Notes under the pieces: generated by a model | Database searches by the model: none | Told to the model about the DNA's origin: nothing | Seen by the model: the letters and a program-made list of their open reading frames with translations, nothing else | NCBI GenBank assembly: GCA_017477695.1 | Contig: JAFUUR010000071.1 | Location: forward strand, 1 to 45,573 | DNA length: 45,573 nucleotides | Direction of reading: 5' to 3' | Origin: Oscillospiraceae bacterium | GTDB lineage: Bacteria; Bacillota; Clostridia; Oscillospirales; Oscillospiraceae | Shown: positions 1 through 45,573 of the stretch, piece by piece | Layout of the letters: each line of letters begins with the position of its first letter | Position numbering within the stretch: the stretch's first letter is position 1 | Translations under genes and position numbers: made by a program

Positions 1-101
1 ACGGCGATCATGATCTTGATGATGCACATCAGCAGCACCAGCGCGAAGAAAACGACCAGCATCCCGGCCGCGGAATATAACAGAGCGTCTCCAAAACTCA
101 T
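1..101 (-). CDS. OadG-like small membrane subunit of a Na+-translocating decarboxylase (partial; C-terminus lies outside the window)
   Basis: An ATG (cat at 99-101) lies 3 nt after the stop of the upstream carboxyltransferase. My translation is MSFGDALLYSAAGMLVVFFALVLLMCIIKIMIAV, a single hydrophobic helix typical of OadG/gamma subunits. It is not in the ORF track because it runs off the window. Confidence 0.55.
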   Translation of the reverse strand, partial: MSFGDALLYSAAGMLVVFFALVLLMCIIKIMIA

Positions 102-103
102 GG

Positions 104-1492
104 TCAGTCTCCGATCTTTTCAATGCTGTACTTGCAGCGCTTCTCCTCCGCGGCGCGGCGCCGTTCGAAGAAGCCCTCGGCCACCTGCGGGAAGGCGATA
201 TAACTGAGCACGTCCTCCTCGCAGCGGGCGTCCGCGCCCAGGGCCTGCTCGGCCTTCTCGAACACGTCGGTCGGGAGGGAGTCGGCGTAGCGGCCCTCGA
301 TGGGCTTGTCGTCGCCGAGGATCATGGCGCGGATCTCCGGGTCGATGGGCGCGGGGGTCTTGCCGTATTCCCCGCGGCAGTATGCGCGCAGCTCCGCGCC
401 GACGTTTTTATAGCGCTCGCCCGCCAACACGTTCTGCACCGCCTGGGTGCCGACGAGCTGGCTCGTGGGCGTGACCAGCGGGGGATAGCCCATCTCTCTG
501 CGGACTCTGGGCGTCTCGGCAAGGGCCTCGTCGAACTTGTCCAGCGCACCGAGCATTTTGAGCTGGCTGAGCAGGTTCGAGAGCATACCGCCGGGGATCT
601 GATAGCTCAGGCACTGGGTGTCGGTCGCCATGGAAATGGGATTGAGCGTGCCGTCGGCCAGGAAATTAGCCCGCATGGGCTTGAAGAAGTCGGCCATCGC
701 GTTGAGCACGTCGTCGTCCACGTCCAGCTCGTAGCCCATCTCGCGCAGGGCGTAAGCCAGCGTCTCGGTGGCGGGCTGAGAGGTGCCGCCGGAGAAGGGG
801 GAGATGGCGGTGTCGATCACGTCCGCCCCAGCCTCGATCGCCTTGAGATAGGTCATAAAGGCGAGCCCGGTGGTGCAGTGCGTGTGCATGACGACCGGCA
901 GATCCACCGCGTCCTTGATGGCGGAGACGAGGTCGTAGGCGCTCTGCGGAGAGAGGATGCCGCCCATGTCCTTGATGCAGATGGAGCTCACGCCCATGGC
1001 CTTGAGCTCGCGCACCATCTCCACGTATTTCTCCAGCGTGTGTACGGGGCTGATGGTATAGGAGATGGCGCCGGAGGCCATGGCCCCGCTCTTGACCGTC
1101 TCCTCGATGGCGACCCTGAGGTTGTCAAGGTCGTTGAGCGCGTCGAAAATGCGGATGATGTCGATGCCGTTGCGCACCGAGGCGCGCACGAAGCGGCGGA
1201 CGATATCGTCGCTGTAATGCTTGTAGCCCAGAATGTTCTGCCCGCGCAGCAGCATCTGCAGCTTGGTGTTGGGCATCTTGGCGCGGATCTTGCGCAGCCT
1301 CTCCCAGGGATCCTCGTTCAGGAAACGCAGGCAGACGTCAAAGGTGGCACCGCCCCAGCACTCGACGGAATAGAAGCCCGCGCGGTCCATGGTCTCCAGG
1401 ATGGGCTCGAACTTGTCGTAGGGCATGCGGGTGGCCACGAGGGACTGGTTCGCGTCCCGCAGGACGGTCTCTGTGAATTGCACTTTCTTCAT
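104..1492 (-). CDS. Carboxyltransferase subunit (oxaloacetate decarboxylase alpha / transcarboxylase 5S / PycB-like) with no C-terminal biotinyl domain
   Basis: It starts at MKKVQFTETVLRDANQSL (ATG at 1492), preceded by GAGGTGAG. It has HMGL-like TIM-barrel motifs (LRDANQS, ECWGGATFD, KDMGG, HTHCTTG). The ORF-track N-terminal extension to 1822 has no coding character. Confidence 0.85.
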   Translation of the reverse strand: MKKVQFTETVLRDANQSLVATRMPYDKFEPILETMDRAGFYSVECWGGATFDVCLRFLNEDPWERLRKIRAKMPNTKLQMLLRGQNILGYKHYSDDIVRRFVRASVRNGIDIIRIFDALNDLDNLRVAIEETVKSGAMASGAISYTISPVHTLEKYVEMVRELKAMGVSSICIKDMGGILSPQSAYDLVSAIKDAVDLPVVMHTHCTTGLAFMTYLKAIEAGADVIDTAISPFSGGTSQPATETLAYALREMGYELDVDDDVLNAMADFFKPMRANFLADGTLNPISMATDTQCLSYQIPGGMLSNLLSQLKMLGALDKFDEALAETPRVRREMGYPPLVTPTSQLVGTQAVQNVLAGERYKNVGAELRAYCRGEYGKTPAPIDPEIRAMILGDDKPIEGRYADSLPTDVFEKAEQALGADARCEEDVLSYIAFPQVAEGFFERRRAAEEKRCKYSIEKIGD

Positions 1493-1534
1493 AGGTCTCA
1501 CCTCAGTGTGCTCATGGGAATAATTAACTAAACC

Positions 1535-1543
1535 ACTATAGCA
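1535..1543 (-). promoter_or_regulatory. Extended -10 element (TGcTATAGT) upstream of the carboxyltransferase gene
   Basis: The minus strand reads aTGcTATAGTgg about 45 nt upstream of the ATG. No good -35 is present. Confidence 0.4.
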
Positions 1544-1620
1544 TATTTTTTCACCGTGCGCCATAAAAAAGTGATTTTTTTGCAAAAAATATATGCGCCT
1601 GCGCCCGATACGGCGCAGAC

Positions 1621-1652
1621 AAAAAAGCTCCTGCGGGATGACCCGCAGGAGC
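1621..1652 (-). terminator. Rho-independent terminator after the NlpC/P60 gene
   Basis: The minus strand reads GCTCCTGCGGG-tcat-CCCGCAGGAGC followed by TTTTTT. Confidence 0.85.
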
Positions 1653-1665
1653 TCGTTCATTGATC

Positions 1666-3297
1666 TCACAGGATGCGGCGGCACACATAGCCGCGTGTGG
1701 CGTAATAGCCCGTGAGCGAGGACGTGATGACGCCCGAGGTGGAGTTCGCCGCGTGGACGAACATGTTGTTGCCGATGTAGATGCCGACGTGACCGATGTA
1801 ATCGCCGCCGGAGTAGAAGCAAATGATGTCGCCCGGTTGGAGCTTGTCCTTCGAAACGGCCCTGCCGTTGGTGGCCTGGTCGCAGGCGACACGGTTGAGC
1901 TCATAGCCGTAGTGGCCGTACACGTAGTATACGAGGCCGGAGCAGTCGAACCCGGTAGCGGGGGAGGCGCCGCCCCAACGGTAGTTGTATCCCACGAACT
2001 GGAGCGCGAAGTCCGCGATCTCGCGGCCGGTGACCTTGGCGGTCGTCGTACCGCCGGAGGAGCCGGAGCCGCCGCCGGAGGAGCCGGAGCCCGATTCGGA
2101 CACGGGAGGCTTGCCCTTGGCCACGTAGGTGCTGAAGACGAAGCCGTCCTCACCCTCGAAGGTGACCGCCGTCCAGTCGCCGGAGGTGCCGGTGATGGTG
2201 ACCACGTTGCCGTAGAACAGCTCTTCCAGGATCGCAGAGCTCATGGACGGGCCGCTGCGGAAGCGCACGTAGTTGCCGGTGATGTAGCCGTCCTCGGGCT
2301 TGCTGGTCTTGACGGGAACGGGCGTAGGCGTCGGCGCGGGGGTCGCGGTGGGCGCGGGCGTCGCCGCCGCGGAGCCGCCGGAACCGGAACCGCCGGAAGA
2401 GCCGGGGTTGGAACCGCTGCCGGAGCTTGCGCCGGAGGAGCCGGAGCTCGCGGGCGTGCCGTCGCCCTTCATCACGTACTGACTGTACATATAGCCGGGC
2501 TCGCCGTCGATCGTGACCATGGACCAGTCGCCCGTGGTGCCGGTGATGAGCAGCTCCTTGCCGCGGTTATAGGTGTTGATGATGGTATGGCTCGTCGAGG
2601 GGCCGTTGCGGAAGCACACATAATCTCCCGCGACGTAACCGACCTGGCTTCCGCCGCTGTTGGAGGCGGGGGCCTTGGTCGGCGCCGGCGTCGCTGCCGG
2701 GGCCTTGGTCGGCGTGGGGGCCTTCGTCGCGACGGGATCGGGGTAGACCGTGGGCTCCGGCGCGGGCGCGGGCGTAGGCGACGGGACTTCAGGGATGACG
2801 AAGACGGCGTCGTCCTCGTCGGAGATATAGTCGCTGAGGACAAAGCCGCGCTGCCCGTCGATGATGCACTCGGTCCAGGCGCCGGCTCTGCCGGTGATGG
2901 TCAGTTCCTTGCCGAGATTATACTCACCGAGGATGGACGAGTCCGAAGAGGGGCCGGAACGGAAGCGCACGTACATGGCGTTGATGCGGCCGCTGCCGCT
3001 CGCCTCGACGACCGTGACCGCGGTGTTGCTCTGGGCCGAAAGGCTCAGGAGACTCGCGGACATGAACCCGTAGGTGCCGTCGTAAGTCACCGCGTACCAT
3101 TCGCTGTTGGAGCGATCCTGCACGGTGACCGTCTCGCCCTGCGGGACGACGTCCAGAACACGGTAGCTCATGCCGGGCCCGCTGCGCAGGTTTACGTTGT
3201 CCCCCGTGACCACCGCGCTTTCCGCGTATGCGGTGACGGTGAACAGACAACTGAACAGGAGCACGGCAAGAAATACCCGTAAGAATTTCTTGCGCAT
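1666..3297 (-). CDS. Secreted cell-wall endopeptidase: signal peptide, four SH3b domains and a C-terminal NlpC/P60 domain
   Basis: MRKKFLRVFLAVLLFSCLFTVTAYA is a signal peptide. There are four repeats of the type V(R/N)xRSGPxxxxxxL..., separated by Pro/Thr/Ala and Gly/Ser linkers. The C-terminus has DCSGLVYYVY...GHVGIYIG...H. Confidence 0.9.
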   Translation of the reverse strand: MRKKFLRVFLAVLLFSCLFTVTAYAESAVVTGDNVNLRSGPGMSYRVLDVVPQGETVTVQDRSNSEWYAVTYDGTYGFMSASLLSLSAQSNTAVTVVEASGSGRINAMYVRFRSGPSSDSSILGEYNLGKELTITGRAGAWTECIIDGQRGFVLSDYISDEDDAVFVIPEVPSPTPAPAPEPTVYPDPVATKAPTPTKAPAATPAPTKAPASNSGGSQVGYVAGDYVCFRNGPSTSHTIINTYNRGKELLITGTTGDWSMVTIDGEPGYMYSQYVMKGDGTPASSGSSGASSGSGSNPGSSGGSGSGGSAAATPAPTATPAPTPTPVPVKTSKPEDGYITGNYVRFRSGPSMSSAILEELFYGNVVTITGTSGDWTAVTFEGEDGFVFSTYVAKGKPPVSESGSGSSGGGSGSSGGTTTAKVTGREIADFALQFVGYNYRWGGASPATGFDCSGLVYYVYGHYGYELNRVACDQATNGRAVSKDKLQPGDIICFYSGGDYIGHVGIYIGNNMFVHAANSTSGVITSSLTGYYATRGYVCRRIL

Positions 3298-3370
3298 GTG
3301 AACAGATCCTTCTCTATGTATTTGACGGGCAGGCAGGCCTGCCCGCAAGGAAATGCCGGTCGCGTATGCG

Positions 3371-3652
3371 TCAGCGGGAGGCCAGCGCGCGCTCGAGCCA
3401 CACGGCTGCGACGTCGATAGCGGCGTAAAGGCTGTCCTTCTCGCTCTTCTTTACGACGCGATCCCTGGACTTGATGTTCGGGTCGGTCAACTGGAGCTGA
3501 ACGGAGACCTTTGAGGCCACGTCGAGATCCTTCACCTTCTTGGTGTCGAGGATCTGGAGCATGATGATATACTTGTCCGCAAAGCTGCCGTAATAGATGA
3601 TATTGTCCTTCCGCTGAAGGGGATGACCCTTATACTCCAATGTCTTTGCCAA
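3371..3652 (-). CDS. Hypothetical small protein (about 93 aa)
   Basis: The minus strand reads GGAGGTGCTTTCA-TTG, so a TTG start at 3652 sits about 8 nt after a strong SD. The product begins (M)AKTLEYKGHPLQRKDNIIYYGSF... I recognise no family. The upstream part of the track ORF (to 3829) looks non-coding. Confidence 0.5.
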   Translation of the reverse strand: MAKTLEYKGHPLQRKDNIIYYGSFADKYIIMLQILDTKKVKDLDVASKVSVQLQLTDPNIKSRDRVVKKSEKDSLYAAIDVAAVWLERALASR

Positions 3653-3679
3653 TGAAAGCACCTCCGATAATGTAATCAA

Positions 3680-3708
3680 AATGTAACACAGTGAGCTTGA
3701 AATGTCAA
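3680..3708 (-). promoter_or_regulatory. Sigma-A type promoter for the small protein gene
   Basis: The minus strand has TTGACA, a 17-nt spacer, then TACATT, with TG at the extended -10 position. Confidence 0.55.
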
Positions 3709-3855
3709 CACAAAGCGCAGGTAATATATGGCTGTGTGGGGAAAAAGCGGTAAAAACCGCCCGGTTTTCGAAGAAAAGGGCGCGCAGGGGCCGGGCCTCG
3801 CCCGCGTCCCGGCCCGCAGCGTGTTCCACACTGCGGGCCGGAGAGAGGCGGACGG

Positions 3856-6126
3856 TCAGCCGAAGATCAGGTTCGCCGTGTCCGGCGTCAGCAGGTCGCC
3901 GCCGTTATCGCCCGGGTTCTCGTTCCCGGTGTCCGGGATGAGCTCGGCGTTGCCGTTATCGGGCTCGTCGTAGTAGCTGTCGCCGTAATCGTCTGAATCG
4001 TCGAGGATGAGGTGGCCGTCGCCGTCCTCGGTCAGATCCTCTTCATCCTCGAAATCGTCGTCGTCCAGGCCGAAGATGCCCGTGTTCTCCCCGATAAAGG
4101 GATAGGTGAAATCCTTCCACTGCAGCCCGTCGTGGATCGGCTGCATGACCGAGCGCCAGAGCCTGGCGGCGGGGTTGCCGGAGGTGTCGATATATTCGGG
4201 CGTGTCAAAGCCGGTCCACACGGCCGCCACGTAGTAGGGCGTGCAGCCGACGAACCAACGGTCCTTGTACTGGCCGGAGGTGCCGGTCTTGCCGGCGACG
4301 GGCATGTTGTACAGGTAGGCCTCCTTGCCGGTGCCGTTCGCGACCACGTTCTTCATCATATACGTCATGGTATAGGCCGTGTTGGGCTCGAAGGCGACGA
4401 GCGTCTTCGGTACGTTGTCGATGACCATGTTGCCCTTGGAGTCGGTCACCATGGAGTAGGTGCGGCTGTAGGTGAAGATGCCGTCGTTGACGAACGCGCA
4501 GTAGGCCTGGCACATCTCGCGCACCGAGATGCCGTTGGTGAGCTGGCCGAGCGCCATCGGCGCGTAGGACGCGTCGTCCGGCACGAGGCTCGTGACGCCG
4601 AGCCGCTGCGTCAGATAGTCGTAAGAGGTCTCGGGACCGAGCTTATCCACGATCTGCGCCGCGACGGTGTTCAGAGAGTATTGCAGCGCCTGTGCGATGG
4701 TGACGATGCCGTAGTTGCCGCCGCCGTCGTTCGAGGGGTACCAGCTCGTGCCACGCAGGCGGATATACGGCGAGTCGTTGACGACGGTCGTGGGCGTGAT
4801 GAGCCCCTCGTTGACGGCGGGGCCGTAAGAGGCGATGGGCTTGATGGCCGAGCCGGGCGAGCGCTGCGCGCCGCCGTAATCGTAATCGCCCACGAACATG
4901 GGCACGGCGCGGTTGAGCTCAAAGTTGTGCGTCTTGCGGCCGACGCCGCCGCTGAGCGCCTTGATGGAGCCGTCGTAGGGGTCCATGATGACGATGGCGC
5001 TCTGGAACTGCTGGCTGCTGTTGGTGCGCGGCATGGCGCTCAGATCGGTATAGACCGCGTCCACCGACGCCTGCATGGAGGGGTCGAGGCAGCTGTAGAT
5101 CTGATAGCCGCCGTTATACAGCAGCGTGCGGGCGGCCGAGCGGCTGATGCCCTTGAGCTCCATGAGGTCGCGCGTCACGTCGTTAATGACCACTTCCTCG
5201 TAGTAGGTGTAGATCTCCTGCGTGTACTCCTCGTCGGGCGAGCGGGTGAAGACCAGCTCCTCGTCCACGGCGGCCCGGTAGGTGGCGTAATCGATATACT
5301 CCTGCTCGTACATCTCGCGCAGGATGGTCTCCTGCCGGTCTTTGTTGTTCTGCTCGTTGTAGAAGGGGTCGTAGTAGGTCGGCTTGTTGGTGATGCCGAC
5401 GATGGCGGCGCACTCGGCCAGCGTCAGATCCTTGACGTCCTTGCCGAAGTAGGTCTGCGCGGCGGCCTGCACGCCCCAGCAGCCCTCACCGAAGTATACG
5501 GCGTTGAGGTACCACTCCATGATCTCCTGCTTGTCGTATTTTTTCTCCAGCTCGAGCGCGCCGAAGATCTCCGAGAGCTTGCGCTGGATGGTGACCTGGT
5601 CGCGTCCGGTCAGGTTTTTGATGAGCTGCTGCGTGATGGTGGAACCGCCGTAGCCGGTCTCCATCCGGGCGAACATCTCTACGAAGGCGCCGGAGGTCCT
5701 GTACCAGTCCACGCCCTTGTGCTGGTAAAAGCGCTTGTCCTCGATGGCGATCAGCGCCTGCTCCAGATATTTGGGGATATCGTCGTAATCCACCCATATA
5801 CGCTTCTGCGCGCCGGCGAGGGTGACGAGCTCCTGCCAGTCACCGGAGGAGTTCTGGTACCAGATCGTGCTCGACTCGCTGAGCTGATAGTCCTCCAGCG
5901 AGAGGTCCATGCGCGGCGTCAGGAAGGACTTGACGTAGTAAGCGAAGACGCAGGTGAACAGCAGCCCCGCGATCAGCAGGATCAGCAGGATGGAGCCGAA
6001 CACCTTGAAAACGGCGCTGAGGATCGAAGAGGCGGCGTCGGCGGTGATGCCGCCGGCCTTGAGGAGCACGCGCAGCGAGCGGTGGTCCTTCTTCACGGCC
6101 TCCTCCTTTTCGGGTATTTCATTCAT
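3856..6126 (-). CDS. Class A penicillin-binding protein (glycosyltransferase plus transpeptidase, PBP1A-type)
   Basis: It has an N-terminal TM anchor. GT51 motifs are EDKRFYQHKGVD and GGSTITQQL. Transpeptidase motifs are SAIKP, SLN and KTGT. The tail is acidic and low-complexity. GGAGGTG lies upstream of the ATG at 6126. Confidence 0.92.
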   Translation of the reverse strand: MNEIPEKEEAVKKDHRSLRVLLKAGGITADAASSILSAVFKVFGSILLILLIAGLLFTCVFAYYVKSFLTPRMDLSLEDYQLSESSTIWYQNSSGDWQELVTLAGAQKRIWVDYDDIPKYLEQALIAIEDKRFYQHKGVDWYRTSGAFVEMFARMETGYGGSTITQQLIKNLTGRDQVTIQRKLSEIFGALELEKKYDKQEIMEWYLNAVYFGEGCWGVQAAAQTYFGKDVKDLTLAECAAIVGITNKPTYYDPFYNEQNNKDRQETILREMYEQEYIDYATYRAAVDEELVFTRSPDEEYTQEIYTYYEEVVINDVTRDLMELKGISRSAARTLLYNGGYQIYSCLDPSMQASVDAVYTDLSAMPRTNSSQQFQSAIVIMDPYDGSIKALSGGVGRKTHNFELNRAVPMFVGDYDYGGAQRSPGSAIKPIASYGPAVNEGLITPTTVVNDSPYIRLRGTSWYPSNDGGGNYGIVTIAQALQYSLNTVAAQIVDKLGPETSYDYLTQRLGVTSLVPDDASYAPMALGQLTNGISVREMCQAYCAFVNDGIFTYSRTYSMVTDSKGNMVIDNVPKTLVAFEPNTAYTMTYMMKNVVANGTGKEAYLYNMPVAGKTGTSGQYKDRWFVGCTPYYVAAVWTGFDTPEYIDTSGNPAARLWRSVMQPIHDGLQWKDFTYPFIGENTGIFGLDDDDFEDEEDLTEDGDGHLILDDSDDYGDSYYDEPDNGNAELIPDTGNENPGDNGGDLLTPDTANLIFG

Positions 6127-6359
6127 CGGAAAGCAAGCACCTCCTTTTTTGAGGGGTCCCGGATGAAAAAGTCATAACGAACGGGTAATGCGGATAGACG
6201 GATCTCATTATAACACAGATTTCCCGCCTGAGATAGAGAGATTTGTAAATATTTATAAACTTTAAGATTTGGCGCCCTCCCGTATATTCTGCCAAAAAAA
6301 AGAAATAATTATCACGGGATCATAAAGAAAGCGCAAAGCGAGAGAAAAAGGAGAACACG

Positions 6360-6704
6360 ATGAACGGAGCAAGATGGAAGATGGCGCTGCTCATGTGCCT
6401 CACGGCGGCGGCGCTTTTCATGGGGGCGGAGGCGTACAGGAGCCTGCGCCCGGTGGAGCAGAGCGAGCTGCCGGAGGAGCTGTATGCGCGCTATCTCGCG
6501 CAGGCGGACACGGCGGAACACTATCTGAAGGGCAGCGGCGCGTACGTCGCGGTGTACGCCGACGCGCACGGCCGTGAGCCGGTGACCGTGACCGGGATCG
6601 AGCTCGACGGGCTGCGCAGCGCGGACCGCGCCATGGTGGAGGAGGGAATCCCGGTCGCGGACCGGAAAGAGCTCCTGCTCCTGCTGGAGGACCTCGGCTC
6701 GTAA
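6360..6704 (+). CDS. Hypothetical membrane-anchored small protein
   Basis: AAAAAGGAGAAcacgATG is the start context. It has an N-terminal hydrophobic segment (KMALLMCLTAAALFMGA). The pattern Y-L-K..G.YVAVY...P...TGI....L...D...VEEGIPV....EL..LLEDL recalls small sporulation-associated domains of Firmicutes, but I cannot name a family with confidence. Confidence 0.6.
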   Translation: MNGARWKMALLMCLTAAALFMGAEAYRSLRPVEQSELPEELYARYLAQADTAEHYLKGSGAYVAVYADAHGREPVTVTGIELDGLRSADRAMVEEGIPVADRKELLLLLEDLGS

Positions 6705-6774
6705 TCCCTATTGATTTCTTGCCGCAGATGGGGTACAATAAAAGCAGAAAAGCTTAAGGCGGAGGTACGGAAGA

Positions 6775-7059
6775 ATGAGCGAAGATTTCGGCGCTGAGAT
6801 CATCACCATCGTGGACGACGACGGGGAGGAGTTCGAGCTGGAAGTGATCGGCGAAATGGACTATAACGGAGAGACCTATACGGCCTTCCTGCCTGCCGAC
6901 ATGGACGAGAAGGATCCGGATTACGGCTACGTGATCCTGCGCGTGGTGGAGGATGAAAACGGCGAGGAGCTGTTCGAATCCATCGACGACGAGGATCAGC
7001 TCCAGGACGTGTACGAGCATTTCATGGCCCTGATCTTAGACGACGAGGACGAGGAGTGA
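6775..7059 (+). CDS. DUF1292 (UPF0473) family protein
   Basis: It is a highly acidic 94-aa protein with the characteristic ITIVDDDGEEFELEVIGEMDYNGETYTAFLP...YVILRVVEDENGEE... Confidence 0.85.
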   Translation: MSEDFGAEIITIVDDDGEEFELEVIGEMDYNGETYTAFLPADMDEKDPDYGYVILRVVEDENGEELFESIDDEDQLQDVYEHFMALILDDEDEE

Positions 7060-7129
7060 TCCGCCGGGCGCGCGCTGCATATACTGCAGTGCGGCCATCA
7101 ACAACAGAAGCAGTTCCTGCTGTGTGCGT

Positions 7130-7340
7130 GTCGTCCTTTGACTGCGTGGCTCATTAAACCCACATCTCTTATACGGGATGCCGATTTGAGTCTGCGGATT
7201 GCAGGCCTCCCGGCTCCGGCCGGACGTTGGAAGCAGCGAAACAGAACTTAGGCGACCCACCTGCCCAAACGTGCAGGTTATAATCGAGCCAGCACGGCAT
7301 AAGCGGGACGCTCCCTCCGGCCTCGGCCGGAGGGAGTTTT
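7130..7340 (+). ncRNA. Candidate structured small RNA of unknown class, ending at an intrinsic terminator
   Basis: It lies in a 290-nt non-coding gap between convergent genes. A long imperfect helix is possible: 7132-7137/7305-7310, 7147-7152/7286-7291 and 7153-7160/7276-7284. A further inner helix is possible at 7191-7200/7241-7251. The apical hairpin is CCGGC-UCCG-GCCGG (7210-7223). See the findings. Confidence 0.3.
7311..7340 (+). terminator. Rho-independent terminator
   Basis: CTCCCTCCGGCC-tc-GGCCGGAGGGAG is followed by TTTTcgTTTC. There is no U-tract in the minus orientation. Confidence 0.8.
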
Positions 7341-7352
7341 CGTTTCTGCCGC

Positions 7353-8123
7353 TCAGTCGAGCCGCGTATAGTCGATGGGCACGTCGAAATCGCGCACGGC
7401 CTGCGCGGGGTCGGCATTCTCCGCCGCCGCGCCGCCGGCCTTGACCGTGACGTGCACGCTGCCGTCGGCCTGGTATTCGTAGTCGTACCAGTCCAGGATC
7501 TCGGTGCTGAAGCCGTCGTCCGCGATGCGGTAATCCACTACGCTGCCGACGGAGGCCCCGCCGCTCGCATGCACGGTGAAGACGCCGTCTCCGGCGAGCC
7601 CGACGGTCGAGCGCTCGCCCAGGGGGAGCTCCTTGCAGAGATAGCGCAGCGCGGCGCCGTCAAAGGCGTAGACGCCGATCGGCTGGCGGTACGAATCATC
7701 GCCCATGGCTATGACCAGCTCCGGTACGCCGTTGCCGTCAAAATCGTACCGGCCGCAGTAGAGATACTGCTCGTCGAACTGCACATACTGGTAGGACGAG
7801 ATGGTATACCAAGGGATCTCGGGATGCTCCTCCTCGCGGAATTCCCCCGGCTCCGTGATGCGCAGGACGCGGTATTCGTCCAGCAGGGCGTTCACGGCGG
7901 CCTCGTAAGCGGCGGTATCGTAGGCGGCTGCCGCAACGTCGGCTTCCGGTGCGCTCTCCGGCTCCGGGGCCGCGGTCTGCACCGCGGCGGGCGCCGTGTC
8001 CACCGCGGCGGCGTGCTCCGCGCGGTACGCTTCGGGGATGGGGTTGCTGCCGCAGGCGGCGAGGCAGAGACAGATGGCCGCGGCGAGCAGCAGGGCGGCG
8101 CTGCGTTTTTCGATCGTCTTCAT
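7353..8123 (-). CDS. Hypothetical lipoprotein
   Basis: The signal peptide has a lipobox (LCLAAC-GS). It has an Ala/Pro-rich linker followed by a globular domain. The RBS is AGGGAGGAAGCC-ATG. Confidence 0.8.
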   Translation of the reverse strand: MKTIEKRSAALLLAAAICLCLAACGSNPIPEAYRAEHAAAVDTAPAAVQTAAPEPESAPEADVAAAAYDTAAYEAAVNALLDEYRVLRITEPGEFREEEHPEIPWYTISSYQYVQFDEQYLYCGRYDFDGNGVPELVIAMGDDSYRQPIGVYAFDGAALRYLCKELPLGERSTVGLAGDGVFTVHASGGASVGSVVDYRIADDGFSTEILDWYDYEYQADGSVHVTVKAGGAAAENADPAQAVRDFDVPIDYTRLD

Positions 8124-8195
8124 GGGCTTCCTCCCTGGTTCGAACGTATTTTTTCCATTATACCGCAGATCCGACGATTTTTCACCCCTTTTACG

Positions 8196-8233
8196 AAAAG
8201 ATCCCGGCGGCCGTGTGGCCGCCGGGATCTTTT
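8196..8233. terminator. Terminator after the LysR gene (A-tract / stem / T-tract, bidirectional shape)
   Basis: AAAA-GATCCCGGCGGCC-gtgt-GGCCGCCGGGATC-TTTT. Confidence 0.8.
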
Positions 8234-8244
8234 CGCGCGGGCCC

Positions 8245-9138
8245 TCAGCGCCGCTGCATCTCGTTGTACTTGTTGACGATGCCGTGCAGCAGCTCCTGAT
8301 GCTCGAAGCTCTTGGGGTAGACGATGTTGATCTCGCGCACCATGCTGAGATTTTCGACCGTCAGCGCCGCGAGGCGGCCCTTCTTCACGTCGTCAATGCA
8401 GGCGCTGCGCGCGAGCACCGACACGCCGAAGCCGCGCTGGATGAGGTCCTTGATGGTGGCGATGCTGTCGATCTCCATCGTGACGTTGAAATCGTCCAGA
8501 CTCAGGTTGCGGCTCGCGAGCGAGGCGATGAAGAGGTTGCGGGTGTTGGAGTTGGGCAGGCGCAGGATCAGCTTTTCTTTTTTGAGCTGCTCGATGGTGA
8601 TGATGCCCTCTCCGGCCAGCGCGTGGTCGGGCGGTACGGCCACGACCAGACAGTCGGTATCGAGCATCATGTTGCTCAGACTCGGGTCGGCGGCCTTGCC
8701 CTCCATGAAGGCGAAATCAAGCTCGTAATTGCGCAGCATGGCGAAAAGGTTCGCGGTGGTATTGGTCAGGATGCGCAGGTTGAGCCCCTCAAACTTGCTG
8801 ATATACGCCGCCAGCGCCTCGATGATGGCGCTGCTCTCAGCCGTGTGGGTGATGCCGATGGTCAGCGAACGGATCTGATCCCGCTCATCGCGCAGGGCCT
8901 CCTCCATCTTGTTGTACAGCGCGATCATCCTGCGCGCGTACTGGACGACGATCTCCCCCTCGGGGGTGAGCTGGAACTTGTTGCGCGAGTGCTCGAAGAG
9001 CTTGACGTGCAGCGTCTCCTCGAGCTGTCGGATGTGTTGGCTCACGGCGGGCTGGGACAGCGAGAGCTGCCGGGCGGCCTTCGTATAGCTTCCGGTCTCG
9101 ACGATCTTGATCAGAGAATACAAACGGGTGTCGACCAT
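8245..9138 (-). CDS. LysR-family transcriptional regulator
   Basis: It has an N-terminal wHTH (SYTKAARQLSLSQPAVSQHIRQLE) and a LysR substrate-binding domain. The RBS is GGAAAGGAAG. Confidence 0.9.
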   Translation of the reverse strand: MVDTRLYSLIKIVETGSYTKAARQLSLSQPAVSQHIRQLEETLHVKLFEHSRNKFQLTPEGEIVVQYARRMIALYNKMEEALRDERDQIRSLTIGITHTAESSAIIEALAAYISKFEGLNLRILTNTTANLFAMLRNYELDFAFMEGKAADPSLSNMMLDTDCLVVAVPPDHALAGEGIITIEQLKKEKLILRLPNSNTRNLFIASLASRNLSLDDFNVTMEIDSIATIKDLIQRGFGVSVLARSACIDDVKKGRLAALTVENLSMVREINIVYPKSFEHQELLHGIVNKYNEMQRR

Positions 9139-9196
9139 AAAGAACTTCCTTTCCGTGCGGGCCGTCCCGCGGGAGGGCGGCGGCCGGGGCGTCGTA

Positions 9197-10606
9197 TCAG
9201 GCGGGCTGGGTGGCGGAGCTGCGGTCTTGCAGCTTGCCGCGGCGCTTGCCGCCGCTGCGGATGTAGGCGGCGAACAGAAGGTTCGCGACCACGCAGCACA
9301 GCGCGTCGGTGACGGGCGTGGCCAGGACGATGCCGTAGATGGGCAGCAGGCTGCTGAGCAGGAACATCAAGGGGATATCCACCAGGCCCTTGCGCAGCAT
9401 GGCGAGGAAGAAGGACTTCCGCCCCTCACCGGTGGCCTGGAAGAAGGAGATAAAGGTGTAGGCGCTGGCGGAGAACGGCCCGCCGACGCACAGGATGCGC
9501 AGGAAGGTCTCTCCGTAGGCGTGCGCGGGGGAGCTGCTGTGGATGAAGATACCGATCAGCGGCCGGGCGAAGACCAGGCTCACCGCCATACAGAGCGTCG
9601 CCGTGCCGACGGCCATGAGGTGGGACACGCGGATCGATGCGCGCATGCGCGACCAGTTCCCGGCGGCGTAGTTATAGCCGATCAGCGGCAGGGAGCCCTG
9701 CGCGATGCCGCGCACGATGCAGTGCGCCAGCATGTTGACCTTTTTGGCCACGCCGATGCCCGCCTGCATCGGCAGACCGGAGAAGCTCATCAGCTTGTCG
9801 AGGATCGCGTAGGAGATGTTCTCGCACAGCGTCATCACGCAGGCAGGGATCCCGGCGGCGAGGACGGCGGCGGGGATCTTATCCGCGAGGCAGGCCCGGG
9901 ACGGGCGGAACGCGAGGTGCGACCGCCTGCGCAGCCGCAGCAGGACGACGATGAAATACACGAGCGAGACGGCGTTCGAGAGCGTTGTCGCCAGGGCGGC
10001 GCCCAGCGCCTCGCGTCCGGGAGGCAGCAGCACGAACATGAACAGCGGGTCGAGCGCGATGTTCAGCACGCCGCCGAGCGCGATGCCGGCGCTCGCGTGC
10101 ATCGCCCGCCCCTCCGCGCGGATCAGATGCGAGAGCAGCACGCCGCTCGCCGTCACGGCGCCTCCGGCTACGACCGTGCAGTTGAGATACTCCACGGCGT
10201 TTTTGTGGACCTCGGGGTTCGTGCCGCCGAGCAGATCCACGAACAGATCCCGCGCCAGGTAGGCGAGGAGGGAGTAGCACAGCGCCGTGAACAGGCAGCC
10301 CCAAAAGGCGAAGGCGGCCGTGGAGCGCACGCGCGCCTCCTGCCCGGCGCCGAGGGCCCGGGAGATGACGCTCGCCCCGCCGACGCCGAAGAGATTGGAG
10401 ATCGCGGACAGGAACATGAAGGCCGGCATGCACACGGTGACGGCCGTCAGCATCGCGTCGTTCGCGGTGAGGCCGACGAAAAAGGTGTCCGCCATGTTGT
10501 AGATGACCAGGATGATCTGCCCCACGACGGTCGGGACGGCCATGCGGACGATCGCGGTCGTCACGCCGACCTGCTCGAACAGCTCGCGCTCTTTTGCCGC
10601 ATTCAT
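9197..10606 (-). CDS. MATE-family efflux transporter
   Basis: About 12 predicted TM segments with a typical MATE N-terminus (VGVTTAIVRMAVPTVVGQIILVIYNMADTFFVG). I prefer the start MNAAKEREL at 10606, which follows AGGGGG, over the track start at 10633. Confidence 0.88.
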   Translation of the reverse strand: MNAAKERELFEQVGVTTAIVRMAVPTVVGQIILVIYNMADTFFVGLTANDAMLTAVTVCMPAFMFLSAISNLFGVGGASVISRALGAGQEARVRSTAAFAFWGCLFTALCYSLLAYLARDLFVDLLGGTNPEVHKNAVEYLNCTVVAGGAVTASGVLLSHLIRAEGRAMHASAGIALGGVLNIALDPLFMFVLLPPGREALGAALATTLSNAVSLVYFIVVLLRLRRRSHLAFRPSRACLADKIPAAVLAAGIPACVMTLCENISYAILDKLMSFSGLPMQAGIGVAKKVNMLAHCIVRGIAQGSLPLIGYNYAAGNWSRMRASIRVSHLMAVGTATLCMAVSLVFARPLIGIFIHSSSPAHAYGETFLRILCVGGPFSASAYTFISFFQATGEGRKSFFLAMLRKGLVDIPLMFLLSSLLPIYGIVLATPVTDALCCVVANLLFAAYIRSGGKRRGKLQDRSSATQPA

Positions 10607-10840
10607 CGCATCAGCCCCCTTTTGTATAAACACTTGGCTGATACTATAGTATTGTCTCGGCGGGATAAAAGCAAATTAGACTTTCAGATTTATCCATAAT
10701 AAAAGCTTATATAATTGCCGTGCTTATCACGAAAAACCTGAAAATACGGGTGAATGGTCGCTAATGACCATATCGTTTCGTTATGGACACCTCGCAGAAT
10801 GTGATCCGCATAAAGAAAACGAATGACCGCGGCGCCCCGG

Positions 10841-10879
10841 AAAAGGCGCGGCCGCCGGCGGGAGTGTCCCGCCGGCGGC
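10841..10879 (-). terminator. Probable terminator after gdhA
   Basis: The minus strand reads GCCGCCGGCGGGA-cac-TCCCGCCGGCGGC, then cgcgccTTTT. The U-tract is displaced by 6 nt. Confidence 0.5.
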
Positions 10880-10910
10880 AAGGAGAAGGATCAACGTGCG
10901 CTTACGCGCC

Positions 10911-12351
<1,441 letters not shown>

Positions 12352-12434
12352 GAGGAAACACTGTTATTTATGAAACAAGCGGCCCCTATCCATGACGGTT
12401 CGTAATGGCATAAACGCCGAGCGGTCGGGAGCGC

Positions 12435-12463
12435 TTGTCAAACGGCGCGCAGGCGTGTAAAAT
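12435..12463 (+). promoter_or_regulatory. Promoter of the aldose epimerase gene
   Basis: TTGTCA, a 17-nt spacer, then TAAAAT, about 30 nt upstream of the RBS GGAGCGGAGG. Confidence 0.5.
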
Positions 12464-12493
12464 AACAGAAAAACGGGAGCGGAGGATAACGCG

Positions 12494-13405
12494 ATGATCG
12501 AAAAAACGCCTTTCGGCGCGTACGAGTTATATACGGCCGAAGAGGGGGACGTGCGCCTGCGGGTGACGAATCTGGGGGCGAGCGTCGTCAGCCTGCGGTT
12601 TCGCGGGCGCGAGACGGTGCTGGGCTATGACGATCCCTCGCTCTACCTGGAGAAGGACGCGTATCTCGGCGCTGCGATCGGCCGCTACGCCAACCGCATC
12701 GGCGGCGCGGCTTTTCCGCTCAACGGCGTGCTCTGCCGCGTGACGCCCAATGAGGGCGCAAACCAGCTTCACGGCGGGCCGGCCTCCTACGACAAGCGCC
12801 CCTGGCGTGTCGCGGCCGCGGAGGACGCGCTGCGCTTCGAGCTGGACTCTCCGGATGGGGACAACGGCTTTCCGGGCGCACTGCGCGCGGCGGTCACCTA
12901 CACCCTCCTGCAGGACGGTCTGCGCGTGGACTACGAGGCGGACTGTGATTCGGATACGGTCTACGCGCCGACGAGCCATCTCTATTTTGACCTCAGCGGC
13001 CGCGGCAGCTCGCTGGACGCAAGGCTGCGCGTAAACGCGGATCGGGTGGTCGAGACGGGTGAGGGGCTGATCCCGACGGGGAGGCTGCTGCCCGCCGAAG
13101 GGCGCTTTGATTTCCGCGCCCTGCGTGTCGTCGCTGAGGATTACGACGACTGCTTCGTCCTCAACGGGGAGGACTGCTGCACGCTCGAGGACGGAGGACT
13201 GCGCATGGACGTGCGCACGGATCTCCCGGCGGTACAGATCTATACGGGGACCTTCCTGCCCGCGCCGCACGCGGCGCGCCGGGGCCTCGCCATCGAGCCG
13301 GAGTTTTTCCCGGACAGCCCCAACCACCCGGAATTCCCCTCCACGCTGCTGCGCGCGGGGGAGCGCTTCCACCGCTGGGCGGAATTCCGCTTCCGGGAGC
13401 TTTGA
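12494..13405 (+). CDS. Aldose 1-epimerase family protein (galactose mutarotase-like)
   Basis: Motifs GRYANRIGGAAFPLNG and NQLHGG, plus a conserved C-terminal IEPEFFPDSPNHPEF-type segment. Confidence 0.85.
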   Translation: MIEKTPFGAYELYTAEEGDVRLRVTNLGASVVSLRFRGRETVLGYDDPSLYLEKDAYLGAAIGRYANRIGGAAFPLNGVLCRVTPNEGANQLHGGPASYDKRPWRVAAAEDALRFELDSPDGDNGFPGALRAAVTYTLLQDGLRVDYEADCDSDTVYAPTSHLYFDLSGRGSSLDARLRVNADRVVETGEGLIPTGRLLPAEGRFDFRALRVVAEDYDDCFVLNGEDCCTLEDGGLRMDVRTDLPAVQIYTGTFLPAPHAARRGLAIEPEFFPDSPNHPEFPSTLLRAGERFHRWAEFRFREL

Positions 13406-13419
13406 ACCGATACGTGAGC

Positions 13420-13457
13420 AAAAGGCCGCACGGTGCGCGCGCACCGTGCGGCCTTTT
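13420..13457. terminator. Bidirectional terminator between convergent genes
   Basis: AAAA-GGCCGCACGGTGCGC/GCGCACCGTGCGGCC-TTTT (15-bp arms). Confidence 0.85.
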
Positions 13458-13471
13458 GACGTTTTATGGGT

Positions 13472-15355
13472 TTACTTGCCGATCTGCTCCAGATCCTGCA
13501 GGAACAGGGCGTTCTCCGCGTCGGAGGGGATGAGGAAGCCGTCGCGCGGGGAGACGGTGAAGGCCTCGACCGCGGGACCGTCCATCAGGCAGCTGCGCTT
13601 GAACTGCTGGCTGAAGAGACGCTTGCAGTAGCTGGTGAGCCAGCGTACGAGCTCCTCGTCGGTGAATTCGTTCGCGTAGGCGATCTTCGCCAGGCGGAAG
13701 GTCTTGGACGGCGTGAAGCCGCAGATGAGCATCTTGTGCGTGAAGAAGTCCTGCAGGCTGTAGGAGCCGACGGCGTCCTCGCTCTTCTGCTCGATCTGAT
13801 CGTCGTGGATGGGCAGCAGCTCCGGCGTGACGGGGCAGTCCAGCACGTCGTACAGGGCGGCCTTGAGGGTCATATCCTCGGTGGTGTCGGCGATGTAGCG
13901 GACGTTTGCGCGCACCTGGGTCTTGGTCAGACCGAGGTTCACGTCGTACATGCTGGTGTGGTCGCCGTTGTAGGTGCACCAGCCGTCAATGAACTCGCTC
14001 AGATCCTCGGTGCCGACGTCAAGGCCGTTGACCTTGTTGGCGATATCCATGAGCACCTGCGTGCGCTCGCGGGCCTGGGCGTTCTCAAAGGCGATGGAGT
14101 AGTCGTCGTGGGCGTGGCCGATGTCGTCGAAGTGCTGGTAGACACTCTTGCCGATATCGATCACGCGGACCTCCGCGCCCATCTGCTCGGCCACGATGAT
14201 GGCGTTGGACTTGGTGCGCGAGGAGGTGCCGAAGCAGGGCAGCGTGCAGGCCACGACGTTCGTGGACGGCAAGCCCATCTTCTTGACCGCCATGGCGCAG
14301 ACCATGACGCACAGCGTGGAGTCCACGCCGCCGGAGATGCCGACCACGCAGTGGTCGAGCCCGGCGTACTCCATGCGCTTTACGAGACTGGAGACCTGGA
14401 TATCCAGCATGCGCCGGCAGTAGCCGGGCAGCTCCTCCGCCGTTGCGGGCAGATGGGGATGCATGAGGTACTTGCGGGTCAGGCGCGTGGTGACGGCCTT
14501 CCGGCCCCACTGGAAGAGGCTGTGCTCCTCGTCCCAGCCGTAGGCCCCGGCGGCCATGCGCAGGTTCATCATGTGCTGCACGTCGATCTCGCTGACGGCG
14601 AGGCTGTTCTCACCCTCCTCGGCGGCAAGGATCTGCCCGTTCTCGGCGACCAGGCACAGGCCGGAGTAGGCGCGGTCGGTGCTGCTCTCGCCCTTGCCGG
14701 GCGCGGCCAGCACGACGCCCGCGGCGTAGTGGCGGGATTCGTAGCGCACGTTCAGCTCCGCCTCGTCCCGGGAGGTGACGGTCTGGGGGAAGGCGGCCAT
14801 CTGGGCGAGCACCGTGGCGCCGGCCTGCGCATGGCGGGCAAAGGGCGGCACGATGGCGTCGGCGTCGGCGCCAAGCTCCACGGCGACCTTCAGATCCGGC
14901 ATGGCGGCGTGCTCAAACAGCGCGTCCTGTGCAAGGGTCACCTGCTGCCCGCACAGCTCCACGTCCTCGGCGTCCCAGGAGGGGGCGGCGAAATGCCCGG
15001 CGGCCTCCTGCCGCGGGATCAGCGCCAGCAGCTCCCCGCCGCAGATCGCGGCGGCCACGCTGTACAGGCGGGACTTGTGCTCGTAGGGCAGGCCCACGAA
15101 GGCCAGCAGATCCGTGTCCGCGGTCGCTTCCACGACGGCGGCCAGCGCCTTCTTCGCACCGTCCAGGAGCACGCGGTGGGTGAACAGGTCGTAGCAACTG
15201 CAGCCGGTCAGCGTCAGCTCCGGGAAGACCAGGACCTTTACGCCCTGCCTGTCGGCCTCCTTGATGCAGTCGATCACGCGCTGCGCGTTGTTGTTTGCGT
15301 CTGCGACCTTGATGACCGGCGCAGCCGCGGCGACTTTGACAAAACCATCTTTCAT
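13472..15355 (-). CDS. nadE: Glutamine-dependent NAD+ synthetase (CN-hydrolase domain plus NAD synthetase domain)
   Basis: It starts at MKDGFVKVAAAAPVIKVAD (ATG at 15355, RBS AAAGGAAG). It has an N-terminal nitrilase-like domain and the ATP-pyrophosphatase motif VVGISGGVDSTL. Confidence 0.9.
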   Translation of the reverse strand: MKDGFVKVAAAAPVIKVADANNNAQRVIDCIKEADRQGVKVLVFPELTLTGCSCYDLFTHRVLLDGAKKALAAVVEATADTDLLAFVGLPYEHKSRLYSVAAAICGGELLALIPRQEAAGHFAAPSWDAEDVELCGQQVTLAQDALFEHAAMPDLKVAVELGADADAIVPPFARHAQAGATVLAQMAAFPQTVTSRDEAELNVRYESRHYAAGVVLAAPGKGESSTDRAYSGLCLVAENGQILAAEEGENSLAVSEIDVQHMMNLRMAAGAYGWDEEHSLFQWGRKAVTTRLTRKYLMHPHLPATAEELPGYCRRMLDIQVSSLVKRMEYAGLDHCVVGISGGVDSTLCVMVCAMAVKKMGLPSTNVVACTLPCFGTSSRTKSNAIIVAEQMGAEVRVIDIGKSVYQHFDDIGHAHDDYSIAFENAQARERTQVLMDIANKVNGLDVGTEDLSEFIDGWCTYNGDHTSMYDVNLGLTKTQVRANVRYIADTTEDMTLKAALYDVLDCPVTPELLPIHDDQIEQKSEDAVGSYSLQDFFTHKMLICGFTPSKTFRLAKIAYANEFTDEELVRWLTSYCKRLFSQQFKRSCLMDGPAVEAFTVSPRDGFLIPSDAENALFLQDLEQIGK

Positions 15356-15410
15356 ACGTACGACTTCCTTTATTATAATTTTTATAGTTATCGCTGACGG
15401 CGATCGAAGA

Positions 15411-17270
15411 TCACCGGGGGACTGCAAAGTGTTTGTCACGGTAGTATTCCAGCCAGCGCAGATCCCGCAGCGCGAGATCGGCCTGTTCGCCGGGAGCGCG
15501 GGTATAGAGCCCGTCCTCAAAATAATAACCGCCCGTGTGGATGACCGGCAGGCGCTGCCAGGTCTGTGCGGATAGCTGCATGTACCGGTCGCCCGGCCAG
15601 CCGAGCTGGTCGAACAGCACCTTCATCAGATACCCGGGGCTGACCGTGGGGCCTTCGCCGCTCAAGTCGCTGCCGAGCAGCGCGCGGGCGGCGTCGTTCG
15701 CCCAGATCAGATAGGTGGTGGAGTAGTAGTTGATAAAGCCCGTCTCCTCGGTGAGCTTGAGATCCACGCCGAGCTCGTGATAGACGGAATTGCCGTCGCC
15801 GAGCCAGGGCTTGTGGTCGCCGTAGACGAGCATGACGACCGGCGCGCGGTCTTCGCGCAGCGTCTCGGCCGTCTCCCAGAGCAGGGAAGCGGTCTCCCGG
15901 ACGGAGCCGAGGTAGTTGTTCATCACGAAGCGGGTCTCGTCGCTGTGACCCTCCCCGGGCCAGAGCAACTCGTCATAGACGTATTCGCTCGTGCTGTATG
16001 GGCCGTGCCCCTGCATGGTGACGTTGAACGAGAAGACCGGCTGCCCGCCGTGCGCATAGCGCAGGAACTGCCGCGTGATCTCGGGGAAGACCACGGCGTC
16101 GCTGCGCACGGGATCCGGCAGATCCGTGATCAGCTCTTCGTAGTGCCCGTCGCGGTACCAATAGTCCGCAAAGCCCAGATAGCGGTTGATGTTGACGCGG
16201 TTATAGAAGCTGCCGTAGTTCGGATGATTGCCGACGGTGACGTAACCCTGCCCGTCGAGATACCACACGTAGGAGGGGGCGGCGGCGCGGTAGTCGTGCA
16301 TATAGGTACTGCCGGTAAGAAAGCAGCGCTCGGTGTTCACCGTGCCGCCGGCAAAGACGTTGGCGACCAGCGTGCCGGAGAGGCTCTCGTCCCGCAGACG
16401 GTAGAAGTCCTCGTACGCTTTTTCGGAGATGCCTTCGATGCCGAGCGTGTTCAGATCGCTGAAGGCTTCGAGCTGGAAGACCAGGAGGTTCACCCTGCGG
16501 TCGGCGGGGACGTCGCCGTCCTGCACGGTGGACAGGCGCGCCTCCACGGCGGCGTCGTTATAGCCCTCGGGCGCGCGCTGCACGTTTTCGCCGATGCTGT
16601 GCAGGAACTGGTAGAGAAAGCCCTTGGAGACCTGATACTGCTGCGTCCAACCGTCGACCACGTGGGTGGAGCTTGCGGCGCGGCTGTAATAGAGCGCGTC
16701 GCTTCCATAGACGAAGCGCCACAGCGGATAGAGCGACAGCAGGAGCAGCACCGCGAAGGCGCGGCGGCTGAACCGGTGCAGACGGCCGCGGGCGAAGAGC
16801 AGCAGGATCACCGTACCGAGCACCACGAAGGCGATGCTCAGCAGGATGCGCACGTTCGGCGTCAGGTCGTAATTGCCCGCGATGCGTATGCCCGCGGAGA
16901 TGGACGTGACGTCCGAGAACAAAAACGGCTCGCTGCGGAATTTGAGCTTGTAAAAATCCCCGACGGACGCCGTGATGAACACCAGCGCGGTACCGAGGAA
17001 GGCCAGCCACTGGCGGTTGAACAGGCACAGCAGCAGAAGCTGGAAGAGCAGGATCGGCAGCCAGTTGAGCAGGAAGAGCAACGGGTGCAGAAAATAGTCG
17101 TAAAACAGGGGGAGATCCATCATCCCGATGCCGAGCAGCAGGCTCAGCACGCACAGCCCGGCCGACGAGAGCAGCAGCGCCGCGGCATTCCACAGATAAA
17201 ACAGTACGCGGCTGCCGGCTCCCGGCAGGTCTTTGGGCCTGTGGGCGAATGGGAAAGCGGTTTTGCTCAT
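15411..17270 (-). CDS. LtaS/sulfatase-family membrane (phospho)transferase, paralog A
   Basis: It has an N-terminal multi-TM block and an extracytoplasmic alkaline-phosphatase-superfamily domain. Metal and nucleophile motifs are VFQLEAFSD, GGTVNTERCF and YGDHKPW. The RBS is GGAGGT. Confidence 0.85.
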   Translation of the reverse strand: MSKTAFPFAHRPKDLPGAGSRVLFYLWNAAALLLSSAGLCVLSLLLGIGMMDLPLFYDYFLHPLLFLLNWLPILLFQLLLLCLFNRQWLAFLGTALVFITASVGDFYKLKFRSEPFLFSDVTSISAGIRIAGNYDLTPNVRILLSIAFVVLGTVILLLFARGRLHRFSRRAFAVLLLLSLYPLWRFVYGSDALYYSRAASSTHVVDGWTQQYQVSKGFLYQFLHSIGENVQRAPEGYNDAAVEARLSTVQDGDVPADRRVNLLVFQLEAFSDLNTLGIEGISEKAYEDFYRLRDESLSGTLVANVFAGGTVNTERCFLTGSTYMHDYRAAAPSYVWYLDGQGYVTVGNHPNYGSFYNRVNINRYLGFADYWYRDGHYEELITDLPDPVRSDAVVFPEITRQFLRYAHGGQPVFSFNVTMQGHGPYSTSEYVYDELLWPGEGHSDETRFVMNNYLGSVRETASLLWETAETLREDRAPVVMLVYGDHKPWLGDGNSVYHELGVDLKLTEETGFINYYSTTYLIWANDAARALLGSDLSGEGPTVSPGYLMKVLFDQLGWPGDRYMQLSAQTWQRLPVIHTGGYYFEDGLYTRAPGEQADLALRDLRWLEYYRDKHFAVPR

Positions 17271-17352
17271 AGAGACCTCCGGGTCCGCCGTGCGTGAAGT
17301 CCGTCACGGCGGTGATGCGTTGCGGAAAGGCGCGCGATCGGCGCGCGGACAC

Positions 17353-19233
17353 TTATTTCATGCTGCCGCGCAGCCAGAACTGTTCGCAGCCGTACTCCTG
17401 CAGCAGGCGGCGGCCCTCGTCGTCGAGCGCCGTCACGGGGCGGCCGTTCTCCACGAAGAAGCCGTTCGTGCTGACGACCGGGAGCGTATCGAGGATGCCG
17501 TCAGTATACTGCATGAAGGCGCTCCCCGTCCAGCCCAATTCCCGGAACACCACGTTGAGCAGGTAACCGGGGCTGACCGTGGGGCCCTCGCCGGTGAAGT
17601 CTCTGCCGAGCAGGGCCTTCGCCGCGTCGTTTGCCCAGATCAGATAGGGCGTGCCGTAGTAGCGGATGAGGCCCTCCGCGCTGGACTGATCCAGCGGGAT
17701 CCCGGCCTCCTCATAGACCGAGCGGGTCTCCAGCCAGGGGTTGTGGTCGCCGTATAGCAGCACGACCGCGGGCTCCGCGTCGGTGCGCAGCGCCTCCAGC
17801 TCCGGCATGAGCCGGCGCTGCGTGTCGGCAAGGGAGCCGAGATAGTTATTGATCACGTTGCGCGTCAGCTCCGAGGCGCCCTCGCCTTCCCAATAGAGCT
17901 CGTCGAAGACCAGACTTCCGCGCTCGTAGGGACTGTGCCCCTGGAGACTCACGTTGAAGGAGAAGACGCTGCCCTCCCGCTCGTGCTCCTTGAACAGTCG
18001 GAAGATCTCGGGGATGAACACGTCGTCGCACATCCAGTCCCACTCGCCGTCCACGAGCGCGGCGTAGTGGTTGTTGGTGAAAAGATACTCGTCGAAGCCG
18101 AGGTAGCTGTTGATGCTCAGACGATTGTAGAAATCGGCCTTGTTGGGGTGGCTGCCGGTGGTGAAGTAGCCCTGGCCGTTGAAATAGCGCACGTAGCTGG
18201 GGGCGTTATGCGTGTAGTCCATCATGCCATAGCTGCCGGAGAGCAGGCAGCGCTCGGTGTCGATGGTGCCGCCGCCGATGACGTTGGCTACCATCGTCCC
18301 GGTGATGCTCTCCGCCTGCAGCGCGCGCAGGACCTCGTAGGTCTCCGGCGCAACGCCCTGCAGGCCCATGGCCTCCAGGTCGGTGAAGGACTCCAACTGC
18401 ACCACGAGCAGATTGACGCGCCTGTCTGCCGGAATGTCGGCGTCCTCGTAGGCGGCGAGGACGGCGGCAGCGCGCTCCGCGTCGTAGCCCTCGGGCGGGA
18501 TGTCCTTGCTCTCGGTGATGCTGTAAAGGAACGGGTAGACGAAGCCGAGGTTCACGAAACGCTCCTGCGCGGTGATGATGCCGATGTTGTTGTTGCGGTT
18601 GGTGTTGCGGTCGTAGATCGCCGTGCTGGAGTAGACGAAGCGCCACAGCGGGAACACCGGCAGCAGCGCCAGCACGGCGGCGCCCAGCCGGAGCCTGCCG
18701 GAAAGGCGCCCGCGGGCGAGCAGGGCGATCAGCACCAGCAGCGTCGGCACCGCGATCAGGACGAGCAGGATGCGCTTGTTCGGGCTGAGGTCGTAGTTGC
18801 CGGCGACGTGCAGCGCCGTGGTGATCGAGCTGATATCGCGGAAAACGAAGGGCTCGTAGCGTACGCGCAGCTTGTAGTAATTGCCGAGCGAGGGCAGGAG
18901 AAACAGCACGGCGGCGCCCAGATAGGCGGCCCACTGGCGGTTGAAGAGGCACAGCAGCAGAAGCTGCACGAGCAGGATCGGCAGCCAGTTGAGCAGGAAG
19001 ATCACGAAGTGCTTATAGTAGCCGAAAAACTCCGCCCAGTCGTAATTGCCGATGGCCAGCAGCAGGCTGAACGTGCACAGCGCCGCAGACGAGAGCAGCA
19101 GCGCTGCGGCGTTCCAGCCGTAAAAAAGGGCGCGCTGACCGCCCGGCGGCAGCTCGTTTGCGTACCGCGCCCGAAGAAAGGCGGCCGCCCGTGCGGGCGC
19201 AGTCGAAGCGGTATGTGGGGAAGCGTTGTTCAT
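17353..19233 (-). CDS. LtaS/sulfatase-family membrane (phospho)transferase, paralog B
   Basis: Same architecture as A. Motifs are VVQLESFTD, GGTIDTERCL and YGDHNPW. It is closest to paralog A. Confidence 0.85.
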   Translation of the reverse strand: MNNASPHTASTAPARAAAFLRARYANELPPGGQRALFYGWNAAALLLSSAALCTFSLLLAIGNYDWAEFFGYYKHFVIFLLNWLPILLVQLLLLCLFNRQWAAYLGAAVLFLLPSLGNYYKLRVRYEPFVFRDISSITTALHVAGNYDLSPNKRILLVLIAVPTLLVLIALLARGRLSGRLRLGAAVLALLPVFPLWRFVYSSTAIYDRNTNRNNNIGIITAQERFVNLGFVYPFLYSITESKDIPPEGYDAERAAAVLAAYEDADIPADRRVNLLVVQLESFTDLEAMGLQGVAPETYEVLRALQAESITGTMVANVIGGGTIDTERCLLSGSYGMMDYTHNAPSYVRYFNGQGYFTTGSHPNKADFYNRLSINSYLGFDEYLFTNNHYAALVDGEWDWMCDDVFIPEIFRLFKEHEREGSVFSFNVSLQGHSPYERGSLVFDELYWEGEGASELTRNVINNYLGSLADTQRRLMPELEALRTDAEPAVVLLYGDHNPWLETRSVYEEAGIPLDQSSAEGLIRYYGTPYLIWANDAAKALLGRDFTGEGPTVSPGYLLNVVFRELGWTGSAFMQYTDGILDTLPVVSTNGFFVENGRPVTALDDEGRRLLQEYGCEQFWLRGSMK

Positions 19234-19264
19234 AGATCAGAGATCCCTTCGTGCGGGACTGTGC

Positions 19265-21157
19265 TTATCCGCGGTACACGGTCTGATTGAGCGCGTACTG
19301 CGCCCAGGTCATCCGGCGGCAGAGCTCCTGCTGCGCGGCATCAAGGGCGGTGACGAGCCGCCCGTCGACGAGATAGAAGCCCGTCGTGTTGATGACGGGG
19401 ACCTCGTCGCGCACCTCGCGCGTGAGCTGCATGAAGGCGCTGCCCTCCCAGCCGAGCTTGTCGAATACGACGGAAAGCAGGAAGCAGGGGCTCACGGTCG
19501 GGCCCTCGCCGATGAAATCATCGCCGAGGAGCGCCTTCGCCGCGTCGTTGGCCCAGATGAGGTAGCGAGTGGAATAGTAATTGAGACAGCCTGTCAGGGT
19601 GCTGAGATCCACGTCGATCCCCGCCTCGCCGAAGAAGTCGCCCCCCTCGGTAAAATGCGGCTTGTGGTCGCCGTAGGCGAGCAGGACGACGGGCTCGTCC
19701 AGGCCGCGCAGCTCGTCGAGCGCAGCGGCAAGCCTCTCCTGGGTGTCGACTACGCCGCGCAGATAGTCGTTGACCTGGTTGCGCACCTTGTCCGAACAGC
19801 CCTCGGCCTGCCAGTAGAGATAGCCGTCGTAGGCGTCCGCGGGGTGCGGGCCATGGCCCTGCGTGGTGACCGTGAAGGAGAAGACGTTTTCTCCCCGCGC
19901 CGCGTGCTCGCGATACTGCGCGAGGACGTCCGGGAAGACGAAGCGGTCGGACATCCATTCGTTTTCCAGCGTGCTCACGTCGGCCTCGTAGTGGTTCTCA
20001 CGGTACCAGAATTCCTCGAAGCCGAGGTGGCCGTTGACGCCGATGCGCGAATAGAAGGTGCCGAAGTGCGGGTGGCTGGCCAGAGCGGTGTAGCCCTGGC
20101 GGCGCAGATACCGCACGTAGGACTCCACGTCGCGGTGGTACTCGAAGAGCTCGGAGCTGCCCGTGAGGAAGCAGCGCTCCGTGTTGATCGTGCCGCCGCC
20201 CATCACGTTCGTGACGAGGGTGCCGGTGTAGCTCTCCTCCTCCAGCGCGTGATAGAGATCGTAGGTATGCTCGTCCAGCCCCTCGAGCCCGAGCAGGGAC
20301 ATGTCGCAGAACGACTCCAACTGAAAGACCAGCAGGTCGACCCGCCGGTCGTCCGGGATCGCGGCATCCGTATAGGCGGAGAGGATCTCCGCGGCCTCTT
20401 TTTTATCGTAACCGTCCGGCGGATAGCCGGCGCTCGTCACGATGCTGTGCAGGAACGGATAGACGGAGCCCTTCGAGACGAAGGTGATCTCCGTCCAGGC
20501 TTTGGCGAAGATATGCTCGTCCGAGACGGCCTTCTGCTCATAGAACTCATGGTCGGAGTAAACGGTGAACCAGAGCCCCGCGGCCGCGGCGAGCGCGCAT
20601 ACGCAGGCCGTGACGCGCAGCGGCTTTGCCGGCCGGCCGCGCACGAGCAGCGCCAGCAGCAGGAGCCCCAGGGGCAGCGCGGCCAGCGCAATCAGCACGC
20701 GCACGTTCGGCGTTAGGTCGTATTTGCCTGCGACGCTGAGCCCGGCCCGGATCGAGCCGATATCGGAAAACATCAGCGGCTCCGAGCGAAAGCGCTGCTT
20801 GTAGAAGCTGCCGATCGAGGGCAGGACGACGAAAAGCCAACCGAGCAGATACGAGAGCCATTGCCGCCCCGTGAGCCCGTAGCAGAACAGCAGGAGCAGC
20901 AGCACCGGGATCCAGTTGAGATAGAAGATCAGCGGATGCCGGAAGTAATCGAAGAAAAGCTCGATATCCATCATGCCGAGGCCGAGGAACAGACTCAGCA
21001 CGCACAAGACGACCGAGGCCGCCAGCAGCGCCGCCAGGCTCCAGATATGGAACAGAGCACGCTGCGTGCGGGACGTCAGATCCCGCGCGTACCGGGCGCG
21101 GAGAAAGGCAACGGGACCGATAGGGGCAGATATGGTTTTGGCAGAAGAATTCTTCAT
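19265..21157 (-). CDS. LtaS/sulfatase-family membrane (phospho)transferase, paralog C
   Basis: Same architecture as A. Motifs are VFQLESFCD, GGTINTERCF and YGDHKPH. It is closest to paralog D. Confidence 0.85.
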   Translation of the reverse strand: MKNSSAKTISAPIGPVAFLRARYARDLTSRTQRALFHIWSLAALLAASVVLCVLSLFLGLGMMDIELFFDYFRHPLIFYLNWIPVLLLLLFCYGLTGRQWLSYLLGWLFVVLPSIGSFYKQRFRSEPLMFSDIGSIRAGLSVAGKYDLTPNVRVLIALAALPLGLLLLALLVRGRPAKPLRVTACVCALAAAAGLWFTVYSDHEFYEQKAVSDEHIFAKAWTEITFVSKGSVYPFLHSIVTSAGYPPDGYDKKEAAEILSAYTDAAIPDDRRVDLLVFQLESFCDMSLLGLEGLDEHTYDLYHALEEESYTGTLVTNVMGGGTINTERCFLTGSSELFEYHRDVESYVRYLRRQGYTALASHPHFGTFYSRIGVNGHLGFEEFWYRENHYEADVSTLENEWMSDRFVFPDVLAQYREHAARGENVFSFTVTTQGHGPHPADAYDGYLYWQAEGCSDKVRNQVNDYLRGVVDTQERLAAALDELRGLDEPVVLLAYGDHKPHFTEGGDFFGEAGIDVDLSTLTGCLNYYSTRYLIWANDAAKALLGDDFIGEGPTVSPCFLLSVVFDKLGWEGSAFMQLTREVRDEVPVINTTGFYLVDGRLVTALDAAQQELCRRMTWAQYALNQTVYRG

Positions 21158-21169
21158 AGACGATACGGG

Positions 21170-23038
21170 CTACTCGCTGTACACGATGCGGTTGAGGTAA
21201 TATTGTACCCACTCCATACGTCGGTAAAGCTCCTGTTGTTCGGGCGCAAGCGAGGTGAAAAGCTGCCCGTTGATGATATAGAAGCCGTTGGTGTTGATAA
21301 CGGGGATCGCATCGCGGGTCTCACGGGAGAACTGCATGTAAGCGCTGCCGTCCCAACCCATCTTGTCGAACACGAGCGACAGCAGGAAGCAGGGACTCAC
21401 GGCTGGGCCATCGCCGATGAAGTCATCGCAGAGCTGCGCCTTTGCAGCGTCGTTTGCCCAGATGAGATAGCGGGTGGAGTAATAGTTGAGACAGCCTTCC
21501 AGCGTGCTTACGTCGATATTGATCCCGGCCTCGGAGTAAAAGTCACCGCCGTTGGTAAAACGGGGCATATGATCACCGTAGACGATGACGACGACAGGCG
21601 TCTCACTGTCACGGAGCGCATCAATGGTTCGGGTGAGGTGTTCCTGCGTGTCGACTACGCCGTCCAAATAGTTGTTCACCTGATTGCGAACGGCCTTGGT
21701 GCAGCCCTCGCCGTCCCAATGCAGGACTTCACCGTCATACCTGTCCGCATAGTAAGAGCCGTGGCCCTGTGTGGTGACGGTAAAGGAGAAGACGTTCTCA
21801 CCCTGCGCCACATGCTCCTCATACTGCTCCAGCACGTCTGGGAAGACGAAGCGGTCGGACATCCATTGATTGATGAGGGTGTTTACATCAGCCTCATAGT
21901 GGTTCTCTTTGTACCAGAATTCGTCGAAGCCAAGATGCTCATTGACACCGATGCGCGAATAGAAGGTACCGACGTGCGGGTGACTGGCGAGCGTGGTATA
22001 GCCCTGCCTGTTGAAGTAGCGGACGTAGGATTCCACCGCATGCGAGTAATCGAACATCTGGAAACTGCCGGTCAGAAAGGTACGTTCCGTGTTGATCGTG
22101 CCGCCGCCCATCACGTTATCGACGAGGATCCCGGTATAGCTCTCCTCCTCCAGCGCGTGATAGAGCTCGTACGTTTCCTCATTCAGCCCCGCAAGTCCGA
22201 TCCTGGACATGTCGCAGAAGGATTCCAACTGAAAGACCATGAGGTTCACTCTGCGTTCCTCGGGGATATCGGCATCGGTATAAGCCGAGTAGATCGCTTC
22301 CGCTTCGGACGCACTGTAATTCGCCGGAGGATATCCGGCGCTTGTCGCGATGCTGTGCAGGAAAGGATAGACGGAGCCCTTTGAGATAAAGGTCAGCTCC
22401 GACCACATGAGCGCGACCATGTGATCCTCGTTGACAGCCGTATACTTGTAGAAATAGTCATCCCTGTAGATGCTGAACCACAGGGCGACCGCGGCGATGA
22501 CCGGGGCGCAAACAGAGACCAGACGGCTGCGCCGGGAGGGGCGCCCTTTTACCAACATGAAAAGCAGCAAGATCCCGACGGGCAGTGCCGCCACCGCGAG
22601 GATGATCCGCACGTTCGGGGTGAGATCATACTTGCTTGCAACGCTGAGCCCGGCCTTGATCGAACTCATGTCGGAAAATGTCAGGGGCTCCGCCCGGAAG
22701 CGCTGCTTGTAAAAGCTACCGATCGAGGGGAGGACGACAAGGATCCAGGTGAGAAGATAGGTGATCCACTTCCGCCCCGTGAGCCCGTAGCAGAACAGCG
22801 TGAGAAGCAGCACGGGAACCCAGTTGAGCAGGAAAATCAGCGGATGCCGGAAATAGTCGTAAAAGACCTCGACACTGATCATTCCAAGCCCCAGCATGAG
22901 GCTCAGGACACATATCACGAGCGAGCTCGCCAGCAAGGCGGCGGCGTTCCAAACCCAGAAGAGGTTCTTCTGGGCGCGGGACGTCAACTCGTCAGGGCGG
23001 CGCGCCGTGATGAAATTTCGCTTCCTGGCGGTCTCCAT
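21170..23038 (-). CDS. LtaS/sulfatase-family membrane (phospho)transferase, paralog D (lower GC)
   Basis: Same architecture as A. Motifs are VFQLESFCD, GGTINTERTF and YGDHMPR. I prefer the ATG at 23038 (METARK...), 2 nt after the glyQS TGA. The track start at 23044 is a TTG inside the glyQS stop region. Confidence 0.85.
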   Translation of the reverse strand: METARKRNFITARRPDELTSRAQKNLFWVWNAAALLASSLVICVLSLMLGLGMISVEVFYDYFRHPLIFLLNWVPVLLLTLFCYGLTGRKWITYLLTWILVVLPSIGSFYKQRFRAEPLTFSDMSSIKAGLSVASKYDLTPNVRIILAVAALPVGILLLFMLVKGRPSRRSRLVSVCAPVIAAVALWFSIYRDDYFYKYTAVNEDHMVALMWSELTFISKGSVYPFLHSIATSAGYPPANYSASEAEAIYSAYTDADIPEERRVNLMVFQLESFCDMSRIGLAGLNEETYELYHALEEESYTGILVDNVMGGGTINTERTFLTGSFQMFDYSHAVESYVRYFNRQGYTTLASHPHVGTFYSRIGVNEHLGFDEFWYKENHYEADVNTLINQWMSDRFVFPDVLEQYEEHVAQGENVFSFTVTTQGHGSYYADRYDGEVLHWDGEGCTKAVRNQVNNYLDGVVDTQEHLTRTIDALRDSETPVVVIVYGDHMPRFTNGGDFYSEAGINIDVSTLEGCLNYYSTRYLIWANDAAKAQLCDDFIGDGPAVSPCFLLSLVFDKMGWDGSAYMQFSRETRDAIPVINTNGFYIINGQLFTSLAPEQQELYRRMEWVQYYLNRIVYSE

Positions 23039-23040
23039 GA

Positions 23041-24477
23041 TCAAAAGCGGATGCGCTCAGCGATGTAGCTCTTGACCTCGCTGATCGGGATGCGGACCTG
23101 CTGCATACTGTCGCGCTCGCGCACGGTGACGCAGTGGTCTGCCTCGTCGGTCTCGGTGCCGACGGTGTTGAAGTCGAAGGTCACGCAGAACGGCGTGCCG
23201 ATCTCGTCCTCACGGCGGTAGCGCTTGCCGATGGAGCCGGTCTCGTCGTAATCGCACATGAAGTCCTTGCTGAGCTCGTTGTAAAGCTCCTGCGCCGGCC
23301 CGGTCAGGATCTCCTTGCGGCTGAGCGGGAGGATGGCGCACTTGAAGGGCGCGAGCGCGGGATGCAGATGCAGCACGGTGCGCACATCGTCGTTGCCCTT
23401 CTTGTCCTGGCCGACGACCTCCTCGTCGTACGCGTCGCACAGGACGGAGAGCACGGTGCGCTCGACGCCGAGCGAGGGCTCGATGACGTAGGGGATATAG
23501 TGTTCGTTCTTCTCCTGGTCGTAATAGGTCAGATCCTGGCCGGAGACCTCCTGATGGCGGCTCAGGTCGTAATTGGTGCGGTCGGCCACGCCCCAGAGCT
23601 CGCCCCAACCGAAGGGGAACAGGTACTCAAAGTTCGTGGTGGCCTTGGAGTAGAAGGCCAGCTTGTCCTTCTCGTGGTCGCGCAGGCGGAGGTTTTCCTC
23701 CTTCAGGCCGATGGACAGCAGAAAGTCCCGGCAGAAGCCGCGCCAATAGTCGAACCACTCCAGATCGGTGTCCGGCTCACAGAAGAACTCCAGCTCCATC
23801 TGCTCGAACTCACGCACGCGGAAGATGAAGTTGCCCGGGGTGATCTCGTTGCGGAAGCTCTTGCCGATCTGCGCGATGCCGAAGGGCAGCTTGCGGCGCG
23901 TGGTGCGCTGGACGTTGACGAAGTTCGTGAAGATGCCCTGCGCGGTCTCGGGGCGCAGATAGACGGTGTTCTTCGCGTCCTCGGTGACGCCCTGGAAGGT
24001 CTTGAACATGAGGTTGAACTGACGGATATCGGTAAAATTGTGCTTGCCGCAGCTCGGGCAGGGGATGTTGTGCTCCTCGACGAAGTCCTTCATCTCCGCC
24101 TGGGAATAGGCGTCGATGGGGCGGGGAAGCTCAAAGCCCGCGTCCTTGCACCAGTCCTCGATGATCTTGTCGGCGCGGAAGCGCTCGTGGCACTCGCGGC
24201 AGTCCATCAGCGGATCGGAGAAGCCGCCGAGGTGGCCGGAGGCGACCCAGGTCTGCGGGTTCATGAGGATGGCGGCGTCGAGACCGACGTTGTAGCGGTT
24301 CTCCTGCACGAACTTCTTCCACCAGGCGCGCTTGACGTTGTTCTTCAGCTCAACGCCGAGGGGACCGTAGTCCCAGGTGTTGGCGAGGCCGCCGTAGATC
24401 TCGGAGCCGGCAAAGATGTAGCCGCGGTTCTTGCACAGGGCGACGATCTTGTCCATGGTTTTTTCTGTGTTTTTCAT
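23041..24477 (-). CDS. glyQS: Glycine--tRNA ligase (single-chain class II GlyQS type)
   Basis: [31 protein letters not shown] plus class II core and anticodon-binding regions. The start is either 24483 or 24477 (ATGCAAATG). GGAAAGGAA spacing favours 24477. Confidence 0.92.
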
Positions 24478-24530
24478 TTGCATTCCTTTCCTGAGGCTGG
24501 CTGCCGCAGAGATAAATTTTTGAACAATTC

Positions 24531-24559
24531 AATATAACACGATTTTCCGGTCTTATCAA
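24531..24559 (-). promoter_or_regulatory. glyQS promoter
   Basis: The minus strand has TTGATA, a 17-nt spacer (ending cgTGt), then TATATT. This gives a leader of only about 50 nt. Confidence 0.6.
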
Positions 24560-24714
24560 TAAAAAATAAAGTCTTGTCAAATACTAACCAAGTCCGGCGC
24601 GCCCGCACGGCGGAAAATCCTTCAGAATTCATAAATCGGAGAAAATTTTTCTTCCCTCTGTCGAAGAATGGTGTATAATAGGTTACATAATATACAGAGC
24701 ATACGAGGCGCGGG

Positions 24715-26178
24715 ATGAAGAAACTGTTGGCAAACCTGGATAAAGAAAAGCTGCGCAGGAACCTGCGGCTGGCAGGACTGATCGTGGCCGCCTACGTGCT
24801 GGTCGTCCTGATGGTGCTGGTCGCGACGGACGCGCGGCACGTGCGCTTTTACCTCGTCGACGGGCCGGAGATCTCGACCGCCTACGGAAAGCCCTTTACG
24901 GATCCGGGGCGCTATGCCGTCAGCACGGGGCGCATCACCGGCGAGGGAGAGAAGGAGCTGCCGGTCGAGACCACCGGCGAGGTGGACACTTCCGTGCTTG
25001 GCACCTACGAGCTGCAGTATACCACGCGCTACCACCTGCGCAGCTACACCGTCACGCGCGTCGTGCACGTGGAGGATCTCACACCGCCGGAGATCACGCT
25101 GGAATACCGCGAGGATTACGAGCCGAGCTGGTTCACCGGCTATGACGAGGAAGGCTACACCGCGTCGGACGACTATGACGGCGACGTGACGGCGCGCGTG
25201 GAGTCCGTCCTGCTGGAGGACCGCGTGGAGTACACCGTGTCCGACGCCGCCGGAAACGTGACCACGGTGGAGCGGCCGCTGCACTATACCGTTACCCGGC
25301 CGGAGATCACGCTCGAGGGCGGGGAGGAAGTGGAGATCCCGGCGGATCTGACCTTTACCGATCCCGGTTATTCCGCGACCGACAGCCTGGGCAACGACCT
25401 GACGAAGTACGTAAAGGTGGAGGGCGAGGTCATCCCCTATAAGATCGGCAGCTACGAGCGCAGCTACTCCATCTCGAACGAGCTGGGCGAGACGGTGAGC
25501 GTCATGCGCACCGTGAACGTCACGCCCGCAAAGCTGCCGGAGATCGTCCAGCCGGAGGGGCGCGTCATCTACCTGACCTTTGACGACGGCCCGGGCCCCT
25601 ACACGGCGCGGCTGCTGGACATCCTGGCCAAGTATGACGTGAAGGCCACCTTCTTCGTCACCTGCCTCAACCCCGATTACGCCTACCTGGTCGGCCGGGC
25701 CTATTCGGAGGGGCACAGCATCGGCGTGCACAGCGCCACGCACAATTACTACACGATCTACGCGAGCGAGCAGGCCTTTATCGACGACTTCAACGAGGCC
25801 GAGGCCATGATCTACGAGCAGACCGGGAGCTATACGCGCCTGTTCCGTTTCCCGGGCGGCAGCTCCAACACGGTCAGCAGCTTCAACCCCGGGATCATGA
25901 CGCGCCTGGTGAAGCTCATGACGGAGGCGGGCTACGTCTTCTTCGACTGGAACGTGACCAGCGGCGACGCGGGCGAGACCACCAAGACCAGCGTCGTGCT
26001 CGACAACGTCGTGGGCGGCTGCTCCGGGCTTTGGACCTCGGTCGTGCTGCAGCACGATATCAAGGACTTCAGCGTGGCCGCGGTGGAGCGCATCATCTCC
26101 TGGGGCCTGCGCAACGGCTACACCTTCCTCCCGCTCGACATGACCAGCCCCAACGCCCATCACGGCACCAACAATTGA
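24715..26178 (+). CDS. Membrane-anchored polysaccharide deacetylase (Ig-like/DUF5011-type repeats plus NodB domain)
   Basis: It has an N-terminal TM segment (LAGLIVAAYVLVVLMVLV). NodB motifs are LTFDDGPGPYT, GVHSATH and RFPGGS. Confidence 0.85.
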   Translation: MKKLLANLDKEKLRRNLRLAGLIVAAYVLVVLMVLVATDARHVRFYLVDGPEISTAYGKPFTDPGRYAVSTGRITGEGEKELPVETTGEVDTSVLGTYELQYTTRYHLRSYTVTRVVHVEDLTPPEITLEYREDYEPSWFTGYDEEGYTASDDYDGDVTARVESVLLEDRVEYTVSDAAGNVTTVERPLHYTVTRPEITLEGGEEVEIPADLTFTDPGYSATDSLGNDLTKYVKVEGEVIPYKIGSYERSYSISNELGETVSVMRTVNVTPAKLPEIVQPEGRVIYLTFDDGPGPYTARLLDILAKYDVKATFFVTCLNPDYAYLVGRAYSEGHSIGVHSATHNYYTIYASEQAFIDDFNEAEAMIYEQTGSYTRLFRFPGGSSNTVSSFNPGIMTRLVKLMTEAGYVFFDWNVTSGDAGETTKTSVVLDNVVGGCSGLWTSVVLQHDIKDFSVAAVERIISWGLRNGYTFLPLDMTSPNAHHGTNN

Positions 26179-26262
26179 ACGCAAAATGGTTGCCATAATT
26201 TTTGGATGTACAGCCTCTGCCGCGCCCCGGCGCGCGCGGACAGCGGCGGAAAGGAGCCTCCC

Positions 26263-27030
26263 ATGATTCTGGCCATCGACGTCGGCAACACCAATATCGT
26301 GCTCGGCTGCATAGACGATGAGAAGATCATCAACATCGTCCGCCTGCATACCGACCTGCACGCGACCTCCGCGGAATACGCCATCCGCATCCGCCAGATC
26401 CTCGACCTCTATGAGATCGACGGGGGCGGCTTTTCCGGGGCGATCCTCTCCTCCGTCGTGCCGCCCGTCACCGGGACGCTGACCGCCGCGATCAAGAAGG
26501 TCACGGGGCTGGACTGCATGGTGGTGGGCCCCGGCATGAAGACGGGCATGAACGTGCGCATCGACGACCCGGGCACGCTCGCGGCGGATCTCGTCGTGGC
26601 GAGCGTGGCGGCGATCACGTATTACGGCGCGCCGGCCATCGTGCTGGACATGGGAACGGCCAATACCATGGTCGTTATCGATAAAAACGGGGCCTACCGC
26701 GGCGGCGCCATCACGCCGGGCGTGAAGCTCTCTTACGAGGCGCTGGCCTCCGCGGCGAGCCTCCTGCCGGATATCTCGCTGGGCGCGCCGAAGAAGGTCA
26801 TCGGCACCAACACCGTGGATGCGATGCGCTCCGGCGCCATCTTCAGCACGGCCGGCGCGATCGACTCCATGGTCGACCGGATGGAGGAGGAGCTGGGGTA
26901 TCCCTGCAACCTCGTCGCGACGGGAGGGCTCGCGCGCTTCATCACGCCTTACTGCAGACGAGCTTTCGTGTGTGACAACGACCTGCTGCTCAAGGGCCTC
27001 TGGGTGCTCTACCGCAAGAATCTGAAATGA
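26263..27030 (+). CDS. coaX: Type III pantothenate kinase
   Basis: MILAIDVGNTNIVLG follows AAGGAG, and the fold is ASKHA-like. The track start at 26206 adds a non-coding-looking extension. Confidence 0.9.
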   Translation: MILAIDVGNTNIVLGCIDDEKIINIVRLHTDLHATSAEYAIRIRQILDLYEIDGGGFSGAILSSVVPPVTGTLTAAIKKVTGLDCMVVGPGMKTGMNVRIDDPGTLAADLVVASVAAITYYGAPAIVLDMGTANTMVVIDKNGAYRGGAITPGVKLSYEALASAASLLPDISLGAPKKVIGTNTVDAMRSGAIFSTAGAIDSMVDRMEEELGYPCNLVATGGLARFITPYCRRAFVCDNDLLLKGLWVLYRKNLK

Positions 27031-27044
27031 ATGCGTGAAGACAG

Positions 27045-27079
27045 GCTGCCGCCGTGCGGGTGCACGGCGGCAGCTTTTT
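27045..27079 (+). terminator. Rho-independent terminator after coaX
   Basis: GCTGCCGCCGTGC-gggt-GCACGGCGGCAGC-TTTTT. Confidence 0.88.
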
Positions 27080-27120
27080 GCGCTCGGTGAAAAATAATTT
27101 CTTAATTTTTAAAAAGGCTC

Positions 27121-27149
27121 TTGCATAATTTACGAAGTTGACATATAAT
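27121..27149 (+). promoter_or_regulatory. Promoter of the LysM protein gene
   Basis: TTGCAT, a 17-nt spacer, then TATAAT. Confidence 0.65.
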
Positions 27150-27228
27150 GCAACCAAGCTGTTACTTTTCGAGGCAGAAAATGTAAACATTTTGAAACCA
27201 CTTTCGCTTCACACGGGAGGATCTAGAG

Positions 27229-28257
27229 ATGAAAAAACGGATAGTCAGCCTGCTGCTCAGCCTTTGCCTGGTCTTTGCGCTGTTCTGCGGCATGTCTGTG
27301 AACGCCTTTGCGGACGGCACGGTCGAGTACACGCTGAAGGCGGGGGAGACCGTATTCGGCGTCTGCCAGAAGCTGGGCATAGATTTCTACGCCAACCAGG
27401 CCTGGATCATGCAGACCAATAACATCGCGAGCTTCAATAACCTCAAAGCCGGCACGAAGCTGACGCTGCCCGCGGCCGGTACCGCGGCGACGGCGGCCGC
27501 GGCGGGCGGTACGGCCACCATGTCCACCGGCGACCCGGTGAACTACTACCTCGTCGAGCACGTGATGGCCGCCGGAGAGACGGTCTATACCGTCTGCAAG
27601 CAGCTCGGCATCGACTTTGCCGCCAACTCCGACAAGATCAAGGCCATCAACGGCATCAGCAATTATAACGCCGTCAAGGTCGGGGCGACCGTCGTCCTGC
27701 CCTCCACCACCGCGCCCACGTCCGGCACCTACACCCAGGTCGTCGCGCACAAGGTCGTCGCGGGCGATACTGTCGGCGCGCTCTGCCGCACCTACGGCGT
27801 CGACTACGCCTCCAGCGCGGAGACCATCAAGGCCCTGAGCGGCATCACGAACCTCGGCGCCATCCGTGCGGGCCAGACCATTTACCTGCCCGTGAAGGCG
27901 GGCACCGCAGCCACCACCACGAGCAGCTCGGGCACGGGCAGTTCCGCGGGCAGCGGCTCGGGCGCCAGCTCCGGCGGCACGGCCGCCGCCCCGGTGAACA
28001 CCACGCCGGAAGCCGGTGCTTTCAACGTGCACACCTCCTCCAACGGCGTGTTCAATCTGCAGGTCAACGGCCAGATCGTCAACAGCGCCAAGGCCGGTGA
28101 GAAGGTGACCGTCGTCGTCGTACCCGACCAGGGCTACAAGGTCAACGACATCGTTATCTACAAGACCTCCACCAGCGAGCGCGTCACCGTCAGCAACAAC
28201 ACCTTCACCATGCCGGATCACGACATCACCATCTACGTGACTTTCCGCGCCGGCTGA
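27229..28257 (+). CDS. Secreted LysM-repeat protein with a C-terminal beta-rich domain
   Basis: It has a signal peptide. There are four LysM-like repeats (Y.V..GET/DTV..VC...G.D......I...N.I.....(K/R)(A/V)G..(L/V/I).LP). A Gly/Ser linker follows, then a C-terminal domain ending NTFTMPDHDITIYVTF. Confidence 0.85.
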   Translation: MKKRIVSLLLSLCLVFALFCGMSVNAFADGTVEYTLKAGETVFGVCQKLGIDFYANQAWIMQTNNIASFNNLKAGTKLTLPAAGTAATAAAAGGTATMSTGDPVNYYLVEHVMAAGETVYTVCKQLGIDFAANSDKIKAINGISNYNAVKVGATVVLPSTTAPTSGTYTQVVAHKVVAGDTVGALCRTYGVDYASSAETIKALSGITNLGAIRAGQTIYLPVKAGTAATTTSSSGTGSSAGSGSGASSGGTAAAPVNTTPEAGAFNVHTSSNGVFNLQVNGQIVNSAKAGEKVTVVVVPDQGYKVNDIVIYKTSTSERVTVSNNTFTMPDHDITIYVTFRAG

Positions 28258-28275
28258 TCGAGCATCGAGCGACAA

Positions 28276-28302
28276 AGCACCCGAACTTTTCGGGTGCTTT
28301 TT
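28276..28302 (+). terminator. Rho-independent terminator after the LysM gene
   Basis: AGCACCCG-aactttt-CGGGTGCT-TTTT. Confidence 0.85.
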
Positions 28303-28393
28303 GCTTTTCTGCTTGCATTTTTGCGCGGCGTATGGAAAAATGGAAGCGAGAGACAGCCGGCATGGAGCCGGCGAAGAAAGAGAGGGCGTTCCT

Positions 28394-29113
28394 ATGAACT
28401 TGCTGCTGATCGCGGCCGCGGTCGTCCCGGCGGCCTTTCTGATGCTGCGGGTCTACCAGGCGGACAAGCTGGAGCGGGAGCCGGCCGATCTGCTCTGGTC
28501 CCTGGTGATCCTGGGCGTGGCGTCCACGTCGCTGGCCTCCTTCACCGAGCAGCTTGGAGATATCCTGCTGTCCTGGTTCGTGCCGGACGAGAGCCTGCCT
28601 TATAATATCGTGATGTATTTCGTCATCGTGGCGCTGTCCGAGGAGGGCTTCAAGTATCTGCTGCTGAAAAAGCGCACCTGGCGTTCGCCGCATTTCAACT
28701 GCCGCTTTGACGGCGTGGTCTACGCGGTGTTCATCTCCCTGGGCTTCGCCCTGTGGGAGAACATCAGCTACGTCCTCAGCTACGGCTTCGGCGTGGCGGT
28801 CGCCCGCGCGCTGACGGCCGTGCCCGGCCACGCCTGCTTCGGCGTGTTCATGGGCACCTGGTACGGCGTCGCCAAGCGCTATGAGCTCGCGGGCATGCCG
28901 GAGGAGTCCCGCCGCGCGCGGCGCATGGCGCTGCTGCTGCCCACGCTGCTGCACGGCGCGTACGACTTTATCGCCGCCATCCAGGAGGAGGCGTTGGGGA
29001 TGGTCTTCGTCGTGTTCATCGCAGCGCTCTTCATCGTCTCGCTGCGCCTGGTGAGAAAGCAGGCGCGGGAGGACGAGTACCTCTATGAAGACCCGGTGGA
29101 CATGGACCTCTGA
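28394..29113 (+). CDS. PrsW-family intramembrane glutamic/metallo-protease
   Basis: It starts at MNLLLIAAAVVPAAF after AGAGAGGG. It is polytopic, with the family motifs SEEGFKYLLL and LLHGAYDF. Confidence 0.85.
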   Translation: MNLLLIAAAVVPAAFLMLRVYQADKLEREPADLLWSLVILGVASTSLASFTEQLGDILLSWFVPDESLPYNIVMYFVIVALSEEGFKYLLLKKRTWRSPHFNCRFDGVVYAVFISLGFALWENISYVLSYGFGVAVARALTAVPGHACFGVFMGTWYGVAKRYELAGMPEESRRARRMALLLPTLLHGAYDFIAAIQEEALGMVFVVFIAALFIVSLRLVRKQAREDEYLYEDPVDMDL

Positions 29114-29137
29114 AACAGAAAAGGATAATGAAACGAT

Positions 29138-29168
29138 GCCGCCCGGCGACGAGGAGTCGCCGGGCGGC
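29138..29168. terminator. GC-rich hairpin between convergent genes (weak U-tracts on both sides)
   Basis: GCCGCCCGGCGAC-gagga-GTCGCCGGGCGGC. In minus orientation it is followed by aTcgTTTcaTT. Confidence 0.5.
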
Positions 29169-29184
29169 GCGCTGCGTCAAGCCC

Positions 29185-30084
29185 TTATCCGCGGCCGAGA
29201 TCGCCCACGAGGTAGTCCTGCCCGCTGTAAACGTAGGCGGGCTGCTCGCCCGTGCGCTCGACCTCCAGTTCCTCCGCGATCCGCTCCAGCACCGGGAAGT
29301 CGTAGCTTCCGGAGAGCTGGATGAGCATCTGCTCGGCGGGGTCGAACAGGAGCAGGAATTTGTGCTGCTGCTGGTTCGGGGGAGAGGCGATCCACACCGA
29401 GGACACGTCCAGCGCGACCTCCAGATACTGCCGGCCTCCCAGCGTGCCCTCCCCGACGACGGCAGCCGTGCCGCCGTTTATGCCGAGGATCAGATCACGC
29501 TCGCAGAGGACGTTGCTGTCGTACAGGATGATATCGAGCATATCCGCGGTGCGCGGCACGTAGTGGTAATACACGTAGAGCTCCGCCGCTTCCGGCGCGC
29601 GGATCTCGGTCGTGCGCGTCAGGTACGGGGCGGTCTCCTCCGGGTCGAAGGCCGCGCAGTCTGCCAGCGAATAGGCCCAGAATTCGTCCGGCCCGCCCGT
29701 ATACGCCGCGTCGGGCGCCGGGACGTCCTCGGGCAGCCAACCGAAGCGCATCGCGTGCGCCGGGCCGCCGGGCTGCGCCTCAAACCGGACGACGAACGCC
29801 GCCTTGTAGAGCGAGCCCTCGCCCGCGTGCCCGTCGGCGTCGACATAGTGATAGACCATCGCCTCGCCCGGCTGCGGACTGTGGGCGTCCATGCGCGCCT
29901 CGTAGGCGGCGTAGGCCGTGACGGACAGCAGCGCCGCGAGCGCGGCGGCGATCAGCACCGTGCGCAGCGCGCGTCTGCGCGGGCGGTAGCTTCCCTGCGG
30001 CGCACCGTCCATGCGCGCCTGCGTTTCGAGCAGATAGCGCTCGTCGATCCCGTTCAGGGCGCGGGCCAGTTCTTCGTTCATCAT
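29185..30084 (-). CDS. Sigma-coupled single-pass membrane protein (putative anti-sigma factor) with an unassigned extracytoplasmic domain
   Basis: Its ATG at 30084 overlaps the sigma-gene stop (ATGA), with GGAGGA upstream. It has a short N-terminal region MMNEELARALNGIDERYLLE, a TM segment (LRTVLIAAALAALLSVTAYAAY) and about 230 aa outside. The track extension to 30504 lies within the sigma gene in another frame. Confidence 0.6.
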   Translation of the reverse strand: MMNEELARALNGIDERYLLETQARMDGAPQGSYRPRRRALRTVLIAAALAALLSVTAYAAYEARMDAHSPQPGEAMVYHYVDADGHAGEGSLYKAAFVVRFEAQPGGPAHAMRFGWLPEDVPAPDAAYTGGPDEFWAYSLADCAAFDPEETAPYLTRTTEIRAPEAAELYVYYHYVPRTADMLDIILYDSNVLCERDLILGINGGTAAVVGEGTLGGRQYLEVALDVSSVWIASPPNQQQHKFLLLFDPAEQMLIQLSGSYDFPVLERIAEELEVERTGEQPAYVYSGQDYLVGDLGRG

Positions 30085-30638
30085 AGATATTCCTCCTTCC
30101 GCAGCTGCTCCCACAGGCGTCTGCGCGTGCGCAGCAGCATCGATTTGACCTTGCTCTGCCCGAAGCCGTGCGCGGCGGCGATCTCTGCGACGCCGTAGCC
30201 GAACCAGTAACGGGCAAGGAACACGGTCCGCTCCGTCTCCGGCAGGGCGGCGAGGAAGCGGTCGAGCGCGGCGGTCAGCTCCTTGTGCTCCAGCTCCGCC
30301 GCGGGCTCCGTGCCGCCGGGCAGGATCTCGGCCAGCTCGTCGAGCGCGGCGGTGTACGCGTTCGCTGCGCGCTTCTGCCGCGTGCGGCCGCGCAGCCGGG
30401 TGAGCGCCTGCCAGCGCGTGAGCCGCGCCAGGTAGACCCGCAGCAGGTCGGGCCGATCGTCCGGCATGCTGTTCCAAGCGCGCAGCCATACGTCGTCCAG
30501 GCATTCCTCCGTATCTTCGTCGCTGCCCAGCAGCCTGAGGGCGATGCTGCGGCAGTAGGGCCCGTACTTCGCGGCCGTCTCCGCGATGGCCCGGTCCGAC
30601 CTCTGCCAGTACAGCTCCACGATCTCCTGATCCTCCAA
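30081..30638 (-). CDS. ECF-type sigma-70 family RNA polymerase sigma factor
   Basis: The best start is the TTG at 30638, 7 nt after AAGGAGG, giving (M)EDQEIVELYWQRSD. Region 2 has DVWLRAW. The region 4 HTH is GYGVAEIAAAHGFGQSKVKSMLLRTRRRL. Confidence 0.85.
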   Translation of the reverse strand: MEDQEIVELYWQRSDRAIAETAAKYGPYCRSIALRLLGSDEDTEECLDDVWLRAWNSMPDDRPDLLRVYLARLTRWQALTRLRGRTRQKRAANAYTAALDELAEILPGGTEPAAELEHKELTAALDRFLAALPETERTVFLARYWFGYGVAEIAAAHGFGQSKVKSMLLRTRRRLWEQLRKEEYL

Positions 30639-30814
30639 GTGCAGCCCTCCTTTCGTCTTCATCCTAAAAAACGCCGTTTTTTGCAAACGGTCGCGCGTCT
30701 TCCGCCATGATTTTACACGCCCGGCACCCACTTGCAAAGGGGGCTTTCGTCAGCTTGTACAAGAGGGGCGGGAGCGGGGCGCGGCGACAGCCTGTAAAAT
30801 TCACAAATATGCAA

Positions 30815-30832
30815 ACAGAATGAATATTCATG
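30815..30832 (+). promoter_or_regulatory. Candidate ARG box (ArgR/AhrC operator) upstream of the -35
   Basis: ACAGAATGAATATTCATG compared with the consensus wnTGAATwwwwATTCAnw. It contains the perfect 12-bp palindrome ATGAATATTCAT (30820-30831). Confidence 0.4.
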
Positions 30833-30842
30833 CGAAAAACGC

Positions 30843-30871
30843 TTGACTTTATGCAGGGATTAGCCTATAAT
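30843..30871 (+). promoter_or_regulatory. Promoter of the arg operon
   Basis: TTGACT, a 17-nt spacer, then TATAAT, 31 nt upstream of the argG ATG. Confidence 0.7.
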
Positions 30872-30872
30872 C

Positions 30873-30890
30873 AGCGCATAAAAATTCAAC
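30873..30890 (+). promoter_or_regulatory. Second candidate ARG box overlapping the transcription start region
   Basis: In AGCGCATAAAAATTCAAC the right half and the A/T core match the consensus. The left half matches at 3 of 5 positions. Confidence 0.35.
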
Positions 30891-30902
30891 GGAGGCATTC
30901 CC

Positions 30903-32117
<1,215 letters not shown>

Positions 32118-32132
32118 AGAAGGAAGATCGCT

Positions 32133-32161
32133 ATCCTGCACGGCAGACCGCCGTGCAGGAT
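32133..32161 (+). other. Perfect 12-bp intercistronic hairpin between argG and argH (no U-tract)
   Basis: ATCCTGCACGGC-agacc-GCCGTGCAGGAT, followed by attgcgc. Confidence 0.7.
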
Positions 32162-32185
32162 ATTGCGCAGACTGAGGGGAACGAC

Positions 32186-33565
32186 ATGCCAAAACTGTGG
32201 ACCGGCGTCACCGCCGGCATCACCGATCCCATCGCGGATGATTTCAATTCCTCCATCCGCTTCGACAGCCGCATGTACCGGCAGGACATCGAGGGCAGCA
32301 TGGCCCACGCAGCCATGCTCGCGGCGCGCGGCATCATCAGCGACAGCGAGCGCGACGCGCTGACCGGCGGCCTTGCGGGGATCCTGGAGGATCTGGAGTC
32401 CGGCGCGCTGCAGCCGGATATGCGGTGCGAGGACATCCACATGTTCGTCGAGCAGGAGCTGACGGGCCGCATCGGGGAGACGGGCAAGAAGCTGCACACG
32501 GCCAGGAGCCGCAACGACCAGGTCGCCCTGGATCTGCGGATGTACCTGCGCGGCGAGTGCGCGGAGATCTGCGCGCTGACGAAAGCGCTCGTCACGGCGC
32601 TTACCGACGTGGCAGAGCGGCACAAGGCCAGCATCATGCCGGGCTATACGCACCTGCAGCGCGCGCAGCCGGTCAGCTTCGGGCACTATCTGATGGCTTA
32701 CGCCATGATGCTCCTGCGTGATCTGGACCGGCTCGCGGACTGCAGAAAGCGCATGAACGTCTCGCCGATCGGCTGCTGCGCCCTGGCTGGCACCACCTAC
32801 GATACGGACAGGCGCATGGAGGCGTCGCTGCTCGGCTTTGACGAGATCGCCCGCAACAGCATGGACGGCGTCTCCGACCGGGACTTCGCCGTGGAGCTGC
32901 TGAGCGCGCTGTCGATCGAGATGATGCATCTCTCGCGCCTCGCTGAGGAGCTGATCCTCTGGGCGAGCTGGGAGTTCAAGTTCATCGAGCTCTCGGACGC
33001 GTACACCACGGGCTCGTCCATCATGCCGCAGAAGCGCAACGCCGACATGGCGGAGCTCGTGCGCGGCAAGACCGGCCGCGTCTACGGAGACCTTCTGGGC
33101 CTCCTGACCACGCTCAAGGGCCTGCCGCTGGCCTACAACAAGGACATGCAGGAGGACAAGGAGGGCGTGTTCGACGCGTGCTACACGGTCAAGGCCTGCC
33201 TGCGCGTCTTCGCGCCGATGATCGCCAGCATGCGGGTGCGCACGGACAACATGCTCCGCGCGGCGCAGACCGGCTTTATAAACGCCACGGATCTGGCGGA
33301 TTATCTCGTGCGCAAGGGGCTGCCGTTTCGCAGCGCCTACAAGCTCTCCGGGCAGATCGTCGCCCGCTGCATGGCCGACGGGCAGGTGCTGGAGAGTCTG
33401 CCGCTTGAGGTCTACCGGGAGTACAGCCCGCTCTTCGGCGAGGATCTGTACGCTGCGATCGACCTCAAGGCCTGTGTGGAAAAACGCATCTCCGAGGGAG
33501 GCACCTCGGAGAGCTCCGTGGAAAAACAGATCGCCTGGGTAAGGATGGTGCTTGAACATGACTAA
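32186..33565 (+). CDS. argH: Argininosuccinate lyase
   Basis: It starts at MPKLWTG after GAGGGGA. The signature is GSSIMPQKRNAD. Confidence 0.93.
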   Translation: MPKLWTGVTAGITDPIADDFNSSIRFDSRMYRQDIEGSMAHAAMLAARGIISDSERDALTGGLAGILEDLESGALQPDMRCEDIHMFVEQELTGRIGETGKKLHTARSRNDQVALDLRMYLRGECAEICALTKALVTALTDVAERHKASIMPGYTHLQRAQPVSFGHYLMAYAMMLLRDLDRLADCRKRMNVSPIGCCALAGTTYDTDRRMEASLLGFDEIARNSMDGVSDRDFAVELLSALSIEMMHLSRLAEELILWASWEFKFIELSDAYTTGSSIMPQKRNADMAELVRGKTGRVYGDLLGLLTTLKGLPLAYNKDMQEDKEGVFDACYTVKACLRVFAPMIASMRVRTDNMLRAAQTGFINATDLADYLVRKGLPFRSAYKLSGQIVARCMADGQVLESLPLEVYREYSPLFGEDLYAAIDLKACVEKRISEGGTSESSVEKQIAWVRMVLEHD

Positions 33566-34472
33566 GATCTTTATCGACGGCAGCGCCGGGACGACCGGCC
33601 TGCGCATATACGAACGGCTCGCCGGGCGGGAGGGACTCGAGCTCATCCGGATCCCAGAGGAGCTGCGCAAGGATCCGAAGGCCCGCGAGGAGGCGATCAA
33701 CGCCGCCGATATCGCCTTCTTCTGCCTGCCGGACGCGGCGGCTGTCGAGGCGGCGGCACTGGTGCACGGCGACACCGCCGTGATCGACACCTCCACCGCG
33801 CACCGCACCGCGCAGGGCTGGGACTACGGCTTCGCCGAGCTGCACGGCCTGCGCGAGAAGATCGCGGCGAGCAAGCGCGTTGCAAACCCAGGCTGCCACG
33901 CGAGCGGCTTCATCTCTTTGGTGGAGCCTCTCGTGCACGAGGGGCTGATCGCAGCGGACACGGCGCTTACCTGCTTCTCTGTCACCGGCTACTCCGGCGG
34001 CGGCAAGGGCATGATCGCCGAGTACGAGGGCGAGGGGAGAGCGGCGGAGCTCGATTCCCCGCGGCAGTACGGCCTCACGCAGCAGCACAAGCACCTCAAG
34101 GAGATGGTGAAGCTCTGCGCGCTGGAGACGGCGCCGGTCTTTTGCCCGATCGTGGCGGACTACTACAGCGGCATGGCGGTGACCGTGCCCCTGTTCCGCA
34201 AGGACCTGCGAGGCACCGCGGAGGATATCGCGGCGCTGTACAAGGAGCGCTACCACAGCCCCATCGTGCACTTTGAGCCGTACGGCGACGGCATGATCGC
34301 GGGCAACACCCTCTCCGGGCGGGACGACATGGAGATCACGATCGCCGGCAACGACGAGCGCATCCTGCTCATCTCCCGCTTCGACAATCTCGGCAAGGGC
34401 GCGTCCGGTGCCGCCATCCAAAACATGAATATTCTTCTGGGCCTGGACGAGACCGTTGGCCTGGTGATTTGA
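33558..34472 (+). CDS. argC: N-acetyl-gamma-glutamyl-phosphate reductase (short, about 305-aa form)
   Basis: MTKIFIDGSAGTTGLRI and the catalytic-Cys motif NPGCHASG. The start is either the ATG at 33558 or the TTG at 33552. It overlaps the end of argH. Confidence 0.88.
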   Translation: MTKIFIDGSAGTTGLRIYERLAGREGLELIRIPEELRKDPKAREEAINAADIAFFCLPDAAAVEAAALVHGDTAVIDTSTAHRTAQGWDYGFAELHGLREKIAASKRVANPGCHASGFISLVEPLVHEGLIAADTALTCFSVTGYSGGGKGMIAEYEGEGRAAELDSPRQYGLTQQHKHLKEMVKLCALETAPVFCPIVADYYSGMAVTVPLFRKDLRGTAEDIAALYKERYHSPIVHFEPYGDGMIAGNTLSGRDDMEITIAGNDERILLISRFDNLGKGASGAAIQNMNILLGLDETVGLVI

Positions 34473-34491
34473 TCCTACAGGAGGAAACAAC

Positions 34492-35706
34492 ATGAAGATC
34501 GTATCCGGCGGCGTGTGCGCCGCCAAGGGCTTCCAGGCCGCGGGCATCCACTGCGGCATCCGCGCAAACCACAGCAAGCGCGACCTTGCGTTGATCGTCA
34601 GCAGCGTCCCGGCGAGCGCGGCCGCCGTCTACACCACCAACCTGGTCAAGGGCGCGCCTCTGACCGTCACGAAGCGGCACATCAGCGACGGCGTCGCCCA
34701 GGCGGTGATCTGCAACAGCGGCAACGCCAACACCTGCAACGCAAACGGCATCGAGATCGCCGAGGAGATGAGCGCCCTCACGGCGCAGGCCCTCGGCATC
34801 CGCGCGCAGGACGTGGTCGTCGCCTCTACGGGCGTCATCGGCCAGCCGCTGAACATCGCCCCCATCGCGGCCGGGATCGCGCCGCTGAAGGCGGCCCTGT
34901 CGGACGACGGGAGCGCGGACGCCTGCGAGGCCATCATGACCACGGACGTGAAGAAAAAGGAGATCGCCGTGGAGTTCACCGTCGGCGGCAAGACCTGCCA
35001 TCTCGGCGGCATCGCCAAGGGCAGCGGCATGATCCACCCCAACATGGCCACCATGCTCGTCTTCCTCACGACCGACGCCGCCATCGCCCCGGCCATGCTG
35101 ACGAAGGCCCTGCAGGGAGACATCCGGAAGACCTTCAACATGATCAGCGTCGACGGCGACACCTCCACGAACGACATGGTCGCCATCCTCGCCAACGGCC
35201 TCGCCGGCAACGACGAGATCACCGCTGAGGGGGAGGACTTCAGCGCCTTCATGCAGGCGCTCAACACCGTGAACGTCTACCTCTGCCGCGGCATCGCGGC
35301 CGACGGCGAGGGCGCCACCAAGCTGCTCGAGTGCGCGGTGAGCGGGGCGAAGGACGAGGCCGCGGCCAAAACGGTCGCCAAGAGCGTGGTCTGCTCCAAT
35401 CTGACCAAGGCCGCCATGTTCGGCGAGGATGCCAACTGGGGACGCGTGCTCTGCGCCATCGGCTACAGCGGCGCAGACGTGGACGTGGACAAGGTGGGCG
35501 TGAGCTTCCGCTCGGCCGCCGGGAGCGTCGAGGTCTGCCGCGACGGCGCGGGCGTGCCGTTTTCCGAGAAGGTCGCGGCACAGGTGCTGCACGAGAGCGA
35601 GATCGATATCCTCGTCACGCTCGGCGACGGGGATGGCGCCGCCACCGCCTGGGGCTGCGATCTGAGCTACGAATACGTGCGCATCAACGGCGACTACCGC
35701 ACCTGA
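34492..35706 (+). CDS. argJ: Bifunctional ornithine acetyltransferase / N-acetylglutamate synthase
   Basis: It has the autoprocessing site ...HPNMATMLVFLTTDA and is 404 aa. Confidence 0.93.
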   Translation: MKIVSGGVCAAKGFQAAGIHCGIRANHSKRDLALIVSSVPASAAAVYTTNLVKGAPLTVTKRHISDGVAQAVICNSGNANTCNANGIEIAEEMSALTAQALGIRAQDVVVASTGVIGQPLNIAPIAAGIAPLKAALSDDGSADACEAIMTTDVKKKEIAVEFTVGGKTCHLGGIAKGSGMIHPNMATMLVFLTTDAAIAPAMLTKALQGDIRKTFNMISVDGDTSTNDMVAILANGLAGNDEITAEGEDFSAFMQALNTVNVYLCRGIAADGEGATKLLECAVSGAKDEAAAKTVAKSVVCSNLTKAAMFGEDANWGRVLCAIGYSGADVDVDKVGVSFRSAAGSVEVCRDGAGVPFSEKVAAQVLHESEIDILVTLGDGDGAATAWGCDLSYEYVRINGDYRT

Positions 35707-35718
35707 GAGGGCCGCGAG

Positions 35719-36603
35719 ATGGACGCTTTACAGTTTTCAAACGCCCAGCGGGCGCAGGTGCTCACGGAGGCGCTGCCCTATATCCGGCGGTATAACGGGC
35801 GGATCGTAGTGGTCAAATACGGCGGCAACGCCATGGTCAGCGATCAGCTCAGACAGCAGGTGATGGAGGATATCGTGTTGCTGTGGCTGGTCGGCGTGCG
35901 CGTCGTGCTGGTGCACGGCGGCGGGCCGGAGATCAGCGATCTGATGACCCGTCTCGGCAAGAAGCCGGAATTCGTGGACGGCCTGCGCGTCACCGACAAG
36001 GAGACGGTGGACATCGTGCAGATGGTGCTCGCAGGCAAGGTCAACAAGACGCTCGTGAACCTCCTCGAGGTCAAGGGCGGCAAGGCGATGGGCATCTCCG
36101 GCATGGACGGGCGATTGATCCGCGCGAAGATGAAGGACCCGTCTCTCGGCTACGTCGGCAGCATCACGGGCGTGGATATCCAGCCGGTCATGGACCTGCT
36201 GGACAAGGGCTACATCCCGGTCATTTCCACGATCGGCTGCGACGCCGAGGGCAACACCTACAACATCAACGGCGACACCGCCGCGGCCTATATCGCCGGG
36301 GCGCTGGACGCCGAGAGGCTCATTATGATGACGGATATCGCCGGGGTCCTGCGCGACAAGGACGATCCGTCCACCCTCATCCCGCGCCTGACGATCGCCC
36401 AGGCGGTGGAGTTGTTCGAGCAGAACGTGATCGCCGGCGGCATGATCCCCAAGGTGGAGTGCTGCATCGACGCAATCCACCGCGGCGTCGACAGTGCGAT
36501 CATCATGGACGGACGGGTGCCGCATTCCATTCTGATGGAGATCCTCACCGACGAGGGCGCGGGCACCATGGTAGTAAAAGGGGAGGAGAACGAGTACCTA
36601 TGA
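35719..36603 (+). CDS. argB: Acetylglutamate kinase
   Basis: VVKYGGNAM and GGGPEI motifs of the amino-acid kinase fold. Confidence 0.93.
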   Translation: MDALQFSNAQRAQVLTEALPYIRRYNGRIVVVKYGGNAMVSDQLRQQVMEDIVLLWLVGVRVVLVHGGGPEISDLMTRLGKKPEFVDGLRVTDKETVDIVQMVLAGKVNKTLVNLLEVKGGKAMGISGMDGRLIRAKMKDPSLGYVGSITGVDIQPVMDLLDKGYIPVISTIGCDAEGNTYNINGDTAAAYIAGALDAERLIMMTDIAGVLRDKDDPSTLIPRLTIAQAVELFEQNVIAGGMIPKVECCIDAIHRGVDSAIIMDGRVPHSILMEILTDEGAGTMVVKGEENEYL

Positions 36604-37760
36604 ATATCAAAGAGATCGATCAGAAATACGTCGCCAATACCTACGCGCGCTTCCCGGTACAGATCGTATCCGGCAAGGGCTCGATCGTCTGCGACGAGAC
36701 GGGCAAGGCCTATATCGACATGGGCAGCGGCATCGGCGTGACGGCCTTCGGCATCGCGGACGACGCCTGGAAGGCGGCCGTGATCGCCCAGTTGGACAAG
36801 CTGCAGCACATGTCGAACCTGTACTACACCGAGCCCTGTGCCAAGCTCGCCCAGCTCCTGTGCGAGAGGACGGGGATGAAGAAGGTCTTCTTCTGCAACT
36901 CCGGCGCGGAGGCTAACGAGTGCGCCATCAAGGCGGCGCGCAAATACGCCTGCGAGAAAAAGGGCGCGGAGTATTACACTATCGTCACCCTCGTAAACAG
37001 CTTCCACGGGCGCACCGTCACGACGCTGGCCGCCACCGGCCAGGAGCACTACCACGAGCTGTTCCAGCCGCTCACGCCCGGCTTCGTGCACGCGCCGGCG
37101 AACGACATCGAAGCGGTAAAGGCCGCGGCGCTCGCGAACAAGACCGCCGCCGTGATGATCGAATGCATCCAGGGCGAGGGCGGCGTGATCGCGCTCGACG
37201 AGAGCTTTGTGAAGGAGCTCGCCGCGTTCTGCGCGCAGGAGGATATCCTGCTGGTGGTGGACGAGGTGCAGACCGGAAACGGCCGCTCCGGCAAGCTCTA
37301 CGCCTATATGAATTACGGCGTGCAGCCGGATATCGTCTCCACGGCCAAGGGCCTGGGCGGCGGCCTGCCTCTGGGAGCGACGCTCTTCGGCGAGAAGACC
37401 CAGTCCGTTCTCGGCAGCGGCGATCACGGCTCCACCTTCGGCGGCAACCCCGTGAGCTGCGCGGGCGCGCTGAGTATCCTCGGCCGCATCGACGACGCGC
37501 TGCTTGCGCAGGTGAAGGAGAAGAGCGCCTACGTTTTCAGCGAGCTGACCGGCGCGGAGGGCGTGGAGTCCGTCAGCGGCATGGGGCTGATGATCGGCAT
37601 CAAGCCCGTCAAGCCCGCCGCCGAGGTGGTGGACCTGTGCATGCAAAACGGCGTCCTGTGTCTGACGGCGAAGGATAAGGTGCGGCTGCTGCCGGCGCTC
37701 AACATCCCCATGGAGACGCTGCAGCAGGCGATCGCCGTGATCAAGGCGGCCTGCAAGTGA
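36600..37760 (+). CDS. argD: Acetylornithine aminotransferase
   Basis: Its ATG overlaps the argB TGA (ATGA). It is a class III aminotransferase with the PLP lysine in [12 protein letters not shown]. The track ORF start at 35883 is an out-of-context extension through argB. Confidence 0.92.
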
Positions 37761-37770
37761 GGAGGACGAA

Positions 37771-38754
37771 ATGGAGCTAAAAGGCAGGAGCTTTCTCAAG
37801 CTGCTCGATTACAGCCCCGAGGAGATCGACGCGCTGCTGCAGCTTGCGGCTGAGCTGAAGGCCAAAAAGAAGGCGGGCGTCCCGCACAGGCTGCACGAGG
37901 GCAAGAACGTGGCGCTGATCTTCGAAAAGACCAGCACCCGCACGCGCTGCAGCTTCGAGGTCGCCGCGGCGGATCTGGGCATGCACGCGGTCTATCTCGA
38001 CCCAAGCGCTTCCCAGATCGGCAAGAAGGAGAGCATCGCGGACACCGCCCGCGTCCTCGGCCGCATGTTCGACGGTATCGAATACCGCGGCTACGGACAG
38101 GCGCGCGTGGAGGCGCTGGCGCAGTACGCGGGCGTCCCCGTCTGGAACGGACTGACCAATGAGTTCCACCCCACACAGATCCTCGCGGACTTTCTCACCA
38201 TCCGGGAGCATTTCGGCGGGCTCAAGGGCAAAAAACTCGTCTATATGGGCGATGCGCGCTACAACATGGGCAATTCTCTCATGGTCGGCTGTGCCAAGAT
38301 GGGCCTGCAGTTCCTCGCCTGCGCGCCGGAAAAGTATTTTCCGGACGCCGCGCTGATCGAAACGTGCAGGGAGATCGCCGCCGGGACCGGCGCGGCGCTC
38401 CGCTTTGAGACCGACCCCTTCAAGGCCGTGCAGGGCGCGGACGTGATCTATACGGATATCTGGGTCTCCATGGGCGAGCCGGAGTCCGTCTGGGAGGAGC
38501 GCATCCACGACCTGCTGCCCTACCAGGTGAACGCCGCGCTGCTCGCGGCGGCCGGGCCGCAGTGCCGCTTCATGCACTGCCTGCCCGCCTATCACGATCT
38601 TGAGACCGAGAACGGCCTCGCGATCTATGAAAAATTCGGCCTGGAGTCCATGGAGGTCACGCACGAGGTGTTCGAGGGGCCGCAGTCCATCGTCTTCGAC
38701 GAGGCGGAGAACCGCATGCACACCATCAAGGCCGTCATGGCCGCGACGCTGTGA
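37771..38754 (+). CDS. argF: Ornithine carbamoyltransferase
   Basis: Motifs STRTR, HPTQ and HCLP. Confidence 0.93.
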
Positions 38755-38759
38755 GCGCC

Positions 38760-39830
38760 ATGGAAAAGGCATATCTCGTTCTGGGAAACGGCAGGGTCTT
38801 CGAGGGCGAGCGCATCGGCGCCGCGGGAGACAGCATCGGAGAGTTGGTCTTCACCACCGGCATGGTGGGCTATCTCGAGACCCTGACCGATCCCAGCTAC
38901 GCCGGACAGATCATCCTGCAGACCTTTCCCCTCATTGGCAATTACGGGGTCATCTCCCCGGACTTTGAGGGGAACTGCTTTGCCAGGGGCTACGTGGTGC
39001 GGGAGCTGTGCGAGGCGCCGTCGAACTTCCGCAGCGAGTACGCGCTCGATCGCTTTCTGAAGGAGCGGGGCATCCCCGGCATCTGCGGCGTCGATACCCG
39101 CGCGGTCACGCGGCTGCTGCGCGAAGAGGGCGTGATGAACGCCTGCATATGCGCCGAGATCCCGGCGGATCTCGCACCGGTGCGCGCCTACGCGGTGAAG
39201 GACGCGGTGCGCACGGTCAGCACGCGCGAGACGCGCGACTACCCCGCGCAGGGAGAGGAGCGCTTTCACGTCGCGCTGATCGACTACGGCGCGAAGCGCA
39301 ACATCATCCGCTGTCTGAACCGGCGCGGCTGCCGGGTCACGGTCGTGCCGCACGACACCGCGGCGGAGACCGTCCTGGCCATGGCACCGGACGGCGTCAT
39401 GCTCTCCAACGGCCCGGGCGATCCACAGGAGAACGTATATGAGATCGAGCAGATCCGAAAGCTCATGGGGAAGGTGCCCATCTTCGGTATCTGCCTGGGA
39501 CATCAGCTCACGGCCCTCGCCATGGGCGGCGAGACCGTGAAGCTCAAATACGGCCACCGCGGCGCGAACCAGCCCGTGCGCCTGTGCGGCGGCTCGCGCA
39601 CCTACATCAGCAGCCAGAACCACGGCTACGCCGTGGTCAGCGAGAGCATGGAGGGGATCGCGCGCCTCAGCTACGTCAACGCAAACGATCTGAGCTGCGA
39701 GGGGCTCGAATACCCGGAGCAGCGCTGCTTTACCGTACAGTTCCATCCCGAGGCCTGTTCCGGGCCGCGGGATACCGAGTTTTTGCTCGATCGCTTTATC
39801 GCCATGATGGGAGGGGACGGGCGTGCCTAA
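38760..39830 (+). CDS. carA: Carbamoyl-phosphate synthase small (glutaminase) subunit
   Basis: MEKAYLVLGNGRVFEG, and a triad region IFGICLGHQL...HG. An alternative GTG start at 38751 overlaps the argF stop. Confidence 0.9.
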   Translation: MEKAYLVLGNGRVFEGERIGAAGDSIGELVFTTGMVGYLETLTDPSYAGQIILQTFPLIGNYGVISPDFEGNCFARGYVVRELCEAPSNFRSEYALDRFLKERGIPGICGVDTRAVTRLLREEGVMNACICAEIPADLAPVRAYAVKDAVRTVSTRETRDYPAQGEERFHVALIDYGAKRNIIRCLNRRGCRVTVVPHDTAAETVLAMAPDGVMLSNGPGDPQENVYEIEQIRKLMGKVPIFGICLGHQLTALAMGGETVKLKYGHRGANQPVRLCGGSRTYISSQNHGYAVVSESMEGIARLSYVNANDLSCEGLEYPEQRCFTVQFHPEACSGPRDTEFLLDRFIAMMGGDGRA

Positions 39831-42800
39831 AGACAAGAGCATCCGGAAGGTCCTGGTCATCGGCTCGGGCCCGATCGTCATCGGGCAGGCGGCGGAGTTC
39901 GACTACGCGGGCGCGCAGGCCTGCCGCGTGCTGCGGCAGGAGGGCGTCGAGACCGTGCTGGTCAATTCCAACCCCGCCACTATCATGACCGACAAGAACC
40001 TGGCAGACGCCATCTACCTCGAGCCGCTCACTGCCGAGACGGTGCGGCGCATCATCGCCAAGGAGCGGCCGGACGGACTGCTGGCCGGCCTCGGCGGGCA
40101 GACGGGCCTGACCATCGCCATGCAGCTCAGCCGCGACGGCACGCTGGAGAAATACGGCGTGCGCCTGCTCGGGTCGGATATCGGCGCGATCGAGAAGGCC
40201 GAGGACCGCGAACTGTTCCGCGACACACTGTGCGCCATGGGGCAGCCGGTCGTCCCCTCGGACACGGCGAACGACCTGGACACGGCGCTCGCCGTCGCCG
40301 CGCGCATCGGCTACCCCGTAATCGTCCGCCCGGCCTTCACGCTCGGCGGCACCGGCGGCGGGATCGCCGAGACGGAGGAGGAGCTGCGCGTCATCGCGAA
40401 GATGGGCCTGGATCTCTCGCCCATCACGCAGATCCTCGTGGAAAGGTGCATCTCCGGCTGGAAGGAGATTGAATTTGAGACCATGCGCGACGGCGCGGGC
40501 AACGTCATCGCCGTCTGCTCCATGGAGAACTTCGACCCCGTTGGCGTGCACACCGGGGACTCGATCGTAGTTGCCCCGGCGCTCACGCTCGCGGACAAGG
40601 AATACCAGATGCTGCGCTCTGCCGCGCTGAATATCATTACCGAGATCGGCATCGTCGGCGGCTGCAACTGCCAGTTCGCCCTCGATCCGGAGAGCTTCGA
40701 GTACGCGGTCATCGAGGTGAACCCCCGCGTGTCGCGCTCCTCTGCGCTGGCCTCCAAAGCCACGGGCTACCCCATCGCCAAGATCAGCACGCGCATCGCC
40801 CTCGGCTACACCCTCGATGAGATCAAAAACGACATCACCGGCAAGACCTGCGCCTGCTTCGAGCCGACGCTGGACTACGTGGTGGTCAAGGTCCCCAAAT
40901 GGCCCTTCGATAAATTCGCCGGCTCCAGCCGGAAGCTCGGCACGCAGATGAAAGCGACGGGCGAGGTCATGGCCATTGCGCCGAGCTTTGAGATGGCGCT
41001 GATGAAGGCCGTACGCGGCGCGGAGATCTCGCTCGACACGCTCAACGCCCCGCCGCTCTCAGCGGCGCCCGTGACCGAGCGCCTGCACGAGCAGAACGAC
41101 AGGCGCCTGTTCACCGTGTTCGAGGCGCTGAAGGCGGGCGTCAGCGTGGAGGAGATCCACGCCACCACGCGCATCGACCCCTGGTTCCTGTATAAGCTCC
41201 AAAGCCTCGCGCAGTTCGAGACCCGCATCGTCCGGGACGGCCTCTCAGAGGCGGACTACCGCCGCGCCAAGAAGCTCGGCTATACGGACGAGGCGCTCTG
41301 CCGCCTTTGCGGCGCGGAGAGCGTGCCCGGCCTGCCCATGTGTTACAAGATGGTGGACACCTGCGGCGCGGAGTTCGACGCCGAGACGCCTTACTTCTAT
41401 TCTTCCTTCGACGAGGAGTGCGAGGCACGCGCTTTCGCGCGCAGCGGCAAGCCCGTCGTCATGGTGCTCGGCTCCGGCCCGATCCGCATCGGTCAGGGCA
41501 TCGAATTCGATTACAGCAGCGTGCACTGCGTGTGGACGCTGCGCGAGATGGGCTACGACGTTGTCATCGTGAACAACAACCCGGAGACCGTCTCCACCGA
41601 CTACGACACCGCGGACCGGCTCTACTTCGAGCCGCTCTGCCGGGAGGACGTCTGGAACATCATCCAGGTGGAGAAGCCCGTCGGCGTGGTGGTGGCCTTC
41701 GGTGGGCAGACGGCCATCAAGCTCACGCAGTTTCTCGACGGGAAGGGCATCCCCATCCTGGGTACCTCCGCCGATAGCATCGACGTCGCCGAGGACCGCG
41801 CCCGCTTCGACGCCCTGCTGGAGACCTTCGGTATCCGCCGCCCGCGCGGGCACGGCGTGAACACCCTCGAGGAGGCACTGCAGGCGGCCGAAGAGCTGGG
41901 CTACCCCGTGCTGCTGCGCCCCTCCTACGTGATCGGCGGGCAGAACATGTGCATCTCCCGCGACGCGGAGACGACGGAGCGCTACATGCGCGGCATCCTC
42001 GCCGGGGGGATCGAGAATCCCGTCCTGGTGGACAAGTACATGCCCGGCACGGAGCTGGAGGTGGACGTGATCTCCGACGGAGAGGACGTGCTGATCCCCG
42101 GCATCATGGAGCACATCGAGCGGGCCGGCGTCCACAGCGGGGACTCCATCGCCGTCTACCCGCCGTATAATCTCAGCGACAAATTCCTGCGCCGCATCTG
42201 CGAGGTGTCGGAGCAGCTCGCGCTGGCCCTGGGAACGAAGGGGCTCGTGAACATCCAGTACCTCATCTACGCGGACGAGCTGTACGTGATCGAGGTCAAC
42301 CCCCGCGCTTCGCGCACCGTGCCCTACATCAGCAAGGTGACGAACGTGCCGATGGTGGATCTCGCCTCGCGGATCATGCTGGGCGCGAAGCTGCGCGAGC
42401 TCGGCTACGGCACGGGCCTGTACCGCACGCCGCCCTACTACGCGGTCAAGGTGCCGGTCTTCTCCTTCGAGAAGCTCTCGGACGCCAACTCCATCCTCGG
42501 CCCGGAGATGAAGTCCACCGGCGAGGTGCTCGGCATCGGCAAGACCCTGGCGGAGGCCATGTTCAAGGGCCTGACCGCCGCGGGCTTCACCGTGCCGAGT
42601 CTGCACGGCAGGACGGACGCGGGCGTCCTCCTCAGCGTGGAGACCGGGGACTACCAGGAGATCATCTCCCTCGCGCGCCGGTTTTACGAGCTGGGTCTGA
42701 AGCTCTACGCCACCAGCGGCACGGCGGGCGCCATCGCCGCGCTGGGGATCCCGGTCGAGGCCGTGGCCAACGCCACCGAGAGCGGGCGCATCCACGAGCT

Positions 42801-43857
42801 GATGGAGCAGGGAGAGCTGTGCTATATCGTCTACACCGGGGCCGTCAAGGACGCCACGATGGGCGATTATATCGCCCTGCACCGCCGGGCAATGCAGCTC
42901 GGCATCCCGTGCCTGACCTCGCTCGATACCGCCAACGCCCTCGCGGACATCATTGCGAGCCGCTTCAACCAGAGCAACACCGAGCTCGTGGACATCAACG
43001 CCATGCGCACGCAGCGGCAGAAGATCCGCTTCACCAAGATGCAGGACTGCGGCAACGACTATATCTTCATCGAGAACTTCGACGGCGGCATTACCTGCCC
43101 GGAGTCCCTGTGCGTCAGCCTCTGCGCGCCGCACTACGGCATCGGCGGGGACGGCATCGTGCTCATTGAGCGCTCCGAGGTCGCGGACGTGCGCATGCGC
43201 AGCTTCAACCGCGACGGCAGCGAGGGGCTCATGGCGGGCAACAACATCCGCTGCGTGGCGAAGTACATGTACGATAACGGCTACGTGCGCGGCGAGAGCC
43301 TGCGGGTAGAGACCCGCAGCGGCGTCAAGAGCCTGCAGCTTTTCTGCCGGGACGGGAAGGTCAGCTCCGTCGCGGTGGACATGGGCAGGGCCGAGCTGGA
43401 CGCGGCGCGCGTGCCGGTGCTGACAGAGCAGCCGCGCATGGTCGACAGTCCCGTCACCATCGGCGGGGAGGACTGGCGCGTTACCTGCGTCTCGGTCGGC
43501 AACCCCCACTGCGTCGTCTTCTGCGACGCCATCGACAGTCTCGACCTCGAGCGCATCGGCCCGGCGTTCGAATATGCGGAGATGTTCCCGGAGCGCGTCA
43601 ACGCGGAGTTCGTACGCGTCGTCAACCGCAACAACCTGCGCATGCGCGTCTGGGAGCGCGGCAGCGGCGAGACGCTGGCCTGCGGCACAGGCGCCTGCGC
43701 CGCGGTGATCGCCGCGGTGGAGAACGGCTGCTGCGACAAGGGCAGCGATGTCAAGGTGACGCTGCTCGGCGGCGAGCTGACCGTGAACTATACATACGAG
43801 CGCGTGCTGCTCACCGGCGGCGCGACCATGGTATACGAGGGGAGCTTCGAATACTGA
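39823..43857 (+). CDS. carB: Carbamoyl-phosphate synthase large subunit fused in frame to a C-terminal DapF-like (diaminopimelate epimerase fold) domain
   Basis: The GTG start at 39823 follows GGGAGGGGA and overlaps carA by 8 nt. Residues 1 to about 1067 form a complete CarB. Residues 1068-1344 (nt 43024-43854) match the DapF fold from IRFTKMQDCGNDY to the C-terminus. There is no stop, SD or linker at the junction. Confidence 0.9.
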   Translation: MPKDKSIRKVLVIGSGPIVIGQAAEFDYAGAQACRVLRQEGVETVLVNSNPATIMTDKNLADAIYLEPLTAETVRRIIAKERPDGLLAGLGGQTGLTIAMQLSRDGTLEKYGVRLLGSDIGAIEKAEDRELFRDTLCAMGQPVVPSDTANDLDTALAVAARIGYPVIVRPAFTLGGTGGGIAETEEELRVIAKMGLDLSPITQILVERCISGWKEIEFETMRDGAGNVIAVCSMENFDPVGVHTGDSIVVAPALTLADKEYQMLRSAALNIITEIGIVGGCNCQFALDPESFEYAVIEVNPRVSRSSALASKATGYPIAKISTRIALGYTLDEIKNDITGKTCACFEPTLDYVVVKVPKWPFDKFAGSSRKLGTQMKATGEVMAIAPSFEMALMKAVRGAEISLDTLNAPPLSAAPVTERLHEQNDRRLFTVFEALKAGVSVEEIHATTRIDPWFLYKLQSLAQFETRIVRDGLSEADYRRAKKLGYTDEALCRLCGAESVPGLPMCYKMVDTCGAEFDAETPYFYSSFDEECEARAFARSGKPVVMVLGSGPIRIGQGIEFDYSSVHCVWTLREMGYDVVIVNNNPETVSTDYDTADRLYFEPLCREDVWNIIQVEKPVGVVVAFGGQTAIKLTQFLDGKGIPILGTSADSIDVAEDRARFDALLETFGIRRPRGHGVNTLEEALQAAEELGYPVLLRPSYVIGGQNMCISRDAETTERYMRGILAGGIENPVLVDKYMPGTELEVDVISDGEDVLIPGIMEHIERAGVHSGDSIAVYPPYNLSDKFLRRICEVSEQLALALGTKGLVNIQYLIYADELYVIEVNPRASRTVPYISKVTNVPMVDLASRIMLGAKLRELGYGTGLYRTPPYYAVKVPVFSFEKLSDANSILGPEMKSTGEVLGIGKTLAEAMFKGLTAAGFTVPSLHGRTDAGVLLSVETGDYQEIISLARRFYELGLKLYATSGTAGAIAALGIPVEAVANATESGRIHELMEQGELCYIVYTGAVKDATMGDYIALHRRAMQLGIPCLTSLDTANALADIIASRFNQSNTELVDINAMRTQRQKIRFTKMQDCGNDYIFIENFDGGITCPESLCVSLCAPHYGIGGDGIVLIERSEVADVRMRSFNRDGSEGLMAGNNIRCVAKYMYDNGYVRGESLRVETRSGVKSLQLFCRDGKVSSVAVDMGRAELDAARVPVLTEQPRMVDSPVTIGGEDWRVTCVSVGNPHCVVFCDAIDSLDLERIGPAFEYAEMFPERVNAEFVRVVNRNNLRMRVWERGSGETLACGTGACAAVIAAVENGCCDKGSDVKVTLLGGELTVNYTYERVLLTGGATMVYEGSFEY

Positions 43858-43867
43858 AAAAGCGTCC

Positions 43868-43903
43868 AAAAAGCCCTGACGGGGCATCCCGTCAGGGCTT
43901 TTT
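43868..43903. terminator. Bidirectional terminator between the arg operon and the convergent isomerase gene
   Basis: AAAAA-GCCCTGACGGG-gcat-CCCGTCAGGGC-TTTTT. Confidence 0.88.
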
Positions 43904-43924
43904 GACGTTTATGATCCGGTGCGT

Positions 43925-44704
43925 TCAGCCCGCGGCCGCGAGGCGCAGCATGCGCAGGGTCTCCGGCGCTTTTTCCGGCTCGTAGGCGTTGGGCTCGACG
44001 CTCAGCGTCCCGTCGTATCCGGCTTCGCGCAGCGCGGTGAGGATCGCCCGGTATTTTTCCAGCTCGTCCATCAGCGGGAAGCTGCGCTCCAGCGCGGGGC
44101 CGCAGGTGCTGATATGCGTGTGCAGCAGCCGCGGCGCGGCAAGCGCGATCCGGTCGAGGCCCTCGCCCATGACCTCCATGTGATAGAAATCCAGCACGAG
44201 GCCCACGTCGTCCAGCCGGGCGGCCTTGAGGTAGATGAGCGCCTCCTCCACGGTGTTGAGGTAGTTGCAGGAGCGGTCGTGCAGGGCCTCGAGCACGAGG
44301 CGGATGCCCTGATGCTCCGCGATCAGCGAGGCGAGGACCAGAAACTCCCGCATCTGGGTGTTGGCCACGGCGCGCGGATAGTCCTCCGGCAGGATCCGTG
44401 CCTTGGGGGCGCCGATGCCGAGCGTCTTCACGCCGAGCCGGCCGGCGCGCCTGCAGAGCGCCAGCAGATAATCGCCCAGTTCCTCGAGAGAGAAGGCGTG
44501 GCCGATGAGCGCGGGCGTGCCGGAGCTGAAGCTGTTGAGCCCCAGACAGGGCAGCCGCGCCGCCTCAGAGGCCTGCACGAGCGCCTCGAATTCCGCCGCA
44601 CTCATGGCCGCGAGCGCCGCGGCGGAGAACTCGAAATAATCGTAACCAGCGTCGCGTACGCGCGCGACGTCTTCCACGTTCTTGATGCAGCATCCGAAAA
44701 GCAT
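43925..44704 (-). CDS. Sugar-phosphate isomerase/epimerase (xylose-isomerase-like TIM barrel)
   Basis: It is 259 aa with TIM-barrel family features (DYFEF..., HTHIST). The RBS is GGGAGGG. Confidence 0.75.
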   Translation of the reverse strand: MLFGCCIKNVEDVARVRDAGYDYFEFSAAALAAMSAAEFEALVQASEAARLPCLGLNSFSSGTPALIGHAFSLEELGDYLLALCRRAGRLGVKTLGIGAPKARILPEDYPRAVANTQMREFLVLASLIAEHQGIRLVLEALHDRSCNYLNTVEEALIYLKAARLDDVGLVLDFYHMEVMGEGLDRIALAAPRLLHTHISTCGPALERSFPLMDELEKYRAILTALREAGYDGTLSVEPNAYEPEKAPETLRMLRLAAAG

Positions 44705-44784
44705 AGCCGCCCTCCCGTCGTTTCATGTGCCTTTAGAGTAAAGCCGCAGCGGAGAAATGTCAACGAAAAAAACGGCCCGCCCCC

Positions 44785-44813
44785 TTGGAAGACGGCGGCG
44801 GAGATGCTATACT
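44785..44813 (+). promoter_or_regulatory. Possible promoter of the kinase gene
   Basis: TTGGAA, a 17-nt spacer, then TATACT. Confidence 0.4.
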
Positions 44814-44851
44814 GGGAAAAAACGGAGCGCCCCGTGGGGCAAGGAGGACGT

Positions 44852-45573
44852 ATGATCCATATCGGTTGTATCGCGGACGATTTCACCGGCGCGGGAGACG
44901 CGGCGTCTTTTATCCGCAAGGGCGGTCTGAAGACCGTGTATATCAACGGCGACAGGCTTGCCGGCTACGTGCCCGCCGCGGACGTGGAGGCGATCGTCAT
45001 CGCGCTCAAGTGCCGCTCCATCCCGCCGGAGGAGGCGGTCGCCCAGACGGGCGCGGCCTGCCGCTGGCTGCTGGAGCGCGGAGCGCGGCATATCTATTAC
45101 AAATACTGCTCCACCTTCGACTCGACCGCGCGCGGCAACATCGGCCCCGTGACGGACGCGCTGATGGAGCAGTGCGGCACGGACCGCACGCTGCTCTGCC
45201 CGGCGCTGCCGGTCAACGGACGGACGGTGTGCGGCGGGGTGCTGTTCGTAAACGGCGTGCGCCTTGCCGACAGCCCCATGCGCCTGCACCCGCTCAATCC
45301 CATGACCGAGTCGGAGATCCCGAAGCTCATGGCGATGCAGAGACGTTATCCATGCTTTGCCGTGACGCTGGCGGAGCTGCGCGGCGACGAGACCGCGCTG
45401 CGGGCGCGGATCGACGCGCAGATCGCCGCTTCGGGCCGCTGCACCTTTTCGGTGGATTACTGCGAGGATGCCGACGGCGAGCAGATCGCCGCGCGCTTCG
45501 GCGCGCTGCCGCTGCTCACGGGGGGCTCCGGCCTGCTGGAGCATCTGGCGCGGCGCTATAAGGGGGCGGCCGC
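44852..45573 (+). CDS. Four-carbon acid-sugar kinase family protein (DUF1537 / OtnK-DtnK-like), partial; continues beyond the window
   Basis: It is not in the ORF track because it has no stop in the window. AAGGAGGacgt-ATG is the start context. My translation is MIHIGCIADDFTGAGDAASFIRKGG...YYKYCSTFDST...LPVNGRTV, the hallmark N-terminal domain of this kinase family. The listed frame-1 ORF at 44785-45561 is Arg/Ala-rich shadow sequence. Confidence 0.8.
   Translation, partial: MIHIGCIADDFTGAGDAASFIRKGGLKTVYINGDRLAGYVPAADVEAIVIALKCRSIPPEEAVAQTGAACRWLLERGARHIYYKYCSTFDSTARGNIGPVTDALMEQCGTDRTLLCPALPVNGRTVCGGVLFVNGVRLADSPMRLHPLNPMTESEIPKLMAMQRRYPCFAVTLAELRGDETALRARIDAQIAASGRCTFSVDYCEDADGEQIAARFGALPLLTGGSGLLEHLARRYKGAA

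Follow-up and report, generated by a model that had tools for sequence, protein, structure and literature searches.

The window, a 45,573-nucleotide stretch of Oscillospiraceae bacterium contig JAFUUR010000071.1, contains an arginine biosynthesis operon. The genes argG, argH, argC, argJ, argB, argD and argF lie at 30882..38754 on the + strand, contiguous with carA and in the same orientation, and were assigned from their Pfam matches (Arginosuc_synth, Lyase_1/ASL_C2, Semialdhyde_dh, ArgJ, AA_kinase, Aminotran_3 and OTCace_N/OTCace). The small, glutamine amidotransferase subunit of carbamoyl-phosphate synthase (CPSase) is encoded by carA at 38751..39830 (+; Pfam CPSase_sm_chain and GATase), and an adjacent carA is conserved across loci. 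Its stop codon is overlapped by 8 nt by the GTG start of carB, which in the list of open reading frames extends over 39823..43857 (+) and encodes 1344 residues. Beyond carB is a bidirectional hairpin with T-runs (43866..43905; 18-bp stem with 10 GC pairs), which was called on the − strand; the + strand T-run following it is visible in the sequence, and the hairpin terminates the arg-carAB operon as well as the gene that converges on it from downstream.

Residues 1–1047 (39823..42963, +) constitute CarB proper, with two ATP-grasp halves, an oligomerisation domain and an MGS-like allosteric domain. This region scored 1424 bits against the CarB equivalog NF003671 (cut-off 599) and 1388 bits against TIGR01369 (cut-off 1027), and Pfam detected CPSase_L_D1/D2 twice, CPSase_L_D3 once, MGS once and DAP_epimerase twice in the fused protein. 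From the equivalog models, the domain set and the adjacent carA, residues 1–1047 are a complete CPSase large subunit. The C-terminal tail of CarB, or tether (residues 1048–1067, the ASRFNQSNTELVDINAMRTQRQK region; 42964..43023, +), occupies the gap between the two HMM matches and has an AlphaFold pLDDT of 60–67, compared with ~90 or more across most of both flanking domains. At the CarB/DapF junction no stop, frameshift, promoter-like or terminator-like site was found, and no Shine-Dalgarno-like motif was seen on reading the sequence. With a single frame, both domain models matched and no stop at the junction, CarB does run seamlessly into a DapF-like domain, as a preliminary description of this DNA had claimed.

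A fused frame of this kind might arise from an assembly or frameshift artefact, or belong to a decaying pseudogene, so that the locus would hold two genes or a gene with a dead tail. One homologue (P0023, in L001) was called as two genes, and metagenome contigs L101 and L112 are chimeric around the conserved GNPHCV codons. However, the apparent split of P0023 is a scaffold N-gap rather than a true gene division, and an uninterrupted frame of about 1342–1359 residues is present in ~65 independent full-length loci from MAG and metagenome assemblies (the full-length homologues being taken from DNA loci), with AGNN and ACGTG read in every genome-scan locus. Because the same continuous frame recurs in these 65 loci, a local assembly or sequencing artefact is ruled out, and the split by a stop or frameshift near the junction that had been raised as a concern is absent. 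Decay is contradicted by a dN/dS of 0.12 and by the lack of truncations, and we regard this explanation as refuted, with a negligible chance of being correct.

The remaining residues, 1068–1344 (43024..43854, +), form a full two-lobed DAP-epimerase fold. They matched the DapF model TIGR00652 with 263 bits in the full protein (residues 1068–1342) and 268 bits as a domain alone (cut-off 115), and PF01678 with 182.6 bits. Searching PDB chains with phmmer returned the B. anthracis structure 2otn (E = 4e-69), together with Anabaena 9mro and Arabidopsis 3ejx, and a Foldseek search with the AlphaFold model gave DapF structures as the top matches, with a target-normalised TM-score (TMt) of 0.84–0.91 and a probability of 1.00. 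By sequence and fold, this region belongs to the DapF family. The AlphaFold model of the fused protein has a mean pLDDT of 89.4 and a pTM of 0.67; since the latter gives no confident packing of the DapF-like domain on the allosteric domain, the model offers no structural support for a direct allosteric path between them.

DapF epimerisation follows a two-base Cys/Cys mechanism, in which the Cys73 equivalent is the base acting on LL-DAP. The first catalytic cysteine, Cys73 in H. influenzae and Cys75 in Anabaena, is replaced by Ala1138 (GCG codon, 43234..43236, +) according to gapless alignments and the coordinate table. The motif MAGNNIRC aligns to xCGNGxRC without a gap in 2otn, 9mro and 3ejx (phmmer), and Ala1138 is therefore the equivalent of Cys73/Cys75 and not a shifted cysteine; the substitution reported in the preliminary description is genuine, and an indel is excluded. 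The motifs GNDY, FNRDGSE, GNPH, NAEF, ERG and LACGTG, which it had listed as retained, are all present. The second catalytic cysteine, the Cys217 equivalent, is Cys1287 (TGC, 43681..43683, +) within ERGSGETLACGTG, placed by the phmmer alignments, the family alignment and the coordinate table. A further substitution, specific to the clade and situated in the proximal half-pocket, is Asn1141 (AAC, 43243..43245, +), where CGN(G/A) has Gly or Ala.

Fusions of CarB to DapF occur widely in Oscillospirales. In many of them both cysteines are kept, and these Cys/Cys fusions have database entries with generic names. A genome scan yielded 123 relatives in a collection with one genome per species, and in metagenomes a scan matched hundreds of stretches from Oscillospirales of the gut and rumen. 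The arrangement lacking the first cysteine (here Cys-less, as distinct from Cys-type) has been conserved across many uncultured Clostridia from gut and rumen, with no named cultured host among the matches listed. The residue pairs at positions 73 and 217 in 231 fused domains were A,C (108), C,C (84) and G,C (20), with the rarer pairs S,S; S,C; S,A; G,S; F,C; N,C; and A,S. By comparison, the first cysteine is present in each of the 114 stand-alone domains whose N-terminus is complete, and 112 of these also have the second. Sequences not flagged as fused were C,C in 125 of 141 cases, and 14 without the first cysteine resemble N-terminally truncated fusions, as far as these were checked. Neighbour-joining (NJ) with Fitch parsimony gave cysteine as the root state and about 13 losses of the first cysteine, a count taken from a rough NJ tree of partial sequences, in which the window falls within a single clade of 125 Cys-less sequences, the largest such clade. 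The first cysteine thus appears to have been lost repeatedly and, among the sampled sequences, only in fused domains; some sister lineages have lost the second as well (S,S; S,A). Because these losses recur in fused domains and the first cysteine is kept in the sampled complete stand-alone ones, the domain is unlikely to be a normal two-base epimerase, which bears out the earlier prediction. Cys-type and Cys-less fusions have equal junction spacing, with the tail NTELVD.N..R followed 24 residues on by F.KM..(C)GNDY, and the tail motif NTELVD(I/L)N.MR is common to both; from this shared architecture and spacing, a single origin of the fusion is likely.

The rest of the pocket has changed little. 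Of 131 Cys-less (Ala/Gly-type) fused domains, 109 have Ala and 22 have Gly in place of the first cysteine, and the second cysteine is kept in 128. The equivalents of N64, G74, N75, N157, N190, E208, R209, G218 and T219 are at least 98% conserved in this set, with the Asn11 equivalent as the exception to near-invariance (Asp in 30 of 131). The window protein itself has every DAP contact listed for Anabaena DapF (PMC12039745), namely Asn11, Asn64, Gly74, Asn75, Asn157, Asn190, Glu208, Arg209, Gly218 and Thr/Ser219. The position of Asn1141 is N, S or C in 90 of the 131 Cys-less fused domains, compared with G or A in 84 of 85 Cys-type fused domains and in all 114 stand-alone ones. All of the clade-specific changes (C73A/G, G76N/S/C and, in some members, N11D) lie in the proximal, reacting half-site, with no variation in the distal L-amino-acid site. 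A search of the Cys-less clade for a compensating catalytic residue revealed no Cys, His, Lys or Tyr conserved specifically there; the cysteine preceding GNDY was considered and rejected, as it also occurs in Cys-type and stand-alone DapF. A working DapF has a thiol/thiolate pair made by two catalytic cysteines, one at the N-terminus of each active-site helix; in the window protein Cys1287 lacks this partner, and the Ala or Gly that takes the first position throughout the clade is not the functional Thr/Ser that acts as second base in one-base members of the superfamily.

Selection on the domain has been maintained. Within the Cys-less clade, dN/dS is 0.117 for the DapF-like domain versus 0.075 for CarB, and the ratio of divergence in the DapF domain to that in the MGS domain is 0.88, compared with 1.03 in Cys-type fusions. 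Constraint on the Cys-less domain is not relaxed relative to the Cys-type, and it combines loss of an essential catalytic residue with continued purifying selection, the sequence pattern of a pseudoenzyme.

Gene context separates the two types of fusion. In loci L127 and L132/133 the Cys-type fusion is immediately followed by dapL (TIGR03542, 495–528 bits), and in the Ruminococcus bicirculans locus L175 the neighbouring gene is 60% identical to the dapL of L127. Altogether, dapL directly follows the fusion in three of five Cys-type lineages, to which the contrast between dapL and arg-operon settings is confined, and Cys-type fusions lie outside arg operons. With dapL immediately downstream and both cysteines kept, several Cys-type fusions, including that of R. 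bicirculans, are probably working epimerases, and Cys-type CarB::DapF proteins would then probably be truly bifunctional. In the Cys-less clade of the window, the arg cluster is nearly always closed by the fusion, and most Cys-less loci have the order arg-carA-carB. No dapL or other dap gene was found in the window or within up to 10 kb on each side of ~115 Cys-less loci, and there was no dapL near the four independently Cys-less loci L178–L181. No second DapF homologue was present in the window or in 85 other loci, of up to about 24 kb each, and no neighbouring gene pointed to a new pathway. The preliminary description had offered a pseudoenzyme appended to CPSase as one possibility. Purifying selection with an intact pocket fits that idea, but it does not extend to the fusion as such, which is not a pseudoenzyme device because many fusions keep Cys/Cys and adjoin dapL. 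Fusion and cysteine loss are separate events. The coupling of CPSase to DAP or cell-wall status that the preliminary description suggested is conjectural, and the one-base chemistry it named as an alternative is taken up below.

We propose, with a probability of about 0.5, that the Cys-less domain is an epimerase-dead, ligand-binding pseudoenzyme module flexibly tethered to the CPSase allosteric domain; put more broadly, it has probably ceased to work as an epimerase and now has a ligand-binding or structural role. A functional arg-operon CarB would lead, through its natural C-terminal tail, straight into a DapF-derived domain that is predicted to have lost two-base Cys/Cys epimerisation and kept the binding of a DAP-like ligand. 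An ancestral bifunctional CarB::DapF encoded beside dapL may have become dedicated to arginine synthesis in the window lineage, where epimerase activity would have been dispensable, either provided from another source or circumvented, for instance through Ddh, and the domain would have been kept as a pseudoenzyme. Ligand-induced closure of the two lobes and/or DapF-type dimerisation could then modulate the adjacent allosteric domain or the oligomeric state of CPSase. It is possible, if unlikely, that the pocket now recognises an arginine-pathway metabolite instead of DAP and serves as an end-product or intermediate sensor for the arg-operon CPSase. The clade-specific changes all fall in the proximal half-site and leave the distal one intact; L-citrulline, L-arginine and L-ornithine have the L-amino-acid end of DAP, and citrulline and arginine also have its three-methylene chain.

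An intact pocket and a retained second cysteine are equally expected of a domain that is still catalytic, and the Cys-less domain could still be the sole DapF of its cell. Here Cys1287 would be one base, and water or another group would deliver the opposite-face proton in an Ala cavity lined by Asn1141. The strong purifying selection on the substrate contacts and second cysteine agrees with this, and the Cys-type sister fusions, next to dapL, look like the DapF of the pathway; a pathway dapF, not a spare copy, is therefore the probable ancestor of the Cys-less domain. Low activity may be enough, since E. coli without dapF grows normally in minimal medium (GapMind 2026 preprint), and cofactor-independent racemases with a Cys/Thr pair are active (PMC8142540). 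Nevertheless, Ala is unable to transfer a proton, the clade has gained no conserved Cys, His, Lys or Tyr, and the dapL linkage is gone from every Cys-less locus seen. The H. influenzae C73A variant is reported to be inactive as an epimerase. Moreover, the residues that replace the first cysteine (A, G, S, F, N) have no chemistry in common and the second cysteine is also lost in some lineages (S,S; S,A), from which catalysis appears dispensable in the fusion family, and we consider continued epimerisation doubtful.

A one-base enzyme with a new reaction, such as a stereospecific elimination or dehydration, or a unidirectional conversion, on a DAP-like or arginine-pathway substrate, would explain why Cys1287 is retained in an otherwise intact catalytic pocket and why the clade changes are limited to its proximal half (C73A/G, G76N/S/C and N11D in 30 of 131). 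The superfamily includes one-base and altered-base enzymes, of which 3-hydroxyproline dehydratase and PhzF are distant fold matches (Foldseek), and single-Cys mutants of related racemases carry out eliminations (PMC8142540). Yet the variability at positions 76 (N/A/S/C) and 73 (A/G) is unlike a newly fixed catalytic device, the second cysteine is also gone from other Cys-less lineages, and the gene neighbours point to no new pathway. We also know of no candidate natural substrate, and a new one-base activity seems quite improbable. A purely structural role, in which DapF-type dimerisation or folding would stabilise the CPSase oligomer without ligand sensing, has some appeal, because the allosteric domain of E. 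coli CPSase forms one tetramer interface and the tether puts the DapF-like domain beside the allosteric domain. DapF is a tight dimer, and the aromatic residue at the dimer-contact position Tyr268 of the E. coli enzyme (PMC6061791) is kept as Y or F. This role would, however, leave unexplained the near-invariance of the buried contacts N64, N157, N190, E208, R209 and T219 in 131 sequences, and we judge it an unlikely account.

Compared with canonical DapF (2otn, 9mro and H. influenzae 1gqz), the window domain shares the two-lobed fold, DAP contacts, second cysteine and dimer-contact aromatic, with about 50% identity to a close stand-alone DapF and 33–42% in structural alignments to solved DapFs. 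It differs in having Ala for the first cysteine and Asn for the next-but-two Gly/Ala, in its fusion to CarB, and in lying in an arg operon rather than among dap/lys genes. The Cys/Cys fusions (R. bicirculans GCA_037437605.1; P0125, GCA_050950425.1) have the architecture of the window protein but keep both cysteines, and such Cys-type/Cys-less pairs are ready-made controls. Altered-base relatives (trans-3-hydroxy-L-proline dehydratase with Cys/Thr, PhzF, and the Cys/Thr aspartate/glutamate racemase EcL-DER) and DapF homologues with new substrates (the O-ureidoserine racemase DcsC, 7vdy; F. nucleatum histidine racemase; PddB) illustrate how the DapF fold can acquire new chemistry or specificity when one base is lost or exchanged or the pocket is remodelled. 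These have a functional Thr or Glu for Cys, or both cysteines and a changed distal pocket, whereas the window clade has an inert Ala/Gly and an unchanged distal pocket; identity of the window domain is 13–16% to PhzF and the proline-racemase family (TMt about 0.6–0.76) and 33% to DcsC.

CPSase is a textbook allosteric enzyme, and in E. coli the MGS-like domain of CarB is regulated by ornithine, IMP and UMP. As the extra domain directly follows this regulatory domain, further small-molecule control is a natural analogy, and we know of no CPSase with an appended amino-acid-racemase fold as a sensor. A regulatory role for a DapF fold acting on another enzyme at the protein level would be shared with E. 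coli DapF, an activator of RppH (PMC4227774; PMC6061791; PDB 6d13), although the E. coli protein is a free, fully active epimerase that acts in trans on an unrelated Nudix hydrolase. Our literature search found no paper on the CarB-DapF fusion, nor a relevant one combining 'diaminopimelate epimerase' with 'pseudoenzyme'. If the pseudoenzyme reading is correct, a conserved, catalytically disabled amino-acid-binding domain beside the allosteric domain would be a new regulatory layer of CPSase, and the family would represent a natural case of staged conversion to a pseudoenzyme, from a stand-alone enzyme through an active fusion to a dead one. If the domain should also be an arginine-metabolite sensor, this would be a form of CPSase feedback control not known before, built from a dead epimerase and common among Clostridia of the gut and rumen. 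As partial copies are labelled 'diaminopimelate epimerase' in databases, metabolic reconstructions may assign these hosts a DapF step of which the protein is probably incapable.

The nearest stand-alone DapF cluster, P0390, sits in a glnA-ANTAR-dapF-pyrG-nadE-dapL cluster. Contigs L101 and L112 were considered as evidence of a second dapF-pyrG locus in one genome and rejected; the partner sequences differ between the two, and at least one join between genomes must therefore be present. Protein P0124, comprising an ArgF N-domain, the CarB tail and the DapF-like domain, was likewise rejected as a case of the domain being retained without CarB. An intact 1353-residue version with a 99% identical domain is encoded in L096, and the deletion in P0124 is thus recent or an artefact.

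The fused carB::dapF-like gene is a single open reading frame on the forward strand (39823..43857), encoding 1344 residues in one frame. The NCBIfam equivalogs place CarB (NF003671) at residues 1–1047 (1424 bits, cut-off 599) and diaminopimelate (DAP) epimerase, DapF (TIGR00652), at residues 1068–1342 (263 bits, cut-off 115), in agreement with Pfam (CPSase_L_D1/D2 twice, D3, MGS, and DAP_epimerase twice). Reading the DNA across the junction (42990–43030) revealed no stop codon and no Shine-Dalgarno-like motif, and a consensus scan of the same stretch found no promoter-like or terminator-like site, bearing out the seamless fusion claimed in the preliminary description. Using phmmer against PDB sequences, the DapF-like domain matched DapF from B. 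anthracis (2otn, E 4e-69), Anabaena (9mro) and Arabidopsis (3ejx) end to end. The motif MAGNNIRC falls exactly on xCGNGxRC, and because these alignments are gapless around the motif, the first catalytic cysteine is truly replaced by Ala1138 (codon GCG, 43234–43236, forward strand), as first described, and is not shifted by an indel.

A species-level scan (one genome per GTDB species) identified 123 relatives; the best 80, at 71–90% identity, come without exception from uncultured rumen and gut MAGs of Oscillospiraceae, Ruminococcaceae or Clostridiales. The frame is continuous over ∼1342–1359 residues wherever the upstream DNA suffices, AGNN...ACGTG is read in every locus of the scan, and more full-length fusions lie on metagenome contigs of 38–64% GC. 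With the frame uninterrupted in the window and its relatives, two separate genes, an assembly artefact and a pseudogene are excluded. One homologue, P0023, is a separate 284-residue gene call, but we rejected it as a split gene, since a run of N in the scaffold splits the frame. Carriers labelled Collinsella aerofaciens, Bacteroidaceae, Escherichia coli, Phascolarctobacterium or Treponema sp. (loci L014, L015, L028 and L038; proteins P0316 and P0338) are most likely mis-binned or mislabelled MAG contigs bearing an Oscillospirales-type fusion.

A HMMER search with the 277-residue domain against 1.84 billion cluster representatives returned 21,255 DapF-like matches. Among the closest was P0125, a 1349-residue CarB::DapF fusion that keeps the first cysteine (MCGNAIRC; hereafter Cys-type, as opposed to Cys-less), and when its C-terminus served as the seed of a word-index search, 120 further fused proteins came up, Ruminococcus bicirculans included. 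We aligned 371 DapF domains and tabulated the two catalytic positions, 73 and 217 (Ala1138 and Cys1287 in the window). Among 231 fused domains, alanine is the most frequent residue at the first position and cysteine is found in many: the pairs are Ala,Cys (108), Cys,Cys (84), Gly,Cys (20), Ser,Ser (5), Ser,Cys (4), Ser,Ala (3), Gly,Ser (2), Phe,Cys (2), and Ala,Ser, Asn,Cys and Cys,Ser (one each). Stand-alone domains with a complete N-terminus have the first cysteine in 114/114 cases and the second in 112/114. Of 141 sequences without a fusion flag, 125 have both cysteines, and the 14 that lack the first look, as far as checked, like N-terminally truncated fusions, for example 284-residue calls starting inside the CarB tail. 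A rough neighbour-joining tree with Fitch parsimony places cysteine at the root, with ∼13 losses of the first cysteine, and the window inside a single large clade of Cys-less domains, represented by 125 sequences in the sample. Rough as the tree is, different residues replace the cysteine in separate clades, which shows that it was lost repeatedly and only in fused domains. The spacing from TELVD to GNDY is 24 residues in Cys-type and Cys-less proteins alike, which suggests one fusion event older than the cysteine losses.

Across 65 full-length loci, the DapF-like part has a Nei-Gojobori dN/dS of 0.117 and a mean pairwise identity of 70.5%, against 0.075 and 80% for CarB. The divergence of the DapF-like domain relative to the adjacent MGS-like domain is 0.88 for Cys-less and 1.03 for Cys-type proteins; constraint therefore did not relax after the cysteine was lost, and the Cys-less domain, judged by its substitutions, is not decaying. 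In Anabaena DapF (Anabaena numbering, PMC12039745), the proximal DAP carboxylate is held by the backbone of Gly76, Asn77, Gly225 and Thr226 and by the Thr226 hydroxyl, the proximal amine contacts Asn13, and the distal amino-acid end is held by Asn66, Glu215, Arg216, Asn164 and Asn197. All DAP-contact residues are present in the window protein, confirming the retention of ligand contacts described earlier, and their conservation across 131 Cys-less domains is 98% or higher save at Asn11. Clade-specific differences in these 131 domains sit only in the proximal half-site: Cys73 becomes Ala or Gly, Gly/Ala76 becomes Asn, Ser or Cys in 90/131, and Asn11, the proximal-amine contact, becomes Asp in 30/131 versus 0/199 Cys-type or stand-alone domains in the sample. 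GNDY thus reads GDDY in several human-gut Cys-less lineages (L102–L105, L119–L124, L129 and relatives).

An AlphaFold2 model of residues 925–1344 (mean pLDDT 89.4, pTM 0.67) scores mostly 90–98 in the DapF-like part and only 60–67 in the 20-residue CarB tail, and predicts two domains, each with confidence, joined by a flexible tether, while the packing of one against the other is not confidently placed. Foldseek confirmed the DapF fold, the top matches being DapF structures (2otn, E 6e-37; 9mro, TMt 0.91, rmsd 1.8 Å), followed by DcsC, with PhzF and proline-racemase-family enzymes far behind. The position of E. coli DapF Tyr268, a dimer contact (PMC6061791), keeps Tyr or Phe.

The window gene is the last of a complete argG-argH-argC-argJ-argB-argD-argF-carA-carB operon, with a strong bidirectional terminator 3' of it (43866–43905, both strands), and the 45-kb window holds no other DAP- or lysine-related genes. 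Loci of its Cys-less clade nearly always have argF-carA upstream, usually with more arg genes, and none has dapL downstream. The Cys-type and independently Cys-less lineages are both small samples. Cys-type loci L084/85, L127 and L132/133 have only carA upstream, with no arg genes within ∼2 kb (L127, L132/133) or 9 kb (L084/85), and dapL lies directly 3' of the fusion in L127 and L132/133 (TIGR03542 495–528 bits for L127 and L132, cut-off 365). In Cys-type R. bicirculans (L175), where the contig ends upstream, a 401-residue aminotransferase directly downstream is assigned as dapL by its 60% identity to that of L127. The independently Cys-less L178–L181 have no dapL downstream, their upstream side not being visible. 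DapL makes LL-DAP, the substrate of DapF, and because dapL adjoins it, the Cys-type fused domain looks like the pathway epimerase. Cys-type L177 has only carA upstream, and a GntR regulator and pur genes (a purine operon) without dapL downstream; on this 256-kb long-read-style contig, carA and the fusion (2057–7254) are split into many short gene calls, probably through indel error and not as a real pseudogene. The closest stand-alone Cys/Cys DapF, P0390 (L086–L095; 5001–5882 in L086), is 53% identical to the window domain and lies in a conserved nitrogen-metabolism cluster (GC ∼58%) of Pyr_redox_2 and GXGXG-domain genes, possibly glutamate-synthase-related, glnA, an ANTAR regulator, dapF, pyrG, nadE and dapL, with dapF overlapping pyrG.

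The most parsimonious history runs through four steps: carB, on losing its stop codon, would have joined a downstream dapF(-dapL) in a bifunctional protein, the fused gene would have become the last of the arg operon in the window lineage, DAP epimerisation by the fused domain would then have become dispensable, and the LL-face base would have been lost. Gut bacteria commonly use Ddh to get round DapF, and there is also a PLP-dependent alternative, DapF2 (PMC9026213; GapMind 2026 preprint).

The DapF-family domain on the window CarB has probably turned pseudoenzyme. We give a probability of about 0.5 to the Cys-less domain being a pseudoenzyme that binds a ligand and is tethered to the allosteric domain of CPSase, favoured because the domain is as constrained as before and its pocket is intact. 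The pseudoenzyme proposal of the preliminary description thus gains support for the Cys-less proteins, but does not extend to Cys-type fusions, with their look of pathway epimerases. DapF closes its two lobes on binding ligand (PMC12039745) and dimerises tightly (PMC6061791), and CPSase could read out either event; in E. coli, DapF already doubles as a protein regulator, acting on RppH (PMC4227774; PMC6061791). Which ligand is sensed, and to what effect on CPSase, can only be inferred; as only the proximal half-site has changed, specificity could conceivably have moved from DAP to citrulline, arginine or ornithine. Less likely rivals for the same conserved domain are epimerase activity that is residual or assisted by water, a one-base enzyme with a new reaction, and a role in structure alone. 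In the alignment of the Cys-less clade, no Cys, His, Lys or Tyr is newly conserved.

The architecture is already catalogued under generic names: NCBI calls partial copies of the Cys-less fusion ‘diaminopimelate epimerase, partial’, despite the missing first cysteine, and JGI calls such copies ‘carbamoyl-phosphate synthase large subunit’. Under the NCBI name, a DapF step that Cys-less proteins probably do not provide may enter pathway reconstructions. In the searchable literature library, no paper was found on the fusion, with or without the first cysteine. The fusion is common and clean, lends itself to experiment and matters for metabolic annotation, but its mechanism is only proposed.

P0124, a 512-residue ORF on four contigs (L082 8001–9539 and L083 2621–4159 among them), joins the ArgF N-domain (residues 1–128) directly to the last ∼95 residues of CarB and a DapF-like domain with Gly at the first-cysteine site and Asp at Asn11, as if the 3' half of argF, all of carA and most of carB had been deleted. 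Because L096 (3094–7152) carries a 99% identical domain in an intact 1353-residue fusion, this deletion is either recent or artefactual. The L082 copy of the ORF is divergent from a mraZ-rsmH-PBP-mur ligase cluster. The human-gut metagenome contigs L101 (∼6830–7385) and L112 (∼2470–3009) follow the L102-type fused gene at 98–100% identity as far as the GNPHCV codons, past which L101 continues into the 3' half of a stand-alone-type dapF and then pyrG, and L112 into an inverted pyrG. They resemble chimeras formed in assembly where a k-mer is conserved, and were rejected as evidence on gene content, the pyrG partners differing between the two. Elsewhere in the window, the reverse strand (15411–23044) carries four tandem paralogous ORFs of ∼625–634 residues with a C-terminal Pfam Sulfatase domain, an architecture like that of LtaS or phosphoglycerol-transferase-like membrane enzymes, flanked by genes for NAD synthase and a class II aminoacyl-tRNA synthetase.
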